Shown: in pieces, positions 1 to 64,000 of the stretch | Position numbering within the stretch: position 1 is the stretch's first letter | Layout of the letters: the number at the start of each line of letters is the position of its first letter | DNA from: a virus | Lineage: Duplodnaviria > Caudoviricetes | IMG/VR virus record: IMGVR_UViG_3300020049_013434 | Coordinates: 30,451-94,450 of that record | Strand: one strand, 5' to 3' | DNA: 64,000 bases | Position numbers and translations under genes: made by a program | Notes under the pieces: generated by a model | What the model saw: only the letters and a program-made list of their open reading frames with translations | Told to the model about the DNA's origin: nothing | The model's database searches: none

Positions 1-686
1 GTGTTGCTGGTCTGCGCCTTGGCGATACGATCGAAGTCGCGCTGGTACTGATCCGCCATCTTCGTGACGCGCTTGCCCATGTCCTCGGCTTGATCGATCA
101 TTGACGGGTCGATAATGGTTCGCTTGCGACCGAGCGATTGCAGAGATTCGTCGAGGACGCCCAGGCGCGCCCGCAAATTCTCGAAGGTCTGCGCAGCCTG
201 TTGATTGCCGGACATAGTGGACAGACGGGCGTCTGCCTCCCTGAGCACATCTTCGATCACGCGCCGAGAAGCGCCGACCTGTTCCTTTAGCTGACTCTTT
301 AGGGCGCTTATATCAGGACCCGCGGGAACGATTGGCTTGGCAGCCAGTGCGGCATTTTGCGCCTGTAGATCCTTGAGCTCCTGGCGGAGCTCCTTGACTT
401 CCTGCGTGGTCGTATTGAGCGCTTCAGCCGAAGAGACCGCCATCTTGTTAATGGCAGCCTGTGCGGTGTTGCTCTCCTTCTGAATGCCGTCAGCCAAGCC
501 GGCGCCACCCAGTGACTTTTTGATTCGCTCAAGTGTAGCGCCAACGTCAGAGCCCGCCTTCTTGAGCGTAGGCGCCATCTCGGCAAACTCGCGCAGAATC
601 TCATTGACGCGCTTCATGTGGTCCTCGAAGGACGAGAACCCAAGAACTTCTACATCTACGCCTAAGCGATCAACTGATTCTGTCAT
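1..686 (-). CDS. Tail tape measure protein, N-terminal part (runs off the window)
   Basis: Open minus frame from ATG 686 (MTESVDRLGVDVEVLGFSSFEDHMKRVNEILREF...) to the window edge. Ala/Gln/Lys-rich and helical; lies after tail chaperones; ATGA overlap with the upstream gene. Not in the ORF track because it has no stop in the window. Confidence 0.75.
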   Translation of the reverse strand, partial: MTESVDRLGVDVEVLGFSSFEDHMKRVNEILREFAEMAPTLKKAGSDVGATLERIKKSLGGAGLADGIQKESNTAQAAINKMAVSSAEALNTTTQEVKELRQELKDLQAQNAALAAKPIVPAGPDISALKSQLKEQVGASRRVIEDVLREADARLSTMSGNQQAAQTFENLRARLGVLDESLQSLGRKRTIIDPSMIDQAEDMGKRVTKMADQYQRDFDRIAKAQTSN

Positions 687-1141
687 GCTTTCATGGCCGC
701 TTTCACGTTTTCCAAGAACGTATCCAGGCGATTCTGGACGATTGATTTACCAAACTCACGCGCCACAATGCCTCTAGCGGCGGCTCTTGCCGGTTCGTAG
801 TCGAAGTAGGCAACTGCCCGATTGCCGCCAGAGGCATTAGAATACAGCGATCCTGGACGCGTTCTTGAAACAAAGGAGCGATGCATTACCGCATAGCGTC
901 GATCGGTGCCACGGTCGACGTACATAAAAATATCGGCATTCACACCGCGTGCATATATGTTAAAGCGGAGATCTTGATCAGAGTTATTCTCGACCGAGAA
1001 GTCCACCTTTGTATTCCAGTTGTCGACAACCTTCTCGTAATCTTCGCACACAAGGTCGGCTGTCTGTTGGGCGACACGACGCAGACTGGTGACAATCTCG
1101 TCTGGATTACGCCGCTTTCCCTGTTTGTACGTTACCTTCAT
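683..1141 (-). CDS. Tail completion / HK97 gp10-like neck protein
   Basis: 152 aa with YVDRGT motif and C-terminal GIVAREF, resembling gp10-like proteins; tail module position. Confidence 0.5.
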   Translation of the reverse strand: MKVTYKQGKRRNPDEIVTSLRRVAQQTADLVCEDYEKVVDNWNTKVDFSVENNSDQDLRFNIYARGVNADIFMYVDRGTDRRYAVMHRSFVSRTRPGSLYSNASGGNRAVAYFDYEPARAAARGIVAREFGKSIVQNRLDTFLENVKAAMKA

Positions 1142-1595
1142 TGGCTAGCTCGACCAATCTGCCACGACGACCGCGTGGCGCCGGCTTGTCCTCAGCCTTG
1201 CTCTCAACGCCCATGGCGACGGTGCTTACCGCGGCAATAAATTCCTCATTGGTCATGCCGACATAGCGAATATAGACCGCTTCCAGATACTCCTGGAAGA
1301 TCAGGTCGTCAGCAACGACGCCGTACAAATCGGAATGGCGTCGAATCCGTCCAGGAATTGGATCAGGCGGCAGGGGGCTCATGAGCCGGCAAGAGCACTC
1401 GACAATATACATAAGATAGCGCTCGTTGCCACGCCAGACTTCCATGAGGTCGCGCGGGTTCACGTCCTTGCCCGTCGACAAGCGTTCTGCCTTCTCAGGG
1501 TCAAAGATACTGGCCGCACGTAGCATATCCGACTCCGCCATGCGGGTTACTTCAACAACAACACCATTGTCTAGTTCAATCGTGGATGGGTTCAT
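1107..1595 (-). CDS. Putative tail assembly chaperone (paralog of 1592-2344)
   Basis: Lies between tube genes and tape measure; shares IELxxGxxVE start and C-x-L-xx-PLP motif with the next ORF. Confidence 0.5.
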   Translation of the reverse strand: MNPSTIELDNGVVVEVTRMAESDMLRAASIFDPEKAERLSTGKDVNPRDLMEVWRGNERYLMYIVECSCRLMSPLPPDPIPGRIRRHSDLYGVVADDLIFQEYLEAVYIRYVGMTNEEFIAAVSTVAMGVESKAEDKPAPRGRRGRLVELANEGNVQTGKAA

Positions 1596-2344
1596 TTTGG
1601 GCTCTTCCTATTACTATTCTTCTCGGCCTCAGCCTGTTGGGCATCATTGCGGTGCATGTCAATCAACTTGCGCACCCGATTAATCCCAATGACCTCGACC
1701 ATAAACCGTTTCTCGTACTTGCCCTGGCGCCAGTCAGCCCAGGACATGCCTGAATCGATACATGACTCGTACTCGTCTATCGGCGACACGATCTGATAGG
1801 TGCCAATTGTGATAGCCTGGCTACCAATGCCCGTGTCGATACTGTAGCGAGTATGGGCTTCGTCAATGTATTCGCCGTTGCGTAAGATACCGAGCAGCCT
1901 GACTGCCTCGCGAATCTCCGCCTCTGTAATTACCGTGGCTGCGATAATGCGTTCCATATCGACGGAGCCACGCATGCACTCGACCGCCAAGTAGAGCAGC
2001 GCCAAGTCGTCCGGGTCGTCGAGATTCAGGTTGTCGATCAGATCCTTAGCGATACCGTAACGCTTTACCCGCCGAAACCAGGAGTCGTCCTGCGGCAACG
2101 GCGTTAGTAACTTGCATCCTAACCGAACCAGCTCAACGCCGACCATCTCCGATCGTTGCATGGCGACGCGGCGTTGAGCTGCGATATAGTCCGGGTGCAT
2201 GGGATTGTCCTCCCAGCGGTCCTGCGATTTGATGTACGACTTGGGCACTGGTGGGTCGGGTATGCGGGCTTGCGCACGGCGCAGCTCAAGTGCCGACACT
2301 GTGCGGGTTTCAACCTGCGCACCAGACCCAAGTTCGATAATCAT
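1592..2344 (-). CDS. Putative tail assembly chaperone
   Basis: Immediately downstream of the tube-like genes; 250 aa, helical. Confidence 0.5.
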   Translation of the reverse strand: MIIELGSGAQVETRTVSALELRRAQARIPDPPVPKSYIKSQDRWEDNPMHPDYIAAQRRVAMQRSEMVGVELVRLGCKLLTPLPQDDSWFRRVKRYGIAKDLIDNLNLDDPDDLALLYLAVECMRGSVDMERIIAATVITEAEIREAVRLLGILRNGEYIDEAHTRYSIDTGIGSQAITIGTYQIVSPIDEYESCIDSGMSWADWRQGKYEKRFMVEVIGINRVRKLIDMHRNDAQQAEAEKNSNRKSPK

Positions 2345-2346
2345 GC

Positions 2347-3864
2347 TTAGCCCGCTGTCCCCAAGACAACCAGAGGGGTATCAGGGTCCGGGTCAACGCC
2401 TTCGACGACGCCGTATGCCCACACGAGGTTCGGGTTCTCCTCACAGCAAGCAACCCCGTTGAATGTGCCCATGTTGCGCATGGCAAGCTGGGAAACGGCG
2501 TTGTCGGTATTGGGCTCGTAGACCCAGGTCACACCACCGTCAATGCTGCGGTACAGAATGCTGCCGGCAATCATCCACATGACATGTTGATTGCTCATGC
2601 ACAGACCGGCGACAATCGGCGGCGTGCTGGCGTTGTAGCCAGGGAAGCAAACGCGAGTCCAGGTCAATCCGGCATCCGCCGTCATCCACAGGTTGCCCGC
2701 AGCCCCACCAACGATCCAGTTGTTGGCAGACTTTACGATCACCGTGTTCAGGTTGGCGTTGACCGGCACCGAAGCCGACTGCGCCAGGCTGCTGCCGAGG
2801 CGGTAGACATAGACAGCGCCGGCATTGCCGACCGCCACTACCACACCGTCGTTGGCGTGCATGCCGTTGAAGGTCACGGTGCCAGCGTCGTCGAGCAGGG
2901 TGATACCGCAGCTCGGATCATTGCGATCTGCCGTGCGATACAGTGCGCCGTCGCTATTGAGAATCAGGGTGGCGCCAATGTTGGCTCCCACGCCGTCCGC
3001 AATCGCCTTGACGGTGAAGTTGTAATCGCTCGTGCGCCACAGCCAGGCCGTGCTAGCGGCAATCGCGCCAGAAGCAATCAGGTCGATATGCGCCCGGCTG
3101 ATCGAGGTCACGACACCATCGGCGTAGACAACGGTAACACTATTACCAGAGCAGATAATGTCGAAGGCGCCGACGCCACGATTGGCGGCCGGAATCTGAA
3201 TGTCGGTCCAGGTCGCGCCGTTGTCCGTGCTGTATTCGATATAGTGGTCGTCAGTAAAGACATACACTTTGTCGCAGCCACGGGAGGGCGGGCACATGTC
3301 GCTGGCGCAGGTCTTGCGTCCGCAAACGGCAATGCCGACAGGCGCACCCTCTGCGGTCAAGCCAGTCTGGCGCTGGGCATAGATCAGGCGGCTCTTAATC
3401 TGGAAGAACTCGCCAATCGACACGTCAATCGTTTCGTTGACGGTGCCGCGATCAGCGCTCTGCATAGCCAACACTGGGTCAGTGCCCCAGTTGGTGACAT
3501 ACACATTACGCAAAACCCAGGCGATACTGTACTCGTTGAAGTTATCCAGGTTGGCGCAGGCGCCCCAGTGGATATGGGCGTCAACAGGACATTCGCCGTC
3601 GAACATGTCGCGGAAGAGACTGAGCTCAGTCAGACTCAGGCGACCCGTGAAGGTCGTAGTCATGCGGCCGATTTCACCGCGGAAGACCCCGATCTCCTTG
3701 TACCCTGCCCCATTGGGATTCGGGCACTCAATCTTGTTCACCTCGCCGCCATCCTGTGTCAGCCCATCGATACCCACGCAGGCGACATAGACGGCTTCAG
3801 CCGTGCCGTCGCCGGGACCGCGGGTCATCAGGAAGAGGCGAGCTCGATCGTTAGTTGCGATCAT
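2347..3864 (-). CDS. Tail tube-like domain fused to BNR/Asp-box beta-propeller (paralog 4)
   Basis: N-terminal ~155 aa shared with three neighbours; Asp-boxes STDNGATW, TADAGLTW, SIDGGVTW. Confidence 0.65.
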   Translation of the reverse strand: MIATNDRARLFLMTRGPGDGTAEAVYVACVGIDGLTQDGGEVNKIECPNPNGAGYKEIGVFRGEIGRMTTTFTGRLSLTELSLFRDMFDGECPVDAHIHWGACANLDNFNEYSIAWVLRNVYVTNWGTDPVLAMQSADRGTVNETIDVSIGEFFQIKSRLIYAQRQTGLTAEGAPVGIAVCGRKTCASDMCPPSRGCDKVYVFTDDHYIEYSTDNGATWTDIQIPAANRGVGAFDIICSGNSVTVVYADGVVTSISRAHIDLIASGAIAASTAWLWRTSDYNFTVKAIADGVGANIGATLILNSDGALYRTADRNDPSCGITLLDDAGTVTFNGMHANDGVVVAVGNAGAVYVYRLGSSLAQSASVPVNANLNTVIVKSANNWIVGGAAGNLWMTADAGLTWTRVCFPGYNASTPPIVAGLCMSNQHVMWMIAGSILYRSIDGGVTWVYEPNTDNAVSQLAMRNMGTFNGVACCEENPNLVWAYGVVEGVDPDPDTPLVVLGTAG

Positions 3865-3876
3865 TGAAAATGCTCC

Positions 3877-5433
3877 TTAACAAATTTGGCTAGACACAAG
3901 AATTCCCTTGTCGGTATCGGCAACAAGCTCGCATGCGTGCTGGCAGCCACCCTCCGCGCAGTCTTCCGGTGTCGTCAACGTAACTCGCCCAGTCGCTACG
4001 AAAACATTTGGATCGTGCGAACAAACCGTCAGGCCGTGCCAAAAGCCCAGGTCTGGATTCACACCCCAAATATAATCGTCAACCAGGTCCCAAGTCGCTC
4101 CGCCGTCAATGGTTCGATACACTCGACAAGGGCTGCGCGTCAAGTAGTACCCAACATTTTTGGTCGAGAACTTTATGTCAACAATGGGAGACGCGCTATT
4201 GACCACGGTGCGCCAGGTTCGCCCGGCGTCCGTCGTGCAGTGCAGCCCGCCCCCACAGGTTGCAACAAACCATTCGTCGGAATTGCGCATAACCACAGCG
4301 CTGATCTGGCAGGTATCGTCAACACCAGCCAGCGTCAAGCAGTCAATGGTAGAGATAACGCCATTCCGGTAAGCGCTGATTGAGCCAAGCACGGAGCCGA
4401 GCAAGAAGTTGTTCTCGTCGACCATGCTCATGAACTCCCAGAAGCCGGACACGCCCAGCGGCTCCTGCGTAATCGACAGCGAGTCCGTATTGACTGCGGT
4501 CAGCGTGCCGCTATCGTCAAGCACCCACAGCTTGCCGCCAGCGATATGTACGGCGTTAATCTGGGTGCTAATCTCAATGCGCCGATACTCGCTTAGCTCC
4601 CCGTCGTCAAAGTCGCTCAGGGGAATACGGTAGATCGCGCCGGCATGGTCGTCCGCCTCGTTGCCAATGACAAAGAGCGCCTTGCCACTACAGGCAATAT
4701 GGAACGAGTGCAGCGGCGCGCTCAGCATGTTGAAGGTCGGTATAGTGAAGGCGTAGTCGCGCCACACAATGCCACCGTCTGTCGAGCGCATAATGGTAAT
4801 GTTGTTTCCGTTGAAATCCGGATCGCCATTGAAGCGCCAGGCGTAGAATGTACTGCAAGGCACCAGGCAGTCCGTGGCGCAGCCTTCTGGGCATGTGGTG
4901 ACCGCAGCCACCACGCCCTGCTGCGTCTGCCCTCTCGCCACTTCCAAGAGCTTCACGCAGAAGACTTCGTAGATATTAGCCGCCGCCAGATTCACCGTTT
5001 CCATGACCGGTGCGGTTTCTCCGCTATTGAGTGCGCCCAGGTTATCGACGTTGTAGCCGCTGAAGGTAGCGTCCTCGATAATGATTGCTGACTCGTAGCT
5101 GCCGAAGTCACTCAGATCAACACAGGTCCCGAAGTGGACCTGCACGTCGATTGGCGTCTTGCGGCGTGAAAGCCGTTGTAGTACAGAGCGAGCGCCAAGG
5201 ATCTTGTAGCCGGCCAGGCTCGTGTTCCAGGGTGACTCGTCGCCGCGGTAGGAATCCACTTGCTCAAACTCGCCGCCAATGTCGCCAGGGCAGTAGATTG
5301 GGGTGACTTCGCCGAAGCTCTTATCGACGCCACCCATTTTCATACAGTTGTAATACACATATTCCCGGCCGCAACCGGCGCCCTTCTCAGCGATAAAGAC
5401 ACGGGCGTTGCTATTGAGCAGAATGTTATCCAT
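3877..5433 (-). CDS. Tail tube-like domain fused to BNR/Asp-box beta-propeller (paralog 3)
   Basis: Asp-boxes STDGGIVW, TTDAGRTW, TIDGGATW; conserved N-domain (QVHFGTC, LGALNSGETAPVMET). Confidence 0.65.
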   Translation of the reverse strand: MDNILLNSNARVFIAEKGAGCGREYVYYNCMKMGGVDKSFGEVTPIYCPGDIGGEFEQVDSYRGDESPWNTSLAGYKILGARSVLQRLSRRKTPIDVQVHFGTCVDLSDFGSYESAIIIEDATFSGYNVDNLGALNSGETAPVMETVNLAAANIYEVFCVKLLEVARGQTQQGVVAAVTTCPEGCATDCLVPCSTFYAWRFNGDPDFNGNNITIMRSTDGGIVWRDYAFTIPTFNMLSAPLHSFHIACSGKALFVIGNEADDHAGAIYRIPLSDFDDGELSEYRRIEISTQINAVHIAGGKLWVLDDSGTLTAVNTDSLSITQEPLGVSGFWEFMSMVDENNFLLGSVLGSISAYRNGVISTIDCLTLAGVDDTCQISAVVMRNSDEWFVATCGGGLHCTTDAGRTWRTVVNSASPIVDIKFSTKNVGYYLTRSPCRVYRTIDGGATWDLVDDYIWGVNPDLGFWHGLTVCSHDPNVFVATGRVTLTTPEDCAEGGCQHACELVADTDKGILVSSQIC

Positions 5434-6983
5434 TAGATCCCCGTCAAAATAAAGCCGTCGATACCGACCAGAGTCATTTCAAGCGCCAGTCCATGTAGGG
5501 TTGAGTTCGCTGCCGTGTAGCCAACCGCAACAAAGGTGGTCGGCTCCTCCGGGCAGACGGCTAAGTCATGCATGACTGAGTACTGGGTCAGGCTCGCTGC
5601 GTCATCGTTCATTTGCTCCCACTCGGCGCCACCGTCTGACGTGACCCAGATCTCGCCAGGATTGCGCAGCGTGATATAGCCACGATTTTTGGCTGGGAAG
5701 CGAATGCTGCGCACCGATCCTTCGCCGCGGGAGAACGAGCGAGCCCAGGTCAACCCGGCGTTGCGCGTGCAGTAGACGTCGCCCTCGTCCGTGCCGACCA
5801 TCCAGTCAGTCAACGTCTTCATGGCGACGGCAGTAATATCGATTGACAGCGTGCCGTCCGGCGTAACAACAGGCACCTGTCGCAGTCCCTCGCCAGCCTT
5901 GCGGTGAGCCAAGGTGCCCGTCGCACCACCGACAATCAGGTTGTCGCGGTCAACGCCGTCAATGTCGTTCCACTGATTCGAGAACAGCACGTCGTCTTCA
6001 ACCAGATTAACCGCCAGGTTCTGCGGGTTGAACCAGAACACCTTGCCGTTCTCCGTCGCTGCATACACGCGTCCGCCAATCTCGTGCAGTCTGGTTATGG
6101 TCACGCCGGTCGACAATAGGTTAAAAGAGACGACCGGTTCGCTATTGAGCGCCGTCACAGGAATGGACATGACTGTGCCATTACCACTGGCGTTGTTGTT
6201 CATACAAAAGACCAGGTGGTCGCCCGCGGCCGCCATCCAGAACGAATTAATCAGCTCGCCGGAGTTCGGAAAGCCGCCTGGCAGCTCATGGCGGGTCCAG
6301 GTTAATCCACCGTCTACGCTCGCCAATATATATAGGTGATCATAGGCGTCGTTGTTGGTGTAGCTATAGGGCAACTGCAGGGCGTAGAAGTTCTTACCAA
6401 ACTCGCGCCCGGTTTCCCAGTTGTAGTAGCTGTGAGCAACGCCCACGATTTGCCCACCAGCCGGCGCCACATTGCTGCCGACGCGCGCCAGCTCAACGGC
6501 GAATAGCTCGTAGACCCGTGCGGCCGTGATATTAATGGTCTCCATAATGGGCGCTGTCTCACCGCTATTCAGGGCGCCCAGGCTATCGGCGGAGTAGTTG
6601 TTGACATCCACGTCCTCAAAGACCAGGGCTGTCTCGTACTGCCCAAAGTCGCTCAGATTGGCACAGCTCCCAAAGTGAAGCTGCAGATCAAAGATTTGGC
6701 GGTTGCTATACAGGCGGTGCAACAGTGACGGCGTGTTTGCCGGCTTGTAACCCATGATTGAACTCGACCATGGCTCTTGCTGCTCGCGAATCACCGCTAT
6801 CTGCCTGTTTCGTCCGGGTCGACTACGGTCGGGCAGGTAAATCGGCGACAGGTCAGCCCCGGCTTGCTCCAGGTTGCCCATCTTGCCGCAGGCATAATAC
6901 GCATATTCATCGCCGCACCCGGCGCCTTCCTCGGCGACGAATATGCGGGAGTTGCTATTGAGCAGGAATGTGTTCTCAGCCAT
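5433..6983 (-). CDS. Tail tube-like domain fused to BNR/Asp-box beta-propeller (paralog 2)
   Basis: Asp-boxes SVDGGLTW, TRNAGLTW, TSDGGAEW; conserved N-domain. Confidence 0.65.
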   Translation of the reverse strand: MAENTFLLNSNSRIFVAEEGAGCGDEYAYYACGKMGNLEQAGADLSPIYLPDRSRPGRNRQIAVIREQQEPWSSSIMGYKPANTPSLLHRLYSNRQIFDLQLHFGSCANLSDFGQYETALVFEDVDVNNYSADSLGALNSGETAPIMETINITAARVYELFAVELARVGSNVAPAGGQIVGVAHSYYNWETGREFGKNFYALQLPYSYTNNDAYDHLYILASVDGGLTWTRHELPGGFPNSGELINSFWMAAAGDHLVFCMNNNASGNGTVMSIPVTALNSEPVVSFNLLSTGVTITRLHEIGGRVYAATENGKVFWFNPQNLAVNLVEDDVLFSNQWNDIDGVDRDNLIVGGATGTLAHRKAGEGLRQVPVVTPDGTLSIDITAVAMKTLTDWMVGTDEGDVYCTRNAGLTWARSFSRGEGSVRSIRFPAKNRGYITLRNPGEIWVTSDGGAEWEQMNDDAASLTQYSVMHDLAVCPEEPTTFVAVGYTAANSTLHGLALEMTLVGIDGFILTGI

Positions 6984-8512
6984 TAGTCCCCAATAATCAC
7001 AAAGCCTGACAGGTCACCATAGGACACCGCAGTTTCAGACGCGTAGTAAGCGCTCTCGTCGTCTGCCGTATGTCCAACCGCCACAAAGATCGTTGGGTCA
7101 AGTGGGCAGGCGACAAAGTCCTTCATGAGTGAGTAGGTCGATAAGCCCGTCGTCACTGCCTCGATCTGGGTCCACTGCGATCCGCCGTCCGAAGTCGTGT
7201 AGACGTTGGCAGGGCTGTGTAGCACGATATAGCCCCGGCTGTTGGTCGGGAAAAGCACACGACGCACAACGGAACCCTGGCTGGTGAAAATCAGACTCCA
7301 GGTAACACCAGCGTCACTCGTGCAGTAGACGGCGCCATTCTCCGTCCCAATGACCCAGTCGTCCCGCCCCTTCATAGCGACAGCCGTAATGTCGTCGGCA
7401 ATGGGCGACCCGTCGATATTGATCGGCACCGTGCGCAGACTCGTACCATTGCGCCGTACTGCTAACGTCCCTGAGTCGCCAACGACTAGGAAGTTGTCGT
7501 AGTCTAGTCCGTCAAAGTCATTCCAGCGATTGGTGTACAGTGAGCCGTCCTCAATATAGTAGACCGCCATGGTTGACGGCCGCACCCAAAAGACCTTGCC
7601 GTTTTCAGTAACGCCGTACACGCGAGAGCGCATACGCTTCAGGCGGGTAACCATAGCGCCCAGCGTAACCGTGTTGTTATACTCGGTTGTTGCAGCGTCG
7701 AGCCTTGTGACCGGAATGCCATACAGGACACCTGTGGCGTCGCCAGACAGAATGATATGATTATTGGCGACGGCAATGTTGAGCGAGTCGCTGTACTCTT
7801 CCGGTATAGCAGCCGGTGCGTCGGTTTCGTGGCGGGTCCAGCTTAGCCCACCGTCGTTGCTGGCAAGGATATAAAAGAACGATTCATCCTCGACGAAAGT
7901 CAGCGGCAATTGTAGAGCATAGAAGTTCTGGCAAGCCTCAGCGTCGCCGTTGACACAGTCGTAGGGGCTATAGGCGACGGCCGGCACCTGACCACCCAGG
8001 GCAACCTGATTGCCGGCTGCGTGAACCAACCCAACCGTAAACAGTTCGTAGACGTTGGCGGCGGTTATATTGACTGTCTCCATGACGGGCGCAGTTTCGC
8101 TACTATTGAGCGCCCCCAGTCCGTCAATGTTGTAGCTGGAAATCTCGACGTTCTCGAAGACGAGCGCCTGCTCAAAGTCGGAGAAGTTGCTGAGATCGTT
8201 GCATACGCCAAAGTGAACCTGTAGGTCGAACTTGCAGCGTTCGCGCGCCAGCCGTGCCAGGACAGAAGGCATGCCGGCCGGCTTGTAGCCGGTGATTGTG
8301 CTGGTCCAGGCACCGTCGCTTGCCTTCACGACCTGCACCTGGCGGAAGCGCCCAGCCTTGGACGGATCGGGGCAGTAGATCGGCGTTGTTTCGCCGGCGC
8401 TACGGTCGAGACCGCCCATCTTCATACAGGTGTAGTAGTTATAGTGCTTGCCGCAGCCAGAGCCTGCCGGTGCAATAAAAATACGAGCATGGCTCGTTAG
8501 CATATATGCCAT
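6983..8512 (-). CDS. Tail tube-like domain fused to BNR/Asp-box beta-propeller (paralog 1)
   Basis: Asp-boxes SNDGGLSW, TSDAGVTW, TSDGGSQW; conserved N-domain. Confidence 0.65.
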   Translation of the reverse strand: MAYMLTSHARIFIAPAGSGCGKHYNYYTCMKMGGLDRSAGETTPIYCPDPSKAGRFRQVQVVKASDGAWTSTITGYKPAGMPSVLARLARERCKFDLQVHFGVCNDLSNFSDFEQALVFENVEISSYNIDGLGALNSSETAPVMETVNITAANVYELFTVGLVHAAGNQVALGGQVPAVAYSPYDCVNGDAEACQNFYALQLPLTFVEDESFFYILASNDGGLSWTRHETDAPAAIPEEYSDSLNIAVANNHIILSGDATGVLYGIPVTRLDAATTEYNNTVTLGAMVTRLKRMRSRVYGVTENGKVFWVRPSTMAVYYIEDGSLYTNRWNDFDGLDYDNFLVVGDSGTLAVRRNGTSLRTVPINIDGSPIADDITAVAMKGRDDWVIGTENGAVYCTSDAGVTWSLIFTSQGSVVRRVLFPTNSRGYIVLHSPANVYTTSDGGSQWTQIEAVTTGLSTYSLMKDFVACPLDPTIFVAVGHTADDESAYYASETAVSYGDLSGFVIIGD

Positions 8513-9894
8513 TAAAACGCCCCCGTCGATACCATGCCGCCTGGCATCATATTCTTAATCTCAAGCGCCTTGCGGAAGGCGTCTACCTCACCCCGTCGTG
8601 TGCCGAATGGATTATCTGCCAGTTTCAACGTCAGGAAGTAAGACCCCTCGTTGCGGTTCGAGTAGTTCATGGTCGCCTGCAGCTCAGCAAAGCGGTCGGT
8701 GGTGCGGTCGCAGGTGCACTGGCAGACCGCCTTTGGTAGCCGTGCCGCCGCCAGCAATGCCACAATCTGCTCAGTCTCACTGCTATCAAAGCAGGTGCTG
8801 TCGCAACCGAAATCGCTGGTATAGCCGTGCCAGTAGTAAAGCTTAACAAAGTCCGGGTCGCGACTACAGGCTTGGCAATTGCCGTCCGTACACCACTGCT
8901 CTTCCTCTGCGTTCCATGTGCCACGCACTGCCTGCACAGCGCCTTTGACGCCGTAAGTATTGCCGACGACGCAGCCAGGGCAATAGCTCAACTGGCAAAT
9001 GTCACAGGAGCCGCAGGAGCAACCTGGGTTGCCACGCCAGCCAAACTGGGCTGCGGCTACAGTGCGGTCAAAATAGCGGCGCACCACGACCAGTTCCTCC
9101 GGGTAAGTCGCCGGCGAGAGTAGGTCGATAATCGGCGACATGTTGTTGTTCAGACAGATTCCGCAGTCAGCCGGCTCCTCGTAAAGCTCTGGACGAATGG
9201 CTACCCAAGGATCAATCTCAATACTGGCTATGCCGTCCGCAATCTCAATGCGCGGCGAGTGAATCTTGTAGGCTCGGTCGCAAACGTGACCGACGTGATA
9301 CACTTCAATCTCGCACTCAAGCACACAGGACTCGACCTCGACTTCAAGCAAAATGCGCTTCGGGCAGTCCACATTATTCTTGCTCGTATACAGGTCGCCG
9401 TTGCGATCGTAGATTTGCACCGGTACTGTGCCGAGCTCGGCGACCGACTGGCGACCCCAGGCTAAGACCGGCTCGTCATTGATCACGTAGAGCCCATTAG
9501 CCCTTCTTGTCTCAGCCCGTACTCGGCTACTGCTAGACGATGGCAGCTCGCCAAGATAAATGCTGCCGTAGGCGTAGTCACGGGCTGGTCCACAGCCACC
9601 GTTATAGGGCAGGATAACGCACTTCTCTTGCGGGTAGATCGGTATGCCCCAGAAGGCTGCCAAGTCACGCTCGGCTTCGGCGATCGCATTCGCCAGGTCA
9701 TCGCGCGTAACGACAGACGAACCGGCTTGGTGTGGACCTTGATACCAAAACTCATTGCAGCCAGTCATGCAGCCATAGTGGCAGACGGGCTCGAAGGTGG
9801 CGCCGTTGAAGGCTACTGGGTTGAGTCCAAAGATCTCGGCAAACCTATCGAGATCTAATACTTTTGACTTTTTCGAGAAACGACTCCAGGCCAT
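8512..9894 (-). CDS. Cys-rich head-tail adaptor/neck protein
   Basis: Start moved to ATG 9894 (GGAGG RBS upstream). LANAIAEAERDLAAFWG helix and C-terminal NPFGTRRG are adaptor-like; lies upstream of tube genes. Confidence 0.5.
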   Translation of the reverse strand: MAWSRFSKKSKVLDLDRFAEIFGLNPVAFNGATFEPVCHYGCMTGCNEFWYQGPHQAGSSVVTRDDLANAIAEAERDLAAFWGIPIYPQEKCVILPYNGGCGPARDYAYGSIYLGELPSSSSSRVRAETRRANGLYVINDEPVLAWGRQSVAELGTVPVQIYDRNGDLYTSKNNVDCPKRILLEVEVESCVLECEIEVYHVGHVCDRAYKIHSPRIEIADGIASIEIDPWVAIRPELYEEPADCGICLNNNMSPIIDLLSPATYPEELVVVRRYFDRTVAAAQFGWRGNPGCSCGSCDICQLSYCPGCVVGNTYGVKGAVQAVRGTWNAEEEQWCTDGNCQACSRDPDFVKLYYWHGYTSDFGCDSTCFDSSETEQIVALLAAARLPKAVCQCTCDRTTDRFAELQATMNYSNRNEGSYFLTLKLADNPFGTRRGEVDAFRKALEIKNMMPGGMVSTGAF

Positions 9895-10261
9895 CCAGGA
9901 CCTCCACCAAATTGAGCATGAACGTGTACACGCCATAAGCCGCAAAGAACTCGGCAACGGTATAGAGAGAGAAGCTGCGCGCCGTCAGCAGGACGGCAAT
10001 AATATTCGTCCAGATACCCGTGCAGTACATGCACAGGAGCATGAGACCAACCTCGGTCGTCGCCACATATTTAGGTATCTCTTCGGGCGGCGTATCAGTC
10101 ATCGCAATGTAGCGATTCAGTTGCTCGCCCGTTGCCGTATCGCTAGGCAAAATGCCGGCTAGCTCGCGAATCCGTTCAAGCAGGCGATAGGGTCCGCGCT
10201 CGTTAACCAGCAAATGCGCAATGGCATAAGCGACTAGGGCTCGTAGTAAGATCATCGCCAT
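9845..10261 (-). CDS. DUF1360-like membrane protein
   Basis: TM segments with ERGPYRLLERIR and LLCMYCTGIW (CxxC-W) signature; sits in the lysis cluster. Confidence 0.6.
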   Translation of the reverse strand: MAMILLRALVAYAIAHLLVNERGPYRLLERIRELAGILPSDTATGEQLNRYIAMTDTPPEEIPKYVATTEVGLMLLCMYCTGIWTNIIAVLLTARSFSLYTVAEFFAAYGVYTFMLNLVEVLDGLESFLEKVKSIRSR

Positions 10262-10896
10262 AACAATGCCTGCCTTTGCACTCTGTCTACCCTGGACATC
10301 CATGACACGCCGTAGCGCGCATAGTTTGACAGGGTGCGGTAAAAATAGCGGCGCCATTCATTGTAGGCGTCGAAGGTGCCGGTCACGCTCGACGCCAGTA
10401 GCGCCGTGCCAACACCGGCATTGACCGCAAAGTCGAACACGGTCAGGTTGAGCGGAAAAGGCAGCATGGCTGCCCCACTTGGCACCCAATAGCTATCGTG
10501 ATAAATCTTGCGCATGCGCTCCATGGTGAGCTGAGAGACACGCACGTAGGGGTGCGCCTTTTGGCTAATGCCCCACAGTGTGACGCCGCCCGGATCATGT
10601 TGGTCAGTCGATAGCCCACCCTCTTCGCGCAGAACAAAGCGCAGGCAGCGACCAAAATCACCTTCGACAAGTCGGTCAATTAGAATGGTCCGATTCGCCG
10701 ATTGCTCGGCTATCCAGCCGGTGCGCCCGTTGCGGACCTGCCACCAGATTAATCCAGCGCGCTCAATGGGACCGCCTGTAATAACGAGCTTCGTGTCGAA
10801 GTCAAGCGTCTCAAGCCATGTACCGTTCGGCTCGCGTCGGAGTTTAGTCGGCGTGACCACGACCACAGAATCACCTACCAAAAGTTCTGTCTTCAT
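10252..10896 (-). CDS. Endolysin: SH3-like domain + glycoside hydrolase family 108
   Basis: EGG...DPGGVTLWGIS and FDFAVNAG GH108 motifs; N-terminal WWQV..GRTGWIAE SH3b-like motif. Confidence 0.85.
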   Translation of the reverse strand: MKTELLVGDSVVVVTPTKLRREPNGTWLETLDFDTKLVITGGPIERAGLIWWQVRNGRTGWIAEQSANRTILIDRLVEGDFGRCLRFVLREEGGLSTDQHDPGGVTLWGISQKAHPYVRVSQLTMERMRKIYHDSYWVPSGAAMLPFPLNLTVFDFAVNAGVGTALLASSVTGTFDAYNEWRRYFYRTLSNYARYGVSWMSRVDRVQRQALLWR

Positions 10897-10907
10897 AGAA
10901 TCTTCCC

Positions 10908-10950
10908 CAATGGTCGCCGATCATTAATCGGACGTGATCGGCGACCATTG
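10908..10950. terminator. 16-bp perfect inverted repeat between holin and endolysin
   Basis: CAATGGTCGCCGATCA-N11-TGATCGGCGACCATTG. Confidence 0.5.
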
Positions 10951-10956
10951 GCAATG

Positions 10957-11364
10957 TTAGTTCTTTTTAACTTCGACCGACTGCCCACCCGTCAGGCTGA
11001 CCGGCTGATTGGTCAGGAAGCGCAGGAAAATGTTCAGTACGCCAGACACCCAGGCGATATGAGCCGGGTTGACGCCCAGCACGTCGTAGCTGGTAAGGGC
11101 AAGGACGGCGAGCGTGATTGTGATCGCGTTGATCCAGAACGTTCTGCTAGCCGCAATACTCTTAGTCCCTACAGTCGTTGCCTCTTCGATCATTTCTTCC
11201 TCCCGATTTCTAATGCTATCCCACTCGGAATACCGCTCGTTTGCTGGCAGTGTGCCACTGATTCGATCTGCCCGTGCCCCTAGTCGACAGGCTGACCAGT
11301 AGAGCACGAAGATGAGTGCGCTTACAATGCCCCAGAGCTTCAGAATCCACCACAGCGTATCCAT
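10957..11364 (-). CDS. Putative holin
   Basis: Three hydrophobic segments, SRTFWIN and NIFLRFLTNQPV holin-like motifs, directly upstream of endolysin. Confidence 0.65.
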   Translation of the reverse strand: MDTLWWILKLWGIVSALIFVLYWSACRLGARADRISGTLPANERYSEWDSIRNREEEMIEEATTVGTKSIAASRTFWINAITITLAVLALTSYDVLGVNPAHIAWVSGVLNIFLRFLTNQPVSLTGGQSVEVKKN

Positions 11365-11528
11365 TACGCCTCCTGCTTCCGCCGTACCTTTCGACGCTTT
11401 AGTCCAACAGCCGGTAAATCAGCGTGCTTGCGGCGCATAATGCGCTTGTGCCAGAACGGTCTGACCTGCAGCGCTTCTTGTGAGGCGGCAACGGCGTTCT
11501 GTATGGCTTTTCTCTGCTGCTCATTCAT
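11364..11528 (-). CDS. Small basic protein (54 aa)
   Basis: MNEQQRKAIQNAVAASQEALQVRPFWHKRIMRRK...; fills the gap in the operon. Confidence 0.5.
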   Translation of the reverse strand: MNEQQRKAIQNAVAASQEALQVRPFWHKRIMRRKHADLPAVGLKRRKVRRKQEA

Positions 11529-11534
11529 GATTTC

Positions 11535-13043
11535 TCACCCAATCCATATCGCAAACCAGGCGTCCGGCATAGGGGTGTCCGGCACTATTTCCGGCTGCAA
11601 TTCGACATATCCAATCATCTTGGTCGCCGCAATTATCGCAATCGGTGTCATTTCAACGTACCCAATTATCTTGGTCGATAGAACGACCGTAGCTGGCGAA
11701 AGCTCGACATAGGCGATAGCCTTTGTGACTGCTACAATGGTCGTCGGTGACAGCTCGGCGTAGCCAACAACCTTGGTGCTACTCACCGTGGCGGCCGGCT
11801 GCATTTCAACGTAGCCAATGACCTTGGTACTATCGACCCTCGCCGCAATGGAGCCTGAAAGTGAAGCACTTGGCGTGAGACCGCCAGTCAACCTCTTGAT
11901 CGCCCGCTTCAGAAGTCCGCCAGCGCTTGCTACTGCGCCAGATAGCGATACGTACATGCGCTTGGCTAACGTGCCGCTCACGCCCACTGCACCAGTCAGG
12001 CGATACGTGAACTGCTTTGTCAGGCTTCCGACTGGCGTTAACCCACCTGACAGGTGCTTTGTTACCGACACCTTCAGAGATCCGGCTATCGTGACAGCGC
12101 CGGTCAACACGCGTACCGAGCTCTGCATGACGGCGCCAGCGCTGCCGACTGAGCCAGAGAGAATTACCAGGAAGCCGCGACCAACGGTGCCACTGAGTGT
12201 TACGCCGCCACTGAGCGCTCTTGTCAAACTCTTAACGAGTGTGCCCGCTGGTGTCAGTCCACCGCTTAAAAGCTTCGATACTCGATTGAGCAAAGTGCTA
12301 GCCGGAGTTAGCTCGCCCGCCAAATGGAAGCCGACTTGCCGAACCAGGCTACCTGTCGGTGTGATTCCGCCAGAGACAGATTGATTATAATTCGTTGAGC
12401 TCGGCGGCTTAACGATAATGGCGGCAAGCGCCCATTCGCGTGCAGACGACAAAGATGCTGAGCCGAGCAGTGTGACTGATCCCGCTACAGACTTGTCTTC
12501 GTAGAACATGCTGGCTCTGACAATGTTTCCGCCAGATCCAACGGAATTATTTATGCTTACACTGGTTTCGTCTACCAACGTAACGTTTGCTGGTCCGTGA
12601 ACCGACAGACAGCCTACTACTCGCGCTCCGTCTGTCGTCGTTGTTATTGAAACCGTAGCATCCTTATTGTCAGTAGCGCCAGTCGAGGCGCTACCTGTAT
12701 TCTCTATTGCGCCAGATCCGTTCGTGCCTGATGTGTCAACGCCGGATACGCGGATTGCGATCGCGTAAGAGAATCCACTGGTATTGGAGATGGAGATACT
12801 TCCAGTGCTTGGGCTTGCACCCATCGATCTCCATACCGTGAGACCGCATTGCCCCTGCGTCTCATTTACATCTATGACTTGCGCAAATGTGAGTCCATTC
12901 CCGCTAATGGACGGACCTAGTAGCTCATTCCTTTCCGCCAAAAAAACCAGGACTAATTCGTTCGCTAGCGGAGTCCAGCTTGGTAGCGCGATCCCACTAC
13001 CGCCATCTGCTGCTCCAATCGCCTGTTCAATTACAATCGCCAT
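11535..13043 (-). CDS. Fibre/spike-like virion protein with ~18-aa repeats
   Basis: LSGGLTPAGTL-type repeats, then STKVIGYVEM-type repeats; Ser/Gly/Thr/Val-rich. Confidence 0.6.
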   Translation of the reverse strand: MAIVIEQAIGAADGGSGIALPSWTPLANELVLVFLAERNELLGPSISGNGLTFAQVIDVNETQGQCGLTVWRSMGASPSTGSISISNTSGFSYAIAIRVSGVDTSGTNGSGAIENTGSASTGATDNKDATVSITTTTDGARVVGCLSVHGPANVTLVDETSVSINNSVGSGGNIVRASMFYEDKSVAGSVTLLGSASLSSAREWALAAIIVKPPSSTNYNQSVSGGITPTGSLVRQVGFHLAGELTPASTLLNRVSKLLSGGLTPAGTLVKSLTRALSGGVTLSGTVGRGFLVILSGSVGSAGAVMQSSVRVLTGAVTIAGSLKVSVTKHLSGGLTPVGSLTKQFTYRLTGAVGVSGTLAKRMYVSLSGAVASAGGLLKRAIKRLTGGLTPSASLSGSIAARVDSTKVIGYVEMQPAATVSSTKVVGYAELSPTTIVAVTKAIAYVELSPATVVLSTKIIGYVEMTPIAIIAATKMIGYVELQPEIVPDTPMPDAWFAIWIG

Positions 13044-13055
13044 GGGCAGCCGTCC

Positions 13056-14108
13056 TTAGAATGTACCGGCCGTCTCGTGTACAATCTCCATATTGTTCAC
13101 ATCGGTCGCCGACCATGCACCGCCGCCAGGCTTGGTTGTCTGGCGCTCCATGACCGGACCAAAGGTCGTGGTCAACGCCTGTGCCGAGCCAAGTACTTCT
13201 GTGCCGGAAAGTCGTGTGCCAAGCTTGATCGTGCTCGCCTTTGCCGGATCGGACTTCTTGATCCAGTCCTCAACGATCACGGCGTCGATCTGATAGCCAG
13301 CCGGCAGCGTTAGGTTCGACATGGCATAGCCGTCATTGACGCCGGACGCACTGGCATAGACATAGTCCGTCGTGTCATTGGGCGCACCCGTGTCGTCGAC
13401 TGCCTGGTAGTTTGTAGCGGCGCCAGCCACGCTCCAGTTCGTATTGGTGCCGGCGCCGGAAACCGTCAGTGGCTCAAATATGCTTTGCGGTACGGAATCG
13501 TCCGCTTCACTGACGGTCGTGTCGCCGTAGATATCGTCGACGTACAGGTAATTTGCCCAGCCATTGCCAGCCGAGCTACCACGTCCGCCGACATAAATGC
13601 CAGTGCAGTTCCCAGTGTAAAAGCCGGTTGTCGCCTGCAGACGAAGTACGCCATTTATATAGACCGACAAGAATGGGCTGCCGCCAGAAAACTTTGCATT
13701 CACCCCGACATGGAACCAGGTGTTCGTCGGGTTAATGCCGGCTGTAGCCGCAGCGACCGATACAATCTCCGTATTGAGCGCACAGATACGGAGGACGCCG
13801 GTCGTCTGATAGTACTCAACCGTGTTTAGCCCGCCGCTATTGTCGAAGTGAAAGAAGATACCGCGCGCATTGGTGCCGGTGAGCCCAGCGTGATTAAAGA
13901 ACGCTCCGCAGCGCACTTGAGCAACAGACGGCGTGGCAAAGCCCAGTGGGTAATCGTCGGCGCCAAAGCGAAAGCTATACAAGCCAGTCTTCGCCTTCGT
14001 GGCTGAAATCGCTTGCCCGCTTGCCGATCCCCAGTTCGCTGACTCCGCAGGAAGCTCAGCTTTGCTCTGCATCTCAGCGCCAGCCTGCCATACGCGTGCG
14101 ATTGTCAT
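13056..14108 (-). CDS. Virion protein with concanavalin/LamG-like beta-sandwich
   Basis: NTWFHVGV...LSVYING...YVDDIY pattern; beta-rich. Confidence 0.5.
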   Translation of the reverse strand: MTIARVWQAGAEMQSKAELPAESANWGSASGQAISATKAKTGLYSFRFGADDYPLGFATPSVAQVRCGAFFNHAGLTGTNARGIFFHFDNSGGLNTVEYYQTTGVLRICALNTEIVSVAAATAGINPTNTWFHVGVNAKFSGGSPFLSVYINGVLRLQATTGFYTGNCTGIYVGGRGSSAGNGWANYLYVDDIYGDTTVSEADDSVPQSIFEPLTVSGAGTNTNWSVAGAATNYQAVDDTGAPNDTTDYVYASASGVNDGYAMSNLTLPAGYQIDAVIVEDWIKKSDPAKASTIKLGTRLSGTEVLGSAQALTTTFGPVMERQTTKPGGGAWSATDVNNMEIVHETAGTF

Positions 14109-14683
14109 TGGTATGTTCCCTTCAGCGTTACAACCGCACCCTTAGCCCCATTGCCGCCGTCCATTACGCGTACAGAGATTTCGTCGTCGTCAGCGATTGA
14201 GGCGGCGGGTAGGACGGCAGGCACCGAGGCGGTGACCGAAGTCTTCTCGTCCTGATCAATTGTTACTCTGGTCGAGAACACGCTCACCCCATTCTTGCGC
14301 ACGTCAATGTCTACCTTGTTCAACGTCGAAGCCGTTTTTACGCTGGCTCTAACAGAGGTCAAGGTGAACGCGTCTGGCGCACGAAAGGTGACCGTATTGC
14401 CGGTAACCACGTCAGCCGTATCGCCGCCCATGCCGACCATAAGGCGGTAAGGGCGAACGGTCAGTGCCTCTAGGGCTTCCTGGACATTGTCGGCGCCGGG
14501 CAAGGCAGGAATGGCGGCGATAAGAACCTCAGAGGCGTCCTGCTCACTGCCAGGAAGCCCTTCGCTCAAATCGATCCACTCGATACCATTGTCGGTTGTA
14601 ATGGGCGTCAGACCATTGCCGGTTGGCGCAGGCAGTGGCTCACTACAGCGGCGGTCGCTCAGTCCAAGAAGATTGGTAACCAT
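14105..14683 (-). CDS. Virion structural protein
   Basis: ADNVQEALEAL motif and C-terminal beta domain common in phage fibre accessory proteins. Confidence 0.45.
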   Translation of the reverse strand: MVTNLLGLSDRRCSEPLPAPTGNGLTPITTDNGIEWIDLSEGLPGSEQDASEVLIAAIPALPGADNVQEALEALTVRPYRLMVGMGGDTADVVTGNTVTFRAPDAFTLTSVRASVKTASTLNKVDIDVRKNGVSVFSTRVTIDQDEKTSVTASVPAVLPAASIADDDEISVRVMDGGNGAKGAVVTLKGTYQ

Positions 14684-14684
14684 A

Positions 14685-15299
14685 TTAGGCTAACTTGCTC
14701 GCGCTCTTCAGAATGCTGGCTGCCACGGTCTCGGACGAGCCCAGGATCTCAGCGAGCTCTTCTTGCGTCAGGGCGGCCAAGGCTTTGTAGGTGACAATTC
14801 CCGCCTCGTTCAGCTTCTCTTCGCGCGCCGGCCCAACGCCGTCAACCTCGGTCAGCGCGTCCTTCTCGTCCGTCTTGACCTCTGGCACGATTAGCTTGGT
14901 CGTCAGTTCACCGCCAGGCTGCACAGAAGCAACCTCGCCGGTCTCTACAGCGCCGTCGTTCACTGCCGTTTCGACAATGGGCTCGTCTTGCACCGCCACG
15001 GGCTCAACCTCAATCAGTTGAAACAAGTCTGGTCGTCGAGCGGCGTCTTCAGGATGAACCGAGAGCTCCAGCCCATTGCCGCCATAGCCATAGTGCCGTA
15101 CCTTTCTGGTCGGCGACGTAATATAGTGATTGCCGTGTGGACCGTTGTAGCGCACACGGACATAGCCGTCATCAGCGGGGGCGAGCGAACGAGTCTGCGA
15201 TCTTGCCATTGGTTCTGCTCCATAAATTGTTCTGGCGCTTGCTGACGGTGATACTGAACGAGTACTCCCGCGCGAGCGTCCGCAACTACCACATGCCAT
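14685..15299 (-). CDS. Protein with N-terminal CxxC and C-terminal helix-hairpin-helix domain
   Basis: MACGSCG start; DALTEVDGVGPAREEKLNEAGIVTYKALA HhH motif. Confidence 0.6.
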   Translation of the reverse strand: MACGSCGRSRGSTRSVSPSASARTIYGAEPMARSQTRSLAPADDGYVRVRYNGPHGNHYITSPTRKVRHYGYGGNGLELSVHPEDAARRPDLFQLIEVEPVAVQDEPIVETAVNDGAVETGEVASVQPGGELTTKLIVPEVKTDEKDALTEVDGVGPAREEKLNEAGIVTYKALAALTQEELAEILGSSETVAASILKSASKLA

Positions 15300-15402
15300 G
15301 CCTAATCCTCCTAATTATGTAGGTGGGTCGGTGGAGCAACCACCCGCCCACCAGGCGGTTACCCCACCTAACCCCATCCCACTCCAGTATACAGAGAGAA
15401 GT

Positions 15403-15436
15403 AGAGCGTTCCTATCCCTTAGAATTCGGGGTTTTT
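15403..15436 (-). promoter_or_regulatory. Late-promoter activator box, copy 1
   Basis: AAAAACCCCGAATTCTAAGGGATA with TATACT 21 nt downstream; 33/34 identical to 24445-24478. Confidence 0.75.
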
Positions 15437-15437
15437 G

Positions 15438-15475
15438 TTTTCCCACTTGACATATTATACTGACCGTGATAAACT
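15438..15475 (+). promoter_or_regulatory. Sigma70 promoter with TTTTCCCAC extension
   Basis: TTTTCCCAC-TTGACA-17-TAAACT with extended -10 TG. Confidence 0.7.
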
Positions 15476-15511
15476 TCTCGGCTAGTTTGGTTTCTGTTTA
15501 GGGGAGGCAGC

Positions 15512-15970
15512 TTGCAGGGGCGTATTCACGGAGTGGTTGACGACACGATAGCTAACAGTGTCCTGGTCGGTGGGTTGGTAGCCACACCGATTCTGGGCTT
15601 GTGGGGGCTCGGCTTTATTGTGGCTGGTGTCTTCAGCCGCTTCGTCTCTCCTGACTTTGACATTGTCGACGTGACAGTTGAGAGCAAGCACAAGGTGTAC
15701 CGCCTCAACTGGTTTCTGGGCATGCTCTGGGAGGTCTACTGGCTGCCCTATGGCTTGCTCAATCGCCACCGTGGGCGCAGTCACAAGTGGCTAGGTACAG
15801 TCGAGCGCTGCCTCTATCTCTACTGGCTGCCCATGCTGTCGTTCTATCAAATCGGTATCCAGTATCCTTACCTGCAAGGCACAATTCTGCTGTTCTGGTT
15901 GGCGGTCTTCATTGGGCATGGTGTGGTTGATCGGGCGCATGTGCGACTAGATCGCATGTGCTACTTCTAA
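15512..15970 (+). CDS. DUF2227-like metal-binding membrane protein (moron, opposite strand)
   Basis: SPDFD...YWLPY...HRGRSH...GT motif pattern; several TM segments. Confidence 0.65.
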   Translation: MQGRIHGVVDDTIANSVLVGGLVATPILGLWGLGFIVAGVFSRFVSPDFDIVDVTVESKHKVYRLNWFLGMLWEVYWLPYGLLNRHRGRSHKWLGTVERCLYLYWLPMLSFYQIGIQYPYLQGTILLFWLAVFIGHGVVDRAHVRLDRMCYF

Positions 15971-15978
15971 GGAGGGTT

Positions 15979-16242
15979 ATGGCAACAGCTTATGCGCGTA
16001 GAGAATTGCAAGAGATTCTGTTCAGCCTTTTTTATGCCAAGTATTTCAATCATGGCACCGGAGGGCATCAGGCTTATACGGTGCAAGCGAAGCAGGCTCG
16101 CAGTGCTGGAAAGGGTGATATTCGCCTTGTGCTTGTAAATCTATTCGATCAAGATCAAGGTCATTTACCGGATGATATCGTAGCAAAGGCTATTGAGGCT
16201 CACCCAGAACAGTTCTTAGTGGAGGCGCCTAGATCGAAGTAG
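15979..16242 (+). CDS. Hypothetical protein
   Basis: AAGGAGG RBS before ATG 15979. Confidence 0.55.
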   Translation: MATAYARRELQEILFSLFYAKYFNHGTGGHQAYTVQAKQARSAGKGDIRLVLVNLFDQDQGHLPDDIVAKAIEAHPEQFLVEAPRSK

Positions 16243-16306
16243 TTGGTAATACGGAAAGCCTGACCGGCTAGCCTTTACATAAAATCATATAGTGTGATGT
16301 GCAAGC

Positions 16307-16346
16307 GCAAAACGACCATAGATCAGTTGATCTATGGTCGTTTTGC
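16307..16346. terminator. 19-bp perfect inverted repeat between convergent genes
   Basis: GCAAAACGACCATAGATCA-GT-TGATCTATGGTCGTTTTGC. Confidence 0.7.
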
Positions 16347-16369
16347 TTTAAGAGGATAAAGGGATAAAG

Positions 16370-16861
16370 CTAGTTACGGCGAATGGTCACGTACAAGACG
16401 ACACCTGCCGCCGTGTGGGTCGGTGTGCCACGGGTAACAGCCGCCACGAAGATCGACTTCGATCCGCTGGCAGCGGAGACAGGCAGGTTCAGGTCGTTGA
16501 GGTTCGCCATGCGGGCGCCGCCAAAGTCGATTTGCTTGGCAGCCGGCACATTGACGATGCCCAGGATCTGAGCGGCGTTCGTGTCGGTGATAGCCGGCGC
16601 AGCGTTCTCGGTGCCGAGGGCGACGTTGGTCTTCAGGAAAACCAAGTCAATCTCAACACCCTGATCGTCCTTGTCGAGCACGTTGATACTTTGGATCTCT
16701 CCGGTGCCGCCAGGCGTAAACATGGCGTCGGCAATCTCCTGGGTATCAGCCAGCACGTCGCCGCTGGTGTAGGCACTGGTATCCAGACTGAGGGTGACGG
16801 TCTTAACGACCACGTCCTCGTTGAGCACGGGGCTCAGTGTTCGTCGGTTATATACTGGCAT
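16370..16861 (-). CDS. Capsid decoration/minor capsid protein
   Basis: Beta-rich 163 aa directly after the major capsid gene. Confidence 0.5.
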   Translation of the reverse strand: MPVYNRRTLSPVLNEDVVVKTVTLSLDTSAYTSGDVLADTQEIADAMFTPGGTGEIQSINVLDKDDQGVEIDLVFLKTNVALGTENAAPAITDTNAAQILGIVNVPAAKQIDFGGARMANLNDLNLPVSAASGSKSIFVAAVTRGTPTHTAAGVVLYVTIRRN

Positions 16862-16863
16862 GG

Positions 16864-18480
16864 TTAGGCTCCAATCACGCCGCCGTTAGGGGCGAGCGCC
16901 GCGTTCTTCACGAGCTGACCAGTCAAGGTGCCGTCGCCTTCTTTCCACAATTCACGTACCGACCCGGATAGGATCGTCACGCAAACGTTTTCAATGCGAC
17001 CAGCCAAGTGCGGCGCCTTAAAGATCAGGCGGGGCTCAACCTTGGTCTGCACCTCGAAGCACCAGCGCTCCATGGTAAAGGCGTGGTGGTAACGACCACC
17101 GTCAGTCCAGCCCAAGGCGTCGGTGAAGCTGCCAGGCAGCGCACTCAACTCTTGGTCAATCTTGCTGTAGTCAATGTGCTCGAAGTACAACACCGGTTGT
17201 CCAGCCGCCGTGAAGGGGATAAAGAAGATATCGCCCGTGTAGCTGTTGGCGCCGCTGTCGTAGGTATAGGGCAAGTTGTCGTCCGTGTAAATCGGGTAGG
17301 TACGACCGTTCAAGGTGATCGCCCGACTGTTGCGCAGTTGCTCGCGCATGGACAAGGTGAACAAGTCGCCACCAGGGCTGTTGAGCACAATGCTGGTTTG
17401 GGTAGCCGCCGTATTGAGCGGCAAGCCACAGCCGAGCCCAGCCATTTCGCAGGGCAAGTGCTTGGTGATTTCGTCCCAGTGCGTACTTGGCATGAAGATG
17501 CCCCATTCGACCGGGAGTAAGCGCAAGCGCCGTGCGCGTTCGTGCAGCACCATTTCCATCTCTTCCAGGTACTCGTAGAGGCTGACGCCGGCGCCGACAC
17601 AATTGCTACCGAAGTCCATGATCAGGCTATTCAGAGCCGTGGCGCGGGCAGCCGTCGTCATGACATCGACCGTAATCGGGCTGGAGACGGTGCCGTAGCT
17701 GTCGGAGATTAAGCGCAGCAAGCCATGGAATTCCTTATAGGCGTCGCCGTCGTTGTTCGCCGGGTCACCGGTCCAAACCTTCTCCATGAACCACAATTGC
17801 ATGCGACGCCCAATGTTCCAGAGCTGGCGGGCAACAGCCGACTGAACCACGATATCGCGGTCAGCGCGGGCGTCTTCCCACGGTGCATTGAAGGCGTTGC
17901 CGCCCAAGCTCAGGTCGCCGACAAAGTAAAAGTCGTCGTACTGACGGGCGCAGGCGCGGCGCACGAGCTCGTTTACTTCCAATGTCTTACCCCGGCGACA
18001 AATGCGACCGTAGGGATAGGAGAACTTCAGGAAGTCATGCTCGTCGTCGACAACCAAACAAGGCTCACAAGCAGTGTCCGGCTCTTCACCGCCGCTAGCG
18101 TCAAAGACACCGTGGGCGGTCATGAAGCCGAACTTCTGCTCCAGGTTGTTGTTCGGGAACACCGGGATCATGTTGACAATGCTATCTTCCGGCTGGATGA
18201 TCAAGCTCATCAACTGTGCGTCAAGTTCGCAGTCCTGGAAGAACGCCTGTTCGTACATGGGACGGTGCAGCGTGGTTGAAGCAAGCGTGCCAAGGGTGTG
18301 CTTTGTCCGCACGCCGTTATTTCGGGTGCCGGAGCTCTTGCGCTTCTTGCTCTTGCTTGACTCCGCCACTTCACCGGACAGGATGTATTCTTCGAGGAGG
18401 GCAATCTGCGCCTCGACGACTTCCTGCATCATGTTGCGGTGCTTGGCGGTCGCCTGGCGTTTCTTACTCTTCGTCTTCAT
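16864..18480 (-). CDS. Major capsid protein
   Basis: Follows scaffold/protease; EFHGLLRLI motif and C-terminal PRLIFKAPHLAGRIENV are HK97-fold-like. Confidence 0.75.
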   Translation of the reverse strand: MKTKSKKRQATAKHRNMMQEVVEAQIALLEEYILSGEVAESSKSKKRKSSGTRNNGVRTKHTLGTLASTTLHRPMYEQAFFQDCELDAQLMSLIIQPEDSIVNMIPVFPNNNLEQKFGFMTAHGVFDASGGEEPDTACEPCLVVDDEHDFLKFSYPYGRICRRGKTLEVNELVRRACARQYDDFYFVGDLSLGGNAFNAPWEDARADRDIVVQSAVARQLWNIGRRMQLWFMEKVWTGDPANNDGDAYKEFHGLLRLISDSYGTVSSPITVDVMTTAARATALNSLIMDFGSNCVGAGVSLYEYLEEMEMVLHERARRLRLLPVEWGIFMPSTHWDEITKHLPCEMAGLGCGLPLNTAATQTSIVLNSPGGDLFTLSMREQLRNSRAITLNGRTYPIYTDDNLPYTYDSGANSYTGDIFFIPFTAAGQPVLYFEHIDYSKIDQELSALPGSFTDALGWTDGGRYHHAFTMERWCFEVQTKVEPRLIFKAPHLAGRIENVCVTILSGSVRELWKEGDGTLTGQLVKNAALAPNGGVIGA

Positions 18481-19594
18481 TGTTTAGCCCTCCGAAAATA
18501 CCAGCGAGCATGTGACTGCCCTGCTTGCGTGTCTTTGCCTCAGCCGGACCCTTGAGTTTTTTCTTGTCCGTGGTGTCCAGCTCAGTGTCGTCCTGTCCAA
18601 TGACAGAGGCAGGCATGAAGTTAGCAAAGATAGAGCGCGGCGCGGCGGAAGCCTTCTGGGCTACCTTGTCCTCGTCGTCCACTTCGATCTCTTCGATCGT
18701 GCCTTCCAATTCGTCGATTCGCTCAGCCTGTTCTTCGACCAAGCCCTTGAGCGCTTTAATGTCGCCGCCCAAGGTTTCCTGTAGGCGCTGTAGGGCGCCC
18801 AGCAGGTCATTCTGCAGCGCCTCGAAGGCTGCCAAGGTCACATTGCCGGTCGCCACGGCTTCCGTCTTTGGCTCTTCCTTGACTTCTTCCTTCTTGGCTA
18901 ACCGCTCGGCTACGTCTGACTGAACAGACGACTTTAGCCCCTTCGTGTCGATACCGACACGATCAAGGACTTCTGCGAAGTCACGCGACTTCGACTCGAA
19001 CTCCTTGACGTAGTCTTCGCCGTGCATAGCCACGAGGGCTGCACGTTGTGCGTCTGATAGATACATGTGTTTCGTTAGCTCCTTCTCGATCAGCTCGAAG
19101 CTGGTCCATTGATTTGCCGCCATCTCCAATGGCAAGATAGAGATCTCGTAGGTGATATACTCCTGAATGAGACCTTCGTCCGCGTCGTACTTCAGCACAA
19201 AAAAGCCGTGACTGAGTCCTGGTTCGTAGATAGAGACAAACCGTTTGACGCCAAGCGCCTCCTCTGGCGTTAGCTTGAACTCCGCAAAGGCGAAGTTGCC
19301 GTCAAAGCCCCACCAGTGCGCAATGTTCTTGCGTTGCGTACCGGGCAAGTGCAATGACCAGAGTTCGGGCGCTTTGTTGGGGTTGTCGTCGAGCCAGCGC
19401 ATGTAGCGCTCATGGGCCTCCCGCGTCACAATCTCCCCACCTTTTGGGTGAGCAAACGTGTCGCGGTCGCGCCAGCGATTCGAGTATTGGCACATCAAGA
19501 GATAGTTGCCATCGGCTGCCTTGCGCATTGACAAGCAGTCCTTTTGGAAGCCAAGGTCTATCTCAAGATTACTGAAGAAGCTACCGACTGACAT
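18464..19594 (-). CDS. Prohead protease + scaffold
   Basis: DRD..GEIV, LWSLH, GLSHGF, EISILP protease-like motifs, then acidic coiled coil. Confidence 0.65.
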   Translation of the reverse strand: MSVGSFFSNLEIDLGFQKDCLSMRKAADGNYLLMCQYSNRWRDRDTFAHPKGGEIVTREAHERYMRWLDDNPNKAPELWSLHLPGTQRKNIAHWWGFDGNFAFAEFKLTPEEALGVKRFVSIYEPGLSHGFFVLKYDADEGLIQEYITYEISILPLEMAANQWTSFELIEKELTKHMYLSDAQRAALVAMHGEDYVKEFESKSRDFAEVLDRVGIDTKGLKSSVQSDVAERLAKKEEVKEEPKTEAVATGNVTLAAFEALQNDLLGALQRLQETLGGDIKALKGLVEEQAERIDELEGTIEEIEVDDEDKVAQKASAAPRSIFANFMPASVIGQDDTELDTTDKKKLKGPAEAKTRKQGSHMLAGIFGGLNNEDEE

Positions 19595-19645
19595 TAAATC
19601 CCCCTCCTATATATTGAAAGCATAGCAGGAGGGGGAATCTATTGA

Positions 19646-19669
19646 TATCCCTTAGAATTCGGGGTTTTT
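19646..19669 (-). promoter_or_regulatory. Late-promoter activator box, copy 2 (overlaps end of LuxR gene)
   Basis: AAAAACCCCGAATTCTAAGGGATA then TGC-TATGCT at the same 21-nt spacing, upstream of the protease/capsid operon. Confidence 0.75.
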
Positions 19670-19891
19670 TCGGAGCAGATTGACTGAGGACGTGTTAATG
19701 TGACCGTCGATAAGCAGCGACACAACCGCTGAGGTCCGATTAGGCGTTCTGGTCTTCTCCATGATCCTCGCGACGTATTCCTGCGCTGTGCGGGCGGTTA
19801 TGGTCAACTCCCTGGCAATCTGTACGTCGCTGTAGCCGGCAGCGACTAGCAGGGAGACTTCCATCTCCCGTTTACTCAAGAGATTCGACAT
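19652..19891 (-). CDS. LuxR/GerE-type HTH regulator, candidate late activator
   Basis: LSKREMEV..LVAAGYSDVQIARELTITARTAQEYVARIMEK..NRT. Confidence 0.9.
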   Translation of the reverse strand: MSNLLSKREMEVSLLVAAGYSDVQIARELTITARTAQEYVARIMEKTRTPNRTSAVVSLLIDGHINTSSVNLLRKNPEF

Positions 19892-22487
19892 GGGCAGCTC
19901 CGTTCACTGAAAACGTAACCGGCTGGATATTCTTGCGCGCATACTGATCGTCGAGAAAGTCTTGTGCTTCCCGCAGAATCTTCTTCTCTTCCTCGGTCTG
20001 GGCAGCGTTAGGCTGGTTGGTGGAGCCGACGATATCCGGCGTCGCCTGCGCCATCTGCTCCTCCATTTTCGCCTCTTGCTCTTCGTGGTGCTTGACCAGA
20101 TAGGCGTACTGGGCTTCGTTAATGTCGCCGGCATCAAGCATGGTCTGGAAGGCGACTACGGCATTAATCTGCTTGGACTCAAGGCGAATCTGCAGCTCTT
20201 CTGCGCGCAGCTTGCGTAGCTCGCCCTTAATGCGATCCTGCTCGTCGTCCTGCTGATCAAAGGAGGGTAGACAGGACATGGGCACCCACTTCTCGCCCAG
20301 CTCCGTCGTTAGGCTCTCTACCCACACGCCAGGCGTCTTGCGCATGGTCTTAAGGTGACTCACTTCGGCGTCTGCCCTGGTGGCGCCACGCACGGTCGCC
20401 GGCCACAACTCACGTGGGTCAAAGCCGTAGCCCATGGCGACAATGTTAATGCCAATGTTGACGCTGGTCTCCTCGTCGTACCCCTCCGGTAGACGCTTGA
20501 GAGGAATGCGTTCAATCGAGGCAGCCCGAATCAGCTCTGGTGCGCCACGGATACCAATGTAGGCAAGCTTGGAGTGGCGGGTTAAGCCCTCGGCGTCCGC
20601 TTTGAGATCAGCCTTGGCGAAGGCGTCAGCTAGGTCGTCAACCGAGAAGCCACGCCCAAACACGATTTCGCTGACCGGTCGTGCGCCGAGCCATTCCTCT
20701 TTTAGTACGGAGATGTCGGTTAGGTGGAGGGCGTTGGAGATACAGCGGCTTACCGCCGAGACGCCAACGCCAAACATGTTGAAGCGCGGGCTTGGCATTT
20801 GCGAGGTAAAAAGAACACGCGTGCGGTGCAGCTTGTAGCGGTGATACTTGCCCTTCTTGTCGCGCGTCTCAAAGATCACGGGATACTCTGGATCGCCGGA
20901 TCGAGTACAGTTGTGTACGATCATGTTGGCGGCAACAAAGTTGTGATTATCCATGACATCAATACAGAATGATGCGGCTTGACCGCCGTTGTACACCTGT
21001 TCTACCGAGATCACCCTATCGTAGTAAATCGGTGACTTCTCTGGTTCCCACAGGGAAGGGTCGTAGGCTGGCGCATTGTCCGGGAGTTTGTAGCGTAGGC
21101 ATGGCGGAATATATGGACCAACCATAGCGGCAAGAGCGGCCATTCCGTCAGCGCTAATGCGAATCTGCGGATACGTCCTCCCGGTACGTTTGTCATGACT
21201 GTACACCGTCTTGCACCGAATCCCAGCGGAACACATGATATCGCACAGCCAGTCTACATCCTCTGGATCGAACGACATTGCTGCAATTTCTCCGCCTGGC
21301 CGTCCCCAGTTGTTCTGCTTCTTTATCATTCTACCGTCATCGGCGTACCAGGCAGCCAGCATTCTTGGGCCAAAGTGTGCTTCTACAAGCTGCCGATTGA
21401 CGATTTTCTTTCCGTCTGGATACCACATTTCCCGCCAATCTCCCAGGCTGGGAGTATTGAGCGACTGGGTTCCAACGCACGTTTTATGTAGTCTTCGCGA
21501 GAAGGTGAAGTCGCGAAGATAGCGCTCCTTAATCGCCATCCACTCTTCCTGAACTCTTCCATGCATAAATTGCAAGCACGACTTTCCTGAGTTGTACTGA
21601 CGACCAATGAAGGCGTCGCCAAGAACCGTACCAACCATGAGCTCTGCCTGCGACTTTGTAAAATCAGGAAATGGGGTCGCGATTCTGCTTTCGGTGGTTA
21701 AATCCTCTGCTCTAACCCATCCGCTTGTTGTTAACATTTCATGATCGTTGGTAACTGTGATGCCCTCCTGTCTACCATTCCCTCTGTACAGTGAATGGGC
21801 AAGATTTATTCTCAGCCACTTTCTGTCGCCAAGGCGCGACTCATGCCAGCCAACAACCGGCTTTGGCTCAAGGTTTCCGTCCGGGCCGAGCGACATTACG
21901 CTAACCTTCATCTGTCCGCGCACGATATCAATAATTGGAATTACTGACCCGTCTTCGAGCATCACTCTGGTTGTGCGATCGAGACACATTTGACTATCAA
22001 GGTGACGCAGTCCAAGCCCGTACAGGTAGGTCTTTGTGCCTGGCACCAGAGTTGGCTCAATCGGTCCAGAGGGGTCGCCGCCACCGATGATCTCGGCAAA
22101 TGCGCCGTTGTCCTGCGTCTGCCAGTCGATAATGAAGGGCAGCATTTCGCGGGCAAAGGCGAGGCGAAGGAGAGCGCTCGACCAATAAGCTAAGTCACGA
22201 TTACGCTTGTTCTCTTTATCGCGCGGCATGACGCCAACGGGAATCGAGAAGAGGCGGGACGAGGTCACGTTAGTGGTGGAGAGAAGAATGTCGCTGCGCA
22301 ACAACGCCTCCCACAGAAATTTGTCGCGCTGCCTGCTCCACCACGGGTAGACGCGCTCTGAAATAAAGATTGGGTTGACGCGGATGCCGGTAAGTTGCGG
22401 TTCTTCGATCGTCGGCTGCGGGGCAAGCCGCGACGTTGTGTCCACGGCAGCGACTAGGTCGCGCGTGTCCTCGTACTGAGACGCCAT
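19872..22487 (-). CDS. Portal protein with LAGLIDADG intein
   Basis: DNGAFAEII and GVGVSAV portal-like motifs; position upstream of protease/capsid; intein in frame. Confidence 0.8.
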   Translation of the reverse strand: MASQYEDTRDLVAAVDTTSRLAPQPTIEEPQLTGIRVNPIFISERVYPWWSRQRDKFLWEALLRSDILLSTTNVTSSRLFSIPVGVMPRDKENKRNRDLAYWSSALLRLAFAREMLPFIIDWQTQDNGAFAEIIGGGDPSGPIEPTLVPGTKTYLYGLGLRHLDSQMCLDRTTRVMLEDGSVIPIIDIVRGQMKVSVMSLGPDGNLEPKPVVGWHESRLGDRKWLRINLAHSLYRGNGRQEGITVTNDHEMLTTSGWVRAEDLTTESRIATPFPDFTKSQAELMVGTVLGDAFIGRQYNSGKSCLQFMHGRVQEEWMAIKERYLRDFTFSRRLHKTCVGTQSLNTPSLGDWREMWYPDGKKIVNRQLVEAHFGPRMLAAWYADDGRMIKKQNNWGRPGGEIAAMSFDPEDVDWLCDIMCSAGIRCKTVYSHDKRTGRTYPQIRISADGMAALAAMVGPYIPPCLRYKLPDNAPAYDPSLWEPEKSPIYYDRVISVEQVYNGGQAASFCIDVMDNHNFVAANMIVHNCTRSGDPEYPVIFETRDKKGKYHRYKLHRTRVLFTSQMPSPRFNMFGVGVSAVSRCISNALHLTDISVLKEEWLGARPVSEIVFGRGFSVDDLADAFAKADLKADAEGLTRHSKLAYIGIRGAPELIRAASIERIPLKRLPEGYDEETSVNIGINIVAMGYGFDPRELWPATVRGATRADAEVSHLKTMRKTPGVWVESLTTELGEKWVPMSCLPSFDQQDDEQDRIKGELRKLRAEELQIRLESKQINAVVAFQTMLDAGDINEAQYAYLVKHHEEQEAKMEEQMAQATPDIVGSTNQPNAAQTEEEKKILREAQDFLDDQYARKNIQPVTFSVNGAAHVESLE
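20910..21986 (-). mobile_element. Intein with LAGLIDADG homing endonuclease (359 aa)
   Basis: Starts CLDRTTRV, block B TNDH, GTVLGDA and AWYADDG endonuclease motifs, ends HNFVAANMIVHN followed by Cys. Confidence 0.9.
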
Positions 22488-22571
22488 ATATGCATTCCCT
22501 TCACACCTACATTCTCACACTCTCACAGTAAGATTGTAGGCTATAACCGACAGAAAATCAAGTACTGTATA

Positions 22572-23096
22572 TTATGTCTCGCTACCAAGCACTTTTTTCT
22601 TCCAACGGTAGTAAGTTGCCCTATGAATACCGAGCAAAAATATTAGCCCACGCTCGGTCACCTGACCACTTTCGACGTAGTGATAAGCGCGCAGAAAGCG
22701 CTCGCGACTCATTACCTTGGGTCGTCCGCCGAGCTTGCCATTCTCCTTCAATTGATCGATAAAGTGCCGTTTCCGTTCAACACGCACGGACGCGGCAGCT
22801 TCATCGATACGCTTGAGGAAGTTCAGGGTATACTCGCGAAAAGGACCAGCCGTGTCCAGATTGCCGTCAAGTACACGAAGATTAGCCCGGCGCTTCTCTA
22901 GGACAAAGCGGATAAACTCGTAGAGCTTATCTTCCTGCATGTACAGGCGATCGAGTGCAGTGACCACGACTGTATCGCCGGGGGACAGTCGATCACGCAC
23001 GCGTTCCAAACTATCCTCGATAATGGTGCAGCCTTGGGCGCGCAATCGCTTGAACTGGCTGCCGTCCTTATCGTCTCGCAAGAGTCCAATGAGCAT
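22572..23096 (-). CDS. Degenerate serine resolvase-family protein with HTH
   Basis: GDTVVVTALDRL, GGRP and GIHRATYYRW are retained, but GYARVS is replaced by GLLRDD. Confidence 0.75.
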   Translation of the reverse strand: MLIGLLRDDKDGSQFKRLRAQGCTIIEDSLERVRDRLSPGDTVVVTALDRLYMQEDKLYEFIRFVLEKRRANLRVLDGNLDTAGPFREYTLNFLKRIDEAAASVRVERKRHFIDQLKENGKLGGRPKVMSRERFLRAYHYVESGQVTERGLIFLLGIHRATYYRWKKKVLGSET

Positions 23097-23097
23097 G

Positions 23098-23931
23098 TTA
23101 CCCCGTCCGAATGTCTGTGTACTCGTCCACTTGTGGCACCTCTTTGACCGCCTGCGCATAGGCTCGTCTTGGGTCGCCGTGTTCGTTCATACGGCGCCAG
23201 AAGGCGTAGGTGAAGTCGGCGGCGTCCTGCGTGTCAATGTCCTCCTTGACGAAGACAACGCAAGCCAGCCCAGCCAGCTCATCGGCGACAGCAGAGGTCT
23301 GACAGGCAGCCAGGAAGATCACATCAACGCCGGTCACGTTCTCATTCCACCAAGCCGGCTCTGCAATGCCGTCGACCAGGTGAACGCCTTCCTTGTTCGC
23401 GTGGGAGGAGACGTGCATCCACTTGTACATATTGTTGTCCTGGCGATGCCTGCGCAGCTCAGATACAATCTCTGCCTTCGTGGCGTTGACAGTACGCTTG
23501 AAACGCACGTTGGCACGGCGTAGCGCTCTTCGATCGAGCTCACACATGGCGGTGTCGCCACAGACGACGAGCAGGTCGTTACCGGAGGCTGATTCCTCCA
23601 TGAGCCTGAGCGACGGACTATTCATACTCTTCTCAGCAATCACCTTCTCCAGATCGCGCACGCGAATGCCCTTGTTTTGTAGCTCTTCGATCAAAAAAGT
23701 TACCCTGCCCTCAAGGGCATGGATACGCTCGTCGTCGGCGCGCTTAATACTCTCGTAGCGCTCTCTTTGCTCATCCATATCTTGCTTGAGCTCGGCGATC
23801 TTTTGCTCATGCACAAGCGACTGTTCGGACTCGCCGATACGATGACCGAGGCGGCTTTCGAGCCAGCGCAGCAAGGAAAAGCTTGCAACGACAATTGCGA
23901 TTACAGTGACAACATCACTATTTAGGACCAT
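23098..23931 (-). CDS. Membrane-anchored coiled-coil + CHAT (caspase-like) protease
   Basis: N-terminal TM, coiled coil, then MHVSSHA (His) and FLAACQT (Cys) dyad motifs and IDTQDAADFTYAFW. Confidence 0.75.
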   Translation of the reverse strand: MVLNSDVVTVIAIVVASFSLLRWLESRLGHRIGESEQSLVHEQKIAELKQDMDEQRERYESIKRADDERIHALEGRVTFLIEELQNKGIRVRDLEKVIAEKSMNSPSLRLMEESASGNDLLVVCGDTAMCELDRRALRRANVRFKRTVNATKAEIVSELRRHRQDNNMYKWMHVSSHANKEGVHLVDGIAEPAWWNENVTGVDVIFLAACQTSAVADELAGLACVVFVKEDIDTQDAADFTYAFWRRMNEHGDPRRAYAQAVKEVPQVDEYTDIRTG

Positions 23932-24322
23932 CTCGGTTCACCAGACGAATATAAGCTATTCCATGGATTGTTGCGACGTAGAAGTAGGTAAAGAATCCAC
24001 TGGAGTACGGATTGGGCAGCCCAAGGCATAGCCCGACGCCCAACCAAATCAGAAAGAGGCTTCTTAGAACTCGCTTTCTCACTTTTCTGTACTCTTTATA
24101 GAGGCAAATTGCGAGAGCAAGTCCGTAGCTGGCAACGATACCACCCCATACCCAGTATGGCGCAATCGCTGCCATGAGCTCATAGGCAGGACGATCATAG
24201 TCGACCATGCCAACGCAGAACCAAATTCCCCACAGGAATGCGAAGAGGGCAGAGACCCACTCTATTATACGGACCTCTGCGACGAACCAGCGATATGGCA
24301 CTATTCTTCTCCCGGAAAACAA
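23918..24322 (-). CDS. Four-TM membrane protein
   Basis: Four hydrophobic segments; overlaps the CHAT gene start; start codon uncertain. Confidence 0.65.
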   Translation of the reverse strand: MFSGRRIVPYRWFVAEVRIIEWVSALFAFLWGIWFCVGMVDYDRPAYELMAAIAPYWVWGGIVASYGLALAICLYKEYRKVRKRVLRSLFLIWLGVGLCLGLPNPYSSGFFTYFYVATIHGIAYIRLVNRDGPK

Positions 24323-24444
24323 AGCACGCCCAACCGAGGCGGTGTGGGCGTGACTACCTCATTGTACCATGAATGCAACCTTAAAGAAAGCTGTCGTTAT
24401 ATCTTTTTATCGTAATTGGCGCAAAGATCCTTCGGCTGTCCTCG

Positions 24445-24495
24445 AAAAACCCCGAATTCTAAGGGATAGGAAGGCTCTTGTTCGACTGCTATGCT
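24445..24495 (+). promoter_or_regulatory. Late-promoter activator box, copy 3, with -10
   Basis: AAAAACCCCGAATTCTAAGGGATA-N18-TGC-TATGCT. Confidence 0.75.
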
Positions 24496-24533
24496 TGATC
24501 AAAGCGGAAATATTCTTAGTGCGAGGAGCATTC

Positions 24534-25160
24534 ATGATTGGTCAAGCACGCATGGGCGGCGTTTTACATGCCCGAAAAATCAAGCGACCTGTTGCGCCAT
24601 TGTCCTGGCGCGTGCGCAACGCCCTGCGCTGGACTTATATCTGGGGCGTTATCACAGTAGCGGCCGCCAAGCTGTTTACGAAGGTGACCGGCGTACCGAC
24701 GATTACCAGTCAGTTGGCAGTCAAGGTCAATCGGGGTCAGGGCTGGGTGGACTATGGTGTTGTCAGTCGACGCGTGGTGACAGACGCTGGGGTAGCATTC
24801 ATAGTCGACGCTTGGCAGAATACTGTCGAGCTCGAAAATATGAAGTACCACGGCGTCGGTACGGGAACGACAGCGGAGGCAGCGAATCAGACAGCGCTCA
24901 TTACGGAGTCCACGACCGCGCTCGACCCCGACAGCACGCGCGCCACAGGGACGCAGACGGAGCCGGCAACCCACCAGCTCAAGAGCGCCGGGACTGTTAC
25001 CTTCGACGCTAGCGCCGCGATCACGGAGCATGGGCTTTTTTCCGCCTCCGCAACTGGGACGGGGGTTCTTTTTGATCGGAGTGTCTTTTCTGCGATCAAC
25101 GTGGCTTCGGCCGACAGTATTTCCTTTGAATACACGGTCACTTTCACCTCTGGTGGATAG
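24534..25160 (+). CDS. Virion structural protein (opposite strand to the main module)
   Basis: VVTDAG...GVGTGTTA..ANQTAL..E...ITEHGLF...GVLFDR pattern of phage tail/fibre-base proteins; GAGGAG RBS; driven by a late-type box. Confidence 0.65.
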   Translation: MIGQARMGGVLHARKIKRPVAPLSWRVRNALRWTYIWGVITVAAAKLFTKVTGVPTITSQLAVKVNRGQGWVDYGVVSRRVVTDAGVAFIVDAWQNTVELENMKYHGVGTGTTAEAANQTALITESTTALDPDSTRATGTQTEPATHQLKSAGTVTFDASAAITEHGLFSASATGTGVLFDRSVFSAINVASADSISFEYTVTFTSGG

Positions 25161-25221
25161 GTGGTTATCCAAGTTGCAACGAACTGACTTGTGTGCTACA
25201 ATTGTATCGGAGGTTAACGAT

Positions 25222-25302
25222 ATGATTAAGACATGCGAGAATTGCAATAAGGAATTTAAGGCGCGCCAAGAGTCAACAAGGTTCTGCAGTAGGTCAGCGT
25301 GA
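25222..25302 (+). pseudogene. Truncated zinc-finger fragment (HNH N-terminus-like)
   Basis: MIKTCENCNKEFKARQESTRFCSRSA* after a GGAGG RBS; stops without the expected last Cys. Confidence 0.35.
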
Positions 25303-25373
25303 GACCGACAAGACGGACAGCACCTGTCAGCGGCAGAAGCAATTGTTAACGTGTTCGAGGATAAGGTTCAGAG

Positions 25374-26021
25374 ATGGATACTGTTTGTCGTCGCACTCTT
25401 TTGGCTCGTGTCTATCTTGCTTTTGCACTTTTCTTCCTAGCTTCGTGCATTATCCCGGAAAGTAAGCCGCAACCCCGCGGCTTTTTGTCACCCCTCAATG
25501 TCCCACTGCCATTAGCCTACAACAACTATCTTCCGGCAGTCTCCGGCGCGCCGCTCTCTGACGATGCCGTTTGTTTTGGCTCTGAGGGCGCCCTACAGTT
25601 CTACAATCGCCTGAAGGCGGATAGTCGGCAGCATCGTACCATCATGCGCTGTAACCGCTCCCTTGTGGCTGCAGCGAAGGCTAGAGCGCAATCTCTCGTA
25701 GCCACAGACCATTGGGCACACTGCGATCCGGGTGGCAAGGTCTGCGCAAACAGCTATGCCGAGTCCCGTGGCTGTCGCTTGCCCAATGATTATGTGGTTG
25801 ACGGCAATAATATTGAGAGTCTTGGTGGCGGCAGTCCCGATATGCAACCAATTTATAATGCCCTGGCAGGTAGTCCGAGTCACAGCGTCCACTTGTTTGC
25901 CAGAAACAACGACGGCACGAAGAGCGCCTTCTTTGTGCGCCAGACCGAAGTGGGCATTGCCGTGGCGGAAGGCGGCAAGTTCGGCTGGGTCTGGGTCATT
26001 CTGATTTCTGAGTGCGCGTAG
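25374..26021 (+). CDS. CAP/SCP-domain lipoprotein
   Basis: Lipobox LASC, YLPAV motif, AAKARA..HWAH, GSPSH, EVGIAV. Confidence 0.75.
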   Translation: MDTVCRRTLLARVYLAFALFFLASCIIPESKPQPRGFLSPLNVPLPLAYNNYLPAVSGAPLSDDAVCFGSEGALQFYNRLKADSRQHRTIMRCNRSLVAAAKARAQSLVATDHWAHCDPGGKVCANSYAESRGCRLPNDYVVDGNNIESLGGGSPDMQPIYNALAGSPSHSVHLFARNNDGTKSAFFVRQTEVGIAVAEGGKFGWVWVILISECA

Positions 26022-26310
26022 CCAAGCCAAGGCGTTCCCGAATGGGATGCAGATTTCCCGGACACTCTATCGCCCCGTACAGCATAAGAACCAGATCGGT
26101 CAAGTTGTTAGCGCCCGTCTTTGCATAGATCGTGGAAATGTGTCCGGCCGTCGCCGATCGCGAGATTGTTAACTTCCTCGCAATATCGTTGAGATAGGTG
26201 TGCCCCGCCATGACAAGCAGCAACACCTCCGTCTGGCGCCGCGTCAGGCTTCTTCCGTACAGCTCGCCCAAGTCGCGCGCCAGATCGTCAGATCTTACTC
26301 GCGGTCGCAT
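25996..26310 (-). CDS. Second LuxR-type HTH regulator
   Basis: LTRRQTEVLLLVMAG..IARKLTISRSATAGHISTIYAK. Confidence 0.85.
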   Translation of the reverse strand: MRPRVRSDDLARDLGELYGRSLTRRQTEVLLLVMAGHTYLNDIARKLTISRSATAGHISTIYAKTGANNLTDLVLMLYGAIECPGNLHPIRERLGLATRTQKSE

Positions 26311-26846
26311 TATGCCTCAGTCCACTGCCAAGTCAGCCCATAGCTCGTGTGGATATTGTAGCGGGGCTGCTCTATGCTGCCCAACCCCATGCCATTGACC
26401 TTATCGGCGAGACCAACTGGTGCGGCATTGTATGCCGGCGCCGGTGCGTACATGTCGAAGTTGGCAGCCCACGGCTCACCTTGCTTGGCTTCCGTCTTCA
26501 TGTCGACAAAGGCATTTCCCCATGACACACGAATCTTCTCTCCGACCACCCTGCGCCCCGCCTTGTCCAGTAACTCCACAAAGATATGGTGACGCCCACC
26601 TGACTCATTTTCGTCCATCCAGACGGCTTTTACGAGCTTCCAGTAGTCCGATCCTGGCGCCGGATTCGCTAACTCAAGCGTGGCTCCCCGCACAGTTAAG
26701 CGCGGGTCCCAGTTCGTCGGCGTCGGTGGCTTTGGCGGCTCCACAGGACCCTCCACATCCGGCACAACCACAATTGGAATAAAGATCCGATCGTCGCCCT
26801 TCTCCAGCAGTGCCTTCAACTCCTGTATCGATATTTGACTGTTCAT
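26310..26846 (-). CDS. Host-type surface/cell-wall domain protein
   Basis: IFIPIV motif, Pro-rich linker, WDPRL...GGRHHIFV...GMGLG...HTSYGLTWQ domain recalled from Chloroflexota proteins. Confidence 0.5.
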   Translation of the reverse strand: MNSQISIQELKALLEKGDDRIFIPIVVVPDVEGPVEPPKPPTPTNWDPRLTVRGATLELANPAPGSDYWKLVKAVWMDENESGGRHHIFVELLDKAGRRVVGEKIRVSWGNAFVDMKTEAKQGEPWAANFDMYAPAPAYNAAPVGLADKVNGMGLGSIEQPRYNIHTSYGLTWQWTEA

Positions 26847-27635
26847 GAACTCGCTTCTCCTCAAACAAGATACTCGTCAGCAACTCTCTGTTACCGGCGT
26901 GGTCGTCCTCACTAGGGTGCAGCACCCAGAGCAAGGTGTCCAGACGTTGGTACAGGTACACGCTCTCGTCCGTCGTCTTGTCAGACTCAACGAAGAGCTT
27001 CAGTAAGCCCTCGTAGCGCCGCTCGATCTCATATCGGGAGCGCATGGTAAAGCTTGCCTTCGCTGCAGCCTCCCAGCCCGCCTTGATATGCGGACGCAGG
27101 TCCTGCCACTCTGGAATGACTGTACCGTCGTAGGCGAGTCCGCCAACCTCCGTGCGATAAGCTTCAAACGCCCGTTTTGCTTCTTTCATAAATCTCCTCT
27201 ACTTCTTTTCCTAAAGGAACGACCTCAATGTCAAGCCAGAACCGAGTAGCCATAATTGGCGCACTCAGGTCGGTTCTCTCAAACTTATCGGCATTGTAAA
27301 ACAGGTCTCTTCCGACAAACGTCGTCTCAACCTTCCGCCATACGTATGCAGCGTCCGATCCGCCTCCAGCACGTATCCATTCGTCGTTCATTCGGAAGAA
27401 CCTGCCAACCTCAAGCTCACCGAATGGAACTGTCGCCTGCCCGCTCACCGACCACCTCCGACCGTCTTAACGCCGGCAACAATCTGTATCGCTTGGTCTC
27501 CCGTGAAGTCCTGGTCGAGCAGCGCCTTGTACAGCCGGCGATACAGCTTAGCCGTCGCCTCCATGACCTGCGGCTTCGACATGATCTCAAGCGACTGCAG
27601 GGTTATCTCGGTCGCCTTATCCATTTCACTTTGAT

Positions 27636-28124
27636 TCATACTGTTATCCTATCTGTTTTCTCACTATGCCTTTGACATACCGGCATATCTTCAACAAAGC
27701 TAACGGCAGGGAATCCGCACTCGCACCAGCCGTAGCGTCCGATACCCCACAAGTGGCGCGGTCGCTCCTGCCCAAGCTTTACAAAGTGATAGCATGGGTC
27801 ACACCAGCCTGACCGAGAGTGCTCGACGGACGCCAGGGGGACGCTACAGGTCTTGCATGTGTACTCCGGGTCCCACAGGTGCCTTGGGCGCTCCTTCTTG
27901 TTGCGGCGGTGATAGTTGTGACAGGGTCCGCAACGCAGGTTTGCCACCAGTTCCGGCGACCCGCAGTTCTTGCACCAGCGCGGTTTGTTTTTCTGGTGAC
28001 GACCGAGGATCTTTGTGTAGAGCTTTGCCGGTCGCTCCACGCCGTGCAGGTTATAGTAGCGCAGGCAGGCGTTGCAGCGATTCTTGGCGTATACTTCGGA
28101 TCGATTGCAGTTATCACACAGCAC
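27636..28124 (-). CDS. Tandem GATA-like zinc-finger protein
   Basis: Three CxxC-xn-CxxC-(Y/H)..ERP repeats, e.g. CNACLRYYNLHGVERP. Confidence 0.6.
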   Translation of the reverse strand: MLCDNCNRSEVYAKNRCNACLRYYNLHGVERPAKLYTKILGRHQKNKPRWCKNCGSPELVANLRCGPCHNYHRRNKKERPRHLWDPEYTCKTCSVPLASVEHSRSGWCDPCYHFVKLGQERPRHLWGIGRYGWCECGFPAVSFVEDMPVCQRHSEKTDRITV

Positions 28125-28654
28125 AAGTTGCTCCTAAATTGCTCGCGAAAATTGCCACTTTCAAAAGCTATTCAACCGCGCCTTCAAGCTTCTAGTCCAG
28201 GCAATCAGGTATATAAAGCGATTCCAAAACCTGTACTCCGCATTGATCATCCACACGGGCGCCAGGCAGCGGGCAATGACGTAGGGCGACTCCAGTAGAC
28301 GCCAGCCGTCATCCTCCCTGAACTCCCACTTCTGGCGCAATAGCCAGCTCTGCAAGAGCATTAGGATCGGGCAGGTATATCTGGTATTGAGCGCCCATGG
28401 CTGCTTTTTTCTCATGACTTATCCTCCACTGCGCCTATCCATTCGCTTAGTATCTCGGTGATGCCCATTGTGTCGAAAATGAATTTGCAATCTGCCAATG
28501 TGCGGATCTCGCCTTGCTCATAGGCTTCGCGCACGATATGAGCTATCCAACGCGCTTCAATTAGCGACATTTTTTACTCCTTAAAATAGGTTGGCATAAC
28601 TTTCTTTTTATACCAACCTACGGCTTGATACAAGGACCATTTAATTAAGCTGAT

Positions 28655-28692
28655 CACTATTTCCTATACGGTTAGCCGTATAGGAAATAGTG
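28655..28692. terminator. 17-bp perfect inverted repeat
   Basis: CACTATTTCCTATACGG-TTAG-CCGTATAGGAAATAGTG. Confidence 0.6.
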
Positions 28693-28753
28693 CCAAATCG
28701 TCCCAATCTCAGTATCACTGGCAGCGTTGACACAAAAGTAGACTTGTCAACAG

Positions 28754-29335
28754 TTATTCAGAGCTATCTTTCCCGGGATCATTCCACTCAGATAGTTCTG
28801 TCGAGACATCTATCAGGGAATAAGCCTCAAGCGCTCTCTTTATGATATCGATTGGTACACAAACGTTTCTGGTAACGTACCCTTTGTTCTTCGACGTGGA
28901 CAAAGAGAATCCTTTTTTGCGTTCCTGACCCCACTGTATCCACTGCTGACCGCGCGCCAACCAGACGCGTCTCAGTATATGCCATGGAAATAGATAGCAT
29001 TTCTTGGTTGGCATAATGGCGTATGCGAGATAGTCAATGGCTAGGTCCTTCGCCATCCACCCAGGAGCACCAGTCGTATCTACAGACACATATTCCAGTA
29101 AGATATCGCCATAGTCCTTCTTGCGTTTCTTCTCATCTATAGCAACGGTAAGACCGTTTGCTAGATATAGAATTCTATCTACGCCCATGCGCTGGCTAGC
29201 AGTATCTCCCTTGCACATCATGTGGTTCACAAGGTTGGGGAAGGCTTTCTTGTAAACTGCATCCCAGAACGGTTCGCAGCTCGCCCGCTCACTATAGGCA
29301 AGCTGTTCGTTGAAACTGTGAACTATGTTACTCAC
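28754..29335 (-). CDS. PD-(D/E)xK-like nuclease
   Basis: GVDRIL...AIDEK...DILLE motif arrangement. Confidence 0.55.
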   Translation of the reverse strand: MSNIVHSFNEQLAYSERASCEPFWDAVYKKAFPNLVNHMMCKGDTASQRMGVDRILYLANGLTVAIDEKKRKKDYGDILLEYVSVDTTGAPGWMAKDLAIDYLAYAIMPTKKCYLFPWHILRRVWLARGQQWIQWGQERKKGFSLSTSKNKGYVTRNVCVPIDIIKRALEAYSLIDVSTELSEWNDPGKDSSE

Positions 29336-29699
29336 GCTCGGCCGCCTCCCTGAAGTCTTCTTGCATAACAAGCGATCTGATCATGCCCAACCGATCTTCC
29401 GTATAGTTGTCGCATAGCCAGTCGTCCAAGTAAGGGTTCTCGTAAAATGGTTGCTTCTCCAGCAGGAAACTAATCTTCTCAACTACCCTATGACAATTAG
29501 GACATAGGTGAATCAGATTATCCGGCAACCCATCACCGCCATCCTTAACAGGTACGATATGGTGTATCTCGCCGGTAAATGGACAGTAGAATTCACAAAT
29601 CTCACAGCGACATCTCGCCCTATCATAGACAGTTTTGGCAAAGAACTTAGCTTCATTTCTGCTCTGCCTTGCCTCCACCTTTCTTTCTAGCTTGTTCAT
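29328..29699 (-). CDS. HNH endonuclease
   Basis: CEIC...EIHHIVPVKDGG...NLIHLCPNCH. Confidence 0.9.
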   Translation of the reverse strand: MNKLERKVEARQSRNEAKFFAKTVYDRARCRCEICEFYCPFTGEIHHIVPVKDGGDGLPDNLIHLCPNCHRVVEKISFLLEKQPFYENPYLDDWLCDNYTEDRLGMIRSLVMQEDFREAAERE

Positions 29700-30943
29700 G
29701 CCTGGTTCCCCCATGCCTCCCAGCCATCGCGCCGATTGCGAGCAAAGAGTTCTATCTTGTCATACTCCGGGTACATTTTCTCTATGATTCCATAGAACTC
29801 CTCTGGCTTTGCGCTGTGTTTCTTGTCTCTTCGTATACGGACAACAGAAGGAGGTCTGTTTTTATCTTCTGGGACGGGTAGCGAACCCTTGGTCGCAAAG
29901 AGTAGAAGTTCATGCTGCTGCCTGGCGTAGTAACCCATTCCCATAACTTCCTTGTCCCACACCATGCATGTCTTGTAGGTGAACCCCCACGACTCAATGA
30001 CATGCATGGCATCTAGGAGCTTAGGGCTAGTTGCCCAAAGAATGAGTACGCAATCTGGTGCGGCAACTTTGTCGATCGGGAGAGAACAAATCTTGTCAAC
30101 GCTCATGGTTGGATATTGATTCCCGATCTCCCGACTCTCCGTCTCACTATGATCGTATTCCCACGGCGGATCGGCGTATATGACGGGGTATAGTCGATTT
30201 ACCACCTCTGTCAACGGCTTGTTTCCCTGCGATATCCTGTTAATCTTCTCTACTCGTTCAGCTCGTTTCTCCGCCGACTTCTTCGTGCGAATCTTCTTAG
30301 ACGCCTCAACAATCTGCTTCGGACCCTGAGCTACGATAACGATCTGGTCTTCCGGGGGGGCCTGGGCAATGATGGCGGCTGTACTGACGGCAACGTGCCC
30401 TTCCTTGACAGCCCGAACAAGCTCATCGCTTCCTTGCTTCCTAACCGTCTTCGCATCCTGTATGCTTCGAGGACTAACGCCAATAATCGCTGCCGCTTGG
30501 TCACGAGCTTGTTGAGCTCTATCCCCTGACCGTTGAGGCAAATTTGCCTCAACGGTGGCGGCATTCTGCTTCAGTGTGGATAACTGCTTTTTATGCGCCT
30601 CCTCCTCTAGCATCGGCAGAATGTCTGCGCCAATCATAGATGCTTGACTTGGTGTCAAATGCCGGCGCTTCAGATTTAGCGACACCACAAATCCGACCAG
30701 GCTTCCCTTTCCGTCCCAATAGCGAAACTTTGGCGAAATGCCAAGCTCGACGCAGGCCCGGTGCCGGTTGCGGCCGTCGACGATCGTGTGGCTTTCCGGG
30801 TGAAGCCAGACCGGCTCAAGGAGACCATTGGTTCTTATGTCTTCCTTCAGCCCTTCGTACTCTGCACCCTGCATGAGTGGAAAGATATTGGCGACCTCGT
30901 GATACTGTCTCTCTGCTTCCGCTGATTCTACAAATGGGTTCAT
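29696..30943 (-). CDS. ParB-like N-domain + MT-A70 family adenine methyltransferase
   Basis: IVDGRNRHRAC and NLKRRHL ParB motifs; YADPPW, HSAKP, IELFAR MT-A70 motifs. Confidence 0.9.
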   Translation of the reverse strand: MNPFVESAEAERQYHEVANIFPLMQGAEYEGLKEDIRTNGLLEPVWLHPESHTIVDGRNRHRACVELGISPKFRYWDGKGSLVGFVVSLNLKRRHLTPSQASMIGADILPMLEEEAHKKQLSTLKQNAATVEANLPQRSGDRAQQARDQAAAIIGVSPRSIQDAKTVRKQGSDELVRAVKEGHVAVSTAAIIAQAPPEDQIVIVAQGPKQIVEASKKIRTKKSAEKRAERVEKINRISQGNKPLTEVVNRLYPVIYADPPWEYDHSETESREIGNQYPTMSVDKICSLPIDKVAAPDCVLILWATSPKLLDAMHVIESWGFTYKTCMVWDKEVMGMGYYARQQHELLLFATKGSLPVPEDKNRPPSVVRIRRDKKHSAKPEEFYGIIEKMYPEYDKIELFARNRRDGWEAWGNQA

Positions 30944-31344
30944 GGCTGCCCCCAAGGTGGTAGAATTTCACAGGCTATGTCGTCCTTGTCGTAGTCGAGC
31001 TTGTGAACATCGAACCCTGCGACGATCTTGCAGTACGCGAATACATGCTGTGCCTCTGGTTGAGTGTCGAAATCCGAGCAGTTGTACGCGTCATGGTCGC
31101 AGATAAAGAAGAATGGATCGGGAGTTCGCTCGCCAGTCGGTGTAGGCATGCTCGTAGATTCCTGGGTTGGATGCGGTGTCGAGGTATTGGTTGGCAGCGG
31201 CGTTGGGGTCGATGTAGCCGTTGGCGGCGCAACCGCCACAATCGGCAGGTATTGATCGTTCTGTGGGATGGTCTGCCCGCTTGCCGTCCACGAGCCGAAT
31301 AGGGCAAGTGTCGCAAGCGCGAGCATGGGTAAAAACTTATTCAC
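30940..31344 (-). CDS. Secreted Excalibur Ca-binding domain protein
   Basis: Signal peptide, YLPIV, PT-rich linker, YNCSDF...LDYDKDDIACE. Confidence 0.8.
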   Translation of the reverse strand: MNKFLPMLALATLALFGSWTASGQTIPQNDQYLPIVAVAPPTATSTPTPLPTNTSTPHPTQESTSMPTPTGERTPDPFFFICDHDAYNCSDFDTQPEAQHVFAYCKIVAGFDVHKLDYDKDDIACEILPPWGQP

Positions 31345-31547
31345 TTTGCATTCCTTTTCACTATCCCCCTAGCCGCGCCTCTCACTGCGCAGTGCTATGG
31401 AGTTTACTTGAAACTTGTGCTACAATAGAATCATGTACGACATAGCTCTCGGCGTTCTGCTCTGTGCTTACATTATAACCGTAGCTTGCTACGAAAGCGC
31501 TCTACACAGACGCAACGTGCCGAATCAACCCAAGGATACCGACCGCG

Positions 31548-31895
31548 TCAAGCCTTATTGGTAGACCGGCTGCGCAGTCGTTCGATACGCGCGATCTCGA
31601 AGTCAATGTGATTGCGTGCCTTCTTCAGATCCTTCACCTCGTCCTCGCCAGGCTTCCGACCGGCCCGCCAAATATAGCCCATTGCCGTCGCCTTGTTGTA
31701 AGAGAAGTCCTGAATCACGTCGACCGCCTGCAAGCCCCATATAGTAGGGTGATCATAGTAGTGCGGCTTGGCGATCTCACCTGAGTCCCCAATGGCTGTA
31801 GTCTCACCCAGCGTCTCCATCATCCTAGATGGCCCAGGATGATTTTCGCTTCCAAAAACAAATACTTCCCCTGGCTCCAATTCCCTAAATAACAT
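31548..31895 (-). CDS. DUF3310 family protein
   Basis: KPHYY...YIWRAGRK..DLKKA. Confidence 0.75.
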   Translation of the reverse strand: MLFRELEPGEVFVFGSENHPGPSRMMETLGETTAIGDSGEIAKPHYYDHPTIWGLQAVDVIQDFSYNKATAMGYIWRAGRKPGEDEVKDLKKARNHIDFEIARIERLRSRSTNKA

Positions 31896-31903
31896 ATCTC
31901 CTC

Positions 31904-32479
31904 CTATATTCTCGCCGTGGTAATGCCCGTCTGCGCCTGGTACTTGCCCTTGCGGTCAGCGTAGGACACTTCCGGCTGGTCTCCCTCGAAGAATAAGCAC
32001 TGGGCAATTCCCTCGTTGGCGTATATCTTCGCCGGCAGGGGCGTCGTGTTCGAGATTTCGATGGTGACGTGTCCTTCCCAGCCCGGTTCAAATGCCGTGA
32101 AATTTGTTATGATGCCCGTCCTTGCGTATGTTGATTTTCCAAGGCATATTCCCAGAACGTTGCGTGGCATACGAAAATACTCCACGCTGCGCGCCAGGGC
32201 AAAGCTGTTGGGCGGAATAATGCAGACCGGGCCATGGAACTTTGCCATACTGCGCTCGTTATGTACCTTCGGGTCAATCACGGTCAGCTCGCCCGTCGCT
32301 GTCGTGAAGATCAAGAACTCGTCCGCCACGCGCAGGTCGTAGCCAAAACTACTGAGCCCATAAGAAATTACGCCCTCGCGGACCTGTTTTTCCACGAAAG
32401 GCGTAATCATCATTTGCTCTAAAGCCATGTGCCGAATCCACCAATCCGGCTTAATGCAAGAAAAACTATCCACTATCAC
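31904..32479 (-). CDS. dcd: dCTP deaminase
   Basis: [39 protein letters not shown]; start codon uncertain. Confidence 0.95.
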
Positions 32480-33065
32480 TCCCTTCCCATATACCCGCTT
32501 CAAATAACTTGTTGCCATTCTTCGCCAGCCAGTCCTTCGCCTTTTGCGTGAAGGACCAGGACACCCGACCTGAATCGTCCGACTTACCACGGTCCAACCA
32601 GGGCACCGTAGCTGTAGCCAGGTTGTTCAGCGCACTGTACGCCGCCTTCTCGTCCATGCCCATGCCATCCGCCACGTCGCCCGAGGTGAACTGGTAGAAT
32701 CGACCAGAGTCCACCATATTGTTGAGCAAGTGTTTCAGTACCGCATACGACTGTGACTCCTTGCCGCCACGCACCTTCGCCGGAACCTTCAACTGACCGC
32801 CAACGACGTTTTTGGCAACCCCGTTAATCTTCTTTGCTAACTCTCGGACCTTCTGCGCCTCGTCGTTCGGCTCAGGCGTCAAGTGAAGGGTGAGGGCGCC
32901 TTTCATGACGCACTCCTGGGTGAGCAAGCTGTTCAGGATGAGTTCTTCAAGAATGATTTTGCGAGCGATCGCCTTGTACATGGCGGGATCAAAGACGGTT
33001 TGAGTTGATAATCGGAGCAATGCATTGAATTCTTCGTCGGTGAAAATTAACTCTACGACCTTCAT
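32466..33065 (-). CDS. Hypothetical DNA-binding protein (C-terminal wHTH-like)
   Basis: [24 protein letters not shown]; own promoter at 33090-33127. Confidence 0.45.
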
Positions 33066-33089
33066 GGGCTTTTGTCCTTTCTGACAGAA

Positions 33090-33127
33090 ATTTTATCATT
33101 TATAGAGCAATCTGTCAAACGGGAAAA
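33090..33127 (-). promoter_or_regulatory. Sigma70 promoter with TTTTCCC extension
   Basis: TTTTCCCGT-TTGACA-17-TAAAAT. Confidence 0.7.
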
Positions 33128-33227
33128 AGGGATAGGTTTGGCGAGCAAGAAATACAAGCTTGCTCGCCGAGGTCAATCTGAAGCACGACCAAGGAGGTCT
33201 TAAGGATACCATGAATTCCTGGTAAAG

Positions 33228-35135
33228 TCAACGCGATTCAACCACCATGCGCTCAATTGTCAACTTCGTGTAAGCGCCACTACTGGCGTCAACCTGGTCG
33301 TCATGCTCACGCTTACCGAAGGCGATGTAGAGCGACAGCTCCTTGATATAGGCAGCATTCCACTCGGCACGCTTCATCCGCACGTTGCCGGCGTTGACGT
33401 AGGCGGAGAAGGGGCGGCTGCGCACGTCCTTGTTATCGCCCGGGCGGTCAATCATGACCTCGTACCCGGCGAGCTTGCGCTGCGTGGCGTAGGCGACCTG
33501 CTTACCGCTGGCGGCCGGCTCCTGCTCAATCCAGAACTGCATCATGCGCCGCGACTTGCCGGCATACTTGTAGGCGTCAAGCTTGATTGTCTGCTCAATC
33601 TGCTTCTCGACGTCTTCCGGCGCCCACTGCCCACGCAGTACGTCTTCAATGTAGACAAAGCCATTGTCGTCAATCGCCATGAGCACGCCCACGGTCCAGT
33701 CGCCCTTGCCCTCACTGCCGGCACGGTCGAAGTAACGCACACGATCGGCAGCCACCGGCACCTCCTCGACGACCTCAATGCGCTGGGTCTTTATCGTATA
33801 GCTGGCTTCGCTCTTCGGGTTCTGCTGGTACAACCCCTGGAAGTCGCGCCCCATTTCATTCTCAATGGTGATCAGATCCTGAATGGGCAGGCGTGAAGGT
33901 AGAATACTCTCGCCCTTGTGGCGCCCCAGAGCGTCCTTCTGTGGGTCGTCTTCGATGGAGATGGCAGGAATGGTCAACACGGTCCACTGCGAGGCTGTGG
34001 CGGAGCTCAGGATGCGTCCAGTTAGGTCCTCTTCGGTCCAGCGCGTGTGAATCAGAATGGTCGGCGTCTGGCTCAGGCGGTTACGACGGGTGCGCAAGTC
34101 GTTGAGCCACCAGTTCCAGACCATGGTCTGATAGGTTGGGCTGTGCGCCTCAGCATAGCTTTTGATTGGATCATCGGCGATCAAGCAGTTATGGACGAGT
34201 ATGCCATTGGCGAAGAAATTCTGATTATCCTCGATCTGCAAATCGAAGACTCTGTCAGTCTCCTCTGTAACGAGAATGCTCTCGACGGTTTCTGTTCTAC
34301 CGTCAGTTCGTAGTAGCTCAAAGCCTTTTTGCAGCCACATAGCGGGCATGTAGACGCCAATTGCCGGTAGAAATATCCGGTGCTCCGGCGTGCATGCAAA
34401 GAAGGAGCCATCGCTCAGGGAAACTCTGCACAGAGTTTCGGTTTTCACCTCGCGCGTAGCCAGTATATCCTTGTACTCAGGTTTGCGCAGCTTCTGATTA
34501 TACGACAGGACGAGTGGTGGACTCTTGTAGGCGCAAAGATCCTCTATTGATACCGGACCAGCGATCGTGTCGATCAGTGTTTCGGCAGTTAGGCAGTCAG
34601 CACCAAAGCCAGCGACGCTACTTCCAACGCCGATAGCTTTCACCATCCCACCGTAGATAGTAGACCATTCATCGGCGAGACTAGACTCTACCGTTAGAGG
34701 CGTTATCTCCTGATAAATTTTCAGAGACTCCTCGCTAAAGTTCTTGGCTAGATCCTTGTTGTATGCACCGATAATGACCTTGTTTGTTGGATAACGCAAA
34801 AGCCAAAATACCGGGAGACGGATCGTCACCAGGTTCGATTTTCCCGTCCGTGGCGGAATGTTGATAATGAGCTGGGTTATCTCCCCATCCAACACCGCCT
34901 GGACATACTCTATGATTTTTACGTATACAGGACTATCCCAGTCCATTTCTGGGAACTCACGCTTGAGCCAGTCGTGATAGGGCGTGTTGAGCGCTTCCTC
35001 GCGGCGTTGGGCATAGCGCTGCTGTTCAGCCACACGCCGCTCACCCTCACGCGCCATTTGCTCGGCGACACGCCGGTCGGAGATATTGTGCTCACGCATG
35101 ATGTACTGCGTGATGCGGTCGATAGATGTTGCCAT
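33228..35135 (-). CDS. Terminase large subunit with mini-intein
   Basis: Walker A IPPRTGKS, Walker B LIADD, TRW, YQQNP, nuclease HDDQVDA. Confidence 0.95.
   Translation of the reverse strand: MATSIDRITQYIMREHNISDRRVAEQMAREGERRVAEQQRYAQRREEALNTPYHDWLKREFPEMDWDSPVYVKIIEYVQAVLDGEITQLIINIPPRTGKSNLVTIRLPVFWLLRYPTNKVIIGAYNKDLAKNFSEESLKIYQEITPLTVESSLADEWSTIYGGMVKAIGVGSSVAGFGADCLTAETLIDTIAGPVSIEDLCAYKSPPLVLSYNQKLRKPEYKDILATREVKTETLCRVSLSDGSFFACTPEHRIFLPAIGVYMPAMWLQKGFELLRTDGRTETVESILVTEETDRVFDLQIEDNQNFFANGILVHNCLIADDPIKSYAEAHSPTYQTMVWNWWLNDLRTRRNRLSQTPTILIHTRWTEEDLTGRILSSATASQWTVLTIPAISIEDDPQKDALGRHKGESILPSRLPIQDLITIENEMGRDFQGLYQQNPKSEASYTIKTQRIEVVEEVPVAADRVRYFDRAGSEGKGDWTVGVLMAIDDNGFVYIEDVLRGQWAPEDVEKQIEQTIKLDAYKYAGKSRRMMQFWIEQEPAASGKQVAYATQRKLAGYEVMIDRPGDNKDVRSRPFSAYVNAGNVRMKRAEWNAAYIKELSLYIAFGKREHDDQVDASSGAYTKLTIERMVVESR
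34188..34595 (-). mobile_element. Mini-intein (136 aa, no endonuclease)
   Basis: CLTAETLI...TPEH...NFFANGILVHN followed by Cys, just before Walker B. Confidence 0.9.
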
Positions 35136-35149
35136 TCGCTCCTCTGAGA

Positions 35150-35291
35150 GATAGCGAAGGCGGAAGAAGGCAGCGGGCGGTCCCCAGGAGTGTGAGAGTT
35201 AGGGGACCGCCCTAGTGAAAGGAATGCATTAGGGTCCACAATAAAAGGAGTATCGAGCTAACGCATTAGGGAGCTTTGGCTTCTCCCCGAT
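35150..35291 (-). ncRNA. Candidate sRNA / terminase leader complementary to the portal RBS
   Basis: Consensus promoter upstream; 11-bp GC hairpin; 15-nt and 10-nt blocks complementary to the portal 5' UTR. Confidence 0.55.
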
Positions 35292-35296
35292 AGTCA

Positions 35297-35325
35297 ATTA
35301 TAACTTACGATATTTCTCTTGTCAA
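35297..35325 (-). promoter_or_regulatory. Consensus sigma70 promoter
   Basis: TTGACA-17-TATAAT. Confidence 0.85.
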
Positions 35326-35438
35326 TGGGCGATCAGCCTACTTATCACCTAGTCTTATCGTACATATTGCCTAAGTTTAGTTTTTCCGTAAGGAACTTGT
35401 GCGCGTCTTCGAGAATGCGCATGAATTTCTGGTTGTTC

Positions 35439-35930
35439 TCACTTCTGATTCTCGCATATAGAATCATTGCGCCGATTAGTTCCAGCATTGCCTGGTCGGC
35501 GCCCTTTGCTGCGGCTAGACTTGAGAAAATCTCCGCTGCGGAGGTGTTCGATCTCATCTTTGTCAATGGGGTCTCCGTCCGAGAGTCTAAGCTGGCGGAA
35601 GAGCAGATTGCGGTATGGAATAATGACTTCTTGGTCGTCTTCCGACTTCCAGACAGCCGGTTCTCGCACATTTGCAGGAATCTCGGAAGGCGGCTCTATG
35701 CCGTGAATCTGCGCCAGCTTCTTGTAGTCCGCCTCACTCTTTAGCCAGTGCTTATTGCAGATAACACACCCGCGCTCCTTGACGCGCTTGTAGGAGCGCT
35801 CTACCTCATGCCCGTTCACACAAATCCACTTAGTCTTCTCGGTTACCGAGTGAGGCACTTGCCCGATAAGCTGCCAGCCCAACTCCTCGGCTAGCTCCTC
35901 ATAGTCTTCACGATACTTTTGTCTTGGCAT
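35439..35930 (-). CDS. Treble-clef zinc-ribbon protein
   Basis: KTKWICVNGHE...GCVIC, plus a degenerate second copy. Confidence 0.55.
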   Translation of the reverse strand: MPRQKYREDYEELAEELGWQLIGQVPHSVTEKTKWICVNGHEVERSYKRVKERGCVICNKHWLKSEADYKKLAQIHGIEPPSEIPANVREPAVWKSEDDQEVIIPYRNLLFRQLRLSDGDPIDKDEIEHLRSGDFLKSSRSKGRRPGNAGTNRRNDSICENQK

Positions 35931-36223
35931 AATCCACTTCTAATTGAGACTGAATGCACTGAGCAGACGGTGGGCTTGCCGCTCCTGCTCCTTTATGTGT
36001 TCGATGTCGGTCTCATCGATCTCGATTCCTGACAGCCGCGCGAACTCTCGCAAACCTCTCGCCTCACTGGTAAGCCCCTTGATTTCATACTCTACGATCA
36101 GTCCAACCAACACAGACAGGGGTGCCTCAAATACTAACATGTGAGCCTCCTTGGCATGGTACTACGAAAAATGTAGTAATGAGAGCTTATCACACGGCGC
36201 AAAACGCTGTCAAACACAAAACA

Positions 36224-37003
36224 CTACGCCACCATGCCGAACTTGATTGGCGAGTGGTGAGTATAGTTCTCTAAGACAAGCTGTGCCGGGTCGACGCCAT
36301 ACAAGTCCTCCGCTACTTCCCCTTCAATGCGAAACGTCGGCAAGACCAACGGCGTTCGTTCGAGCTGCAGCCGGGCGCCGGCAAAGTGTGGCTCATAGAC
36401 GTGAACGTTGCCCAGGTCACAGATTAGCTCGACCGCCCGCTGCCCAGCAACCTTAGCGAAGAGGTGAGCAAGGATGGCGTAGCCGGCGATATTGGTCGGC
36501 AGTCCGAGTATTGCGTCCGTCGATCTCATCGAGAACTGCAATGTGAGATTCTTGCCGTCGCTGTGTAGCTGCATGTCCTTGTGGCACGGCGGCAGCGCCA
36601 TCTCGTCCATGTCGACCGGATTCCATGCTGTAACCACATTGCGGGTGCTGCGCGGGTTCTTCTTCAGCATTTGAACGGACCTGGCGATTTGATCAACGCC
36701 GAAACCATGGCGCCATTGATAGCCGTATATCTTCCCCACATAACCCCCTGCGTCCGCATTGGCGTCCCAAATGTGAACGTCGTGCTCGTGCAGGTATTTT
36801 GTATCCGTGTCGCCGCGCAAAAACCAGCAAATCTCTGTGGACGGGTTCTTCCAGGGAATCTTACGGGTCGTGATCAGCGGAAATGACTTGGTTAAGTCAA
36901 AGCGCAGTTGGGCGCCATAGATGGTGCGGCGAATGCCGTTGCGGGTCTGACAGTCCTCGCCGTCACGCATAACGCGATTTAACAAATTGAGATATCTAAA
37001 CAT
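36224..37003 (-). CDS. thyA: Thymidylate synthase
   Basis: YGYQWR, AWNP, MALPPCH, RSTD..LGLPTN, HVYEPH. Confidence 0.95.
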   Translation of the reverse strand: MFRYLNLLNRVMRDGEDCQTRNGIRRTIYGAQLRFDLTKSFPLITTRKIPWKNPSTEICWFLRGDTDTKYLHEHDVHIWDANADAGGYVGKIYGYQWRHGFGVDQIARSVQMLKKNPRSTRNVVTAWNPVDMDEMALPPCHKDMQLHSDGKNLTLQFSMRSTDAILGLPTNIAGYAILAHLFAKVAGQRAVELICDLGNVHVYEPHFAGARLQLERTPLVLPTFRIEGEVAEDLYGVDPAQLVLENYTHHSPIKFGMVA

Positions 37004-38009
37004 TGCGTTCTCCAGGATAATAGCCGTCAACCGGGTCGCGCTTCTCTAGCGCCTGGCGCAGCATTTGCATAAAGGTGTAGGAAAGCTGCCGAATGCCGGC
37101 GTCACGCTGGTCCAGTTGCTCACGGGCAGCATTGTGTGCCCAGAAGTCCAGAGGGTTGTCGTGCCCTCTGGGTAGTCTGTCGAATCCATACTCTTGCCAC
37201 TGCCTTCGGTCAATTGCTAGCTCCATAACGATTGGCTTTTCGATCGGATCTGGCGACTGTAGCCGAACGGTAAAGCGCGCAATATCAATCATTACTCCTC
37301 CTTGCCTAGTTGCTCACTCCAGAACTTGTCCTGCTCAACCGCACTCGTAATAGCACGCTTGGCGAGCTTCTCCCTAGCTTCCTGACCAATCAGTAGGGCT
37401 CCTCCTGCGACCCAGAACACGCCCATTGAGGTCAGCCCAGCCGCCCAACCGTGCCAGAATGTCATGCCTAGTACGACGAGCAAAATGCCCGCAAACAGCA
37501 TGTAAATACCCTTCGTAGCGCCTCCTTTTCCCTAAAAATATCCTAAATCTCCCAATCTGACAGGCAAATTCGGCAGATTTGCTTCAAAATGCCCCGATTT
37601 GTGTCCAAAATAGGCTTATTTGACAAAATTCCGCCACAATTCGGGCAAATTTTGTCAAAAACACGCCAAACCTCTGTTTTCCACCCTTTTTCCGTCAACT
37701 TCGTGTATTCAGCGACAGCCGGCACGAATTCGATCGGGTGATTGTGGCGACTGCCCTCTTTGCACATGATCTCAGCGAGCAAACGGCTCAGATCGAACCA
37801 TTCTCGCCAATCAGCCGGCTTGTAGAGGTCTTCCTGCTCGACAATCGGCACAACTGGCACAATAGGCGGCTCGCCAGGGATACCCATGGTGTGCCCACGC
37901 GATAGATTCGTGCCAAGCCAGCACAGATCTTGGAGCCGGCCGGCTTTAGCAGCGCTCTCACATAACTTCAGTTGACTCGTCTTTGTCTGGTTCATAATTC
38001 CTACCTTAA

Positions 38010-38130
38010 ACGCGACAGAGCCCAGGATACGAGGGAGAGGCTCGCACCGTGGGCTCTGTCAACTCACAAAGAGAAAGAAAGGAGTACGCCATGCCAATGA
38101 GCTATGCCGGTTGCTCACTACCTGCTGTAC
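38010..38130 (-). ncRNA. Candidate sRNA with anti-SD tract
   Basis: Promoter TTTTCCCAC-TTGACA-17-TAGAAT (38137-38174); pyrimidine tract; 11-bp hairpin 38014-38060. Confidence 0.35.
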
Positions 38131-38243
38131 CCCTTTATTCTAGCATATACCGCTTAGACTGTCAAGTGGGAAAATACGGTTTGGTATATTCTGCCTTTTT
38201 GGCGACCGGCAGCGAGCTGGTTGAGATATGCTGATCGAAGAAC

Positions 38244-38789
38244 TCAATCCTCTTCTTCAATTCCACTATGGACAGGGACTCGGCGCGCAGTGATAGCTGG
38301 TCCATTAGGGTAGTGTAGGTCGATTCGTCCATTTGGTGGCAAAAGGTCACGGTCGGTGTCCACTCGTAGAGAACGCGCATGGCTCTTTATCCTTTCCTTG
38401 TATTCTCCCCAGGCGTAGCTGCGAGCTGCGTCAGCCCAGTCGCTGAACTCGCCGAAATCGTCGACAATCTCGCCCAATGGAAGGTAGTGCCAGTTGCCAC
38501 GATCAGGTACTGCCAACACAATCTGAATCGCATTCTTAGCGATAATGGTGCGAGCACTGAGGCGGCGGTAGGGCACGCTGAAGTGGTCCAGGAGCTCTCT
38601 AATGGTATCGGCAGTGTGATAGGCTATCTCGGCATGAATCATGGGCCAGACGAACGTGTGTGGTCCTGGCGGCATACGCATAATGCGGTGGGCGAGCAGA
38701 TAGGCTGCCGTGAAGGTGCGGCCGGCGCCTCGTTCGCCGTAGTGGCGCTCCGTCATGACCCGGCGTAGGCGCGCATGGTCTATGTTCAT
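38244..38789 (-). CDS. Hypothetical protein with degenerate P-loop
   Basis: YGERGAGRT and IVDD resemble a terminase/helicase ATPase fragment. Confidence 0.4.
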   Translation of the reverse strand: MNIDHARLRRVMTERHYGERGAGRTFTAAYLLAHRIMRMPPGPHTFVWPMIHAEIAYHTADTIRELLDHFSVPYRRLSARTIIAKNAIQIVLAVPDRGNWHYLPLGEIVDDFGEFSDWADAARSYAWGEYKERIKSHARSLRVDTDRDLLPPNGRIDLHYPNGPAITARRVPVHSGIEEED

Positions 38790-40009
38790 TAGCCGCCTCC
38801 GTTGACCATGATATGCGATTCCATGTAGGCTCTCGTGATTTCGACTGCCTCCCTACGGGTAAAGCCGTTGCGCATGAGCGACTCACGCATGATCCCCAGT
38901 GCCTCACACAGCAACTGGATACCGTCGTTCGCCAACTGCTTACGCTCCTCCAGGGTGGGCTCGCGAGTGGGCTCGTCGTCCTCTTCGTCACCACCCAGAT
39001 CCAACTTGTCCCAATCAATGTCATTTGCCATAACGCTTCCTTTCACTTGTTGTGTCTACACGAATGTCAGGCGGGAAAATGCTAAATAACGCTGCTGATA
39101 CTATTTGCGACCGCAACCAATGTAATCCACTCCAGAATGCGCAGATTCTTCTCGTAGGTCGTGTGGTTGTCCCAGGCTGACCCATGCTGCTCTAGGTGGT
39201 AGCTGATCTGACCAGTAGGCAGCTCTATGAAGGCGACGGGCCACTCCGGCTCTGCCGGGTCAATGCGAATGCCGGCGGAGAGTCCACACCGTCTCGCCAA
39301 AGCCATAGCCTCGTACACAAACAAGGTGCGGTTGTCGTAGTGAATTTTGTTTCCCGTCTCAAAAGCTAGTCCGTCATGATACTTCAACTCGATCAGCTTC
39401 CGCGCCAACTGAATTCTCGTCGTATCCATTTTCCCTCCGCCCTAAACAAAAGGGGCGATTCCCTCTCTCAAAGGAATGCCCCCTCTTTCGATACCGCCGC
39501 CACCAACGAACCGTATCTATCCGTATCGTCTACAGATTAGACTCATTTTACCAGATAATGCGCAGATAGTCAATTGGCAATCTGTCAACTGGGAAAACTA
39601 ATCTTCGTATAAGTCGTACTTCTCGCAAATCTTGTCCAATGCCACGTCGCCCTTGTATGTGCCAAAGCCGTTGTATGTGTTGACCTGGCGCCTATACTTC
39701 TGACCAGGTACGATCACACCCTTCTGCCGTCGCATTCTAACGATATCGCGGAGTTCTGCATAGGTAAACATGCCGTCCTCATAGCAGTTCATGATCAGCG
39801 AGTAGGCGTCACACTGGTGATTCTTGCGCGCTACGTGAACAGAGTCAGATATTATCCACATTGGTTACTCCTTATAGAACATAAACAATAGTGAGTATAT
39901 TATACTACTAGATTGGTCGAATGGGAAAAGGGTAAATGGGGAGATTGTGGTTGGAGGGGACGGCCTAGCATTCCCCGTCCGTCGTTAAGGATTATACAAA
40001 AATATTCCC

Positions 40010-40800
40010 GTGCACCCGTCACACGTCGCGCCCTACTTCCTACCCTATGCTAGTCTCCCTATCCATGCACCCCACCCTACCCTATGCCATACCATTACGT
40101 TACATTGTCTCTATCCACACGGCAACACGGCTACACGGCGACACGGCGCTATAGGTATGTCACCATTGCACGTTGCGCACACTATGATACATTGCGCTAT
40201 GTATACAGTGTTGCCTATACCATGCTCCTCCTGTTGCCCTACACACCACGCTACATATACACCTCTGCATACACCCGTATATAGGGCACGGCGCTAGGGC
40301 ACGGCGCTAGGGCACGCCATACACCCATATATATAGAGCATGACATACACCACTACACACTTGTACCATGCTATCCATACACCTATGCTATACCATGTAC
40401 ACCACACTATATATATATAGTGTGCTCTCTACCGTATACAATACACACCTGTACACTGTGCTCTATACACGAGTACACACTATACTACATATATAGTACC
40501 CTATGCAGTCATACCACTACACTGGTACACACCTATGCATACAGTACCATGATACAAGCTAGCTGTTTTCCAGTGTACAATCATAGCACTATATACTAGA
40601 CGAAGCACCGTGGTACGTTGTCAGTGTATGAATGTAGTATCATATAATAGCTACTTGTTTTGTGCACTGGTAGCTACCCACCGTTACACAACTACACCTG
40701 TATACACCTGTCTATGCACACCCCATACACCCTACTATGATACTAACATTTTATACGCTAGCGCCTAGTTTATGTCAGTATACCGGTGTACGGCACACGA
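40010..40800. repeat. Low-complexity purine-pyrimidine alternating tract with a 13-bp tandem repeat
   Basis: Dense in TACAC/TATAC/CTATG; TAGGGCACGGCGC x2.6 at 40282-40316; palindrome CACACTATATATATATAGTGTG at 40403-40424. Confidence 0.7.
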
Positions 40801-40825
40801 GTTTTACAAACCCTGTCAAAAGCCC

Positions 40826-40854
40826 TTGACACCGTGTATCACGTATGGTACCAT
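40826..40854 (+). promoter_or_regulatory. Strong sigma70 promoter opening the early arm
   Basis: TTGACA-17-TACCAT with extended -10 TG. Confidence 0.8.
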
Positions 40855-40860
40855 GTAGCT

Positions 40861-41490
40861 ACGAACGAAACAAAACGAATAGCCAAAAGCGAATATCCCC
40901 CCCGTCTGCGGGCACCTGCGTTAGTGGTGTAATAGGTCTATATGCTTAAGGCTATAGTTGCGCTAGTTGCGTATATCCAAATTTGCACCTAACCGTGCAT
41001 ACCACTTGACAGGTATATGTCATGTCGTTTCCGTACTTTTGCGCTATGCGCTGTAGTAGCACTTTTACAACATAGTCCTATGCGGTTTTCAAGCCGCAAT
41101 TACCCTGTCTAGCTATGCCTATGGAATTTCCTATATAGGCGGCGCTAGAAGTGGGTAAAAGTCAAGCTTGCACGTTTGCGAGTTGTGTTTAGGGAGTTTG
41201 CCCAACAAACAACCTATGATCGACTTGCGGCTGTTGCCATTAGTGCGCTTGGCGTGGGCAAATAACGCCAGATCACCGACCTATGCGGTTCGCATGGGTG
41301 GGCGGATAGTCTAGGCAGTAGGGCCACGATCCATAACTTGCTATAGTAGTATGCTATAGCCGTTGGGGAGCTATTGACTGCGTGATTTATCTAGTACACA
41401 AGATCTGGAAAGCATTACCATAGCATAGCTGTGCTATGTTATCTCAAACCAGGGTATAGGTGGTATATCCTCCTCCTACCTATACCATAC
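40861..41490 (+). ncRNA. Large structured non-coding RNA candidate
   Basis: No ORF of 60 aa or more over ~600 nt; many hairpins; long-range pairing of 40878-40900 with 41365-41375. Confidence 0.6.
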
Positions 41491-41540
41491 TTTGCGATAA
41501 TATATGTACGATACACACAATTTCTTTAGAGGATAAAGCT

Positions 41541-41837
41541 ATGTTTTCAGTCAAAAAAGATTGTATTGCCAAGTTTGTATCTGAACCTAAGTTGCCATTT
41601 GATTTTTACAAAATGCTTGGCTTGTCAGTGTTGGGATCAGCAATGTCTATCGCTTGTCCTTTCCTATCATTGCCATTCTACGTTTGGCAGTTTATCACCT
41701 ATATGTCACTGATTACTGCTTGGCTGATCTACAAATCTTGGCAAGTTGACGTAAAACTTCACCGTTACAACTTGCGTCAAATGCTGGAGTTTGCCCAAAA
41801 GCACCCAGATTACATTGCTAAGCTTATGGGGAAATAA
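41541..41837 (+). CDS. Small membrane protein
   Basis: GAGGA RBS; two TM segments. Confidence 0.6.
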   Translation: MFSVKKDCIAKFVSEPKLPFDFYKMLGLSVLGSAMSIACPFLSLPFYVWQFITYMSLITAWLIYKSWQVDVKLHRYNLRQMLEFAQKHPDYIAKLMGK

Positions 41838-41950
41838 TTGCTCCATACGTGGGGATAGGTGTAACTTCCTCCTATTACACTTATCCGTCTACGTTTGTAT
41901 CAATTTTGGTACAATCTATCTACGTCTGACTATTTTTCTGGAGAAAAACT

Positions 41951-43000
41951 ATGTCTACCCAAACTACAACCAAAGTTACTGCTATGGTCGGTCTGAACGC
42001 CTTCTACTATCGTGAGAATGCTCTTTCTGACTGGAAACCGCTTGACGCTGCCAAAGTGGGCGACTATGTCGCTATGGGCTATAAAGTCAAATTTCGTGGT
42101 GAGAAAGACGGTAAGCCCTTTGATAGCTATATGGGCAAAGAGCGCGAGATCAATTCTGTCAAGTCGTCTAATTACGACGAAAAGATCGGCAGCTTTGGTG
42201 TGAACTATGCCGATACCTATGAACTCAAGTTCGGCAAAACCTTGTCTAGTCGTAAGACGACGATCAATGTCTCCGGTCGCGATCTTCGTGCCAAGTTGCG
42301 TGATCTCTTTGCCAAGTCGAACAAAGGGTTTATTGTCAACGATATCGTCATTCGCCCGTCCGCCTTTGACGCAACCGACAACCGCAAGCAGGAAGTTGAT
42401 CCTATTGTCAACTCCACTCGCACCGATGAGCAAGTTGCTGCTGCTGGCGCTTGGCAAGTCACCGCTTACTTTGAAGGCACCTGGACTTGGTTCAAAGTGC
42501 AACGCAATGGCGTGGAAATGACTGACTATGCCCAGATCGGCGCTTACATTCCTGAGTGGGGCAAGCTTTTCAAAGAAACGTTTGACGGTCGCGGCTTGAA
42601 GTTTAGCGATAAGCGCAAGGCGTGGAAATTTGAGAAGGTCGTTTCTACCAGTGCTTTGACTGCCTTCTTTAGTCTGAAGTCGTCCGGCGCCCCTATGGGT
42701 GATACTGGCAAAGAGCAAGCTATCGTCAAGACTGAATCCGCTGCTTTGGGCGACTGTGCCACTCACGGCGACGTTGTGAGCAAGATCGAGTATGTTGATC
42801 CTGTCTATCAAAATCATGCACCGTTGCCAGTCAAGGAAGTTGCCACTGTCGCCGCTGAAGTTGCTCCTATCGCTACTCCTGAAATTTCCGTCAAAGAACA
42901 GATTGCGATTCTCTACCGCAAGCTTGACAATGTCCAAAGTGAAAAGCTGGCTGAAATGTATATGTCACAGATTGCCAAGCTTGAAGCTATCGCCGCCTAA
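41951..43000 (+). CDS. Hypothetical early protein (349 aa)
   Basis: GGAGA RBS; strongly biased codons; followed by a terminator. Confidence 0.75.
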   Translation: MSTQTTTKVTAMVGLNAFYYRENALSDWKPLDAAKVGDYVAMGYKVKFRGEKDGKPFDSYMGKEREINSVKSSNYDEKIGSFGVNYADTYELKFGKTLSSRKTTINVSGRDLRAKLRDLFAKSNKGFIVNDIVIRPSAFDATDNRKQEVDPIVNSTRTDEQVAAAGAWQVTAYFEGTWTWFKVQRNGVEMTDYAQIGAYIPEWGKLFKETFDGRGLKFSDKRKAWKFEKVVSTSALTAFFSLKSSGAPMGDTGKEQAIVKTESAALGDCATHGDVVSKIEYVDPVYQNHAPLPVKEVATVAAEVAPIATPEISVKEQIAILYRKLDNVQSEKLAEMYMSQIAKLEAIAA

Positions 43001-43037
43001 CTCCTTCCCTGCTCTTACAACCTAATCGTTAGTAAAG

Positions 43038-43073
43038 ACACCTACTAGGTTCACAGCCTGGTAGGTGTTTTTT
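43038..43073 (+). terminator. Intrinsic terminator
   Basis: ACACCTACTAGG...CCTGGTAGGTGT followed by a T-run. Confidence 0.75.
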
Positions 43074-43099
43074 GTTACCCAAAATTCTGGAGGTCTGCT

Positions 43100-43237
43100 A
43101 TGTATAAATTCGTCTTTTCCAACGGCCGTGTCATTGTCACCAACAATAAGCACTTACCCAAACGTCTGGGAATTTCGGTCAAGCTTGTCTTTATCCGCTC
43201 TTCCATTACCGGCAAATTCGTCAAGCTTGGCAACTGA
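43100..43237 (+). CDS. Small basic protein (45 aa)
   Basis: GGAGG RBS; MYKFVFSNGR...RSSITGKFVKLGN. Confidence 0.5.
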   Translation: MYKFVFSNGRVIVTNNKHLPKRLGISVKLVFIRSSITGKFVKLGN

Positions 43238-44263
43238 CAATTTTCTGCTCTACTGTGTATGTCCGCGCCTTGTTTATACTGGAGAAAATTCTATGTTAGC
43301 CTATCTACGCGCTGTTACTGTTATCGTGATATACTTTTGCGCAGTATATCAAATCACCTTGTCCGTTGGCGATATTCTCGAGGCTGCCCATGCCTTTATC
43401 AAGCGCCGGCTGTTTAAGCGCCCGTCTTACTACAGTCTGATCGTTATCAAAAAGTAGGTGACCTATGCCATTCCTCACGCTGTTTACACTATCGATTTTC
43501 GCCTCTATCGTCTCACGTCAAGCCTTCGCTGCCCTCACCATTATCCTATCCGTTTTTCTGTTCAATGCCTTCCTTGCCCTTGTGTGTGGCTCTATCGTGC
43601 TGAAAGTTGCTTTCTTGCTCATGTTCTTCTAGCCCTCGCGCGTATAGTTCCAAGCCACCGCTTTGACAACCTAAAAGAGATCGGATCTTGTTGGGCTAGG
43701 AGGTCCGATCTCTTGCAAAAATAAATAAATACATTTTTACTTTAGTGTCGTATCCTGTCTTAAATAGACGGCAAGCTTTTTGTGCAGAATAGAAAATCAA
43801 CTGCGCTTTTAGAAGTGTAGTCCATGACAAAGCCAAAGTTTTTCTTTTTTTTCTTTTCGCAAGAGATCGGCGCTTGGTCGCGCCTAAGACTTCCCTGCTC
43901 TTACTCCACCTCCTTTATCTCTAACTATGCAACAGCATAAAACTTGTAACAGCGTCCGCAGGCTCCAGTGCGCAGAAGAATCTCACACAACAGACTTTTT
44001 ACAACTGCTTTATCTTATAGAAGTTTTAATCTTCATAGTATGCATGGAGATCCTGTGATGCTGCGCCCATGCATGCGAACGTGAGGACGTGAGTGCGTGG
44101 GCATAAAGTTGGGTGACAGAGAGAACGACTTTGTCTCTCTTCACTCCTATGCACATACACCAACCTAATCATTTTGTTTTATCCTTCTCTTTAGAGAGAG
44201 GTTTAAATCTTTGAATTTATGCCCAAAATACACTGGAGCCGATTGTCTACTATATGGTGTATC

Positions 44264-44348
44264 ATAAAACGTTTGAATTTTATACTCACTCAATAATTCA
44301 AACGTTTTATTTTTCCTACTTGATAAGTTTGAATTATTATGATATACT
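44264..44348 (+). promoter_or_regulatory. 16-bp inverted repeat plus promoter upstream of the helicase (operator or origin)
   Basis: ATAAAACGTTTGAATT-N15-AATTCAAACGTTTTAT; TTTTCCTAC-TTGATA-17-TATACT. Confidence 0.6.
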
Positions 44349-44388
44349 GCATTCTACAGTGGGTGTTAATTTTTAGAAAGAGTATTCT

Positions 44389-45423
44389 ATGGCTATTAAC
44401 TGGCAAGAAACGACGGTGAAGGAAGCTATGTTAGATACAGACCCAACTGCTTACCTGATCGACGGCATTATAGAAGTCAATTCGCTTAACATGTTCTATG
44501 GGGCGCCGGCAACCGGCAAATCTTTACTGTTGCAGGATATGTGCGTCTGTGCTTCTGCTGGCTTACCTTGGTTGGCTGACGCGAATGGTAAGAACGGCTT
44601 TAAGACAACCCAGTGCGAAGTTGTGTGGCTAAACTTTGACGACAAACGCCAGCGCTTAAACAAACGTATCACTGCTCTAGTCAAAGGGCATGAGCAGGGC
44701 GGCGATATCGCGATTCACATGTTCTCGCCTGGTGAACATTTTGACCTATCTTCTATGGCAGCGACAGAGGACTTGATTGACTTTGTATCGTTCGCCAAGG
44801 GCGGTCTAATGGTAATCGATACACTTTCCTGTGTGACCGGTGAAACGGACGAAAATAGCGCTGCCATGAAGTTTGTCATGGCGAATCTGCGCTATATCTG
44901 CAATGTCAATCAAATGTCGATTATCCTATCGCACCACCAAACAAAGGGACGCAAAGAAGGGCGCTTGGGTGATAGTCTACGTGGTCACAGCAGCATTGAG
45001 GCGTCGCTCGATCTGGCAATCAACGTTAAAAAGATTACCAACGGCTCCCTGCTCACCCCAACTAAGGTGCGCGGCGAAGAGATTGCCTATGAAATTACTG
45101 CTCGATTTGACTATACAACAATTGAAGGCACGCGTGATATGGAAACAGCGCGCTTCTTTGGTTCAAGAACGGTAGAGCGCCATGTAAAATCAACCGTGAG
45201 CCTTGAGCGAGTCATGCTCGACATTCTGCGCGATTCTAGCAGCCCTATGAACGTAACAGACACCTTGAAAGCTACCTATGACTTCATGAAGAACCACGGC
45301 GAGAAGGTGAGTGAAGCCCAGGTCAGAAAGGAATACAATAGACTCCTGGCTAATAATGTCCTGATCAAGAACCCAACCAACGAACGCAATACCTACTATC
45401 TATCAATTCAGAAGGAGATTTGA
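44389..45423 (+). CDS. AAA_25/RepA-like SF4 helicase
   Basis: GAPATGKS, LMVIDT, DENS, HHQTKG, LRGHSS. Confidence 0.9.
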   Translation: MAINWQETTVKEAMLDTDPTAYLIDGIIEVNSLNMFYGAPATGKSLLLQDMCVCASAGLPWLADANGKNGFKTTQCEVVWLNFDDKRQRLNKRITALVKGHEQGGDIAIHMFSPGEHFDLSSMAATEDLIDFVSFAKGGLMVIDTLSCVTGETDENSAAMKFVMANLRYICNVNQMSIILSHHQTKGRKEGRLGDSLRGHSSIEASLDLAINVKKITNGSLLTPTKVRGEEIAYEITARFDYTTIEGTRDMETARFFGSRTVERHVKSTVSLERVMLDILRDSSSPMNVTDTLKATYDFMKNHGEKVSEAQVRKEYNRLLANNVLIKNPTNERNTYYLSIQKEI

Positions 45424-45807
45424 GCATGAAAACTATGGAAAGTATTCCCTTGAAAGACGTTGTCAACTATCAAGCGCCAACAAAACCAGAAGCCCTCCAG
45501 AAGCTTGGCGAAGCCGCACAAGACCTCGCCGCTGCCTATACTGAACACTACGGTAAACCGCCGTTTGAAATCACCTACATGTGCGATTTGTGCGAAGGCT
45601 CCAACTACGTTCTGGAAGAAGCTGCCATGCGCATGATTGACCGCTCCTGGCAATTCCTTATCCGCCACGAGTCATTCCTCGTGCGCAAAGAGCTGGCAAA
45701 AGTTATCGAAGTATCAATGGCGATCATTCACCGCAACTACTACGCCACAGCCAAGAAGAAGTAGAAATGGTGGGCTAAAGCCAGAAAGTGGTACGCCTAG
45801 CCCACCA

Positions 45808-45845
45808 TTTTCCCACTTGACACTTTTAGCTGCATACGGTAAAGT
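45808..45845 (+). promoter_or_regulatory. Early promoter
   Basis: TTTTCCCAC-TTGACA-17-TAAAGT. Confidence 0.75.
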
Positions 45846-47221
45846 ATGTGTATCCGTTTATGTTTAGAAGAAAGGAACGACAATGACAAACGATAAAGCG
45901 CTTGTGCTTATCAACGTGCCACATGCCCCATTCACGGAAGAGCCGCTTTTCCCCGACGAGGCATTTGTCTTTACCGACGAGAAAAGCCTGTCAATTTTCG
46001 TCAAGGCTCGCTATAAGGTGACTGATGAGCATGTGGCTGTGCTGTTGATCGAGCAAAATCTTCGCCTCCCTGGTAGATCAATTTTTCTCGATTACTGCTA
46101 CGTTAACCTGAAAAGATAGATAGAAAGGAATAGCCATGGATCTCTACGTTTATCCGATTCAGAATAATTTTGAGGTAGGCGATAAAGTGATTGACAAAAC
46201 GGCCGGCGCTAATGGTTGGCCCGACGTTCGCGGCGAAGTAATCGAAGTGGACGGTTCTCACGTTCATGTGCGCTATAACAGCGGAACCGAGCGCTGGAAA
46301 ATGCACATTCACCTTGAGTTAGAAAAGTAGAAAGGACTATCAAGTGAGCAAAGAAGAAAAGATACAGCAACTAGAGGGTTACAAGTCGCATATCTTCGAC
46401 GGTGAACGTTGGAAGAAAATCGCAGGTTACGAAGTGGGCGAAGACGGCATTCTCCTCAATGCGCCTTGCGCTTGCAGTCAATGTCAAGAGGAAGGTCTTC
46501 AGCCAGGGCATGTGTATTGCAGTAATGTTCCCGCCGAACTATTGCAAGCGCAGAAGGAAGATCGGATTGTCGCCAACCTAGACAACTCCGGTTGGTACTG
46601 GACAGTTGCGTAATTTAATCAAGCCGACCGCACCGGATTGTGCGGAGAAAGAACAATCATCATGATGAGTGAAGTTGTAACCTACACAGTCGCTTACAGC
46701 ATCGGGATAACACCCGATAACCCAACAGGGATGCATATTTAGGAGGTTGTCATGTTCGACGAATTGTTGGCTCGCTTAGGTCGTCGCGGTGTAGAATGTA
46801 TCAAGCGCTGGAGCACTCGCCAGCCAATTGAGACGGTGCAAGTCGAAGTAATTGCCGTCCTGGCTTACTGTGCAGAGCATGGCGCTAGCAAACTTAGCGA
46901 GGCTTGGTCAATGGACCAATTCATGTTCTGGATGGCGCTGAGCCCCGCTGACGTGTTTGTGTACGAATATGTGATTGACCGACATTTGCAGGAGGCATAA
47001 TGGAACAAGACGCCATGTCATTGCTGTACGAGGAGAGTGGCGAAATCACAATCGTCGCCATTTCATTCTTCACGGAAAACCTGATCAACTACGCCAAAGA
47101 TAACTTCGACGTGACACCTGAGCAATTAGAGGAGCTGGAAGTCTATTTCACTGTAGAAATCAACAGCTTCACCAGTCTGCACATTCACACCGCACCGTTT
47201 GTCTAGTTTTTTTTCTTAGTA

Positions 47222-47259
47222 TTTTCCCGATTGACAACAATGATAGTATATGATAGTAT
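47222..47259 (+). promoter_or_regulatory. Early promoter
   Basis: TTTTCCCGA-TTGACA-17-TAGTAT. Confidence 0.75.
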
Positions 47260-47549
47260 AGTTTTCATGTACTACCAACCGTGGTTGTGCATGAATCGTT
47301 TGTACACAATGAGGAGGATGTATGGCAAAGAACACTAATTACGACATACTGGACGAGATCTTGAAGAAAGCCGACGACGGCGAAGAGCTCACTACCGAAG
47401 AATTCGCTATCGCCAACGACAGTTTTCGCCGGCAGGACGCAGAGATAAAGCGATTGCTCGACGAAAAGCGCGACTCTGACGCAAAGAAATACTCGAAATG
47501 GTAGTGTCCTAGCTTGTGAACTGGTAGTATAGTTTTCATGTACTACCAA
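47254..47549 (+). repeat. 25-bp direct repeat flanking a 60-aa gene
   Basis: TAGTATAGTTTTCATGTACTACCAA at 47254-47278 and 47525-47549. Confidence 0.85.
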
Positions 47550-47932
47550 TTCACAAAAGAAAGGATCATAGTGAGAAATAGCAATGGTGAAGATAACCCT
47601 GGCTGTCTATGGTATGTGTTGTTTATATTTCTCATGTTCGCAATTCCTTATATCCCAGGAGCGAATCAGGATCGCCGTGAGCACCCGACCAGAATCGTTC
47701 CTACTCCAACTGCACCAAGTAGCAGATTGACCACTGAGGACTGCGAGAGAATACAGGAAGAAGAGCTAGAAGACGCCTGCTGGGACGCAATCGACGATCT
47801 TGAGCGCTCTGATAGAGATTATTATGAGGACGCGTATGACATAGACGACTATGCTGATTTCGAGGAGCCGAACGAGGATAATTTTGATCAGAGATACGTA
47901 GAGCCATAGCGATAAAACATTTCGTGCGAAGG

Positions 47933-48026
47933 CATTAGTTTTCAGTCGTGCAGGGCAGTGGAGGCTGCCCGCTACCGTAGAGTCGGTGGGGCGCTCGTGA
48001 GAGGGCGTCGGCGTGAAAGCTAAGTG
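47933..48026 (+). ncRNA. Cloverleaf-like structured intergenic RNA element
   Basis: Closing stem TTAGTTTTCA/TGAAAGCTAA around three GC-rich hairpins. Confidence 0.45.
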
Positions 48027-50233
48027 AAAGGAAAGCAACATGTTTAGCGAAGTGTATCAACTACTCAACCCAAATGCGCAAATGTTTATCAATCTGTGGG
48101 CAGAATCCATGAAGATCGCCAAGCCGCAGCGGAGTGTCGATTCTGTTTATCAGGAAGTTGTCAACGAGGCGCTACAAGTGCTGATTGATTGCTGCCATGG
48201 CAACGGAAGCGAGCGCTGGAATCTCAATCAGTGTCGCTTCTATCAGACGATTTCTACCAAAGACCTGGACGCCGTGGAGAATCTGGTCTGCGCCTTCTGG
48301 GAATTGCCAACCGTCGCCACAGAAGAGCTTGTAGCCGCCTAAATCGATTCAATGGTCTATTTGTACGTAGAAACTCGCAGCGCTTCAGGAAGGTGCCATT
48401 CTGTTCGTCAGGCGCAATTCTGGAGCGCTGTGCTAGAGAAAGGAAAATGATTGTGGAAGAGCAATGGACACTCGAAGTGCCGACTGAAGAGGGAGCCTAC
48501 TGGTTCTCTGGCTGGACGAGCAACTTCAACCTGCGCATGTCTGAGCAAGAAACGATTTTGGTCTATGCAAATAGGCGCATGGACGGGAAGTTGACTTTTT
48601 TCGAGCGGGCGCAGTTTTTGTATCCAAACGAAATGTACGGGGTTTGGCACAAGGCGCATATCCCAGTCGCCCCAGTACTTAGCGCTAGTGGCTGGAAGAA
48701 GGAGGAGCAATGATTGACGAGATAATTTTCGTCCTGGTGCATGAAGTTAGCAGTGGTGATCTCCCCGCCTACATGGGAACCATACCATACATGGTTCCAG
48801 TCTTTGCGCACGAGGAAAAGAGCCTACTTATTCACTGGGCGAACGTTAATCTTCTACCGAACGACGACGAGTTCATGGAGCTTACACACTTCGGCTCATT
48901 TGTGCGCAGGGTGGACGACGGAAATCACATATACAGCATTCACGAGTGCAAGTTCGGTGGCACCGCCAAAGAAATCGAGGAGAAGAGAAAATGATTCGCT
49001 ACTGTACTTCACGCGACCTACACATTCACGAGATTCGCTGCGCTTGCCATGACTCGCTGTGTGACACAGTGGTCACGATTGACACCAGCGACTTTAAGCG
49101 CACCTATATTTACGCCGAGAGTCCACGGTTCAATCGAAAAGTTAGCCTAGCAATCGACCCGTTCCTGGCTATCTGCATTGAAATCGCTTTTGCCATGGAA
49201 TACCCGCAAGAGCAAGCGCACCGCGAAGGTTCCTTCTGGTTCCGGCAGGGAGACGGTCACGTTTCGGTTGGCGACCGCAGCATTTTTGTGTACGACGACA
49301 AGGACGAGATCACGATCTACCTACCCGGCGCCGTCTACAATGAGTTGCTGCACCAGTGCCGGCTGTTCAGCAAGCAAGACGTTTTCGAGGAGGTCTAATG
49401 GCATACACAAAAGCGGAGCTAATCAAAGCGCTGGACGGTTTTCCAGACGACGAGCTGATTTATATTGGAGTTCGGCTTGACGACTCGGATATAGCGGTAG
49501 ATATCACCGACGTTACCAAGTCGTTGTGCGACAGCTACAGTGACATTATCAGCCAGGAACTTGCTGACGAGGTTGGACTGGATACCGTCCCCGTCACCGT
49601 GATTTGGGCAAGAGGAAGTTATCAATAGGAGGAACTATGGAGAATCGAAACCTAGACTTTGAAACATGGATCGTGAAAGAAATGAGTCGACTGAGAGAAG
49701 ACGCCGCTCGTTGCCGGAGAGACGGAGTGCCTGTCCCGCCTTATACGTCAGGCGCTCTTGGCTATCTGGAACTATCCTGGCACAAGTATTGGGAGTTCGC
49801 GCCTGGTAAGCCGTTGACGAATGGTGCGCTTTACACCGAAGGATTGTGAGGAGGAGGAAATATGGCTGAATGGAAAGTTATCACACGAAGCGGATACGAG
49901 CATTCGATTGACCTGTGCCTCACGCGGCGCGTTCAGTGCCACCTGGAGCATCCTGACTCGTTGTTCGAGAAAATGGCTGACGAGAAAAGCGCCATTGAGA
50001 GCGATCTGGAAGTCGTTCGGTCGCTACTGAAGTCTAGCTTTGAAGACGACCAAACCGAAGTCACCATAACTGCCCACGAGCATTGCCTGGACATTTCCGG
50101 CTATTTCACGAGCTACTATATCAGCGCCGAGCTACTAGAAGAGGCTGTTGCCATTCTGGTCTATTCCGGCTGGGAAGACAGAGACAAGGGGAAATATGAG
50201 CCAAGGTAAGAGTATTTACTAGACTAATCAACA

Positions 50234-50271
50234 TTTTCCCACTTGACTATAGTACTAGCATATGGTAGTAT
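50234..50271 (+). promoter_or_regulatory. Early promoter
   Basis: TTTTCCCAC-TTGACT-17-TAGTAT. Confidence 0.75.
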
Positions 50272-50404
50272 ACAATAGCATAAGTGCGAATGGGAAAGGG
50301 CGCCCCGTACTGAGCGCCCTTTCCGTTATCTACGCTTGACGAGTTCTGGAGAAACCCGCCAGTGGCAGTATAGCACTGGCAATTACCTATTGCAAGGAGC
50401 TAAC

Positions 50405-50836
50405 ATGCATAAGTTTACTCGCTACTCCATCGCCGCTCTCATTGCGCTCATTTTTCTGTTCTTCTTTGGTGTCGCCGTCCGTGCCGGCACAACCGCCCCA
50501 ATCTACGGATCGGTGTTCTACGACTTCGATCGTGACGGCGTTCGCCAGGACAGTGAGCCTGGTGTGCCTGGAATGCTGATCAAGATTATCCCCGTCGCTC
50601 AGTCTAGCAATTCCTACACGGGCGCAACCAATGACGACGGCTATTACAGCGTCATGGTGCCGATTCCTGACGTTTACGACGTTTACGTTGAGCACGACAC
50701 CGGCGACTTTTCCTCCTCTGCGCTTGTTCGGCGCAATGTTGATTTAACCCAGCCTGGTGCCGGAAACGGTTACAAGATTGACGTGCCCATGCCGGCGCGA
50801 CGTGCTTACTTACCTATGATTCGGAGCAGCAAATGA
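50405..50836 (+). CDS. Secreted SdrD B-like domain protein
   Basis: Signal peptide, GSVFYDFDRDGVRQDSEPGVPG, TNDDGYY, C-terminal YLPMIR. Confidence 0.8.
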   Translation: MHKFTRYSIAALIALIFLFFFGVAVRAGTTAPIYGSVFYDFDRDGVRQDSEPGVPGMLIKIIPVAQSSNSYTGATNDDGYYSVMVPIPDVYDVYVEHDTGDFSSSALVRRNVDLTQPGAGNGYKIDVPMPARRAYLPMIRSSK

Positions 50837-51699
50837 GTACCTTATTTACAATCAATGTCTACCTGCTCTATGTTGGCTGCCGTCAGATTATTGACTGGTC
50901 ACGAGCGAAAACGGTTGATCAGGTAGACGGCGTGATTCTTGAGCTACTTGGCAACACCGACGTTCACGAGATTCCGGCATTCAAGTCTGGCGGCACATTC
51001 GGGTATCACTATGCCGACTTTACCTGTCCACGACTCGGCGCACTACGTTTAGAAGTGTATCTTGGAAATCTGGAGGAGGAATTATGAACTGGGAATTTCT
51101 AACTGGCGATATCAACTGGGGAACCCATGGCGGTGTGTTTGTGAGCGACGTACAGAAGCCTGTCCCTGGCTACGAATACTGGATCACAATCTCTGTTGAC
51201 CCGATTGAGGACGAGCAGTGGGCGCGCTCCATTGGCTTCAAAGACCGCGAAGACGAAGACGGCTACCACCTCTCTTGCACCGAAGGCGACGACGGCAGCG
51301 CCCTGGTGCTGATTACAGCCTATGTCGTCTTCCCCAAGAAAGCTGGCAAGGAAGCGATTGCCAAGGCTCGCGAGAGTTGGGGCATGGACGAAGAGGAGTA
51401 CAAGGAATTCAAGCAGGCGCGCGGCAAGTTGGCCGACGTTGAGCTACTGCACACCTACGGCATTCGCGCCCCACTAGACATTGAGCGGTATGGCTACAAT
51501 GCCGAGGAGTTGTTGGAGCAAGCAAAGAAAGAGGCTGAATTCCTTGGCGGCACCTTCTTCGGCTTCCAAATGGACAAGCAGCGCAACATGGTCGGCGCGA
51601 CCGGCTGGGACTTACTGAAGGGTAACGTTTGGGGCAAGCGTAAGTAGTATAGTTGGCTGGGTGGTCACGGGGCTGCCCAGCCTTAAAGGAGAGATTGAA

Positions 51700-52119
51700 A
51701 TGAAACTTTGCCGACGAAACAAGTACAATATCATGCAGGCGCTCAAGATCGACGCCGATACATTCGACCTGTTCGTAAAGCTTACCAATCTCGACGAAGA
51801 CTTCATTGCTGCCCAGGTTGATAAGATTGAATATGAAGACAACGCCAAACGCTTCCACGGCGACGCAGCGAGTTACGAGGGCGCAGCGGATTTAGCTATG
51901 GACATTATCGATTACCACCTCGGCAATCACGGGGTGGAGGCGATTAATCACGAGAGCTTCTGGAACGGCAAGTACTGGCGCGACACGGGCGCTATCTACA
52001 TCAATGCCGGCGACACCTACGACACCACCGTGCTTTATGATATTAACAAAGAAGAGTTTCGAGTTACCTGTTGGGGAGACTGGTATGAGCAGAATGTAAA
52101 GGAAGAGGAGGAAGCATGA
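51700..52119 (+). CDS. Conserved phage hypothetical protein
   Basis: HGVEAI...YINAGDTYDTT motif recalled from phage early proteins. Confidence 0.5.
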   Translation: MKLCRRNKYNIMQALKIDADTFDLFVKLTNLDEDFIAAQVDKIEYEDNAKRFHGDAASYEGAADLAMDIIDYHLGNHGVEAINHESFWNGKYWRDTGAIYINAGDTYDTTVLYDINKEEFRVTCWGDWYEQNVKEEEEA

Positions 52120-55100
52120 GCCAACCCTGGAGCAGTAGTTATGGCACACTAACGATTGGAGAGGACGATATGCGAGCTTTGCAAATTGAAACGACCTGGT
52201 ACTTGCCATGTAATTGCATTAACTACTCGGGTAGCTGGGAGAAGGTTGAGGAGAAGGACTTGCCACCAGACGCCGACGAGTGGACTGACTACTATCTTGT
52301 CAACGGCGAAATTGTTGACGAAGAGCCTTGCACCAGAGAGCTGATCGTCAATCAGGACTTCATTCGCATTCTGGAGGATCACAGCGGACTCAAGGCTGAC
52401 TGCGGACTGCCACCAGCCCTCTGCGAAGAACTAGGGCGCATTCTTAGCCTGTACGAAAAAGGCGAGCTTGAGGGCGAGAGCGATTACGAAATTCGCCTGA
52501 CCATTTGCGACGATCGTGGTTGCTGGGCAGTGCTTGACGAGGGATACCTCAATGTCGGCGGCACATACGACGAACTGACAATTGACATAGAAGATCACCT
52601 GTTTGGCGCATTCCAGCAAGCCTTTGTTACCTATGGCGCACAAGTTGCGAAGGAGGAGTAGTGCAAATTCTAATCGCTGTAGAGAACGGGTATGTATCCC
52701 TTCTGGAAACAGCTCCAGGTCGAAATATTGTCACGATTGTTGATCATGACGCGAAGGCTGTCCATTATCTTGAGCATTCCCCTGTCCACCCGGACGGCTT
52801 CAATTCGCTTGTTCTGTCGGAGCTTGACAAGGCATTTTCCGGCAAATATAAAATTCGTGAGTTTACCCACCCCGACAATCAACCAGAAAGAGAGGACTAG
52901 CCATGAAATGCATTGTCAGCAATACCCAGCATGACAACGACTGGAACACCCCGCCGAATTGGGTGGTGATTCCACTGACGGAGAACAATCGCCAGGTGGT
53001 TGCAGGTCTCCCCGGCGCACTACAGGACGTTCTGGAGTACAAATTCCTGACCGAAGTAGAAATCCATGTCGATCTTCCTGAAGTTTACTTCACCGACAGC
53101 GATATTGTGCTTGAGGCGCTTGGCGACGAGGACATTTACGACACCGACTATAAGATTATCGAAGTTGATATTGATTTGCTGCGTGAAGTAACAGACCGGC
53201 GCTACGACCTCTGCTCTGGACGTGTTTCTGTCGACGATCGCGGTAGTCTGATTGCCTACCACTACAATAATCACGATTGGCAGTCGGCAGCTTTCGGCTT
53301 TAGCGATATGGTAGTACAATAGTGTCAATCGGGAAAATGAGCCGAGGCTGATTTTTTGCTGAGGCTCATTTTACAGCTAATAGGCAATATGGCGAGTGAG
53401 AGCGCCACAAGTGAAAGGAAAAGAATAATGATTTTCAATCGCAGTCGCTTGCAAGTATTCCTCAGCAAGCTTCAAGAAAGCCCGTATATTACCTACGATA
53501 TTTACCCATACGACGGCGAGGTCAGAGTCTACATGACCATGCAAGTCAGTAGCGGCGGAATGTCGTATGGAATCTCAGCGAGTGTCTACCTTATTGAATA
53601 CAGTTTGGACGGCGAATTTTTCTATCTCCCAGCCGACATGACGATTGAATGCTATTCGCCTGACGGCTCTTGGATCACTGATTATGTCATGGACGATCTG
53701 TCTAGCGACGACGTTCTTTCGCCGTCAAAGATTGACGAGGCATTAAACATGGCACAGGCTAAGGCTACTGAAATTTGGCGACTAGATCATGAGGAGGGGA
53801 AATAATATGGGGCGCACGCACTACATTTACATGAACGGTAGCTCCGGTTGCATGCCGGACACCTGTGACCTCTGCTTCTCGATTGACGAAGCGGTTGGCA
53901 TGTTCGAGACAATCTTCGGCGACGACCTCTATCAAAACTTCAACCTGGCTATCGCTATCGACGAGGGCTATATCAAAAAAGAGATTGTCGTCTCCGACTT
54001 AGAGAACTTCTTCAGCGAAAAGGACTGGTGGGAGTCTTCAGCCAAGAACCACGACGACTTCATTGAGAAGGAGTACGATTTTCTTCTGGAAGAGGGCTAT
54101 GTCAACCGTCGTATCGGCGACGACTGCATGCAGGCTATCGATCTCTACGGAGAAATCCGTGTTCAGTCTATCGTCAAAGACTTCCGCGACTCCGGCTACG
54201 TCAGCCTCGGGCCCGACTATGGCGCCGACTATGCCTCCTGGTCGCCTTGTGACTGCGATTCACCCTGGGAACACAGCGAACTGAGCATGGAGCAGTGGAT
54301 TCGCGAGCATGGCGACCTGTGGTTCACTGAAAAATTTGAGGTAAAGGTTCGCTACGAGGGTGACAATCGCCCGTGGGAAGAGATTGAGGCGTTCGAGTGC
54401 GCTGCCTCTGAACGCAGTGAGTACGATCTTGAGGGAAGTATCTACAAATTCTTTATCAGCAATGACCGGCGCCGTGTGCTTGAGGTGCGCTGGAACTGGG
54501 TCTACGGTGAAGGCGACGGGCCGGCGCAGGGTCACTACTTTGTCCCGGAATATGCGGAGGCAGCATGAATAAGGTAGAAATTCACTGTGTTAATGCGGAC
54601 TTTATTCTAGAGAGTGCGCTTTACAATCTTCGCAACAATATCAACGGCGCAATTCTGGTAGATAACGAGCCTATCGACATGGGCAAGTGGCGAAAGGCTG
54701 TCACGCTCACTGACTTAGCCTACGCTGCGCTCTTCGACGGTCTTGTCGCAACCGCTCAGTACCTCGTGATAGAACTCAGGGAGTTGCCGCACACGGCTAT
54801 AGTCGTTTACGAGATCGATCAGGCGATAAAGCGGATTCAGGAGGCGGCATGAGAATCACAGTCAACAATAGCAAAGAGCTATACAGCCAGGGTCGCAATG
54901 GACCAGCCAAGACTGTCCAGGTTGAACTCTATCTTGGCAACAATGGTGTAGTGTCTATTCAGCCAATTACGAGCCGTGGTGAGCCGCAGAACTGCTTCGT
55001 TGAGCTTGACGTGCCCGCAATGGTTGAGCTGGCGATTAACTTTCTCCACCAGGAGGGCTACGTCAGAGACTTCGATCGAGAGAGCGTGCTGGAAGAGCTT

Positions 55101-55385
55101 GAGTACCGCAAGAAGAAAGGACGTATCTAATGGCTAGAGGCGTATTGAAACTCAAGAATAACCAGAGCGACAATGATTATGTCATGCGAGAGGACGCGAC
55201 GGGCGTGTGGATTGAAGTCGGCGAGATTCTGGTCCATGTCTTCCACCCGTACCTGGACGAAGGTGTCTCCGTCGAGCTGTTCGCTAACTTCGAGGAGCTT
55301 GGCGAGCCGATTACCGACTGTTACGCCAGCGTTGAAGAGGCGCGCTTTGTGATTGAGGAGTACGAGCGAGAACTGGAGGCTATCA

Positions 55386-55808
55386 GTGAGTAACTTAGAC
55401 TATTTTGTCAGCGAGTACATTCGGACCATGCTGTGGGCTGAGACAGACAACTCAACCGAGGGCGGCGGCTCTCCTCTTGACGACAATTACACCGACGAAG
55501 ACTTATCGCCAGAGGCAATGACGCGGATTCGCTACGACTGTCAGAGCTTCCTCGACCGTGCAGGCAAGCTGATTGAGTATGCAATTCCGAATCTTCTTCA
55601 CCCTCACCCGTGCGACTCCTGGGGCTATGCTGCTCATGATTTCTGGCTCAATCGCAACGGACATGGCTGCGGTTTCTGGGACGGGGACTGGAGCGTAACA
55701 AGCACGGACGATCCTGATCTCATTGCTGATCAGCTAGACAAAATCGCCAAGTCATTCGGTGAGTGCTGGGTTGAAGTCGGCGACGACGAAAAGCTTTATC
55801 TCCTATAG
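55386..55808 (+). CDS. Conserved phage hypothetical protein
   Basis: HDFWLNRNGHGCGFWD motif. Confidence 0.55.
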   Translation: MSNLDYFVSEYIRTMLWAETDNSTEGGGSPLDDNYTDEDLSPEAMTRIRYDCQSFLDRAGKLIEYAIPNLLHPHPCDSWGYAAHDFWLNRNGHGCGFWDGDWSVTSTDDPDLIADQLDKIAKSFGECWVEVGDDEKLYLL

Positions 55809-55820
55809 TCTTGTCCTCCA

Positions 55821-55858
55821 TTTTCCCACTTGACGACATTGTCCTATCATGCTAGAAT
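55821..55858 (+). promoter_or_regulatory. Early promoter
   Basis: TTTTCCCAC-TTGACG-17-TAGAAT. Confidence 0.75.
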
Positions 55859-56625
55859 GGTAGTATGTTGCAGTATATATACTATCATTCTAGGAGATAA
55901 CATGCGAGGAAAGTCAAAGTTCTTTTACCTGACCGACGAAGCCCACAAGGCTCTGTTAAGAGTCGAAGAAGATTACCCACGAATCGAACGTAGTCTACTG
56001 TTGCGCACCTTCTACCTCAACTTCGCTAAGTTTGAAAAAGAAATAATCAAGCTCGCCGAAGCTCAGAAGGTGAGCGAGGTGCGCTCTGTTCGCAGTAAAA
56101 GTAAACCAACCACCAAGGAGAAAGATAATGGAACAGCGTAAATTATCCGGAAAGTCCTTCCCGACCAAGCGCATTCTGAAGGGCTGGCTGGGCGCAGAGC
56201 TTGCCACTGCCGCCTGGAATACGTACACCAAGCGCTATCGCCAAGCTGATAAGGAAGACATGGCGCAGTTCACGGACGAGTTCTTTCAGTTGATTGATCG
56301 CACGAAGGAGAACGGCTTCGAGATAATCTATGAGGTCGCCTGGGCACTGGTTGTCATGGCTTGCCACCACCACCTGATCTGTGAAGAGTACTGCAATCGC
56401 GAGCTGACCGAGCAGGAAGTGGCTGACCAAGAGACTATCGAAGAGGTACTGCGCTCCGTCTTTGCAGAGTCAGCCATTAAGACGAGCCACCAGAACGATC
56501 CGCGTGGTCGCACACTCATACTGATTCTGCCGGACGGTCGAACCAATAGCTGGGACGGCGAGACGTGGCGCATTCCCATTCCCTGATTTCCGATTAGCCT
56601 ACGTGATAGAAAGAAAGGAACGTTT

Positions 56626-57102
56626 ATGAGCGACATAACTTTGTCTGTGCGCCACCGTGAAGGCGGCGAGTCTGAGCAGATTGAATTAACCAAGGGCTAC
56701 AGTGCCGGCGACATTGAGGAAATGGCGCTGAGTCAGCTTGGGCTGGAGGAGAACGACGGTATTTTCCTCGTCTACACAATCGAGGAGATTAACGGAGAGG
56801 GCTACGAATCGGAAGCTGACCCTTCCACAATTGCCGAGCTACTGCGTCACGATAACGGCCCAGTCACAGCGGCGCTTGAGGAATACCACCGGGACCCGAA
56901 GCAGGCGCTGATCCTCTTGCGGTGCGGCTACACGGTCTGGAAAGACTTCGGGGAGTTAGTTGACAACTACCTGGAGGATTATGACTTGCCCTACGAGATC
57001 ATGCAGTCAATTGACGCCGACAAGCTGGAGAAATATATTCGCAAGGATCGCACGTTTGTCGAATCGCCAAGTACCGGCGAGTTAGTAGAATTTCACCGAT
57101 AA
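56626..57102 (+). CDS. ArdA-like acidic antirestriction candidate
   Basis: Very acidic; C-terminal DFGELVDNYL..DLPYEIMQSIDADKLEKYI..TFVE resembles ArdA domain 3. Confidence 0.5.
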   Translation: MSDITLSVRHREGGESEQIELTKGYSAGDIEEMALSQLGLEENDGIFLVYTIEEINGEGYESEADPSTIAELLRHDNGPVTAALEEYHRDPKQALILLRCGYTVWKDFGELVDNYLEDYDLPYEIMQSIDADKLEKYIRKDRTFVESPSTGELVEFHR

Positions 57103-57264
57103 AGTCGCATAACCTAAATTCCCCCTGAGTTGTGCGACCATGTTTTAGCCCATTTTTCCGCCGTGAAAACAACTGATTTCGTTTCTGTAGTGAGAGGCAG
57201 AACGTCGTCAGGCGGAGAAGTTACCCCAATTAAGTACTGGATATTACGTGAAAGGACATGCGCT

Positions 57265-58008
57265 ATGTGTTACAGCCAGACTCTGGTCGAGACTGAAGAG
57301 TACAAGGGCTACACGATCGAGATCCACTACGACATGGACCCGCCCAACCCGCGCAAGGAGTGGGATAATGTCGCCACCCTGATCGGATTTCACCGAGACT
57401 GCCAAGCCGGCGACGACCACCACTACAAGAATGCCGGGCAGCTATTCGTCGATTTAGCCGGCGACTTCATTCGCGAAGCCCTCACCCATGAATTCCTCAA
57501 GGGAGTCTACGGGCTGCGTGACCGCACCGAAGACGACACTGACGACGACTACTATGAAGAGATCGAGTATGCCATTGACGAGTTCTTTGAGGACTTGAGC
57601 TGCGGCGGCGACACGGCGCTTGACTTCGCCCTAACCATTGCCTCCAAGCACTACCTGATTCAGGAATACACCGTCCACTACGACCGCGACCAAGCTTCCG
57701 GTTATGCCTACATCTCCGACGCCGACATTGTTAAAGAGTGGGGCAGCCTGGAGAAAGACGATCTTGATAAGGCGCGCAAGTGCATCAAGGCTGAGGTCGA
57801 GGAGTACGAAGCTTGGGCTAACGGTCACGTCTATGGCTACGTGATTAAGGGCGAGGACGAGGACGACGAAGGCACCGACGAGTCCTGCTGGGGCTTCTAC
57901 GGCGACTGGGACGACTACTGCATGAAGGAAGCCAAGTCTGTCGTCGATTACATGGCGAAGAAGCGCGACGAAGCGCTGTCGGCTGTTCGTGAATACGGGT
58001 ATGCATAG
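57265..58008 (+). CDS. Conserved acidic phage/MGE protein
   Basis: NPRKEWDN...EVEEYEAWANGHVYGY...SCWGFYG. Confidence 0.55.
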   Translation: MCYSQTLVETEEYKGYTIEIHYDMDPPNPRKEWDNVATLIGFHRDCQAGDDHHYKNAGQLFVDLAGDFIREALTHEFLKGVYGLRDRTEDDTDDDYYEEIEYAIDEFFEDLSCGGDTALDFALTIASKHYLIQEYTVHYDRDQASGYAYISDADIVKEWGSLEKDDLDKARKCIKAEVEEYEAWANGHVYGYVIKGEDEDDEGTDESCWGFYGDWDDYCMKEAKSVVDYMAKKRDEALSAVREYGYA

Positions 58009-58025
58009 ATATATAAGGAGAGAAA

Positions 58026-58619
58026 ATGCACAAGCTAATTATCTTTGACGTAGACGACACCTTGGTTGAGGGCATGGAGGGCGACCGCTTCCCCTCCCGT
58101 GTCGTCGAGAAACTGCTGACCATTCCAGCCGACACCCAGATCGCCCTGGCGCACAATGCTGGCGGCGTCAATCTGCGCTGGTGGATTGAAAACTCTGGCG
58201 GCTTCGGTCGCACACCGGAAGAGAAAGCGCAGAGCCTGCTGGACGCCCAGCGCTACCCAACGGTTGAGTCAACCTACCTGCGCCTGTCTCGCATTGCCGG
58301 CGAGATTACCATGCTGACCGGCACCGGCGTGAAGATTTATGCCTGCTTCGCCTACCAGACCAAGAGTGGCAAGTGGGCGCCAACACCGTATGGACCACAG
58401 GCAGACATGACCGATTTGTGGTCTTCCATTGACTCTATTCCGCTTGAGTGGAATGCTTTCTTTCGCAAGCCGAACCCAGGTATGCTGGTCAAAGCGATTG
58501 CCGACGCCAACGTTGACCGGCTTGAAACGCTGTTCGTCGGCGACATGGATAGCGACTATGGGGCGAGCGTGGCGGCCGGGTGTAACTTCGAGTTAGCTTC
58601 ACGATACTTCGGAGGGTGA
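58026..58619 (+). CDS. HAD-superfamily phosphatase (PNKP/GmhB-like)
   Basis: FDVDDT, RKPNPGML, FVGDMDSD. Confidence 0.85.
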   Translation: MHKLIIFDVDDTLVEGMEGDRFPSRVVEKLLTIPADTQIALAHNAGGVNLRWWIENSGGFGRTPEEKAQSLLDAQRYPTVESTYLRLSRIAGEITMLTGTGVKIYACFAYQTKSGKWAPTPYGPQADMTDLWSSIDSIPLEWNAFFRKPNPGMLVKAIADANVDRLETLFVGDMDSDYGASVAAGCNFELASRYFGG

Positions 58620-61032
58620 TATGGTAGGCAACTTTGTGGACTTCACGTTCAACGAGCGCGGCAACCTGGTCATTACCTTGCTGCCGGAAGGGCGCGAGGA
58701 GATTGAGGATAGGCGAAGTGTCGGCAATAGCGACCTCGATATCTTCTACAGTATCACCGAGTCTTACTGGACCAACGGCTGGAGCTTCGTTAGCGCAGAA
58801 GAGATTGGCGCCCTCATGGACGACCTGACAATCTTTCTGACCCAAGAGCGCATTGAGGACGACGACGGCAACCTGCTCTCTGTCGGTCCTGTTTACTACT
58901 ACCCGGAAGATCAGATTCGCTCCGAGGTAGACGCAATGATCAACGACGGTTTTGTTGTAATGAGAAAGGTAGACTGAGTATGAAAATTACCGAACATGCT
59001 GAATTCAGCGAGAGCACCGAGCCCATGATCAAGATCGAAGGCGAGTGGTATGTCGTCGACCGTGTCAATAGCTACGGCTATACAACGATTGACCTGGACG
59101 ACGGCACAGACTGGTACATTTTCGAGAGCAGTGAGGTTGCCGGCGAGGTCACCAAGGAGTACTGGCGCGACATGGCAGAGAGCGACCCCCGTGAGTTCAC
59201 CGCTATCGTTGGCGAGAAGACGCTGATCGCTTGGGGTCTCGGTCAACTGGCTGGGCCCGGCAATGTCCACGTTCGCAGCTTGCAAGACTGGATCGAACTA
59301 ACCGGCGACCACCCGGAGGAACAGTGGGCGAGCTACGACGGCACCGAGGTCGAGCCGGAAGAGTGCAATGAAGCGCTGGCGACCGAGCTTGGCTTCGACG
59401 ACATTGCCAACGTCGTGATTTATCGGCACAACTAACGAGTTTTGCAGGGAGTGGCGCTATTCCGTTGCTCCCTGCTATATCATGAGGAGGTAGACAGTGA
59501 CTGAAGCGGTAATGACAGCGGAGGATCATGCGACGGCTTGGCTGATTGGCGCCTTTGGCTACTATGTCGGCAGAGAGAGCTACAATGAATGCTGCGCCCA
59601 CGTCCGGCTACACACAGGCTGCTCAATCGAAGAGTCGCAACAGGCAGTCAGCCGCATGATCAAGAAGTGGGGCATGAGTCCGCACAAATTCATACCACCG
59701 TTCTGGCCCGTGTTTCGGAGCCACGAAATTTCCGTTGGTGATATTGTCCACGGCGGGCGCACGGTCGTCGACGAGCATGTACCAATGAGCGGAAGGGTGA
59801 CTCTGGTTGAGAAGTGGTACACCAGCGGAGAGCCACAGTATAGCGTCTATATCTGGACAAGCTTCGAGGGCGCTGAGTTCGAGGAGGAAATTGCCCTCAG
59901 CAGTATCTACCAGGTTGACAAGGTGAATGTTGGTGTCGACAAAGGATCTGGCGAAAGTTATACGCCGTGCCACTACTGCGGCATGCCAGCTAAGGGCATT
60001 GGACCGCTTGGTGAGCCAGCTTGTAAAGAATGTGGAGGGTGACATGACAGTTCGAGACCTGATCGAAAGATTGCAACTCGTGGAAGACAAGGACCGGATC
60101 GTTATTCTACAGAAGGACAGCGAAGGCAACGGCTTCTCTCCGCTAGAGGGCGCCGACGAGAATGCCGTGTGGCAGCCGTATAATGCATATAGCGGCGAGG
60201 TGAAGCTACAGTACTTAATCGCAGGCTTCGACGAGGAAGACGTTGGCGACGGTGAGTCGTGCCTTGTGTTGTATCCAGTTAACTAGGAGGTTGACGTGAC
60301 AGGAGAAATTAGAACGGCGCTGATTGAGATTGGGGAGTTCTCTGGGCAGGTAGCAGACTCCTTCTATGAGCGAATTAACGACGACCGCATTGTCGTGTCT
60401 ATCGAGGGGGTTGTCGCACTTGGTGGCGCACTATTCATGGCTATTCAGGACGTTGTTACCGGCGAAGAGTACTCAGTGCCGGTGCAGGACATGGACCCGC
60501 TGGAGGCTGACCGAATCGCCGGATACTTCCTGCGCTGGTTCAACGCCGAGGATCGTAGCGAGTTTTAGGAGGAACAATGAATCAGTTGAACATTTTTGGC
60601 ATCCGCCTATCGATTGATTGGGAAGAGGAGTACGTGCCGGGCAACGAGGAGCTGTGCAATATCGTCTGCGCCGTCAACGAAGCCATTTATCAGGCTGGAC
60701 TAAACGGTCAGCCTTCGATCATGCTGGATAGTGTAGACGAACTGTCGTGTGATATCACCTGGTTATCCGACGACGAGCAGGGCGAGGAAAAGTAGATTGC
60801 AGTTTTCGACAGTGCGTGGTGGCTAGTGAGAGGGTCGCCACACACTATTATAGGAACAGCCCGTAAAACCCCACCCAGAGGGTACCCGCTTTAGCCTTGG
60901 GATATAAGGACTTACCGGTGTACTCACCCGGCTGAACGGTAGTGAAGTGAGCTTCGGGTGCCCTTTGGGAGCGATACAGTTTCAAGCCTGTATGGATTTG
61001 TAATATTGTCTGATATATTGTATAATTCATAC

Positions 61033-61203
61033 ATGGCAAACGAAAACACAACCATACGCGTATGGGTAAAAACACTGAGGAACCTTCGCCTAATCTACGC
61101 GTTGACAGGCGAAAGCATGGCGTCAATCCTAGATCGCATTGTCCTGCAAGAGTTAAAGCGTGTTCAGCAAGAGCAATCAACCGATGATCAGAGAAGCCTT
61201 TAA
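61033..61203 (+). CDS. Small ribbon-helix-helix-like protein upstream of tnpB
   Basis: TTIRVWVKTLRNLRLIYALTGESMASILDRIV; overlaps the tnpB start. Confidence 0.6.
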   Translation: MANENTTIRVWVKTLRNLRLIYALTGESMASILDRIVLQELKRVQQEQSTDDQRSL

Positions 61204-62290
61204 GTTTCGGGTCTACCCTGATAGTGAGCAGAAAGACAAACTCGCGATGCAGTTTGGGTGTAGCCGCTTCGTCTACAATCATTACCGGCATGTGCGAGAA
61301 GAATACTACCAGGAAACCGGAACGGGCTTGACCTACAACGATTGCGCCGCTGACTTGACCGAACGATTGAAGGTCGATCATCCCTGGCTGAAAGACGCTG
61401 CCGCGCAAGTTCTACAACAATCCTTGATGGATCTCGACAAGGCATACAGGAATTTCTTTGAAGGTCGTGCCGACTATCCACGGTTTAAGCGCAAGCACGG
61501 CAAGCAGTCTGTTCGCTTTCCGCAAAGCTTTAAGGTCAAAGGCAAGCAAGTCTACTTGCCCAAAGTAGGATGGGTCAAGGCCGTTTTCCATCGCAAGATT
61601 GAAGGCAAGATGAAAAATGCAACCGTGTCGAAAACCAAGACTGGTAAATATTTCGTCTCCATTCAATGCGAAGTCGAACATGTCACACCTGAGCAGGTCC
61701 CTGACAAAGTCGGGATTGACTTGGGACTGACCACCTTTGCCACGTTCAGCACTGGCGAAAAGGTTGAAAAGCCCAAGCACTTCAAGGTCAGTGAACGGCG
61801 CTTGAAGATCCGCCAACGCCGTCTTTCCCGCAAAGTCAAGGGCAGTAACGGCCGGGGAAAAGATCGTCATGCTGTAGCCGCCATCCATGAGAAGATCGCC
61901 AACCAACGCAAGGACTTTCACCACAAACTGAGCCGCGCCCTGGTTGATCACTTCGGCGTGATCGCCTTTGAGAGTCTCAACGTCAATGGCATGTTGAAAA
62001 ATCACAACTTGGCTAAAGCCATTGCTGATGCCGGTTGGAACCAGTTCGTCAACTTTGTCGAATACAAAGCGGCTTGGATGGGTGCGGAAGTCTTGCGGGT
62101 GGATCGCTTCTTCCCTTCTTCCAAACTCTGCTCTGATTGCGGTACGAAACATAAGTCTTTAACCTTGAATATTCGACAATGGGTCTGTACTAATTGCGGT
62201 GTCATCCATGATCGGGATGAAAACGCCGCCATCAATCTTTTGAAAAAACTACCCGCGGAGCGCGGGAAAGTAACGCGGTGGGAGATATGA
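61184..62290 (+). CDS. tnpB: TnpB RNA-guided endonuclease
   Basis: N-terminal AFKFRVYP HTH; RuvC GIDLG / IAFESL / DRDENAA intact; CSDC-CTNC zinc finger. Confidence 0.95.
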   Translation: MIREAFKFRVYPDSEQKDKLAMQFGCSRFVYNHYRHVREEYYQETGTGLTYNDCAADLTERLKVDHPWLKDAAAQVLQQSLMDLDKAYRNFFEGRADYPRFKRKHGKQSVRFPQSFKVKGKQVYLPKVGWVKAVFHRKIEGKMKNATVSKTKTGKYFVSIQCEVEHVTPEQVPDKVGIDLGLTTFATFSTGEKVEKPKHFKVSERRLKIRQRRLSRKVKGSNGRGKDRHAVAAIHEKIANQRKDFHHKLSRALVDHFGVIAFESLNVNGMLKNHNLAKAIADAGWNQFVNFVEYKAAWMGAEVLRVDRFFPSSKLCSDCGTKHKSLTLNIRQWVCTNCGVIHDRDENAAINLLKKLPAERGKVTRWEI

Positions 62291-62393
62291 GCAGCGCAGT
62301 TAGGCACTCAGCCCCCGAAAAGTTCCAAGCTACCGTCTTGGAAGCCCAAGCTCATTAGTCTTGGGTAGTTCACATATAGTGAAAGGAATACTA
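62240..62393 (+). ncRNA. omegaRNA/reRNA scaffold and guide
   Basis: Hairpins overlapping the tnpB 3' end through the right end TTCAC; flank ATATAGTGAAAGGAATACTA would be the guide. Confidence 0.65.
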
Positions 62394-63945
62394 CATGAAA
62401 GAGTTGCGAATTGGCTACTTCAAGATCGCCATTGACTGGCACGAAGACCGCGAGCCAACCGAAGAGGAAGTCCTCGATATCGTCACCGCCGCCAACAGTG
62501 CTATGTTCAAGTGCAACGGCTCTCCGTTGCTAACCTACGAGTCGCACGATAGCCTTCAGGTGGAAATTGTAGACGAGTACGAGGACGGTGAATTATGAAA
62601 GTCTTTGAGCTAACCGAAGGCGCCGACCTGCACCTGGTCCCTGGCGTTGTAGACGTGAGCAATCTGTACGAATGGATTTGGGAAGATATTTTCAACCACG
62701 GTGTCAACCAAACAGAGGAAAGAATTGCCCACGACTTTGAGGAGGCTCACGGGCACCCACCCACCGAGGAGGACTGGGAACTGTTTTATGTGGACGAGCC
62801 AACCTATTTGATCGGCGGCTGGCAGCGCAAGGATATTGACGACCCCTACTCTTATGCGCCTTGTCCTGGTGAACATGGCTTCTCAGCCATTGTTCAGTGG
62901 CTCGGCGGCGCGCCCATTGTCACCGTGGTCGCCAGCAAATACTACACGACCGTGCGCTCCATGTGCAGCCCGTGTTGCCCTGGTCAAGCAGACTTGGATA
63001 GTGGATACCATGAGGGCGGCTATGCCTGTTATAGCCTGCCCAGCGAGTTCTACCGAGAGGAGAAATGATATGAACTTCGAGGAACGTATCGAGGAGCTGA
63101 TCGATCGGCTACAGGCTCTCGTGGCTGAAATCGACGGACCAGTACAGGGAGACCTAAGCAACGACGAGTTCTGGCTGTTCGAGGCTGAGTATATCAAGGC
63201 GGACCAAGCCCTGGAAGAAATGAAGGGCATGTTGCGTAAAGCGAGATTGCGCCGAGAGGAGAAATAACATGGGAAACAAAATGACTTGGCTCAAGGTGAG
63301 CGAGTATGTGCCGGAGGACGACTTCACCGTCGTGTACTGCAACAAGTGGACCGGTTACTTCTGCGCACGCATTTCCGTAGAGGACGGTGAGATTTCCGTT
63401 CGCGACATGGAGGACAAGTGGGTCGATCCTCCCGGTGAGGGCGACATGTGGACAATCATCGTGGGTCCACGGAACGACGATGGGATCGAACTCGATCCGC
63501 TAGAGTTCGCCATCACTCCACAGAAGGCGATTCGTCGTTGGAAAGAAGAGGAAGGGGAAGGGTTATGAATTGGGAAGAACGAGTGGAAGCAATGATCGAC
63601 CGTTTGGCGTCGCTCATGATTGAACTGGAGGACGCCGGTGACGACTATGTTACGCCGGACGAGTTCGCGCTAATTGAGGAGCAGTACATTATTGCCGACA
63701 TGGCTATGGGGAAAATACAGAGCCTGCTGCGCGAGTCGAGAATGCGCCTGGAAGAACGGGAGTGCTGACGCGACGATTAACTGACAGCAAATCGCAAGCG
63801 GCGCTAGGCTACAGACACTCCCTGATCATTCTGGTAAGCTGCATGAACCATTCTATTCGACGACGCGTCTGCGTTTGGCACCGTCGCTGTGTGCATAACA
63901 TTAACCCTCTCTGAACCGTCGCACCCCGCCATTCAACGTCAGGAC

Positions 63946-63983
63946 AAAGGCTAACCCAAGCAGGCAGGTTAGCCTTTCTTTTT
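63946..63983 (+). terminator. Intrinsic terminator
   Basis: AAAGGCTAACC-N10-GGTTAGCCTTT then CTTTTT. Confidence 0.75.
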
Positions 63984-64000
63984 ACCCACAGAACTATACT

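Follow-up and report, generated by a model that had tools for sequence, protein, structure and literature searches.

In long-tailed phages the tail tube is regarded as a homopolymer, its single protein in some cases carrying a small Ig-like domain. Dit, hub and initiator proteins share the tube fold. To our knowledge, no siphophage has been described in which several genes supply the tube. Lambda gpV, T5 pb6 and the JBD30 major tail protein each come from one gene, placed before the chaperones and the tape measure, and join a tube-fold N-domain to a C-terminal Ig-like domain on the surface. In contractile systems, tube-fold paralogs serve as initiators and terminators: PVC (Pvc1/Pvc5/Pvc7), AFP (Afp1/5/7) and T4 (gp19/gp48/gp54/gp3) place several paralogs of one fold in the same machine, as do the Hcp paralogs of the T6SS, including the Bacteroides fragilis Hcp2-Hcp3 heterohexamer. 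Two other cases involve long-tailed phages. In SPP1, two tube forms, gp17.1 and gp17.1*, that differ in having an outer domain or in its kind co-assemble in one tail (cited in PMC8718954). Annotations of actinobacteriophages in clusters AU, AM, BI, DJ and CC list two genes for major tail proteins (bioRxiv 10.1101/2020.01.10.891226).

The locus described here lies in a 64,000-nucleotide stretch of DNA (the window) of an uncultured wastewater phage and carries four adjacent genes. Like gpV, pb6 and the JBD30 protein, their products combine a predicted tube-fold N-domain with a C-terminal add-on and are encoded before a chaperone-like gene and the tape measure, and lambda gpV is among their structural matches. 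They differ in number, in falling outside the Pfam families of those three proteins by sequence, and in an add-on that is a propeller of ~340 aa, several times larger than an Ig-like domain. In SPP1, frameshifting on a single gene yields both forms, and their tube domain is identical, whereas here there are four separate, anciently diverged genes. The actinobacteriophage clusters also have several conserved major tail protein genes in siphophages, but their copies are two and non-adjacent (genes 18 and 23 in Giantsbane) with no propeller reported, and tblastn against GenBank phages found no sequence relation to them. The contractile-system paralogs are small, undecorated and enclosed in a sheath; here each copy bears a large outer domain, no sheath gene is present, and both Dit and a tape measure are. 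We give an even chance to the reading that the four genes encode paralogous siphovirus-type tube proteins, several or all of them most likely sharing one propeller-coated tail.

The four-gene array and its surroundings

All four genes are on the minus strand, in the order par4 (6983..8512, 509 aa), par3 (5433..6983, 516 aa), par2 (3877..5433, 518 aa) and par1 (2347..3864, 505 aa). In par4 the predicted tube domain spans residues 1 to ~165 and is followed by a Ycf48-like Asp-box propeller, and the other three have the same layout. The earlier note had called them paralogs with shared N-terminal motifs, and full-length protein alignment agrees (E ~1e-28 to 1e-151): they can be aligned end to end, par4 matching par3 at 46% identity (E 2e-151), par2 at 36% (E 4e-92) and par1 at 25% (E 8e-28), far beyond chance. 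par3 and par4 are sisters, with 54% identity in the N-domain and 43% in the C-domain. Tube domains among par2-par4 are 48-54% identical and their propellers more diverged, at 25-43%, while par1 is the most divergent paralog. The motifs RIF(I/V)A, (I/L/V)QxHFGxC and ALNSxETAP(V/I)MET are all found in par2-par4 and are degenerate in par1 (RLFLM, AHIHWGAC and AMQSADRGTVNET).

Stops and starts within the array overlap by 1 nt, as do the start of par4, its first gene, and the stop of the gene upstream. The exception is par1, set off by a 12-nt spacer of its own; it alone among the four has an AAGGAG ribosome-binding site, and its GC3 is the highest. DNA contigs of an independent wastewater study show the array colinear with the one described here, so it is not an assembly artefact. 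Two metatranscriptome libraries contain small contigs that overlap each of the four genes, with DNA carry-over as a possible source.

The four genes are co-oriented and translationally coupled in one operon, within which signals for promoters, terminators or inversion do not exceed chance. This layout bears on the idea that each virion or infection uses mainly one paralog, so that a population with mixed propellers would hedge its bets on host range. In favour of such a scheme are propellers that have diverged more than the tube domains, and a DNA invertase-like gene elsewhere in the genome. The common orientation and the coupling of the genes speak against it, as does the distance of the invertase-like gene, 14 kb away; nor are the genes flanked by inverted repeats, promoters or terminators beyond what chance would give. 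We consider such alternative tails very improbable.

Directly upstream of the array lies a 481-aa gene (8512..9957, minus strand), syntenic in most relatives examined and with no homolog at the equivalent place in L007 and L015/L016. Its protein has no Pfam, PHROG or PDB sequence match, and the ESM Atlas gave a weak language-model lead toward a neck label; it is possibly a head-completion or connector protein. A sheath role for this gene was considered and seems unlikely: there is no sheath family match, propellers on every tube subunit would not fit under a sheath, and Dit is present. PDB sequence searches with the 538-aa, 481-aa, 350-aa and 192-aa neighbours returned nothing usable.

Downstream of the array follow a 250-aa gene, two overlapping small genes, the tape measure, Dit and a minor tail protein (PHROGs). 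The 250-aa gene (1592..2344, minus strand), between the tube genes and the tape measure, aligns to a two-frame pair of single-copy relatives: in L008, a 190-aa frame aligns to the N-part of the protein and an overlapping 222-aa frame to its C-part. In L008 and L010 these homologs are two overlapping frames with a +1 relation and not the classic -1. Judged by sequence, the 250-aa gene is the one-frame equivalent of this pair, and its product is probably a tail assembly chaperone. The two small genes (683..1595, minus strand; 162 aa at 1107-1595 and 152 aa at 683-1141, with a 35-nt overlap) are kept in long-tailed relatives, have no family matches in Pfam or PHROGs and are possibly a second chaperone pair. 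The N-terminus of the tape measure occupies 3..686 (minus strand) and the gene extends beyond the window (G000:C1:23430-31136). The 2568-aa protein matches phrog_167, phrog_9959 and phrog_1686, its orthologs in L018 and L019 match Pfam TMP_3, and self-BLAST found no internal modules that could be templates for tail segments. The array is directly upstream of a chaperone-like gene and a tape measure, the position characteristic of a tube gene, and its occupation of the major-tail-protein slot is supported. The placement between neck and chaperone/tape-measure genes proposed in the earlier note holds on the downstream side; upstream, the neck label comes from the weak language-model lead.

A tube-like domain fused to a propeller

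The model of the par4 N-domain (pLDDT 77) has strands across residues 9-158 and a helix at 84-91, and displays the beta-sandwich, single alpha-helix and long beta-hairpin that are the hallmark of the tube/Hcp superfamily. Contractile and T6SS paralog sets are its top structural matches (9vnd_B, Z 9.5). With VIA-align, Z was 11.5 against the PVC tube 6j0b_a (130 residues aligned), 10.1 against SPP1 gp17.1, 9.9 against 80alpha and 9.1 against the YSD1 major tail protein. Altogether 42 chains had Z>=8, almost all of them tube or Hcp proteins, and some Dit, hub and initiator proteins also appeared, at Z 7.5-8.3. Foldseek matched the domain to PVC/AFP tubes, 80alpha and lambda gpV (E 2e-6 to 8e-4), and the ESM Atlas independently returned tail-tube Pfam families as structural neighbours. 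As modelled, the ~165-aa N-domain is a tail-tube/Hcp beta-sandwich, and the tube fold that had been suggested from the letters alone is borne out by the structural comparison with lambda gpV and the SPP1 tube.

Neither Pfam nor PHROGs matched the N-domain of the four paralogs by sequence, and PHROGs matched that of none of 40 family members, so that within the fold superfamily this is a new family at the sequence level. Our search for shorter, stand-alone N-domain homologs found none. Nor did a canonical tube gene appear elsewhere: no other ORF in the 94-kb genome matched the N-domain HMM at E<=1, and none of the ORFs scanned across the virion-module arm matched a tube family. These searches also weigh on whether the domain belongs to a different part of the tail, such as a baseplate, hub, collar or fibre anchor, the true tube being an unrecognised ORF. 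Such a view could draw on the Dit, hub and initiator proteins of the same fold among the matches, the failure of searches by sequence to link the domain to a known tube family, the lack of an assignment for the ORFs of 162 and 152 aa, and L015/L016, where giant PKD proteins follow the family member instead of a chaperone and tape measure. But bulk tube proteins are the best and most numerous structural matches, no scanned module ORF offers a rival tube, and in L008 and L010 nothing but the family member could be the tube gene in the interval from the neck-like gene to the chaperone and tape measure. We find it very improbable that the tube lies elsewhere.

For the C-terminal part, a PDB profile search found BNR propellers and Ycf48 with E values of 1.7e-11 to 2e-9. 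The full-length model of par4 (pLDDT 92.3, pTM 0.90) places ~25-26 strands after residue 175, and Ycf48 matches the C-part of the model with a TM of 0.68-0.71, normalised by target. Pfam scores of the paralogs are 19-28 bits, under the gathering cut-offs of 27-33 (PSII_BNR, BNR, Sortilin-Vps10). In the model, the C-terminal ~340 residues are a Ycf48-like Asp-box propeller, probably of seven blades, as the earlier note had it in naming an Asp-box beta-propeller. A motif scan of all four proteins also recovered the three Asp-boxes it had counted: exactly three [ST]xDxGxxW motifs per paralog, at equivalent positions (~residues 212-222, 395-406 and 440-448). Ycf48/HCF136, single-domain Asp-box propellers, are the best structural match of the C-part and have Asp-box motifs in common with it; unlike them, the paralogs keep just three readable Asp-boxes and have the propeller fused to a tube domain. 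The likeness implies no functional relation to photosystem assembly.

Copy number among relatives and the place of par1

The tube-propeller fusion is a large family with members seen only in metagenomes, ~130 of the best 150 50%-identity clusters matching end to end. A tblastn search with par4, par1 and the L009 member against 50,697 GenBank phages gave no match, as did blastn of the array against GenBank phages. PHROGs has no member of the family, and scanning 185,579 prokaryote genomes twice turned up no prophage copies. Related phages have 1, 2, 3 or 4 copies, which answers the question of paralog count that the earlier note had raised. The paralogs fall into three orthologous lineages with the same gene order in five phages, and the ortholog clades have SH-like support of 0.98-1.0. 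Intact orthologs in identical order occur in L011, L012/L013, L018 and L019 (par2 has its orthologs in L011, L012, L018 and L019). Together with the supported clades, this indicates that all four copies are maintained.

The lineages evolve at different rates. par3 is the fastest and par1, with a mean tree distance of 0.57 against 1.09-1.30 for the others, evolves about half as fast; its N-domain is 85-92% identical to that of its orthologs, making it the most conserved paralog between phages. Every multi-copy relative has exactly one par1-type gene. Its slow evolution, its ribosome-binding site, the best of the four, and its single copy in each multi-copy relative argue that par1 is probably the most abundant or the most constrained subunit.

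The same features are compatible with one paralog, most likely par1, forming the bulk of the tube while the others make a few special rings, much as tube-fold paralogs do in contractile systems. Such rings might cap the tube below the neck in the manner of a terminator, adjoin Dit or lie at defined places. The fixed order of the lineages across the five phages is in keeping with this, as is the high GC3 of par1. In single-copy relatives the family member lies immediately before the chaperone pair and a PHROGs-confirmed tape measure, and a conserved ~100-aa ORF, absent from multi-copy phages, separates it from the neck-like gene, so that one paralog may have a terminator-like role. No terminator gene was recognised in the virion module with Pfam or PHROGs, and neither the small ORFs without assignment nor the ~100-aa ORF of the relatives had a PHROGs match at E<=1. 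The remark in the earlier note that no separate terminator gene is apparent is nevertheless tentative, because the virion module includes several small unassigned ORFs (135, 163, 192 and 204 aa) and one of them could be the terminator. Its suggestion of a distal-ring role is partly contradicted, a recognisable Dit gene already covering the distal ring. Moreover, each supposedly minor paralog retains a full 340-aa propeller, and the recent par3/par4 duplication would need yet another special position. We hold such a division of labour to be less likely than the mixed tail.

Two observations weigh against several or all paralogs being built alike into the shaft. The tube domain of par1 is ~26-28% identical to those of the other three and forms an ancient separate clade, which would suit a specialised ring too. 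A paralog could also have replaced the function of the ~100-aa ORF that multi-copy phages do not have.

A proposed shaft of several paralogs

That the copy number ranges from 1 to 4 is easier to reconcile with lattice subunits that can stand in for one another than with a ring whose stoichiometry is fixed. Under the mixed-tube reading that we favour, the N-terminal ~165 residues would polymerise into a stack of rings that encloses the 2568-aa tape measure, giving a tail of ~385 nm (at 1.5 A per residue of the tape measure) with several hundred tube subunits, each carrying a rigidly attached propeller on the outside of the shaft. Were several or all paralogs to enter the same tail, three or four different propeller surfaces would be displayed along it. 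Complex prediction for two par4 N-domains with one par1 N-domain, using separate alignments, scored 0.30 against a mark of 0.32, which speaks neither for nor against co-assembly. Ig, FN3 and CBM domains attached to other tube proteins have been proposed to serve in weak, multivalent adhesion, and by analogy the propellers may bind glycans on the host surface, or slime, in this manner. In its most specific form, the proposal is a heteropolymeric shaft of three to four paralogs along ~385 nm, with par1 as the core and par2-par4 as fast-evolving adhesin variants; we rate its chances a little short of even. We know of no described phage with a shaft coated with several kinds of propeller knobs.

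These genes represent an unannotated family of tube proteins with a large propeller, of which one lineage has expanded stepwise to four conserved paralogs. If co-assembly is true, tube lattices tolerate mixed subunits, and annotation pipelines would gain a tube family now mislabelled as 'photosystem II assembly factor-like'. The whole shaft, and not the tip alone, would then be a multi-specific adhesion surface.

Four tube-propeller paralogs in one array

The window corresponds to bases 30451-94450 of an IMG/VR record that comprises 94,450 bp with direct terminal repeats, and near-identical DNA is found in wastewater metagenomes from ten studies; the whole array is colinear in contigs of an independent study, with differences of a few per cent. 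Four adjacent minus-strand ORFs, par1 (2347-3864, 505 aa), par2 (3877-5433, 518 aa), par3 (5433-6983, 516 aa) and par4 (6983-8512, 509 aa), align end to end, with identities to par4 of 46% for par3, 36% for par2 and 25% for par1 (E-values 2e-151 to 8e-28). The motifs from which the earlier note had proposed four tandem paralogs are present in all of them, degenerate in par1, and the three Asp-boxes it described in each lie at equivalent positions. One-nucleotide stop/start overlaps join an upstream 481-aa gene (8512-9957, minus strand), par4, par3 and par2, all with GGGG-type ribosome-binding sites; par1 has an AAGGAG site and a 12-nt spacer before the gene. Within and around the array, no promoter-like, terminator-like or inversion-type repeats rose above chance.

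Residues 1-175 were modeled as a beta-sandwich with one helix (pLDDT 77). VIA-align, a structure search independent of Foldseek, gave Z scores of 11.5 (PVC tube), 10.9, 10.8 (Hcp5), 10.1 (SPP1 gp17.1), 9.9 (80alpha) and 9.1 (YSD1 major tail protein), with Z of at least 8 in 42 chains, nearly all tube or Hcp proteins. Foldseek agreed (E 2e-6 to 8e-4, lambda gpV among the matches), as did the ESM Atlas' own model, whose structural neighbors are the tail-tube Pfam families Phi812_tail_tube, Phage_T4_gp19, Phage_tail_3, Phage_tube_2 and Phage_tail_2. All three concur with the tube fold put forward from the sequence. The domain had no sequence match among Pfam and PHROG tube families and therefore forms a new sequence family inside the tube-fold superfamily. 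A canonical tube gene elsewhere was not found: no other ORF of the genome matched the tube-domain HMM at E<=1, and scans of ORFs across the virion-module arm gave no match to a tube or sheath family.

The C-terminal part matches Pfam BNR-type families slightly under their thresholds, and a PDB search with a four-protein profile returned BNR propellers and Ycf48 (E 1.7e-11 to 2e-9). A full-length par4 model built from a 40-sequence alignment (pLDDT 92.3, pTM 0.90) has about 25-26 strands past residue 175, a count compatible with seven blades, and its best solved-structure matches are Ycf48 (TM 0.68-0.71, normalised by target). The profile matches and this model support the Asp-box propeller. 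Both the tube identity and the propeller are well supported, and the propeller would face outward. At the domain junction, a four-Cys cluster occurs in par1 (residues 181-197, window about 3274-3324), par2 (residues 181-193) and the single-copy clade consensus, with two Cys retained in par4 and none in par3, possibly a metal site or disulfide staple that the youngest paralogs have lost.

Distribution and descent of the family

When 1.84 billion cluster representatives were searched with a profile, about 130 of the best 150 matches were proteins of 440-560 aa aligned end to end (about profile positions 4 to 490); the fusion is therefore common in metagenomes. Neither tblastn against GenBank phages nor PHROGs yielded a family member; among viral predicted structures, the top match is a single UniProt entry of 497 aa, which aligns along its entire length. 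Paralog counts in related phages, which the earlier note had listed as a check, range by HMM from one (loci L008, L009 and L010) through two (L007) and three (L012/L013, L018 and L019) to four (L011, whose contig ends within the last copy). Tape measures are 553 and 653 aa in single-copy phages versus 2489-2681 aa in three- and four-copy phages.

Trees resolve three orthologous lineages (SH-like support 0.98-1.0) whose gene order is fixed: the par3/par4 type comes first, with a duplication in this phage and L011, followed by the par2 type and then the par1 type. The par1 lineage falls inside an old separate clade, alongside one of the two L007 genes, and evolves at about half the rate of the others (mean tree distance 0.57 vs 1.09-1.30; tube-domain identity between phages 85-92% vs 61-75%). 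Among par2-par4, tube domains share 48-54% identity and propellers 25-43%. No copy is disrupted in any genome seen, so selection maintains each of them.

In another family branch (L015:2170-10888 and L016), the tube-propeller gene is followed by genes for a 1563-aa PKD-repeat protein and an 834-aa beta-helix/CBM/PKD protein, which stand in place of the chaperone and tape measure. L008 encodes, in the virion module just upstream of its tail genes, a protein of 974 aa (L008:5146-8070) that combines several glycosyltransferase domains, including a GtrB-like one, and could glycosylate virion proteins.

Neighboring genes

Downstream on the same strand follow a 250-aa gene (1592-2344), overlapping 162-aa and 152-aa genes, the tape measure (2568 aa; phrog_167 and others), Dit (950 aa; phrog_33) and a minor tail protein (phrog_538). 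In L008 (11537-12317) and L010 (11506-12289), a two-frame overlapping pair corresponds to the one-frame 250-aa protein; because of these equivalents and its gene position, the latter is probably an assembly chaperone and not a tube subunit. The gene is single-frame here and in long-tailed relatives, and split into overlapping frames in +1 relation in short-tailed single-copy relatives: a fused versus a putatively frameshifted form of a probable tail chaperone. The stretch shared by the 162-aa and 152-aa ORFs is 35 nt long (1107-1141) and includes GGGAAAG (1115-1121, minus strand), the same letters as the lambda G/GT slip site, two codons ahead of the upstream ORF's stop. Compared with the 162-aa frame, the 152-aa frame is shifted by +1 and not by -1, and the two would therefore not be connected by a classic -1 slip.

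Upstream, the 481-aa gene and a small three-TM protein are kept in most relatives examined. A head-completion or connector function for the former is a weak lead. The earlier note had placed the array between a neck gene and chaperone and tape-measure genes: the downstream side holds, with a probable chaperone and the tape measure, and the neck label depends on that lead. Inside this neck-like gene, a 77-nt stretch (9495-9573) is exchanged for 74 other letters in contigs of two runs and is a small variable cassette. The three-TM protein (9845-10896; weak DUF1360 match) overlaps a GH108 endolysin gene here. In the relatives checked, it lies directly upstream of the neck-like and tube genes even without a nearby endolysin, or directly precedes the tube gene in those that lack the neck-like one; it is a candidate holin or a candidate virion-assembly protein. 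Between a 135-aa gene and the endolysin gene lies an inverted repeat (10907-10951) of two perfect 17-bp arms around an 11-nt spacer. In addition, an 871-aa ORF (19872-22487, minus strand; 647 aa in its L007 homolog) likely contains an intein, judging from a LAGLIDADG homing-endonuclease segment at residues 274-470 (phrog_11023).

Proposed subunits of one tail

We infer that the paralogs share one tail, because they form a single operon, their tube domains are conserved while the propellers diverge, and their copy number varies, something not easily accommodated by a ring of fixed stoichiometry. In the main rival reading, par1 serves as bulk subunit, with special rings formed by the other paralogs. 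A hydrophilic ORF of ~100 aa between the neck-like and tube genes is kept in L008 (9697-9987) and L010 (9667-9975) at 40% identity; it matches no family, and neither this genome nor L011/L012/L018/L019 has a counterpart. Its absence from multi-copy phages favors special rings, as does the lack of a recognised terminator in the virion module, but the distal-ring role envisaged in the earlier note is superfluous given the Dit gene.

Single add-on domains on tube proteins are already known in lambda, T5, JBD30 and YSD1, as are two tube forms from one gene in SPP1 and paralogous tube-fold sets in contractile systems and T6SS; several actinobacteriophage clusters have two annotated major tail protein genes (bioRxiv 10.1101/2020.01.10.891226). 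We found no published description of a tube family that bears propellers, nor of a siphophage with three to four separately conserved tube genes in tandem. The propellers of this family may bind glycans, in analogy to decorated tube proteins elsewhere (PMC8718954, PMC11445458).

Follow-up and report, generated by a model that had tools for sequence, protein, structure and literature searches.

A predicted membrane-anchored CHAT protease and a four-helix membrane protein encoded by a two-gene module of uncultured phages

We analysed a window of 64,000 nucleotides from the genome of an uncultured 94-kb phage. Three ORFs on the minus strand were confirmed between positions 22572 and 24322, which a sequence-only reading had described as overlapping genes for a four-helix membrane protein, a membrane-anchored, caspase-like CHAT protease and a dead resolvase. 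Along the minus strand, the first of these encodes the small four-helix membrane protein (4TM; 23918..24322, 134 aa when read from the TTG at 24322), and its likely start is the GTG at 24301 (127 aa), preceded by a GGGAGA Shine-Dalgarno sequence. The second gene (23098..23931, 277 aa) encodes a protein with a transmembrane (TM) helix, a coiled coil and a CHAT domain, and its start overlaps the end of the 4TM gene by 14 nt. The third, resolvase-like gene (22572..23096) encodes 174 aa from Met22 of an ORF of 195 aa that extends to 23159. Its start is probably the ATG at 23096 (Met22), one base past the CHAT stop codon, so that the CHAT and resolvase-like genes would abut, and the overlap described earlier holds only for the 4TM and CHAT genes.

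The AlphaFold2 (AF2) model of the CHAT protein had a pLDDT of 90.3 and allowed us to divide it into parts. An N-terminal membrane anchor (approximately residues 5–27; 23851..23919, minus strand), which is a helix spanning residues 5–32 in the model and agrees with the positive-inside count in relatives, is followed by a stalk formed by one long helix or a coiled coil (residues 35–102; 23626..23829), as judged from the AF2 secondary structure and pLDDT and from matches to coiled-coil proteins. A flexible linker modelled with low confidence (residues 103–118; 23578-23625) leads from the stalk to a compact CHAT domain of the caspase-hemoglobinase fold (residues 119–277; 23101..23577), delimited by the model, VIA-align and conservation. 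The membrane anchoring that had been proposed was supported. The two motifs on which the protease assignment had been built were in place as well. In the model, His177 of the HVSSHA motif (codon 23401-23403) lies at the end of strand 171–178, and Cys210 of the LAACQT motif (codon 23302-23304) at the end of strand 204–210. Conservation among 215 relatives was complete for Cys210 (215/215) and very high for Asp133 (210/215), His177 (205/215) and Arg163 (201/215).

A Foldseek search with the model retrieved SAVED-CHAT (PDB 8tl0, E 2e-7) and caspases (E 2e-4). VIA-align also gave 8tl0 as the best match of the CHAT domain (Z 18.3 over 156 residues, rmsd 2.4, 19% identity), with Z scores of about 13 to Craspase and DdvA, 11–12 to caspases, and 11–13 to legumain and separase. 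The phage protein alone scored 19 bits (E 0.001) against the Pfam CHAT family (PF12770), which is below the cut-off of 24 and counts against a CHAT-based reading. The relatives P0199 and P0164 scored above this cut-off, and the family was matched by 23 of 27 homologues at E≤0.01, the best at 1e-6. In sequence searches of the PDB, the whole profile returned 8tl0 at E 0.13 and otherwise nothing but coiled-coil proteins, and the CHAT domain alone gave no match; a Pfam search with the protein gave no SAVED, TPR or anti-sigma match. The structural matches, along with the Pfam matches of the homologues, provide good support for the earlier assignment of a caspase/CHAT-fold protein with an intact His-Cys dyad in its modelled structure, and peptidase activity is predicted.

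The distribution of charges around the TM helix points to an N-out/C-in anchor. The N-terminal flank of the phage protein is short, acidic and devoid of Lys and Arg, and the C-terminal flank is basic. Among 170 single-TM relatives, the N-terminal flank had a mean length of 5 residues and was free of Lys and Arg in 160, and these residues were more common after the helix than before it in 168. Relatives without a TM helix are fused to a terminase-small-subunit (TerS)-like domain (phrog_6299, E down to 4e-13). We therefore predict, from the charge bias and the existence of these TM-less fusions, that the CHAT domain is cytoplasmic. In line with this orientation, the coiled coil is carried by a tail-anchored protein in the sister phage L028. 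The predicted topology led us to reject two other identities for the protein, a signal-anchored endolysin and an Rz-like i-spanin. The N-terminal TM helix and coiled coil of an i-spanin look alike at first sight, but its topology is N-in/C-out, opposite to that predicted here. No lipobox ORF that could encode an o-spanin partner was noticed among the ORFs listed in or after the CHAT gene.

The AF2 model of 4TM (pLDDT 86) contained the four helices expected from the earlier description (residues 3–30, 49–69, 72–94 and 101–123). Its charge distribution predicts an N-in/C-in topology, with the very basic TM2–TM3 loop, KEYRKVRKRVLR, predicted to be cytoplasmic. Pfam and PHROG searches yielded phrog_8980, a family of unknown function, as the sole match (E 4e-11) and no match to the holin families of either collection, and a fold search returned generic four-helix bundles only, with Z at most 10.3. 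At other loci too, the CHAT gene is immediately preceded by a homologue of 4TM. In a set of 19 CHAT loci dereplicated at 90% identity, a multi-pass ORF of 116–154 aa overlapped the CHAT start at 13 and was missing from 6, and the two sequence types of this partner were related to each other (hhalign 81%, E 1e-5). The recurrent overlap therefore identifies the 4TM and CHAT genes as a conserved module, and there is good support for a mobile, translationally coupled two-gene unit of phages in which 4TM is an inner-membrane protein. P0214, which combines several TM helices with a coiled coil and a CHAT domain, was considered as a fusion of the two proteins and rejected, since its TM region was not detectably related to either partner type.

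The CHAT family formed 71 clusters at 90% identity; at 50% identity (E≤1e-3) it had 292 representatives, mostly of 230–300 aa. It was confined to uncultured phages and prophages, whose hosts are probably Chloroflexota and neighbouring groups, and a Caldilineaceae MAG contained one copy of the pair within a prophage. No match was obtained among 50,697 GenBank phage records by megablast of the region or by tblastn of the phage CHAT protein and of its relatives P0041 and P0164. A GH108 endolysin gene lies directly upstream of the pair in L004/5/17, a Holin_LLH gene directly downstream in L032, a homologue of the holin-like p135 of this phage together with a 211-aa gene upstream in L021-25, and L004, L015 and L028 share a conserved 2-TM gene on the downstream side. 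TerS and TerL genes, with or without HNH, are found just downstream in L002/11, L008, L009/10, L029, L030, L032 and L035, and in L034 a TerS-like/coiled-coil/CHAT fusion takes the exact place of TerS, ahead of TerL and portal. This phage has an ordinary-looking holin-like/GH108 lysis cassette 12 kb from the pair, which is not part of it; the cassette encodes a membrane protein (9845-10357), the GH108 endolysin (10252-10896) and a 2-TM protein (10957-11364). GH108 was the only endolysin family detected in the whole phage, with Amidase_2, Phage_lysozyme and SLT absent.

Two other neighbours were considered. A GerE (LuxR) gene, a candidate anti-sigma-like partner by analogy with DdvA/DdvS, was found near CHAT at only 3 of the 19 loci (this phage, L029 and L032); even with the sister phage L028 added, this was too few. 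The p184-like neighbour (26310-26864) has a beta-sandwich fold common to Chloroflexota proteins and to a domain of phage Amidase_2 proteins, and was considered as a candidate hidden endolysin; the His-rich motifs seen in related proteins are missing from the copy in this phage.

Bacteria use CHAT and caspase-like proteases as switches in immunity and cell death; in tailed phages such proteases are essentially unstudied. Small membrane proteins such as the four-TM LysA of phage P2, antiholins and i-spanins regulate phage lysis, and the pair resembles them in gene size and, at some loci, in lying beside an endolysin or holin gene; however, we know of no lysis regulator with a protease domain. 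Craspase TPR-CHAT (Csx29) and the gasdermin-activating caspase-like proteases (Z 12–13) share the caspase fold, and cleavage of a partner by them triggers a response, which is membrane-damaging for the gasdermin-activating enzymes. In contrast, the phage protein has no TPR, CRISPR effector or gasdermin-fold partner, and is paired with an integral four-helix membrane protein.

The sequence-only reading knew of no described system with this layout. We too found no paper on the CHAT family, or on a TM-CHAT/4TM layout in a phage, but a membrane-anchored CHAT protein is known in DdvA of Myxococcus xanthus (PMC11506125), and the layout is therefore not without any precedent. DdvA, alone among characterised single-pass membrane proteins in having a CHAT domain, is a dimeric transmembrane anti-sigma factor with a TPR-CHAT domain (PDB 8rot/8rw5), and is proposed to act by in-trans cleavage of the linker between its TM and CHAT regions (PMC11506125). 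Its structure matched the phage domain with Z 13.1–13.2. The CHAT domain of DdvA is periplasmic and follows TPR repeats, and a zinc anti-sigma domain lies in the cytoplasm, whereas the phage CHAT domain is predicted to be cytoplasmic and has no TPR. The brevity of the N-terminal flank in the relatives means that there is no anti-sigma domain here. The CHAT domain closest in structure, with the His-Cys dyad in common, is that of SAVED-CHAT from the type III-B CRISPR/CBASS hybrid of Haliangium ochraceum (PDB 8tl0), reported to be activated by oligomerisation (Steens et al., bioRxiv 10.1101/2023.06.23.546230). The coiled-coil stalk of the phage protein could likewise bring about oligomerisation. 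Compared with SAVED-CHAT, the protein studied here is only about half as large, is anchored in the membrane and is encoded by a phage, with no PCaspase-like second protease nearby; it lacks a SAVED sensor and cyclic-nucleotide input, and has a TM helix, a long helix and a linker in residues 1–118.

We tentatively favour, by analogy, a reading of the pair as an oligomerisation-controlled membrane protease module that works at a late stage of infection, probably in the control of lysis. The stalk and anchor would keep the protease oligomeric at the membrane, and a changed assembly state of the membrane complex with 4TM would turn on proteolysis. Such a switch is proposed because SAVED-CHAT, and caspases in general, are activated by oligomerisation or proximity. 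The 4TM protein would be a regulator or a substrate, its basic TM2–TM3 loop and its termini being within reach of the protease. A late role, most likely in controlling when or how the host is killed and lysed, is suggested because, in other phages, the neighbours of the pair include endolysin, holin-family and other small membrane-protein genes, and the pair lies at a boundary just upstream of the terminase. Several observations argue against lysis. The phage carries its own, distant lysis cassette, and a recognisable lysis gene adjoins the pair at only about 4 of the 19 loci; the multi-pass partner is not universal, and 4TM resembles no holin family. The TerS-like fusions suggest a link to packaging or another cytoplasmic target, which lysis leaves unexplained. 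We are rather doubtful of the proposal that the caspase-like protease and 4TM are a proteolytic trigger or brake of host killing or lysis, with the domain re-targeted elsewhere through the TerS-like fusion; if true, the pair would give viruses an equivalent of caspase/gasdermin and other systems in which a protease gates death at the membrane. Lysis control by the pair, if true, would add proteolysis to the holin/endolysin/spanin scheme. Since the CHAT protein is small and modular (anchor, stalk and protease), it is an attractive system for the study of oligomerisation-controlled caspase-type activation.

The pair could instead serve, as an abortive-infection-like device, in superinfection exclusion or competition between phages, where the partner would sense an incoming phage or a membrane perturbation, and the CHAT protein would cleave a target and stop the competitor, as CHAT proteases act in bacterial immunity. 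The characterised prokaryotic CHAT proteases found as structural neighbours of the CHAT domain, SAVED-CHAT, Craspase and DdvA, are all immune components (PMC11506125; 10.1101/2023.06.23.546230), and the pair is a movable accessory cassette that occupies differing genome positions, including that in the Caldilineaceae prophage. We nevertheless regard exclusion as unlikely. Searches of all three proteins against the PADLOC defence models gave only noise, the module has no recognisable sensor domain and is nearly restricted to the late regions of phages, and its carriers include large, virulent-looking phages that have direct terminal repeats and genes for nucleotide metabolism. An anti-defence or host take-over function, in which the protease would cut host proteins such as membrane-associated immune effectors or envelope or division proteins and 4TM would be an anchor or adaptor, also seems improbable to us. 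The conserved active site and predicted cytoplasmic location would suit this function, and the variety of localisation modules fused to the CHAT subfamily (one or several TM helices, or a TerS-like domain) fits delivery to different targets; however, we found no substrate candidate and no co-variation with any host defence system, and the literature searched offered no earlier case of a phage CHAT protein in anti-defence. Either exclusion or counter-defence, if true, would represent a new class of weapon in phage conflicts. A role in packaging or assembly, in which terminase, portal or capsid components would be the targets of the CHAT domain and the membrane form would do no more than localise it, would account for the TerS-like/coiled-coil/CHAT fusions, including that in the TerS slot of L034, and for the position of the membrane form directly upstream of TerS/TerL in at least seven loci and of a putative portal block in this phage. 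We consider this role very unlikely, as head assembly in the cytoplasm fits poorly with a membrane anchor and a multi-pass partner, and the site beside the terminase is also, in many siphoviruses, the usual place of lysis genes and accessory inserts.

There remains the proposal of a three-gene operon, in which the protease would release or process the dead resolvase as a DNA-binding output. The resolvase-like protein matched PF00239 over profile positions 49–144 of 145 only (E 2e-10, 41.4 bits against a cut-off of 23.3), as well as the DNA invertase family phrog_125 and, over residues 37–174, the Gin invertase (PDB 3uj3, E 1.4e-9), and weak Pfam HTH matches were seen at its C-terminus. It shares the catalytic core, the E-helix and the C-terminal HTH region with the Gin/Hin invertases and the gamma-delta and Tn3 resolvases. 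Comparison by eye of the N-terminus, MLIGLLRDD, with the family motif YxRVS placed an Asp at the position of the catalytic Ser (MLIGLLRDDKDG), in agreement with the description of the resolvase as dead, and the homologue P0217 has RED at this motif. Also by eye, DRLGR is changed to DRLYM, with loss of the second Arg. These two substitutions and the shortened equivalent of Gin 10–36 distinguish the protein from the small serine recombinases, and it is therefore not a recombinase; as judged from its sequence, it is a catalytically dead, serine-recombinase-derived HTH protein, predicted to bind DNA.

The three genes are adjacent on one strand, and a single base separates the CHAT stop from the likely resolvase start, as would suit an operon. 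However, the resolvase-like gene was beside CHAT at none of the 18 other loci, and its product had only two homologues in 5.8 billion proteins. In L028 the gene again precedes the portal homologue, and a different CHAT cassette lies divergently on the opposite strand. The co-conservation by which the sequence-only reading had proposed to check its operon thus holds for 4TM and CHAT and fails for the resolvase-like gene, and release of a DNA-binding protein by the protease is extremely unlikely. The resolvase-like gene is the head of a putative portal/structural block and an unrelated neighbour of the CHAT module. The three-gene operon is therefore only partly supported, and the dead resolvase should not be counted in the system. 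The putative portal, called so by position only, is an intein-bearing protein of 871 aa, and gave no family or PDB match, as was also the case for an intein-less homologue. At the other end of the gene cluster, a terminator scan and the sequence revealed a GC-rich hairpin followed by a U-run (24316..24355, minus strand; z -1.5, folding energy -21.8 kcal/mol). This element comes shortly after a TACAAT box, immediately precedes the 4TM Shine-Dalgarno sequence and start, and appears to be terminator- or attenuator-like.

Three consecutive ORFs on the minus strand of the window encode a four-transmembrane (4TM) protein (23918-24322, 134 aa), a CHAT protease (23098-23931, 277 aa) and a resolvase-like protein (22572-23159, 195 aa). 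The sequence-only reading had taken these for one operon of overlapping genes, with a membrane-anchored, caspase-like CHAT protease carrying His and Cys motifs at its centre. Searched alone, the window CHAT protein fell below the Pfam CHAT (PF12770) cut-off of 24 bits (19 bits, E 0.001), but 23 of 27 aligned family members matched this profile. At 90% identity the family falls into 71 clusters, and at 50% identity it has 292 representatives; nearly all members are 230-300 aa long. An AlphaFold2 model from the 27-member alignment (mean pLDDT 90.3) showed an anchor-stalk-protease architecture: residues 5-32 form a helix, residues 35-102 a single long one, and the alpha/beta domain of residues 119-277 follows a disordered linker in which 107-116 fall below pLDDT 50. 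This domain matched SAVED-CHAT 8tl0 (Foldseek E 2e-7; VIA-align Z 18.3 over 156 residues, rmsd 2.4), with Z values of ∼13, well under that of SAVED-CHAT, for Craspase TPR-CHAT and the anti-sigma factor DdvA, and of 11-12 for caspases, legumain and separase. In the model, His177 and Cys210 lie at the ends of strands 171-178 and 204-210, which agrees with where the caspase fold places its catalytic pair. Cys210 was present in all 215 family members, His177 in 205, Asp133 in 210 and Arg163 in 201. Taken together, the family and structural matches, the model and the conservation of the dyad confirm the caspase fold that had been proposed, with a His-Cys dyad that is apparently functional, and fold and dyad place the domain in the CHAT/caspase clan.

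A single N-terminal TM segment was found in 170 of the 215 relatives. The flank preceding it averaged 5 residues and contained no Lys or Arg in 160 of these 170 proteins, the 15 residues following it carried a mean of 3.2 Lys/Arg, and 168 of them obeyed the positive-inside rule for an N-out/C-in anchor. A longer branch (P0147, P0175, P0178, P0192, P0207 and P0213) has no TM helix and consists of a TerS-like domain, a coiled coil and CHAT, the N-terminal part matching phrog_6299 (E down to 4e-13), a terminase small subunit and hence a cytoplasmic DNA-packaging module. One such fusion (locus L034:5947-7098, plus strand) occupies the TerS slot directly 5′ of TerL and portal; finding a protease joined to a small terminase was unexpected. 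In the sister phage contig L028, the coiled coil is carried by a separate tail-anchored protein. On the strength of the charge bias, these fusions and the arrangement in L028, we predict that the stalk and protease domain are cytoplasmic, and i-spanin and signal-anchored cell-wall enzyme were therefore rejected as identities for the CHAT protein.

We then compared 33 loci harboring a protease relative, drawn from collections of viruses, metagenomes and genomes and from contig look-ups, and forming 19 groups at 90% identity out of ∼300 clusters. Thirteen of the 19 groups had an ORF (116-154 aa, two to four predicted TM segments) that ended at or overlapped the protease start; the overlap in the window is 14 nt. 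These partner ORFs fell into two sequence types related at the profile level (hhalign 81%, E 1e-5), and the pairing persisted from 55% to ∼32% protease identity. The 4TM and protease genes are therefore a conserved two-gene module, and the suggestion that they are partners was borne out. Among the exceptions, L002/11 and L029 had a gene for a soluble p184-like protein upstream, L032 one for a soluble protein of 233 aa and L008 one for a protein with a single TM segment; in L021-25 and L036, the upstream products were of 211 and 92 aa, respectively.

A family search with the 4TM protein found nothing beyond phrog_8980, whose function is unknown. A model from nine homologues showed four long helices (pLDDT 86); the strongly basic KEYRKVRKRVLR between helices 2 and 3, together with an acidic first loop, suggests an N-in/C-in topology. 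The listed TTG start falls in the U-run of a hairpin, and a GTG at 24301, preceded by GGGAGA, is more plausible as the true start. A TACAAT box, the GC-rich hairpin with its U-run, a Shine-Dalgarno sequence and the GTG follow in that order (24316-24366, minus strand). This promoter-then-terminator layout could tie 4TM expression to antitermination; the hairpin was not significant against shuffled sequences (z -1.5).

Judged from its matches, the third gene descends from a small serine recombinase (PF00239, 41 bits, restricted to profile positions 49-144; phrog_125 DNA invertase; Gin invertase 3uj3, E 1.4e-9). In place of the family's YxRVS, its N-terminus carries MLIGLLRDD, with Asp instead of the nucleophilic Ser; DRLYM replaces DRLGR, and the intervening segment is shortened, so that the label of a dead resolvase was correct. 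Conservation with two homologues, the only ones in a collection of 5.8 billion proteins, starts at Met22, whose ATG lies one base past the protease stop after a G-rich stretch. The gene is thus probably 174 aa long and separate from the protease gene, leaving only the 4TM/protease overlap of those first described.

The resolvase-like gene was beside CHAT in none of 18 other loci. Its sole homologue with genomic context, in L028, lies directly 5′ of a block shared with the window, comprising a 505-aa homologue of an 871-aa protein followed by 371-, 529- and 162-aa genes. The 871-aa gene is next after the resolvase-like gene in the window (19872-22487, minus strand) and carries a 359-aa LAGLIDADG intein (residues 168-526), absent from the L028 homologue. 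Neither its extein nor the L028 homologue matched a portal family or solved structure, and we call it a putative portal by genome position only. The module is split in L028 (5001-6464, minus strand), where CHAT is a soluble protein of 193 aa (PF12770, 30 bits) differing from that of the window, the coiled coil belongs to a tail-anchored protein of 94 aa, and two further membrane proteins are encoded, one multi-pass (105 aa) and one with 2 TM segments (81 aa). This split module lies on the opposite strand to the resolvase-like gene, divergent from a LuxR/resolvase-like/portal block syntenic with the window. The resolvase-like gene therefore belongs to the putative portal block and is not a partner of the protease, while CHAT and its membrane proteins are an exchangeable cassette filling the adjoining slot. 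Co-conservation thus held for the 4TM gene and failed for the dead resolvase as operon partner.

The 94,450-bp record, of which the window is bases 30451-94450, has direct terminal repeats. Genes of the window include those for a large terminase (33228-35135), thymidylate synthase, dCTP deaminase and a methyltransferase/ParB protein; no close relative was found among 50,697 GenBank phage records. The 4TM/protease family is confined almost entirely to phage late regions, and its host is tentatively assigned to Chloroflexota from one Caldilineaceae MAG prophage and the taxa of p184-like proteins. In L004/5/17, a GH108 endolysin gene lies immediately 5′ of the pair and a conserved 2-TM gene, also present in L015 and L028, lies 3′. 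A Holin_LLH gene immediately follows the CHAT locus in L032, and L021-25 have upstream, besides the gene for the 211-aa protein, a homologue of p135, the holin candidate of the window. The pair is just 5′ of HNH/TerS/TerL in at least seven groups. The window, however, has an ordinary-looking lysis cassette 12 kb from the pair (9845-11364, minus strand), encoding a 170-aa membrane protein (9845-10357), an SH3-GH108 endolysin (10252-10896) and the 2-TM, 135-aa p135 (10957-11364). The pair is therefore genuinely but only partly associated with lysis genes; it is an accessory cassette and not a constant component of the lysis cassette. A second GH108 domain, in a 472-aa frame, lies outside the window (G000 15996-16235).

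Lacking a SAVED domain, the window protein is not a SAVED-CHAT; unlike DdvA-type anti-sigma factors, it has neither an anti-sigma domain nor TPR, and its predicted orientation is opposite. Nor does it belong to a Craspase, and it has no gasdermin-like partner. Full-text searches for CHAT/caspase-like proteases in phages, with holin or terminase, found no account of the 4TM/protease family; the sole phage mention was of a mycobacteriophage protein annotated as CHAT. The phage family is widespread, compact and unstudied.

The protease may oligomerise through its coiled-coil stalk and be activated by a change in assembly state, with the 4TM protein acting as its regulator or substrate. Such activation would parallel SAVED-CHAT, which is reported to be switched on by filament formation (10.1101/2023.06.23.546230), and DdvA, whose dimer has been proposed to cleave its TM-proximal linker in trans (PMC11506125). 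We rank first, tentatively and with less specific forms included, a late, membrane-linked proteolytic switch on host killing or lysis. Inter-phage exclusion appears unlikely, and the same holds for anti-defence or host take-over. A packaging-linked role, suggested by the TerS-like/CHAT fusions, seems distinctly improbable.

Two small LuxR/GerE-type HTH genes (25996-26310 and 19652-19891, minus strand), one matching phrog_3282, a sigma factor, have relatives near CHAT genes in L029, L032 and L028; they were rejected as CHAT partners because such proximity is too rare. The 184-aa p184 (26310-26864, minus strand) has a beta-sandwich fold common to Chloroflexota proteins and a domain of phage Amidase_2 proteins. 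Its relatives, immediately 5′ of the CHAT or 4TM gene in L002/11, L029 and L014/19, contain His-rich motifs that are absent from the window copy. Between the LuxR and 4TM genes, two plus-strand genes (24369-26021) break the minus-strand block, encoding proteins of 263 aa (phrog_5417) and 215 aa; homologues of both sit elsewhere in L028, and this therefore looks like a rearranged or inserted segment. The 215-aa protein has an N-terminal hydrophobic segment and Cys, a candidate lipoprotein signal by eye.

Follow-up and report, generated by a model that had tools for sequence, protein, structure and literature searches.

Terminase and portal are conserved parts of the DNA-packaging machine, and their genes usually lie side by side in one operon. 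What, then, is to be made of a phage in which the two genes lie 12.7 kb apart and the leader of the one carries, in two separate blocks, a complement of the initiation region of the other? The 64,000-nucleotide window analysed here is the right-hand 64 kb of an IMG/VR virus record of 94,450 bp that has terminal repeats of 121 bp (positions are those of the window unless marked 'genome'), and public sequencing runs place the phage in wastewater and sludge. A preliminary description of the locus, made from the letters alone, had proposed that an RNA started in front of the terminase gene terL is antisense to the ribosome-binding site (RBS) of the portal gene and represses its translation. Sequence comparison supports the view that the complementarity between the two leaders is not a matter of chance and that it recurs in lineage-specific form in four further phages. 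The reading to which we incline, with only a little more confidence than doubt, is one of pairing in trans between the terL 5' UTR and the initiation region of portal, with further initiation regions as probable partners.

The identity of the gene at 33228-35135 as terL is solid by its protein matches (Table 1), and that of the gene at 19872-22487 as portal is probable. For the 871-aa product of the latter Pfam and PHROGs give intein and LAGLIDADG endonuclease domains only; intein-free homologues are ~505 aa long, and the non-intein part returned no match in Pfam (run on an intein-free homologue), PHROGs or the PDB (profile search), while the AF2 model, with a pLDDT of 47.5, is too poor for a fold search. 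The label 'portal' is accepted as probable because the gene directly follows terL in the distant relatives L017 and L184, and because the nearest clusters in the ESM Atlas are portal proteins (0.96-0.97).

Table 1. Features of the terL and portal loci and of further candidate partners of the terL leader; positions are those of the window unless marked 'genome'.
Feature	Position	Strand	Description
Large terminase gene terL	33228..35135	-	635 aa, mini-intein inside; PHROG 38 at 2e-69; Terminase_6C, Intein_splicing, PT-HINT
Sigma-70-type consensus promoter of terL leader	35297..35325	-	TTGACA-N17-TATAAT, 12/12; -35 at 35325-35320, -10 at 35302-35297
Predicted terL 5' leader	35136..35291	-	~156 nt, strongly structured
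Anti-RBS block	35215..35229	-	ends 2 nt 5' of hairpin; pairs with portal 22504-22490
GC-rich hairpin of terL leader	35175..35212	-	11 bp, arms 35212-35202 and 35185-35175; 16-nt C/U/A-rich loop 35201-35186
Hairpin-loop block	35188..35197	-	complement of portal-leader 5' end; includes complement of genome-wide loop motif AGUGAGAG
Probable portal gene	19872..22487	-	871 aa, interrupted by LAGLIDADG intein; synteny and ESM Atlas neighbours
Promoter-like site of portal gene	22533..22561	-	TTGATT-N17-TACAAT, 9/12; predicted start ~22526
Predicted portal 5' leader	22488..22526	-	~39 nt, 25 nt complementary to terL leader
Portal Shine-Dalgarno region	22490..22504	-	target of anti-RBS block
Hairpin-loop target near portal message 5' end	22513..22522	-	other register 22519-22527
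Resolvase-like HTH protein gene	22572..23159	-	without catalytic serine; upstream of portal; Pfam Resolvase, profile positions 49-144 only
LuxR/GerE-type HTH gene	19652..19891	-	overlaps portal stop; GerE 9e-13
Leader module of gene 30940-31344	31347..31392	-	hairpin with loop AGUGAGAG, then shared RBS cassette; second predicted terL-leader partner
RBS cassette sites	genome 224-238; window 22490-22504, 31347-31362, 48023-48036, 53410-53423, 57248-57257, 62377-62391, 39037-39047(-)		
AGUGAGAG-loop hairpins	window 22526, 31385, 47997, 53396, 57190, 60826; genome 206, 4672, 8500, 12921, 18780		

Each of the two packaging genes contains an intein, which is a mini-intein in terL and of the LAGLIDADG type in portal. 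Intein content turns over fast in this clade, since a 98% relative (L004) has in its terL (919 aa; L004 10001-12760) a larger intein, of LAGLIDADG type, and a 99% portal homologue (P0122, 512 aa) is intein-free. Between terL and portal, L004 further carries an IS200/IS605-type Y1 transposase gene, TnpB-like (OrfB_IS605) genes and a HindIII-type restriction-modification pair (19553-19945, 22133-22760), all absent from the window. Elsewhere the window holds tandem paralogous genes of ~505-518 aa with periodic 1.54-kb repeats (5333-8503), a 24-39-nt element in three copies and both orientations (15398-15436, 19646-19669 and 24445-24483), one copy of which overlaps the end of the LuxR-type gene, and a family of promoters with a conserved upstream element abutting TTGAC (38136-38175(-), 45803-45841, 50229-50267 and 55816-55854; genome ~160-200) that are probably early or middle promoters.

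The preliminary description had placed a consensus promoter at 35297-35325 on the minus strand and an RNA start some 155 nt before the terminase gene. The site matches the consensus at 12/12 positions, is the only such match in 22300-35600 and predicts a start at ~35291-35288, which yields a leader of ~156 nt. The predicted leader is strongly folded (MFE -60.4 kcal/mol, z = -4.84 against 200 shuffles); its 3' 105 nt are identical in L004, and an Rfam scan of 22300-35600 at E <= 1 returned no family match. According to predicted accessibility, opening the loop block costs 0.0 kcal/mol and opening the flank block 4.8 kcal/mol, and a local hairpin is predicted to hide the Shine-Dalgarno (SD) sequence of terL itself, GAGGAG. 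After the 11-bp hairpin there is no U-run: a terminator scan was blank at 35175-35212 and the tail is C-rich. Of the earlier proposal of a loop-initiated small RNA or attenuated leader, the loop and flank architecture that suits such pairing holds good, and the discrete RNA of 120-140 nt is not predicted; rather than a discrete sRNA, the terL mRNA's 5' UTR or a piece processed from it is the likelier pairing RNA. Contigs built from two RNA and two DNA runs over 22300-35500 are short and of low depth, and gaps in them carry no weight; those from the two RNA libraries cover 35097-35377, but evenly also the promoter and the whole stretch, and may stem from carried-over DNA. At these low depths the contigs of the same runs contained no usable variants at the pairing blocks. 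The region of the anti-RBS block (35215-35232, minus strand) also reads as a five-codon mini-ORF (AUG ... UAG) within the terL leader, and the palindrome AUGCAU inside it could allow two leaders to pair with each other.

The portal gene has a promoter-like site of its own, the core of which is conserved in two of the related lineages described below (B and C), and its short predicted leader is by itself not unusually structured (z = -0.05), with the SD in a loop and accessible by prediction. Against this leader the terL leader offers two blocks. The anti-RBS block (35229-35215) faces 22504-22490 with 14 Watson-Crick pairs and one G-U (U35220 with G22499), precisely the 15/15 match with a single wobble that had been reported. 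The loop of the 11-bp hairpin had been said to pair 10/10 with the same portal leader, and 35197-35188 is indeed the exact reverse complement of 22522-22513, a 10-mer found nowhere else in the window, at a distance of ~5-14 nt from where the portal message is predicted to begin; a second register brings loop positions 35199-35191 against 22527-22519 over 9 nt. The two blocks are collinear and antiparallel, as described, with the wobble as the only departure from perfect pairing, and every coordinate of the earlier account stands. Between its two blocks the terL leader has a stem arm for which the portal leader has no counterpart, which argues that the blocks were kept separately and were not copied as one tract. 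As the transcription starts are predictions, a portal message that begins 3' of 22513 would lose the loop target.

How much such a match is worth depends on the background. Single inverted matches of 14/15 are nothing unusual in 64 kb (473 inverted pairs were listed); a 14/15 match accompanied by a collinear exact 10-mer within 20 nt is expected, by our estimate, ~0.004 times per window. The duplex between the terL and portal leaders of this phage (lineage A below) reaches -41.1 kcal/mol vs -27.7 +/- 3.0 for dinucleotide shuffles, and the observed duplex energy was attained by 0/1000 shuffles in A, 0/1000 in B and 11/1000 in C; with the loop alone set against the portal leader, the shuffles reaching the observed value numbered 78, 2 and 612 of 20000, respectively. 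RNAduplex applied to whole leaders has a background inflated by purine/pyrimidine bias, and run lengths, comparisons of cognate with non-cognate pairs and accessibility-corrected energies were used for that reason. The corrected energies amount to -12.3 and -11.7 kcal/mol in A (-11.7 being the net value of the loop block), -17.4 in D and -10.1 in E, and are weak in B and C (-0.3 to -7.2 kcal/mol).

Relatives were drawn from protein searches of the Logan and JGI assemblies, which besides near-identical copies of A (L004 and others) define five lineages: A, the window; B (L006/L013, one contig); C (L007/L014, one contig); D (L098/L099, on two contigs from a single sample); and E (L100, one contig). 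Their TerL proteins are 70% (B), 80% (C), 67% (D) and ~46% (E) identical to that of A, the last value being that for P0007, the match corresponding to the 649-aa intein-bearing TerL of E. A nucleotide search of the phage collection with 33000-36000 gave no match, IMG/VR scans with the TerL protein, the TerL alignment and the portal alignment gave relatives of <=40% identity or none, and a JGI metagenome scan with the TerL alignment gave relatives of <=42% only. In the lineages with both genes on one contig (A, B, C and E), terL and portal are 6-20 kb apart. The resolvase-like HTH gene lies immediately upstream of portal in A, B and C and, by synteny, nearby in D and E; the LuxR/GerE-type gene adjoins portal in A, C, F, L016 and L017 and is near it in B. 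The resolvase-family protein has an Asp at the position of the nucleophilic Ser in its N-terminal motif and an intact HTH, and may be a DNA-binding protein.

All five lineages repeat the same plan, a TTGAC(A/G)-N17 promoter with a -10 element, a terL leader of 100-160 nt and a GC-rich hairpin of 10-14 bp, and they do so with hairpin stems of unrelated sequence and with loops of 14-16 nt in A-D and 7 nt in E. The longest Watson-Crick runs between each terL leader and its own portal leader are 10 (A), 11 (B), 9 (C), 14 (D) and 9 nt (E), or 15, 11, 10, 14 and 11 nt with G-U allowed. In B, 11 loop nucleotides match the first nucleotides of the portal message and a bulged match over the SD lies just 5' of the hairpin. 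In C, where the matched block is a GU-repeat, 8 loop nucleotides address the portal 5' end, 9-10 nt abutting the hairpin address the next segment and 6 loop nucleotides address the SD. The match of D is a perfect 14-mer: it stops 1 nt short of the hairpin, takes in the portal start codon and has nothing in common with the motifs of A. In E 9-10 nt pair over the portal SD. Four of the five lineages (A-D) have the block directed at the initiation region ending 1-3 nt 5' of the hairpin. The very start of the portal message is matched by the loop in A, B and C, and weakly so in E; in 5/5 lineages the pairing reaches over the SD or start codon of portal. A 5 x 5 matrix of every terL leader against every portal leader has the highest value of each row and column at the cognate pair; cognate pairs beat all 20 non-cognate ones, and of 120 permutations the identity is the single best. 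No match above background (<=8 nt with G-U) was present in L017 and L184, where terL adjoins portal, or in L016, where terL lacks a leader of its own. The co-variation in related phages that had been put forward as a check is thus borne out by lineage-specific cognate matches in four more lineages and by their absence where the two genes are adjacent. Complementarity, co-variation and the layout of promoter and hairpin are the observed part of the explanation. The asymmetry between G-U and A-C appositions, examined as a test of which strand pairs, was not decisive (top runs sum to 61 vs 57). No SD can be recognised before the terL start codon of B, C or D, and between the hairpin and this codon runs a C/U-rich tract (L006 5509, L007 5494, L098 2658); E alone has a weakly U-rich tail after its terL hairpin.

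The preliminary description had singled out the portal message as the target, a scope that turns out too narrow, and had remarked on a related SD before gene 31344, which is real (31362-31347). In A a shared RBS cassette with the core GUGAAAGGAA, often extended on both sides, precedes ~10 unrelated genes, among them a DnaB-like helicase gene, gene 31344, portal and several unknowns. The anti-RBS block extended by 2 nt is the perfect complement (15/15 Watson-Crick) of the RBS at gene genome 240, matches 11-13 nt of the cassette of ~10 genes, and fits the cassette of gene genome 240 as well as, or better than, that of portal. Among 147 TIR windows of the genome, with a mean duplex energy of -20.4 +/- 6.0 kcal/mol against the terL leader, portal ranks first (-42.5 kcal/mol), followed by gene genome 240 (-40.4) and gene 31344 (-40.3). 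In E the best matches of the terL leader, 12 nt including the start codon, belong to two other genes that have a 17-nt initiation region in common, one peculiar to this lineage (L100 9867- and 19385+), with 9 nt for portal. The loop of B matches generic AAGGAG-type RBSs of two other genes, and the matched sequence of D is not a repeated cassette in the DNA available. As judged from these sequence matches, portal may be one target among several.

The loop of the terL hairpin carries, in addition, the complement of a motif that recurs through the genome. At least 11 hairpins have variable stems of 4-12 bp and in common a conserved loop of 8 nt, AGUGAGAG. They lie on the same strand as the neighbouring genes and stand in front of or between genes, often with ~35-45 nt between them and a start codon. 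The genome has 15 GTGAGAG sites, of which 11 lie in hairpin loops with stems of >=5 bp and 12 in loops with stems of >=4 bp (binomial P ~1e-11). None was seen in the fragments of B-E, which cover only the late region, where A also has few. Protein binding, processing and kissing are candidate roles for these loops.

From these elements the following course of events can be proposed. A near-consensus host-type promoter would produce the terL leader, which would act as an antisense RNA pairing in trans and would present two single-stranded elements, the block 5' of the stable GC hairpin and the large C/U-rich loop. The loop would contact the free 5' end of the portal leader first, as the architecture of loop and flank would suit, and the adjacent block would then pair over the portal SD or start codon. 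On the duplex model the most likely outcome would be reduced binding of the 30S subunit to the portal message, and since the SD or start codon is involved in the pairing of every lineage, repressed initiation would be the simplest result; alternatively, pairing at the extreme 5' end might stabilise the portal message or create an RNase III site. We infer that both RNAs exist with the ends given here and that they meet in vivo, and the sign of the effect is likewise a deduction. Portal output would be tied to the level of the terL transcript, the LuxR-type gene overlapping the portal stop would be co-regulated, and in A other messages with the same RBS cassette would probably be paired too. The pairing seems to belong to phages in which terL and portal have become separated, and why a terL message should repress portal is not obvious. 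A wider proposal makes the terL leader the hub of a phage-wide RNA network, in which the complement of the cassette together with loop-loop kissing to the AGUGAGAG hairpins would set the translation of a whole gene set. This is tentative and, in our judgement, rather unlikely; if true, the leader would do as an RNA what a translational repressor does as a protein, and would stand in for the lost physical coupling of terL and portal.

Any other account has to explain the same blocks. Chance similarity between a pyrimidine-rich and a purine-rich leader could appeal to the frequency of single 14-15-nt inverted matches in 64 kb and to background duplex energies between biased leaders that already lie at ~-20 to -28 kcal/mol, but two collinear blocks, recurrence in five lineages and cognate pairs above all non-cognate ones leave it next to no credibility. 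The blocks are also inverted repeats with a resolvase-family gene just inside one of them, and might be recombination sites at which the adjacent serine-recombinase homologue inverts the 12.7-kb segment. Yet the resolvase-like protein lacks the catalytic serine motif and its Pfam match leaves out profile positions 1-48, the sites have no dyad symmetry, and an inversion would detach both promoters from their genes; moreover, the arrangement is the same in all A contigs (window, L004, L005, L008-L012) and in B, C and E, with the qualification that contigs drop rare variants, and strand-switch joints were not found at either site in the short, low-depth contigs of the RNA and DNA runs, one of which crosses the terL site in this arrangement, all of which makes inversion extremely improbable. 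A shared binding site for a sequence-specific protein, resolvase-like HTH or LuxR-type, present in opposite orientations and co-evolving with the protein, would agree with the conservation of both HTH genes beside portal. It is very unlikely all the same, for the matched sequences differ wholly between lineages and include SD and start codon, and two blocks at variable spacing, one of them in a hairpin loop with a co-varying stem, are atypical of a duplex-DNA operator.

Two further accounts deserve more weight, although each is improbable in our estimation. The terL leader might be an inverted relic of the repeated leader cassette on the plus strand, kept like the other copies by recombination or gene conversion and without any role in RNA pairing. 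The plus strand at 35175-35229 does show the order of a hairpin with a GUGAGAG loop followed by the cassette, like the leaders at genome 240 and at window 31344, 48040 and 53428, with, in the position of a start codon, an AGG that differs from ATG at one base, and the antisense copy in E has an ATG that opens an 85-codon frame. But neither a plus-strand promoter nor a plausible ORF was found there, and the frame in E, antisense to a gene with a 43%-identical homologue in A, is probably spurious; a decaying copy would not keep pace with changes peculiar to each of five lineages, the stem arm between the blocks would be lost under gene conversion from the portal leader, and D's matched sequence, as noted, is no repeated cassette. 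The other account, held no more probable, is that the leader acts purely in cis, its hairpin and anti-SD-like loop and flank controlling the translation, stability or Rho-dependent premature termination of terL, with the complementarity to purine-rich RBS leaders as a by-product; such control could coexist with pairing in trans. It agrees with the CUCC or CCUC cores of the loops, which resemble the 16S anti-SD, with the sequestered terL SD of A, with the SD-less terL of B-D and their C-rich, G-poor, rut-site-like tract after the hairpin, and with the generic RBSs matched by the loop of B. The matches nevertheless exceed SD-like cores, as A shows with its 10-mer at the 5' end of the portal message, D with its start-codon 14-mer and C with its GU-repeat block; composition-preserving shuffles rarely reach the observed values, and non-cognate pairs of similar composition score lower.

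Pairing of the terL leader in trans thus remains our preferred reading, and its interest lies in the distribution of the match: in a phage group with terL and portal 6-20 kb apart, exactly those genomes carry a co-evolving mirror of the portal initiation region in the terL leader. If functional, the pairing would make an mRNA leader act in trans on a virion-assembly gene of a lytic-type phage, and the idea is directly testable since the co-variation supplies ready-made compensatory mutants.

A literature search for an antisense precedent involving terminase or portal found none, and comparison has to be sought in other systems. T4 RegA is a protein translational repressor that acts on the initiation regions of many phage messages; it offers a functional analogy only, for the multi-target reading, where the factor would here be an RNA. 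The RsaE/RoxS-type sRNAs of Gram-positive bacteria use pyrimidine-rich hairpin loops to pair with the SD regions of several mRNAs, and are free-standing, with intrinsic terminators and short generic C-rich seeds, whereas the matches here are 9-15 nt long, lineage-specific and placed within an mRNA leader. Nearest among known systems comes c4 of phages P1/P7, a discrete antisense RNA of 77 nt that acts on the ant message in immunity control; its short complementary segments, exposed by structure, pair around an RBS and block translation (Citron and Schuster 1990, as reviewed in PMC12197685). The terL leader would pair in a similar way, and in both cases the sequences of regulator and target differ in step between related phages. 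Unlike in c4, the elements described here sit in the 5' UTR of the terL mRNA, with neither an evident processing site or terminator that would release a small RNA nor an Rfam match, and the target is the message of a structural gene 6-20 kb away in another transcription unit. Closest in logic is bacterial mRNA-mRNA coupling, as in Listeria monocytogenes, where such regulation is reported to couple a virulence factor with its chaperone (PMC8722363). There the UTR of one mRNA pairs with another, as the terL leader would, and keeps linked proteins in step; the system differs in being cellular and in its reported coupling effect on a single partner. In the phage the predicted pairing covers the RBS of the target, which suggests repression, and several targets are likely. 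What sets the terL leader apart from these known systems is that an mRNA leader would act across operons on a packaging gene, without a terminator and probably on many targets.

Follow-up and report, generated by a model that had tools for sequence, protein, structure and literature searches.

A conserved structured RNA outside the Rfam families directly behind an early promoter of a tailed phage

What lies between the early promoter and the first rightward gene of this phage, where several hundred nucleotides contain no open reading frame (ORF), and in what form would it act? The DNA analysed here (the window, 64,000 nt) corresponds to bases 30451-94450 of the 94,450-bp IMG/VR virus record IMGVR_UViG_3300020049_013434, and coordinates refer to the window unless stated otherwise. 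Since genes for a terminase, a thymidylate synthase and a primase/helicase-type ATPase were detected in the genome with Pfam/PHROGs, the phage was assigned as tailed. Leftward genes start at 69,879 and rightward genes at 71,991 (genome coordinates), and therefore the gap between them (39862-41540 in the window) is the sole point at which the two arms diverge. This gap is 1.68 kb long and ORF-free; the region of interest, 40826-41490, forms its right half and a helicase gene is located 2.9 kb downstream of it. CheckV estimates the record to be 73% complete; its two ends overlap by 121 bp and may have arisen artificially during assembly. Within the phage group, one JGI contig measures 102,829 bp, compared with the 94,450 bp of the IMG/VR record. 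At least part of the stretch 40000-42000 is contained in 20 of the 24 sequencing runs listed (12 studies), with wastewater, activated sludge, anaerobic digester and freshwater as source habitats.

Exact-protein look-ups of the two downstream genes in Logan and JGI assemblies retrieved 12 contigs of strain-level relatives (L003-L006 and L008-L015), and a HMMER search with the neighbouring 349-aa protein retrieved distant relatives at 37-40% identity. Other searches were negative. The gap gave no blastn match in 50,697 phage records, neither the 349-aa protein nor the helicase retrieved relatives when used as single queries against IMG/VR, and the sole match of a terminase scan of IMG/VR (28% identity) was to the intein part of the terminase. 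Protein-alignment scans of IMG/VR and JGI metagenomes likewise gave no relatives, and a 24-mer of the long arm described below had 0 matches in IMG/VR. The pattern CAAATAACGC-N40-70-GTAGGGCC was found at 125 loci, all of them chance matches as judged by covariance model R1.

The strain contigs are mosaic. They lack the repeat-rich left half of the gap (about 40350-40730) or carry other DNA in its place, and the block from 40729 rightward is retained. The first 124 nt of the putative RNA occur as two alleles that are not alignable to each other; L009, L010, L012 and L014 carry a different 5' segment, with no blastn match, and retain the rest of the RNA. Identity between strains is 86-100% in the core (40985-41300), 94-100% in the terminal helix and just 72-86% in the segment 41301-41428, where pairing is nevertheless kept. 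The first gene has a second allele of 67% amino acid identity in otherwise near-identical strains, in which the RNA core remains 86-97% identical. First-gene alleles are shuffled independently of the two RNA 5' alleles, and recombination at this locus therefore proceeds module by module. The structured RNA is single-copy in the genome.

A preliminary description of this DNA had proposed a strong promoter followed by a large structured RNA, and the promoter was confirmed. The sigma-70-type early promoter TTGACA-17-TGnTACCAT at 40826-40854 (plus strand) is near-consensus, with 10 of 12 positions matching, has an extended -10 and is the top-scoring plus-strand site of the gap; transcription would start at about 40858-40862. 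It is identical or improved in all strains, with TACTAT as -10 in four, and the same layout is kept in the distant contig L018 (TTGACA-18-TGnTTTAAT at 1390-1419). About 70 nt before the -35 lies a conserved upstream element, GAYACTRACATTNTATACGYT (40738-40760, plus strand), which is present in the window, L010 and L018; with L018 it is shared as a 21-nt element. It falls within a block of 103 nt in which L018 and the window have 71% identity, and in strains with replaced DNA to its left the conserved block starts at 40729. This element is possibly an operator or a second promoter element; its DNA pattern gave 0 viral matches and 2 genome matches, both of which were chance.

The dense pairing proposed earlier was examined by folding and by comparison. 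The minimum free energy (MFE) of the region has a z-score of -3.97 against shuffles on the plus strand and of -4.49 on the reverse complement; since both strands fold beyond shuffles, thermodynamics alone indicates inverted repeats, not RNA. The RNAalifold structure of alignment A2 (eight sequences) has 201 predicted pairs with 97.5% of cells paired, and at 25 of these pairs both sides have changed and still pair, several of them not as independent events because the eight sequences are recombining mosaic strains with block-wise inheritance. Shuffled controls gave 8.3 ± 2.0 double-change pairs, with none of the 500 shuffles reaching 25, and a slid control in which partners were shifted by 1-3 columns gave 1-4. 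As the RNAalifold structure came from A2 itself, the count was repeated with the MFE structure of the window sequence alone, which gave 23 double-change pairs (43 cells) versus 1-5 when slid. When L018 was included, 21 of the 51 pairs of the 3' domain were double-changed versus 8.4 ± 1.9 in shuffles and 1-4 in slid controls, in an alignment that was fitted to a covariance model and favours the structure somewhat. At the level of aligned sequences, these comparisons show that selection maintains the pairing while the sequence drifts.

Predicted pairs include 216 G-U cells and only 10 A-C cells, and when the alignment was refolded de novo on each strand, the folding term was -184 kcal/mol for the plus strand and -157 kcal/mol for the minus strand. 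One pair, U41344-A41356, is changed to U-G and would read as an A-C mismatch in the opposite strand. The G-U excess and the folding energy favour a structured RNA on the plus strand, as the preliminary description had suggested from several G-U pairs. Its statement that about 600 nt lack an ORF also stands: the longest ATG/GTG/TTG ORF starting downstream of the inferred start has 48 aa, no stop-to-stop frame is common to the lineages, and indels in the relatives have lengths that are not multiples of three. RNA library X6 (assembled contigs) contains a contig covering 40411-41349, with equal depth over the repeat tract, which does not look transcribed, and over the leftward genes; since neighbouring DNA is covered equally, this library is silent on transcription, ends and strand.

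The predicted structure (all parts on the plus strand) begins with the variable 5' domain at 40861-40984, which has an A-rich unpaired start, then small hairpins, and comprises the two alleles. It is followed by a 7-bp hairpin at 41004-41025, in which A41009-U41020 is G-C in L003 and L010, and by a second 7-bp hairpin with a UUCA loop at 41081-41098, in which G41085-C41094 is A-U in four of the eight sequences; variants of the latter hairpin were also seen in sequencing runs X6 and X10. The 23-bp arm UUACCC...GGGUAA with the tip GGAAUUUCC, already recognised in the preliminary description, holds at 41100-41158, with 97.5% of its cells paired and one-sided changes only. A look-alike of the arm tip in L017, with CCUGU/ACAGG for CCUAU/AUAGG, is not significant (9.9 bits, E 0.44). 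The next part is a three-way-junction domain (41161-41253) with a closing helix (41161-41173/41243-41253), inner helices at 41178-41185/41221-41228 and 41190-41216, and a small hairpin at 41229-41238; three double changes in its closing helix and two in an inner helix are all derived from L012.

The closed multi-branch 3' domain (41254-41421; 8 helices, 51 pairs) is supported both by the double changes counted above with L018 included and by a match of model R1 in L018. It contains the conserved unpaired motif CAAAUAACGC at 41260-41269. Double changes affect six pairs in the helices 41304-41319/41377-41392 and two pairs in the hairpin 41276-41302, where the previously noted stem CCUAUGCG/CGCAUGGG is retained at 41280-41298. 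The GCUAUAG/CUAUAGC stem from the same description corresponds to the hairpin 41340-41360 (loop UAGUAUG), in which L012 has four double changes and L018 has two. Downstream of the domain, the proposed stem GGUAUAGG/CCUAUACC was found again at 41453-41486, with a compensatory change in L018.

Other pairings did not survive comparison. The proposed global domain of about 500 nt closed by a 5'-3' helix is unsupported: the duplex 40878-40900/41365-41375 has an RNAduplex energy of -18.4 kcal/mol, no better than shuffles (mean -18.6 kcal/mol), and half of the strains have an entirely different sequence in place of its 5' partner. The proposed enclosing stem AGCCGCAA/UUGCGGCU is contradicted by the local hairpin 41081-41098, in which G41085A and C41094U co-vary in four sequences, and also by the helix 41178-41185/41221-41228, while the AUAGCAU/GUGCUAU stem would have to form at the expense of the terminal helix 41431-41509, which is longer. 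Two long-range helices in the RNAalifold structure, one joining 41033-41040 to the ribosome-binding site and one at 41043-41049/41423-41429, are also unsupported, being invariant or broken in L010. For a possible pseudoknot between CCCAA (41201-41205) and UUGGG (41363-41367), the strain changes read off the alignment do not match.

The element extends beyond the close strains. L018 represents a distant lineage whose neighbouring proteins are 37-43% identical to those of the window, and it was recognised by nhmmer with alignment A2 (E 1.3e-7 over L018:1778-1996) and by a full-length match of covariance model R1, built on the region 41252-41423 (L018:1707-1885; 27.4 bits, E 8.6e-6). L018 also retains the unpaired motifs CAAAUAACGC and GUAGGGCC and the UAGUAUG loop. 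In every contig with sufficient upstream DNA (L017, L018 and L021), the leftward genes are followed by at least 1.1 kb without an ORF, then by a small first gene and by the gene of the conserved protein. The first-gene slot is occupied by unrelated small genes (69 aa in L017, 34 aa in L018, 79 aa in L021). All four lineages with a 335-373-aa neighbour protein have an ORF-free leader of 0.55-0.68 kb, with folding z-scores of -4.0 (window), -4.1 (L018), -2.9 (L017) and -3.8 (L021). Models R2 and R3 did not recognise the leaders of L017 and L021, and these leaders are analogous in position and foldability only and are not members. The RNA has a narrow known distribution: it was detected in two lineages, and engineered or fresh waters are the source throughout. 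L021, a 2.5-kb contig (NCBI LMZU01000008.1) with the layout promoter, leader, small gene and conserved protein, had been placed, by binning, in a Microgenomates (OP11) genome recovered from an anammox reactor (PMC4821891); given that the contig is only 2.5 kb long, this binning is weak host evidence.

In each of the four lineages the leader has the 349-aa protein (41951-43000) as its neighbour. This protein had no Pfam, PHROG or PDB sequence match and no usable Atlas match, and its AlphaFold model (mean pLDDT 66.6) gave no convincing fold match with Foldseek or VIA-align. The model predicts repeated beta-beta-beta-alpha units and a C-terminal helical hairpin.

Comparison with known RNAs gave no family assignment. 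With gathering thresholds, cmscan against Rfam 15 had 0 matches in the whole window, and a scan of 40700-41950 with E up to 5 returned only a chance mir-92 match outside the element. Since no Rfam family matches, the "new class" of the preliminary description is a fair one. Its statement that signatures of tmRNA, RNase P and group I/II introns are absent agrees with the lack of Rfam matches and with ARAGORN, by which neither tRNA nor tmRNA genes were detected in the 64-kb window. HEARO (the IscB guide RNA) and OLE had no Rfam match either, and comparison of the ten flanking ORFs with Pfam/PHROGs gave no interrupted host gene, reverse transcriptase, IscB or TnpB.

Likenesses to RNAs of known role are partial. 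The HK022 put RNAs, which are about 70 nt long with two stems, follow early promoters, alter RNA polymerase elongation and allow read-through of terminators. Like them, the present element is structured and immediately follows an early promoter, but it is about ten times larger and has another architecture, and terminator-like sites downstream are at chance level. ColE1 RNA II is a structured, promoter-driven RNA of about 550 nt next to replication functions, and the element resembles it in size, in being promoter-driven, in its place near replication functions and in its variable 5' and retained 3' part; in contrast to RNA II, no antisense RNA promoter was found, nor any similarity.

The preliminary description also considered a distant relationship to GOLLD and ROOL, large ornate RNAs that are often found in phages and prophages (PMC5737381, PMC12286853). 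The element shares with them a length of several hundred nucleotides, a multi-branched and covariation-supported structure and a phage location. It differs in that it matches no Rfam model, has no tRNA genes nearby, which are frequent neighbours of GOLLD and ROOL, and lies directly behind an early promoter as an operon leader, and the proposed relationship is not supported. Vibrio phage ICP1 is reported to have an abundant non-coding transcript of about 800 nt, seen by RNA-seq, from a gap of about 1 kb without ORFs (PMC7567579), and lncRNAs were found by RNA-seq in staphylococcal phage K (PMC9241854). The present element would be similar by description, as a predicted large non-coding RNA from an ORF-free gap of a lytic phage. 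For ICP1 and phage K a transcript was seen and the sections drawn on here describe no conserved structure, whereas here the structure was found by comparison alone. By size, complexity and origin the element belongs with the large structured phage RNAs of the GOLLD, ROOL and ICP1 800-nt type. It is outside every Rfam family and set apart by its position directly behind the early promoter.

The RNA is predicted to end in a long interrupted terminal helix at 41431-41509 (plus strand), composed of segments of 13, 4 and 11 bp and capped by the C/U-rich loop UCCUCCUCC of 12 nt. This helix has 28 bp in total, a z-score of -3.94 and its end 31 nt before the first start codon. In L018 the terminal helix has another sequence and the same architecture (z -5.26), with a compensatory change from G-C to C-G in the inner stem. 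The first gene of the arm (41541-41837, plus strand) encodes a hydrophobic protein of 98 aa that is not conserved between lineages and has no Pfam or PHROG match; judged by eye from the translation, its product is probably a membrane protein. A second helix follows this gene at 41844-41897 (plus strand), with about 20 bp, a 2-nt bulge and the C/U-rich loop CUUCCUCCUA. Its architecture recurs with compensatory stem changes at L017:4902-4955 and L018:2184-2232, and the post-gene helices of the window, L017 and L018 have z-scores of -4.8 to -6.9, although the enclosed genes are unrelated.

In the early region of T7 and the N leader of lambda, long irregular hairpins between early cistrons are RNase III sites. 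Both 41431-41509 and 41844-41897 are likewise irregular helices of at least about 20 bp between cistrons, on what is presumed to be a transcript of the host polymerase. By this analogy the terminal helix 41431-41509 is a candidate double-strand-specific processing site of the RNase III type. The T7 and lambda sites are isolated hairpins, whereas here the candidate site ends a conserved structured domain of 550 nt. Flanking the first gene with long double-stranded helices would appear to be how this phage group organises its early transcript. As a separate observation, the pyrimidine-rich loops flanking the first gene in the window, L017 and L018 (UCCUCCUCC, CUUCCUCCUA, UCUCCCCAU and UUUCCCUCU) resemble anti-Shine-Dalgarno sequences; the only window hairpins of that loop type with stems of at least 11 bp are 41453-41486 and 41853-41886.

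Comparative sequence analysis indicates that the plus strand of the region, from roughly 40860 to 41510, specifies an uncatalogued structured RNA of about 650 nt that is conserved, does not code for protein and has its fold kept by compensatory changes. As to the form in which it acts, we tentatively prefer a structured RNA that derives from the leader and is released by double-strand-specific processing. Judging from the promoter and the strand asymmetry, host RNA polymerase would make the RNA at the beginning of the rightward early/replication transcript. We infer the processing step because the long irregular intercistronic helices of T7 and lambda are RNase III sites: following the T7 early parallel, the terminal helix and the matching post-gene helix would be the cutting sites of an RNase III-type enzyme, and cutting would release a free, stable structured RNA, separate from the message of the first gene. 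As a guess, the free RNA could then be a binding platform for a partner through its shape and unpaired motifs such as CAAAUAACGC. It is possible, if rather doubtful, that it acts in trans as a new class of large ornate RNA and the first product of infection, in the form of an RNA-only assembly, a decoy or scaffold for a host or phage protein, or a replication primer; an anti-defence role, as raised in the preliminary description, is a conjecture. If so, the exchangeable 5' domain would set specificity between competing phage strains.

No intrinsic terminator was found between the RNA and the first gene, and it is therefore possible that the RNA is never released. Nearly as likely as a free RNA is a long 5' leader with purely cis-acting effects, which would remain on the early message and control it through message stability, first-gene translation or polymerase elongation as with HK022 put. 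Besides the missing terminator, the distance of only 31 nt from helix end to start codon and the position directly behind the promoter, kept in every lineage, are consistent with such a leader. The loop UAUCCUC can moreover pair with GAGGAUA of the ribosome-binding site (GAGGA), and in L003-type strains, which differ on both sides, this pairing is still possible as read off the alignment. However, the loop of L018 is without the anti-Shine-Dalgarno sequence, the 3' domain is conserved between lineages and the first gene is not, and a multi-branch structure of about 550 nt with unpaired motifs far exceeds the needs of known leaders of this kind. The arm has 18 terminator-like sites versus 18.7 by chance and, given also the several further promoters, antitermination is not obviously needed. 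Transcripts also prime or open replication origins, as in ColE1 RNA II and the T4 R-loop origins, and an origin RNA with the exchangeable 5' domain as its specificity region would suit the only point of arm divergence, 2.9 kb upstream of the helicase and with repeats and an AT-rich palindrome immediately to the left; the size, promoter-driven synthesis and allelic 5' end recall RNA II. We nevertheless consider this improbable, as no antisense promoter was found in the 5' domain, the left repeat tract is swapped between strains, which is unusual for an origin, and there is no similarity to any Rfam plasmid RNA family. GC skew in the window follows the direction of transcription and therefore marks no origin.

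Two further explanations dispense with a functional RNA. Operators, a packaging site or single-stranded DNA hairpins would explain the near-equal folding z-scores of the two strands, and double changes in palindromes are symmetric and name no strand by themselves. Such a DNA-level element is very unlikely, since G-U and A-C cells are strongly asymmetric, the plus strand is favoured by 27 kcal/mol, a conserved promoter is directed into the region, and the covarying nested long-range helices 41161/41253 and 41254/41421 are unlike protein-binding palindromes. Neutral inverted repeats or hidden small protein genes without any RNA function have even less to be said for them: short ORFs of 31-48 aa are present, but no frame is conserved, compensatory changes are far above controls, and the element is kept across lineages with proteins that are just 37-43% identical.

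To our knowledge, a complex conserved fold is found in few RNAs of more than 500 nt from bacteria or phages, and those of known function are ribozymes or parts of central machines, while GOLLD, ROOL and OLE are still puzzles. The expression context of the present candidate is unusually clear, with a consensus host promoter at the start of an early operon, and natural allelic variation, in the form of two 5' domains and a fast compensatory evolution of the 3' domain, can guide experiments. Although the host is uncultured, the sigma-70-type promoter makes it probable that E. coli could serve for expressing, probing and imaging the RNA.

Several features of the surrounding DNA were also observed. 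To the left of the element (39900-40730), the plus strand of the gap is C-rich and G-poor (GC skew -0.28) and has many short repeats, including a 13-bp unit in three tandem copies (40282-40320) and four copies of ACACGGC (40118-40146), and the palindrome CACACTATATATATATAGTGTG lies at 40403-40424. Repeat tracts of similar character are present in the gaps of L017, L018 and L021, and the motif CTATAGGT / TATAGGTA is repeated throughout the gaps of these lineages. The L018 tract contains a long, near-perfect palindromic hairpin (L018:847-933) that resembles the arm 41100-41158 and scores 20.4 bits (E 0.002) with covariance model R2 on the minus strand. Lastly, a scan for sigma-70 promoters gave 30 sites on both strands versus 17.7 ± 4.6 expected. 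More near-consensus sites are found on the plus strand of the early arm, at 44320-44348, 45817-45845, 47231-47259, 55830-55858 and 57011-57039, several of them located in the ORF-poor gaps 43001-44388 and 45765-47537, which may hold further non-coding elements.
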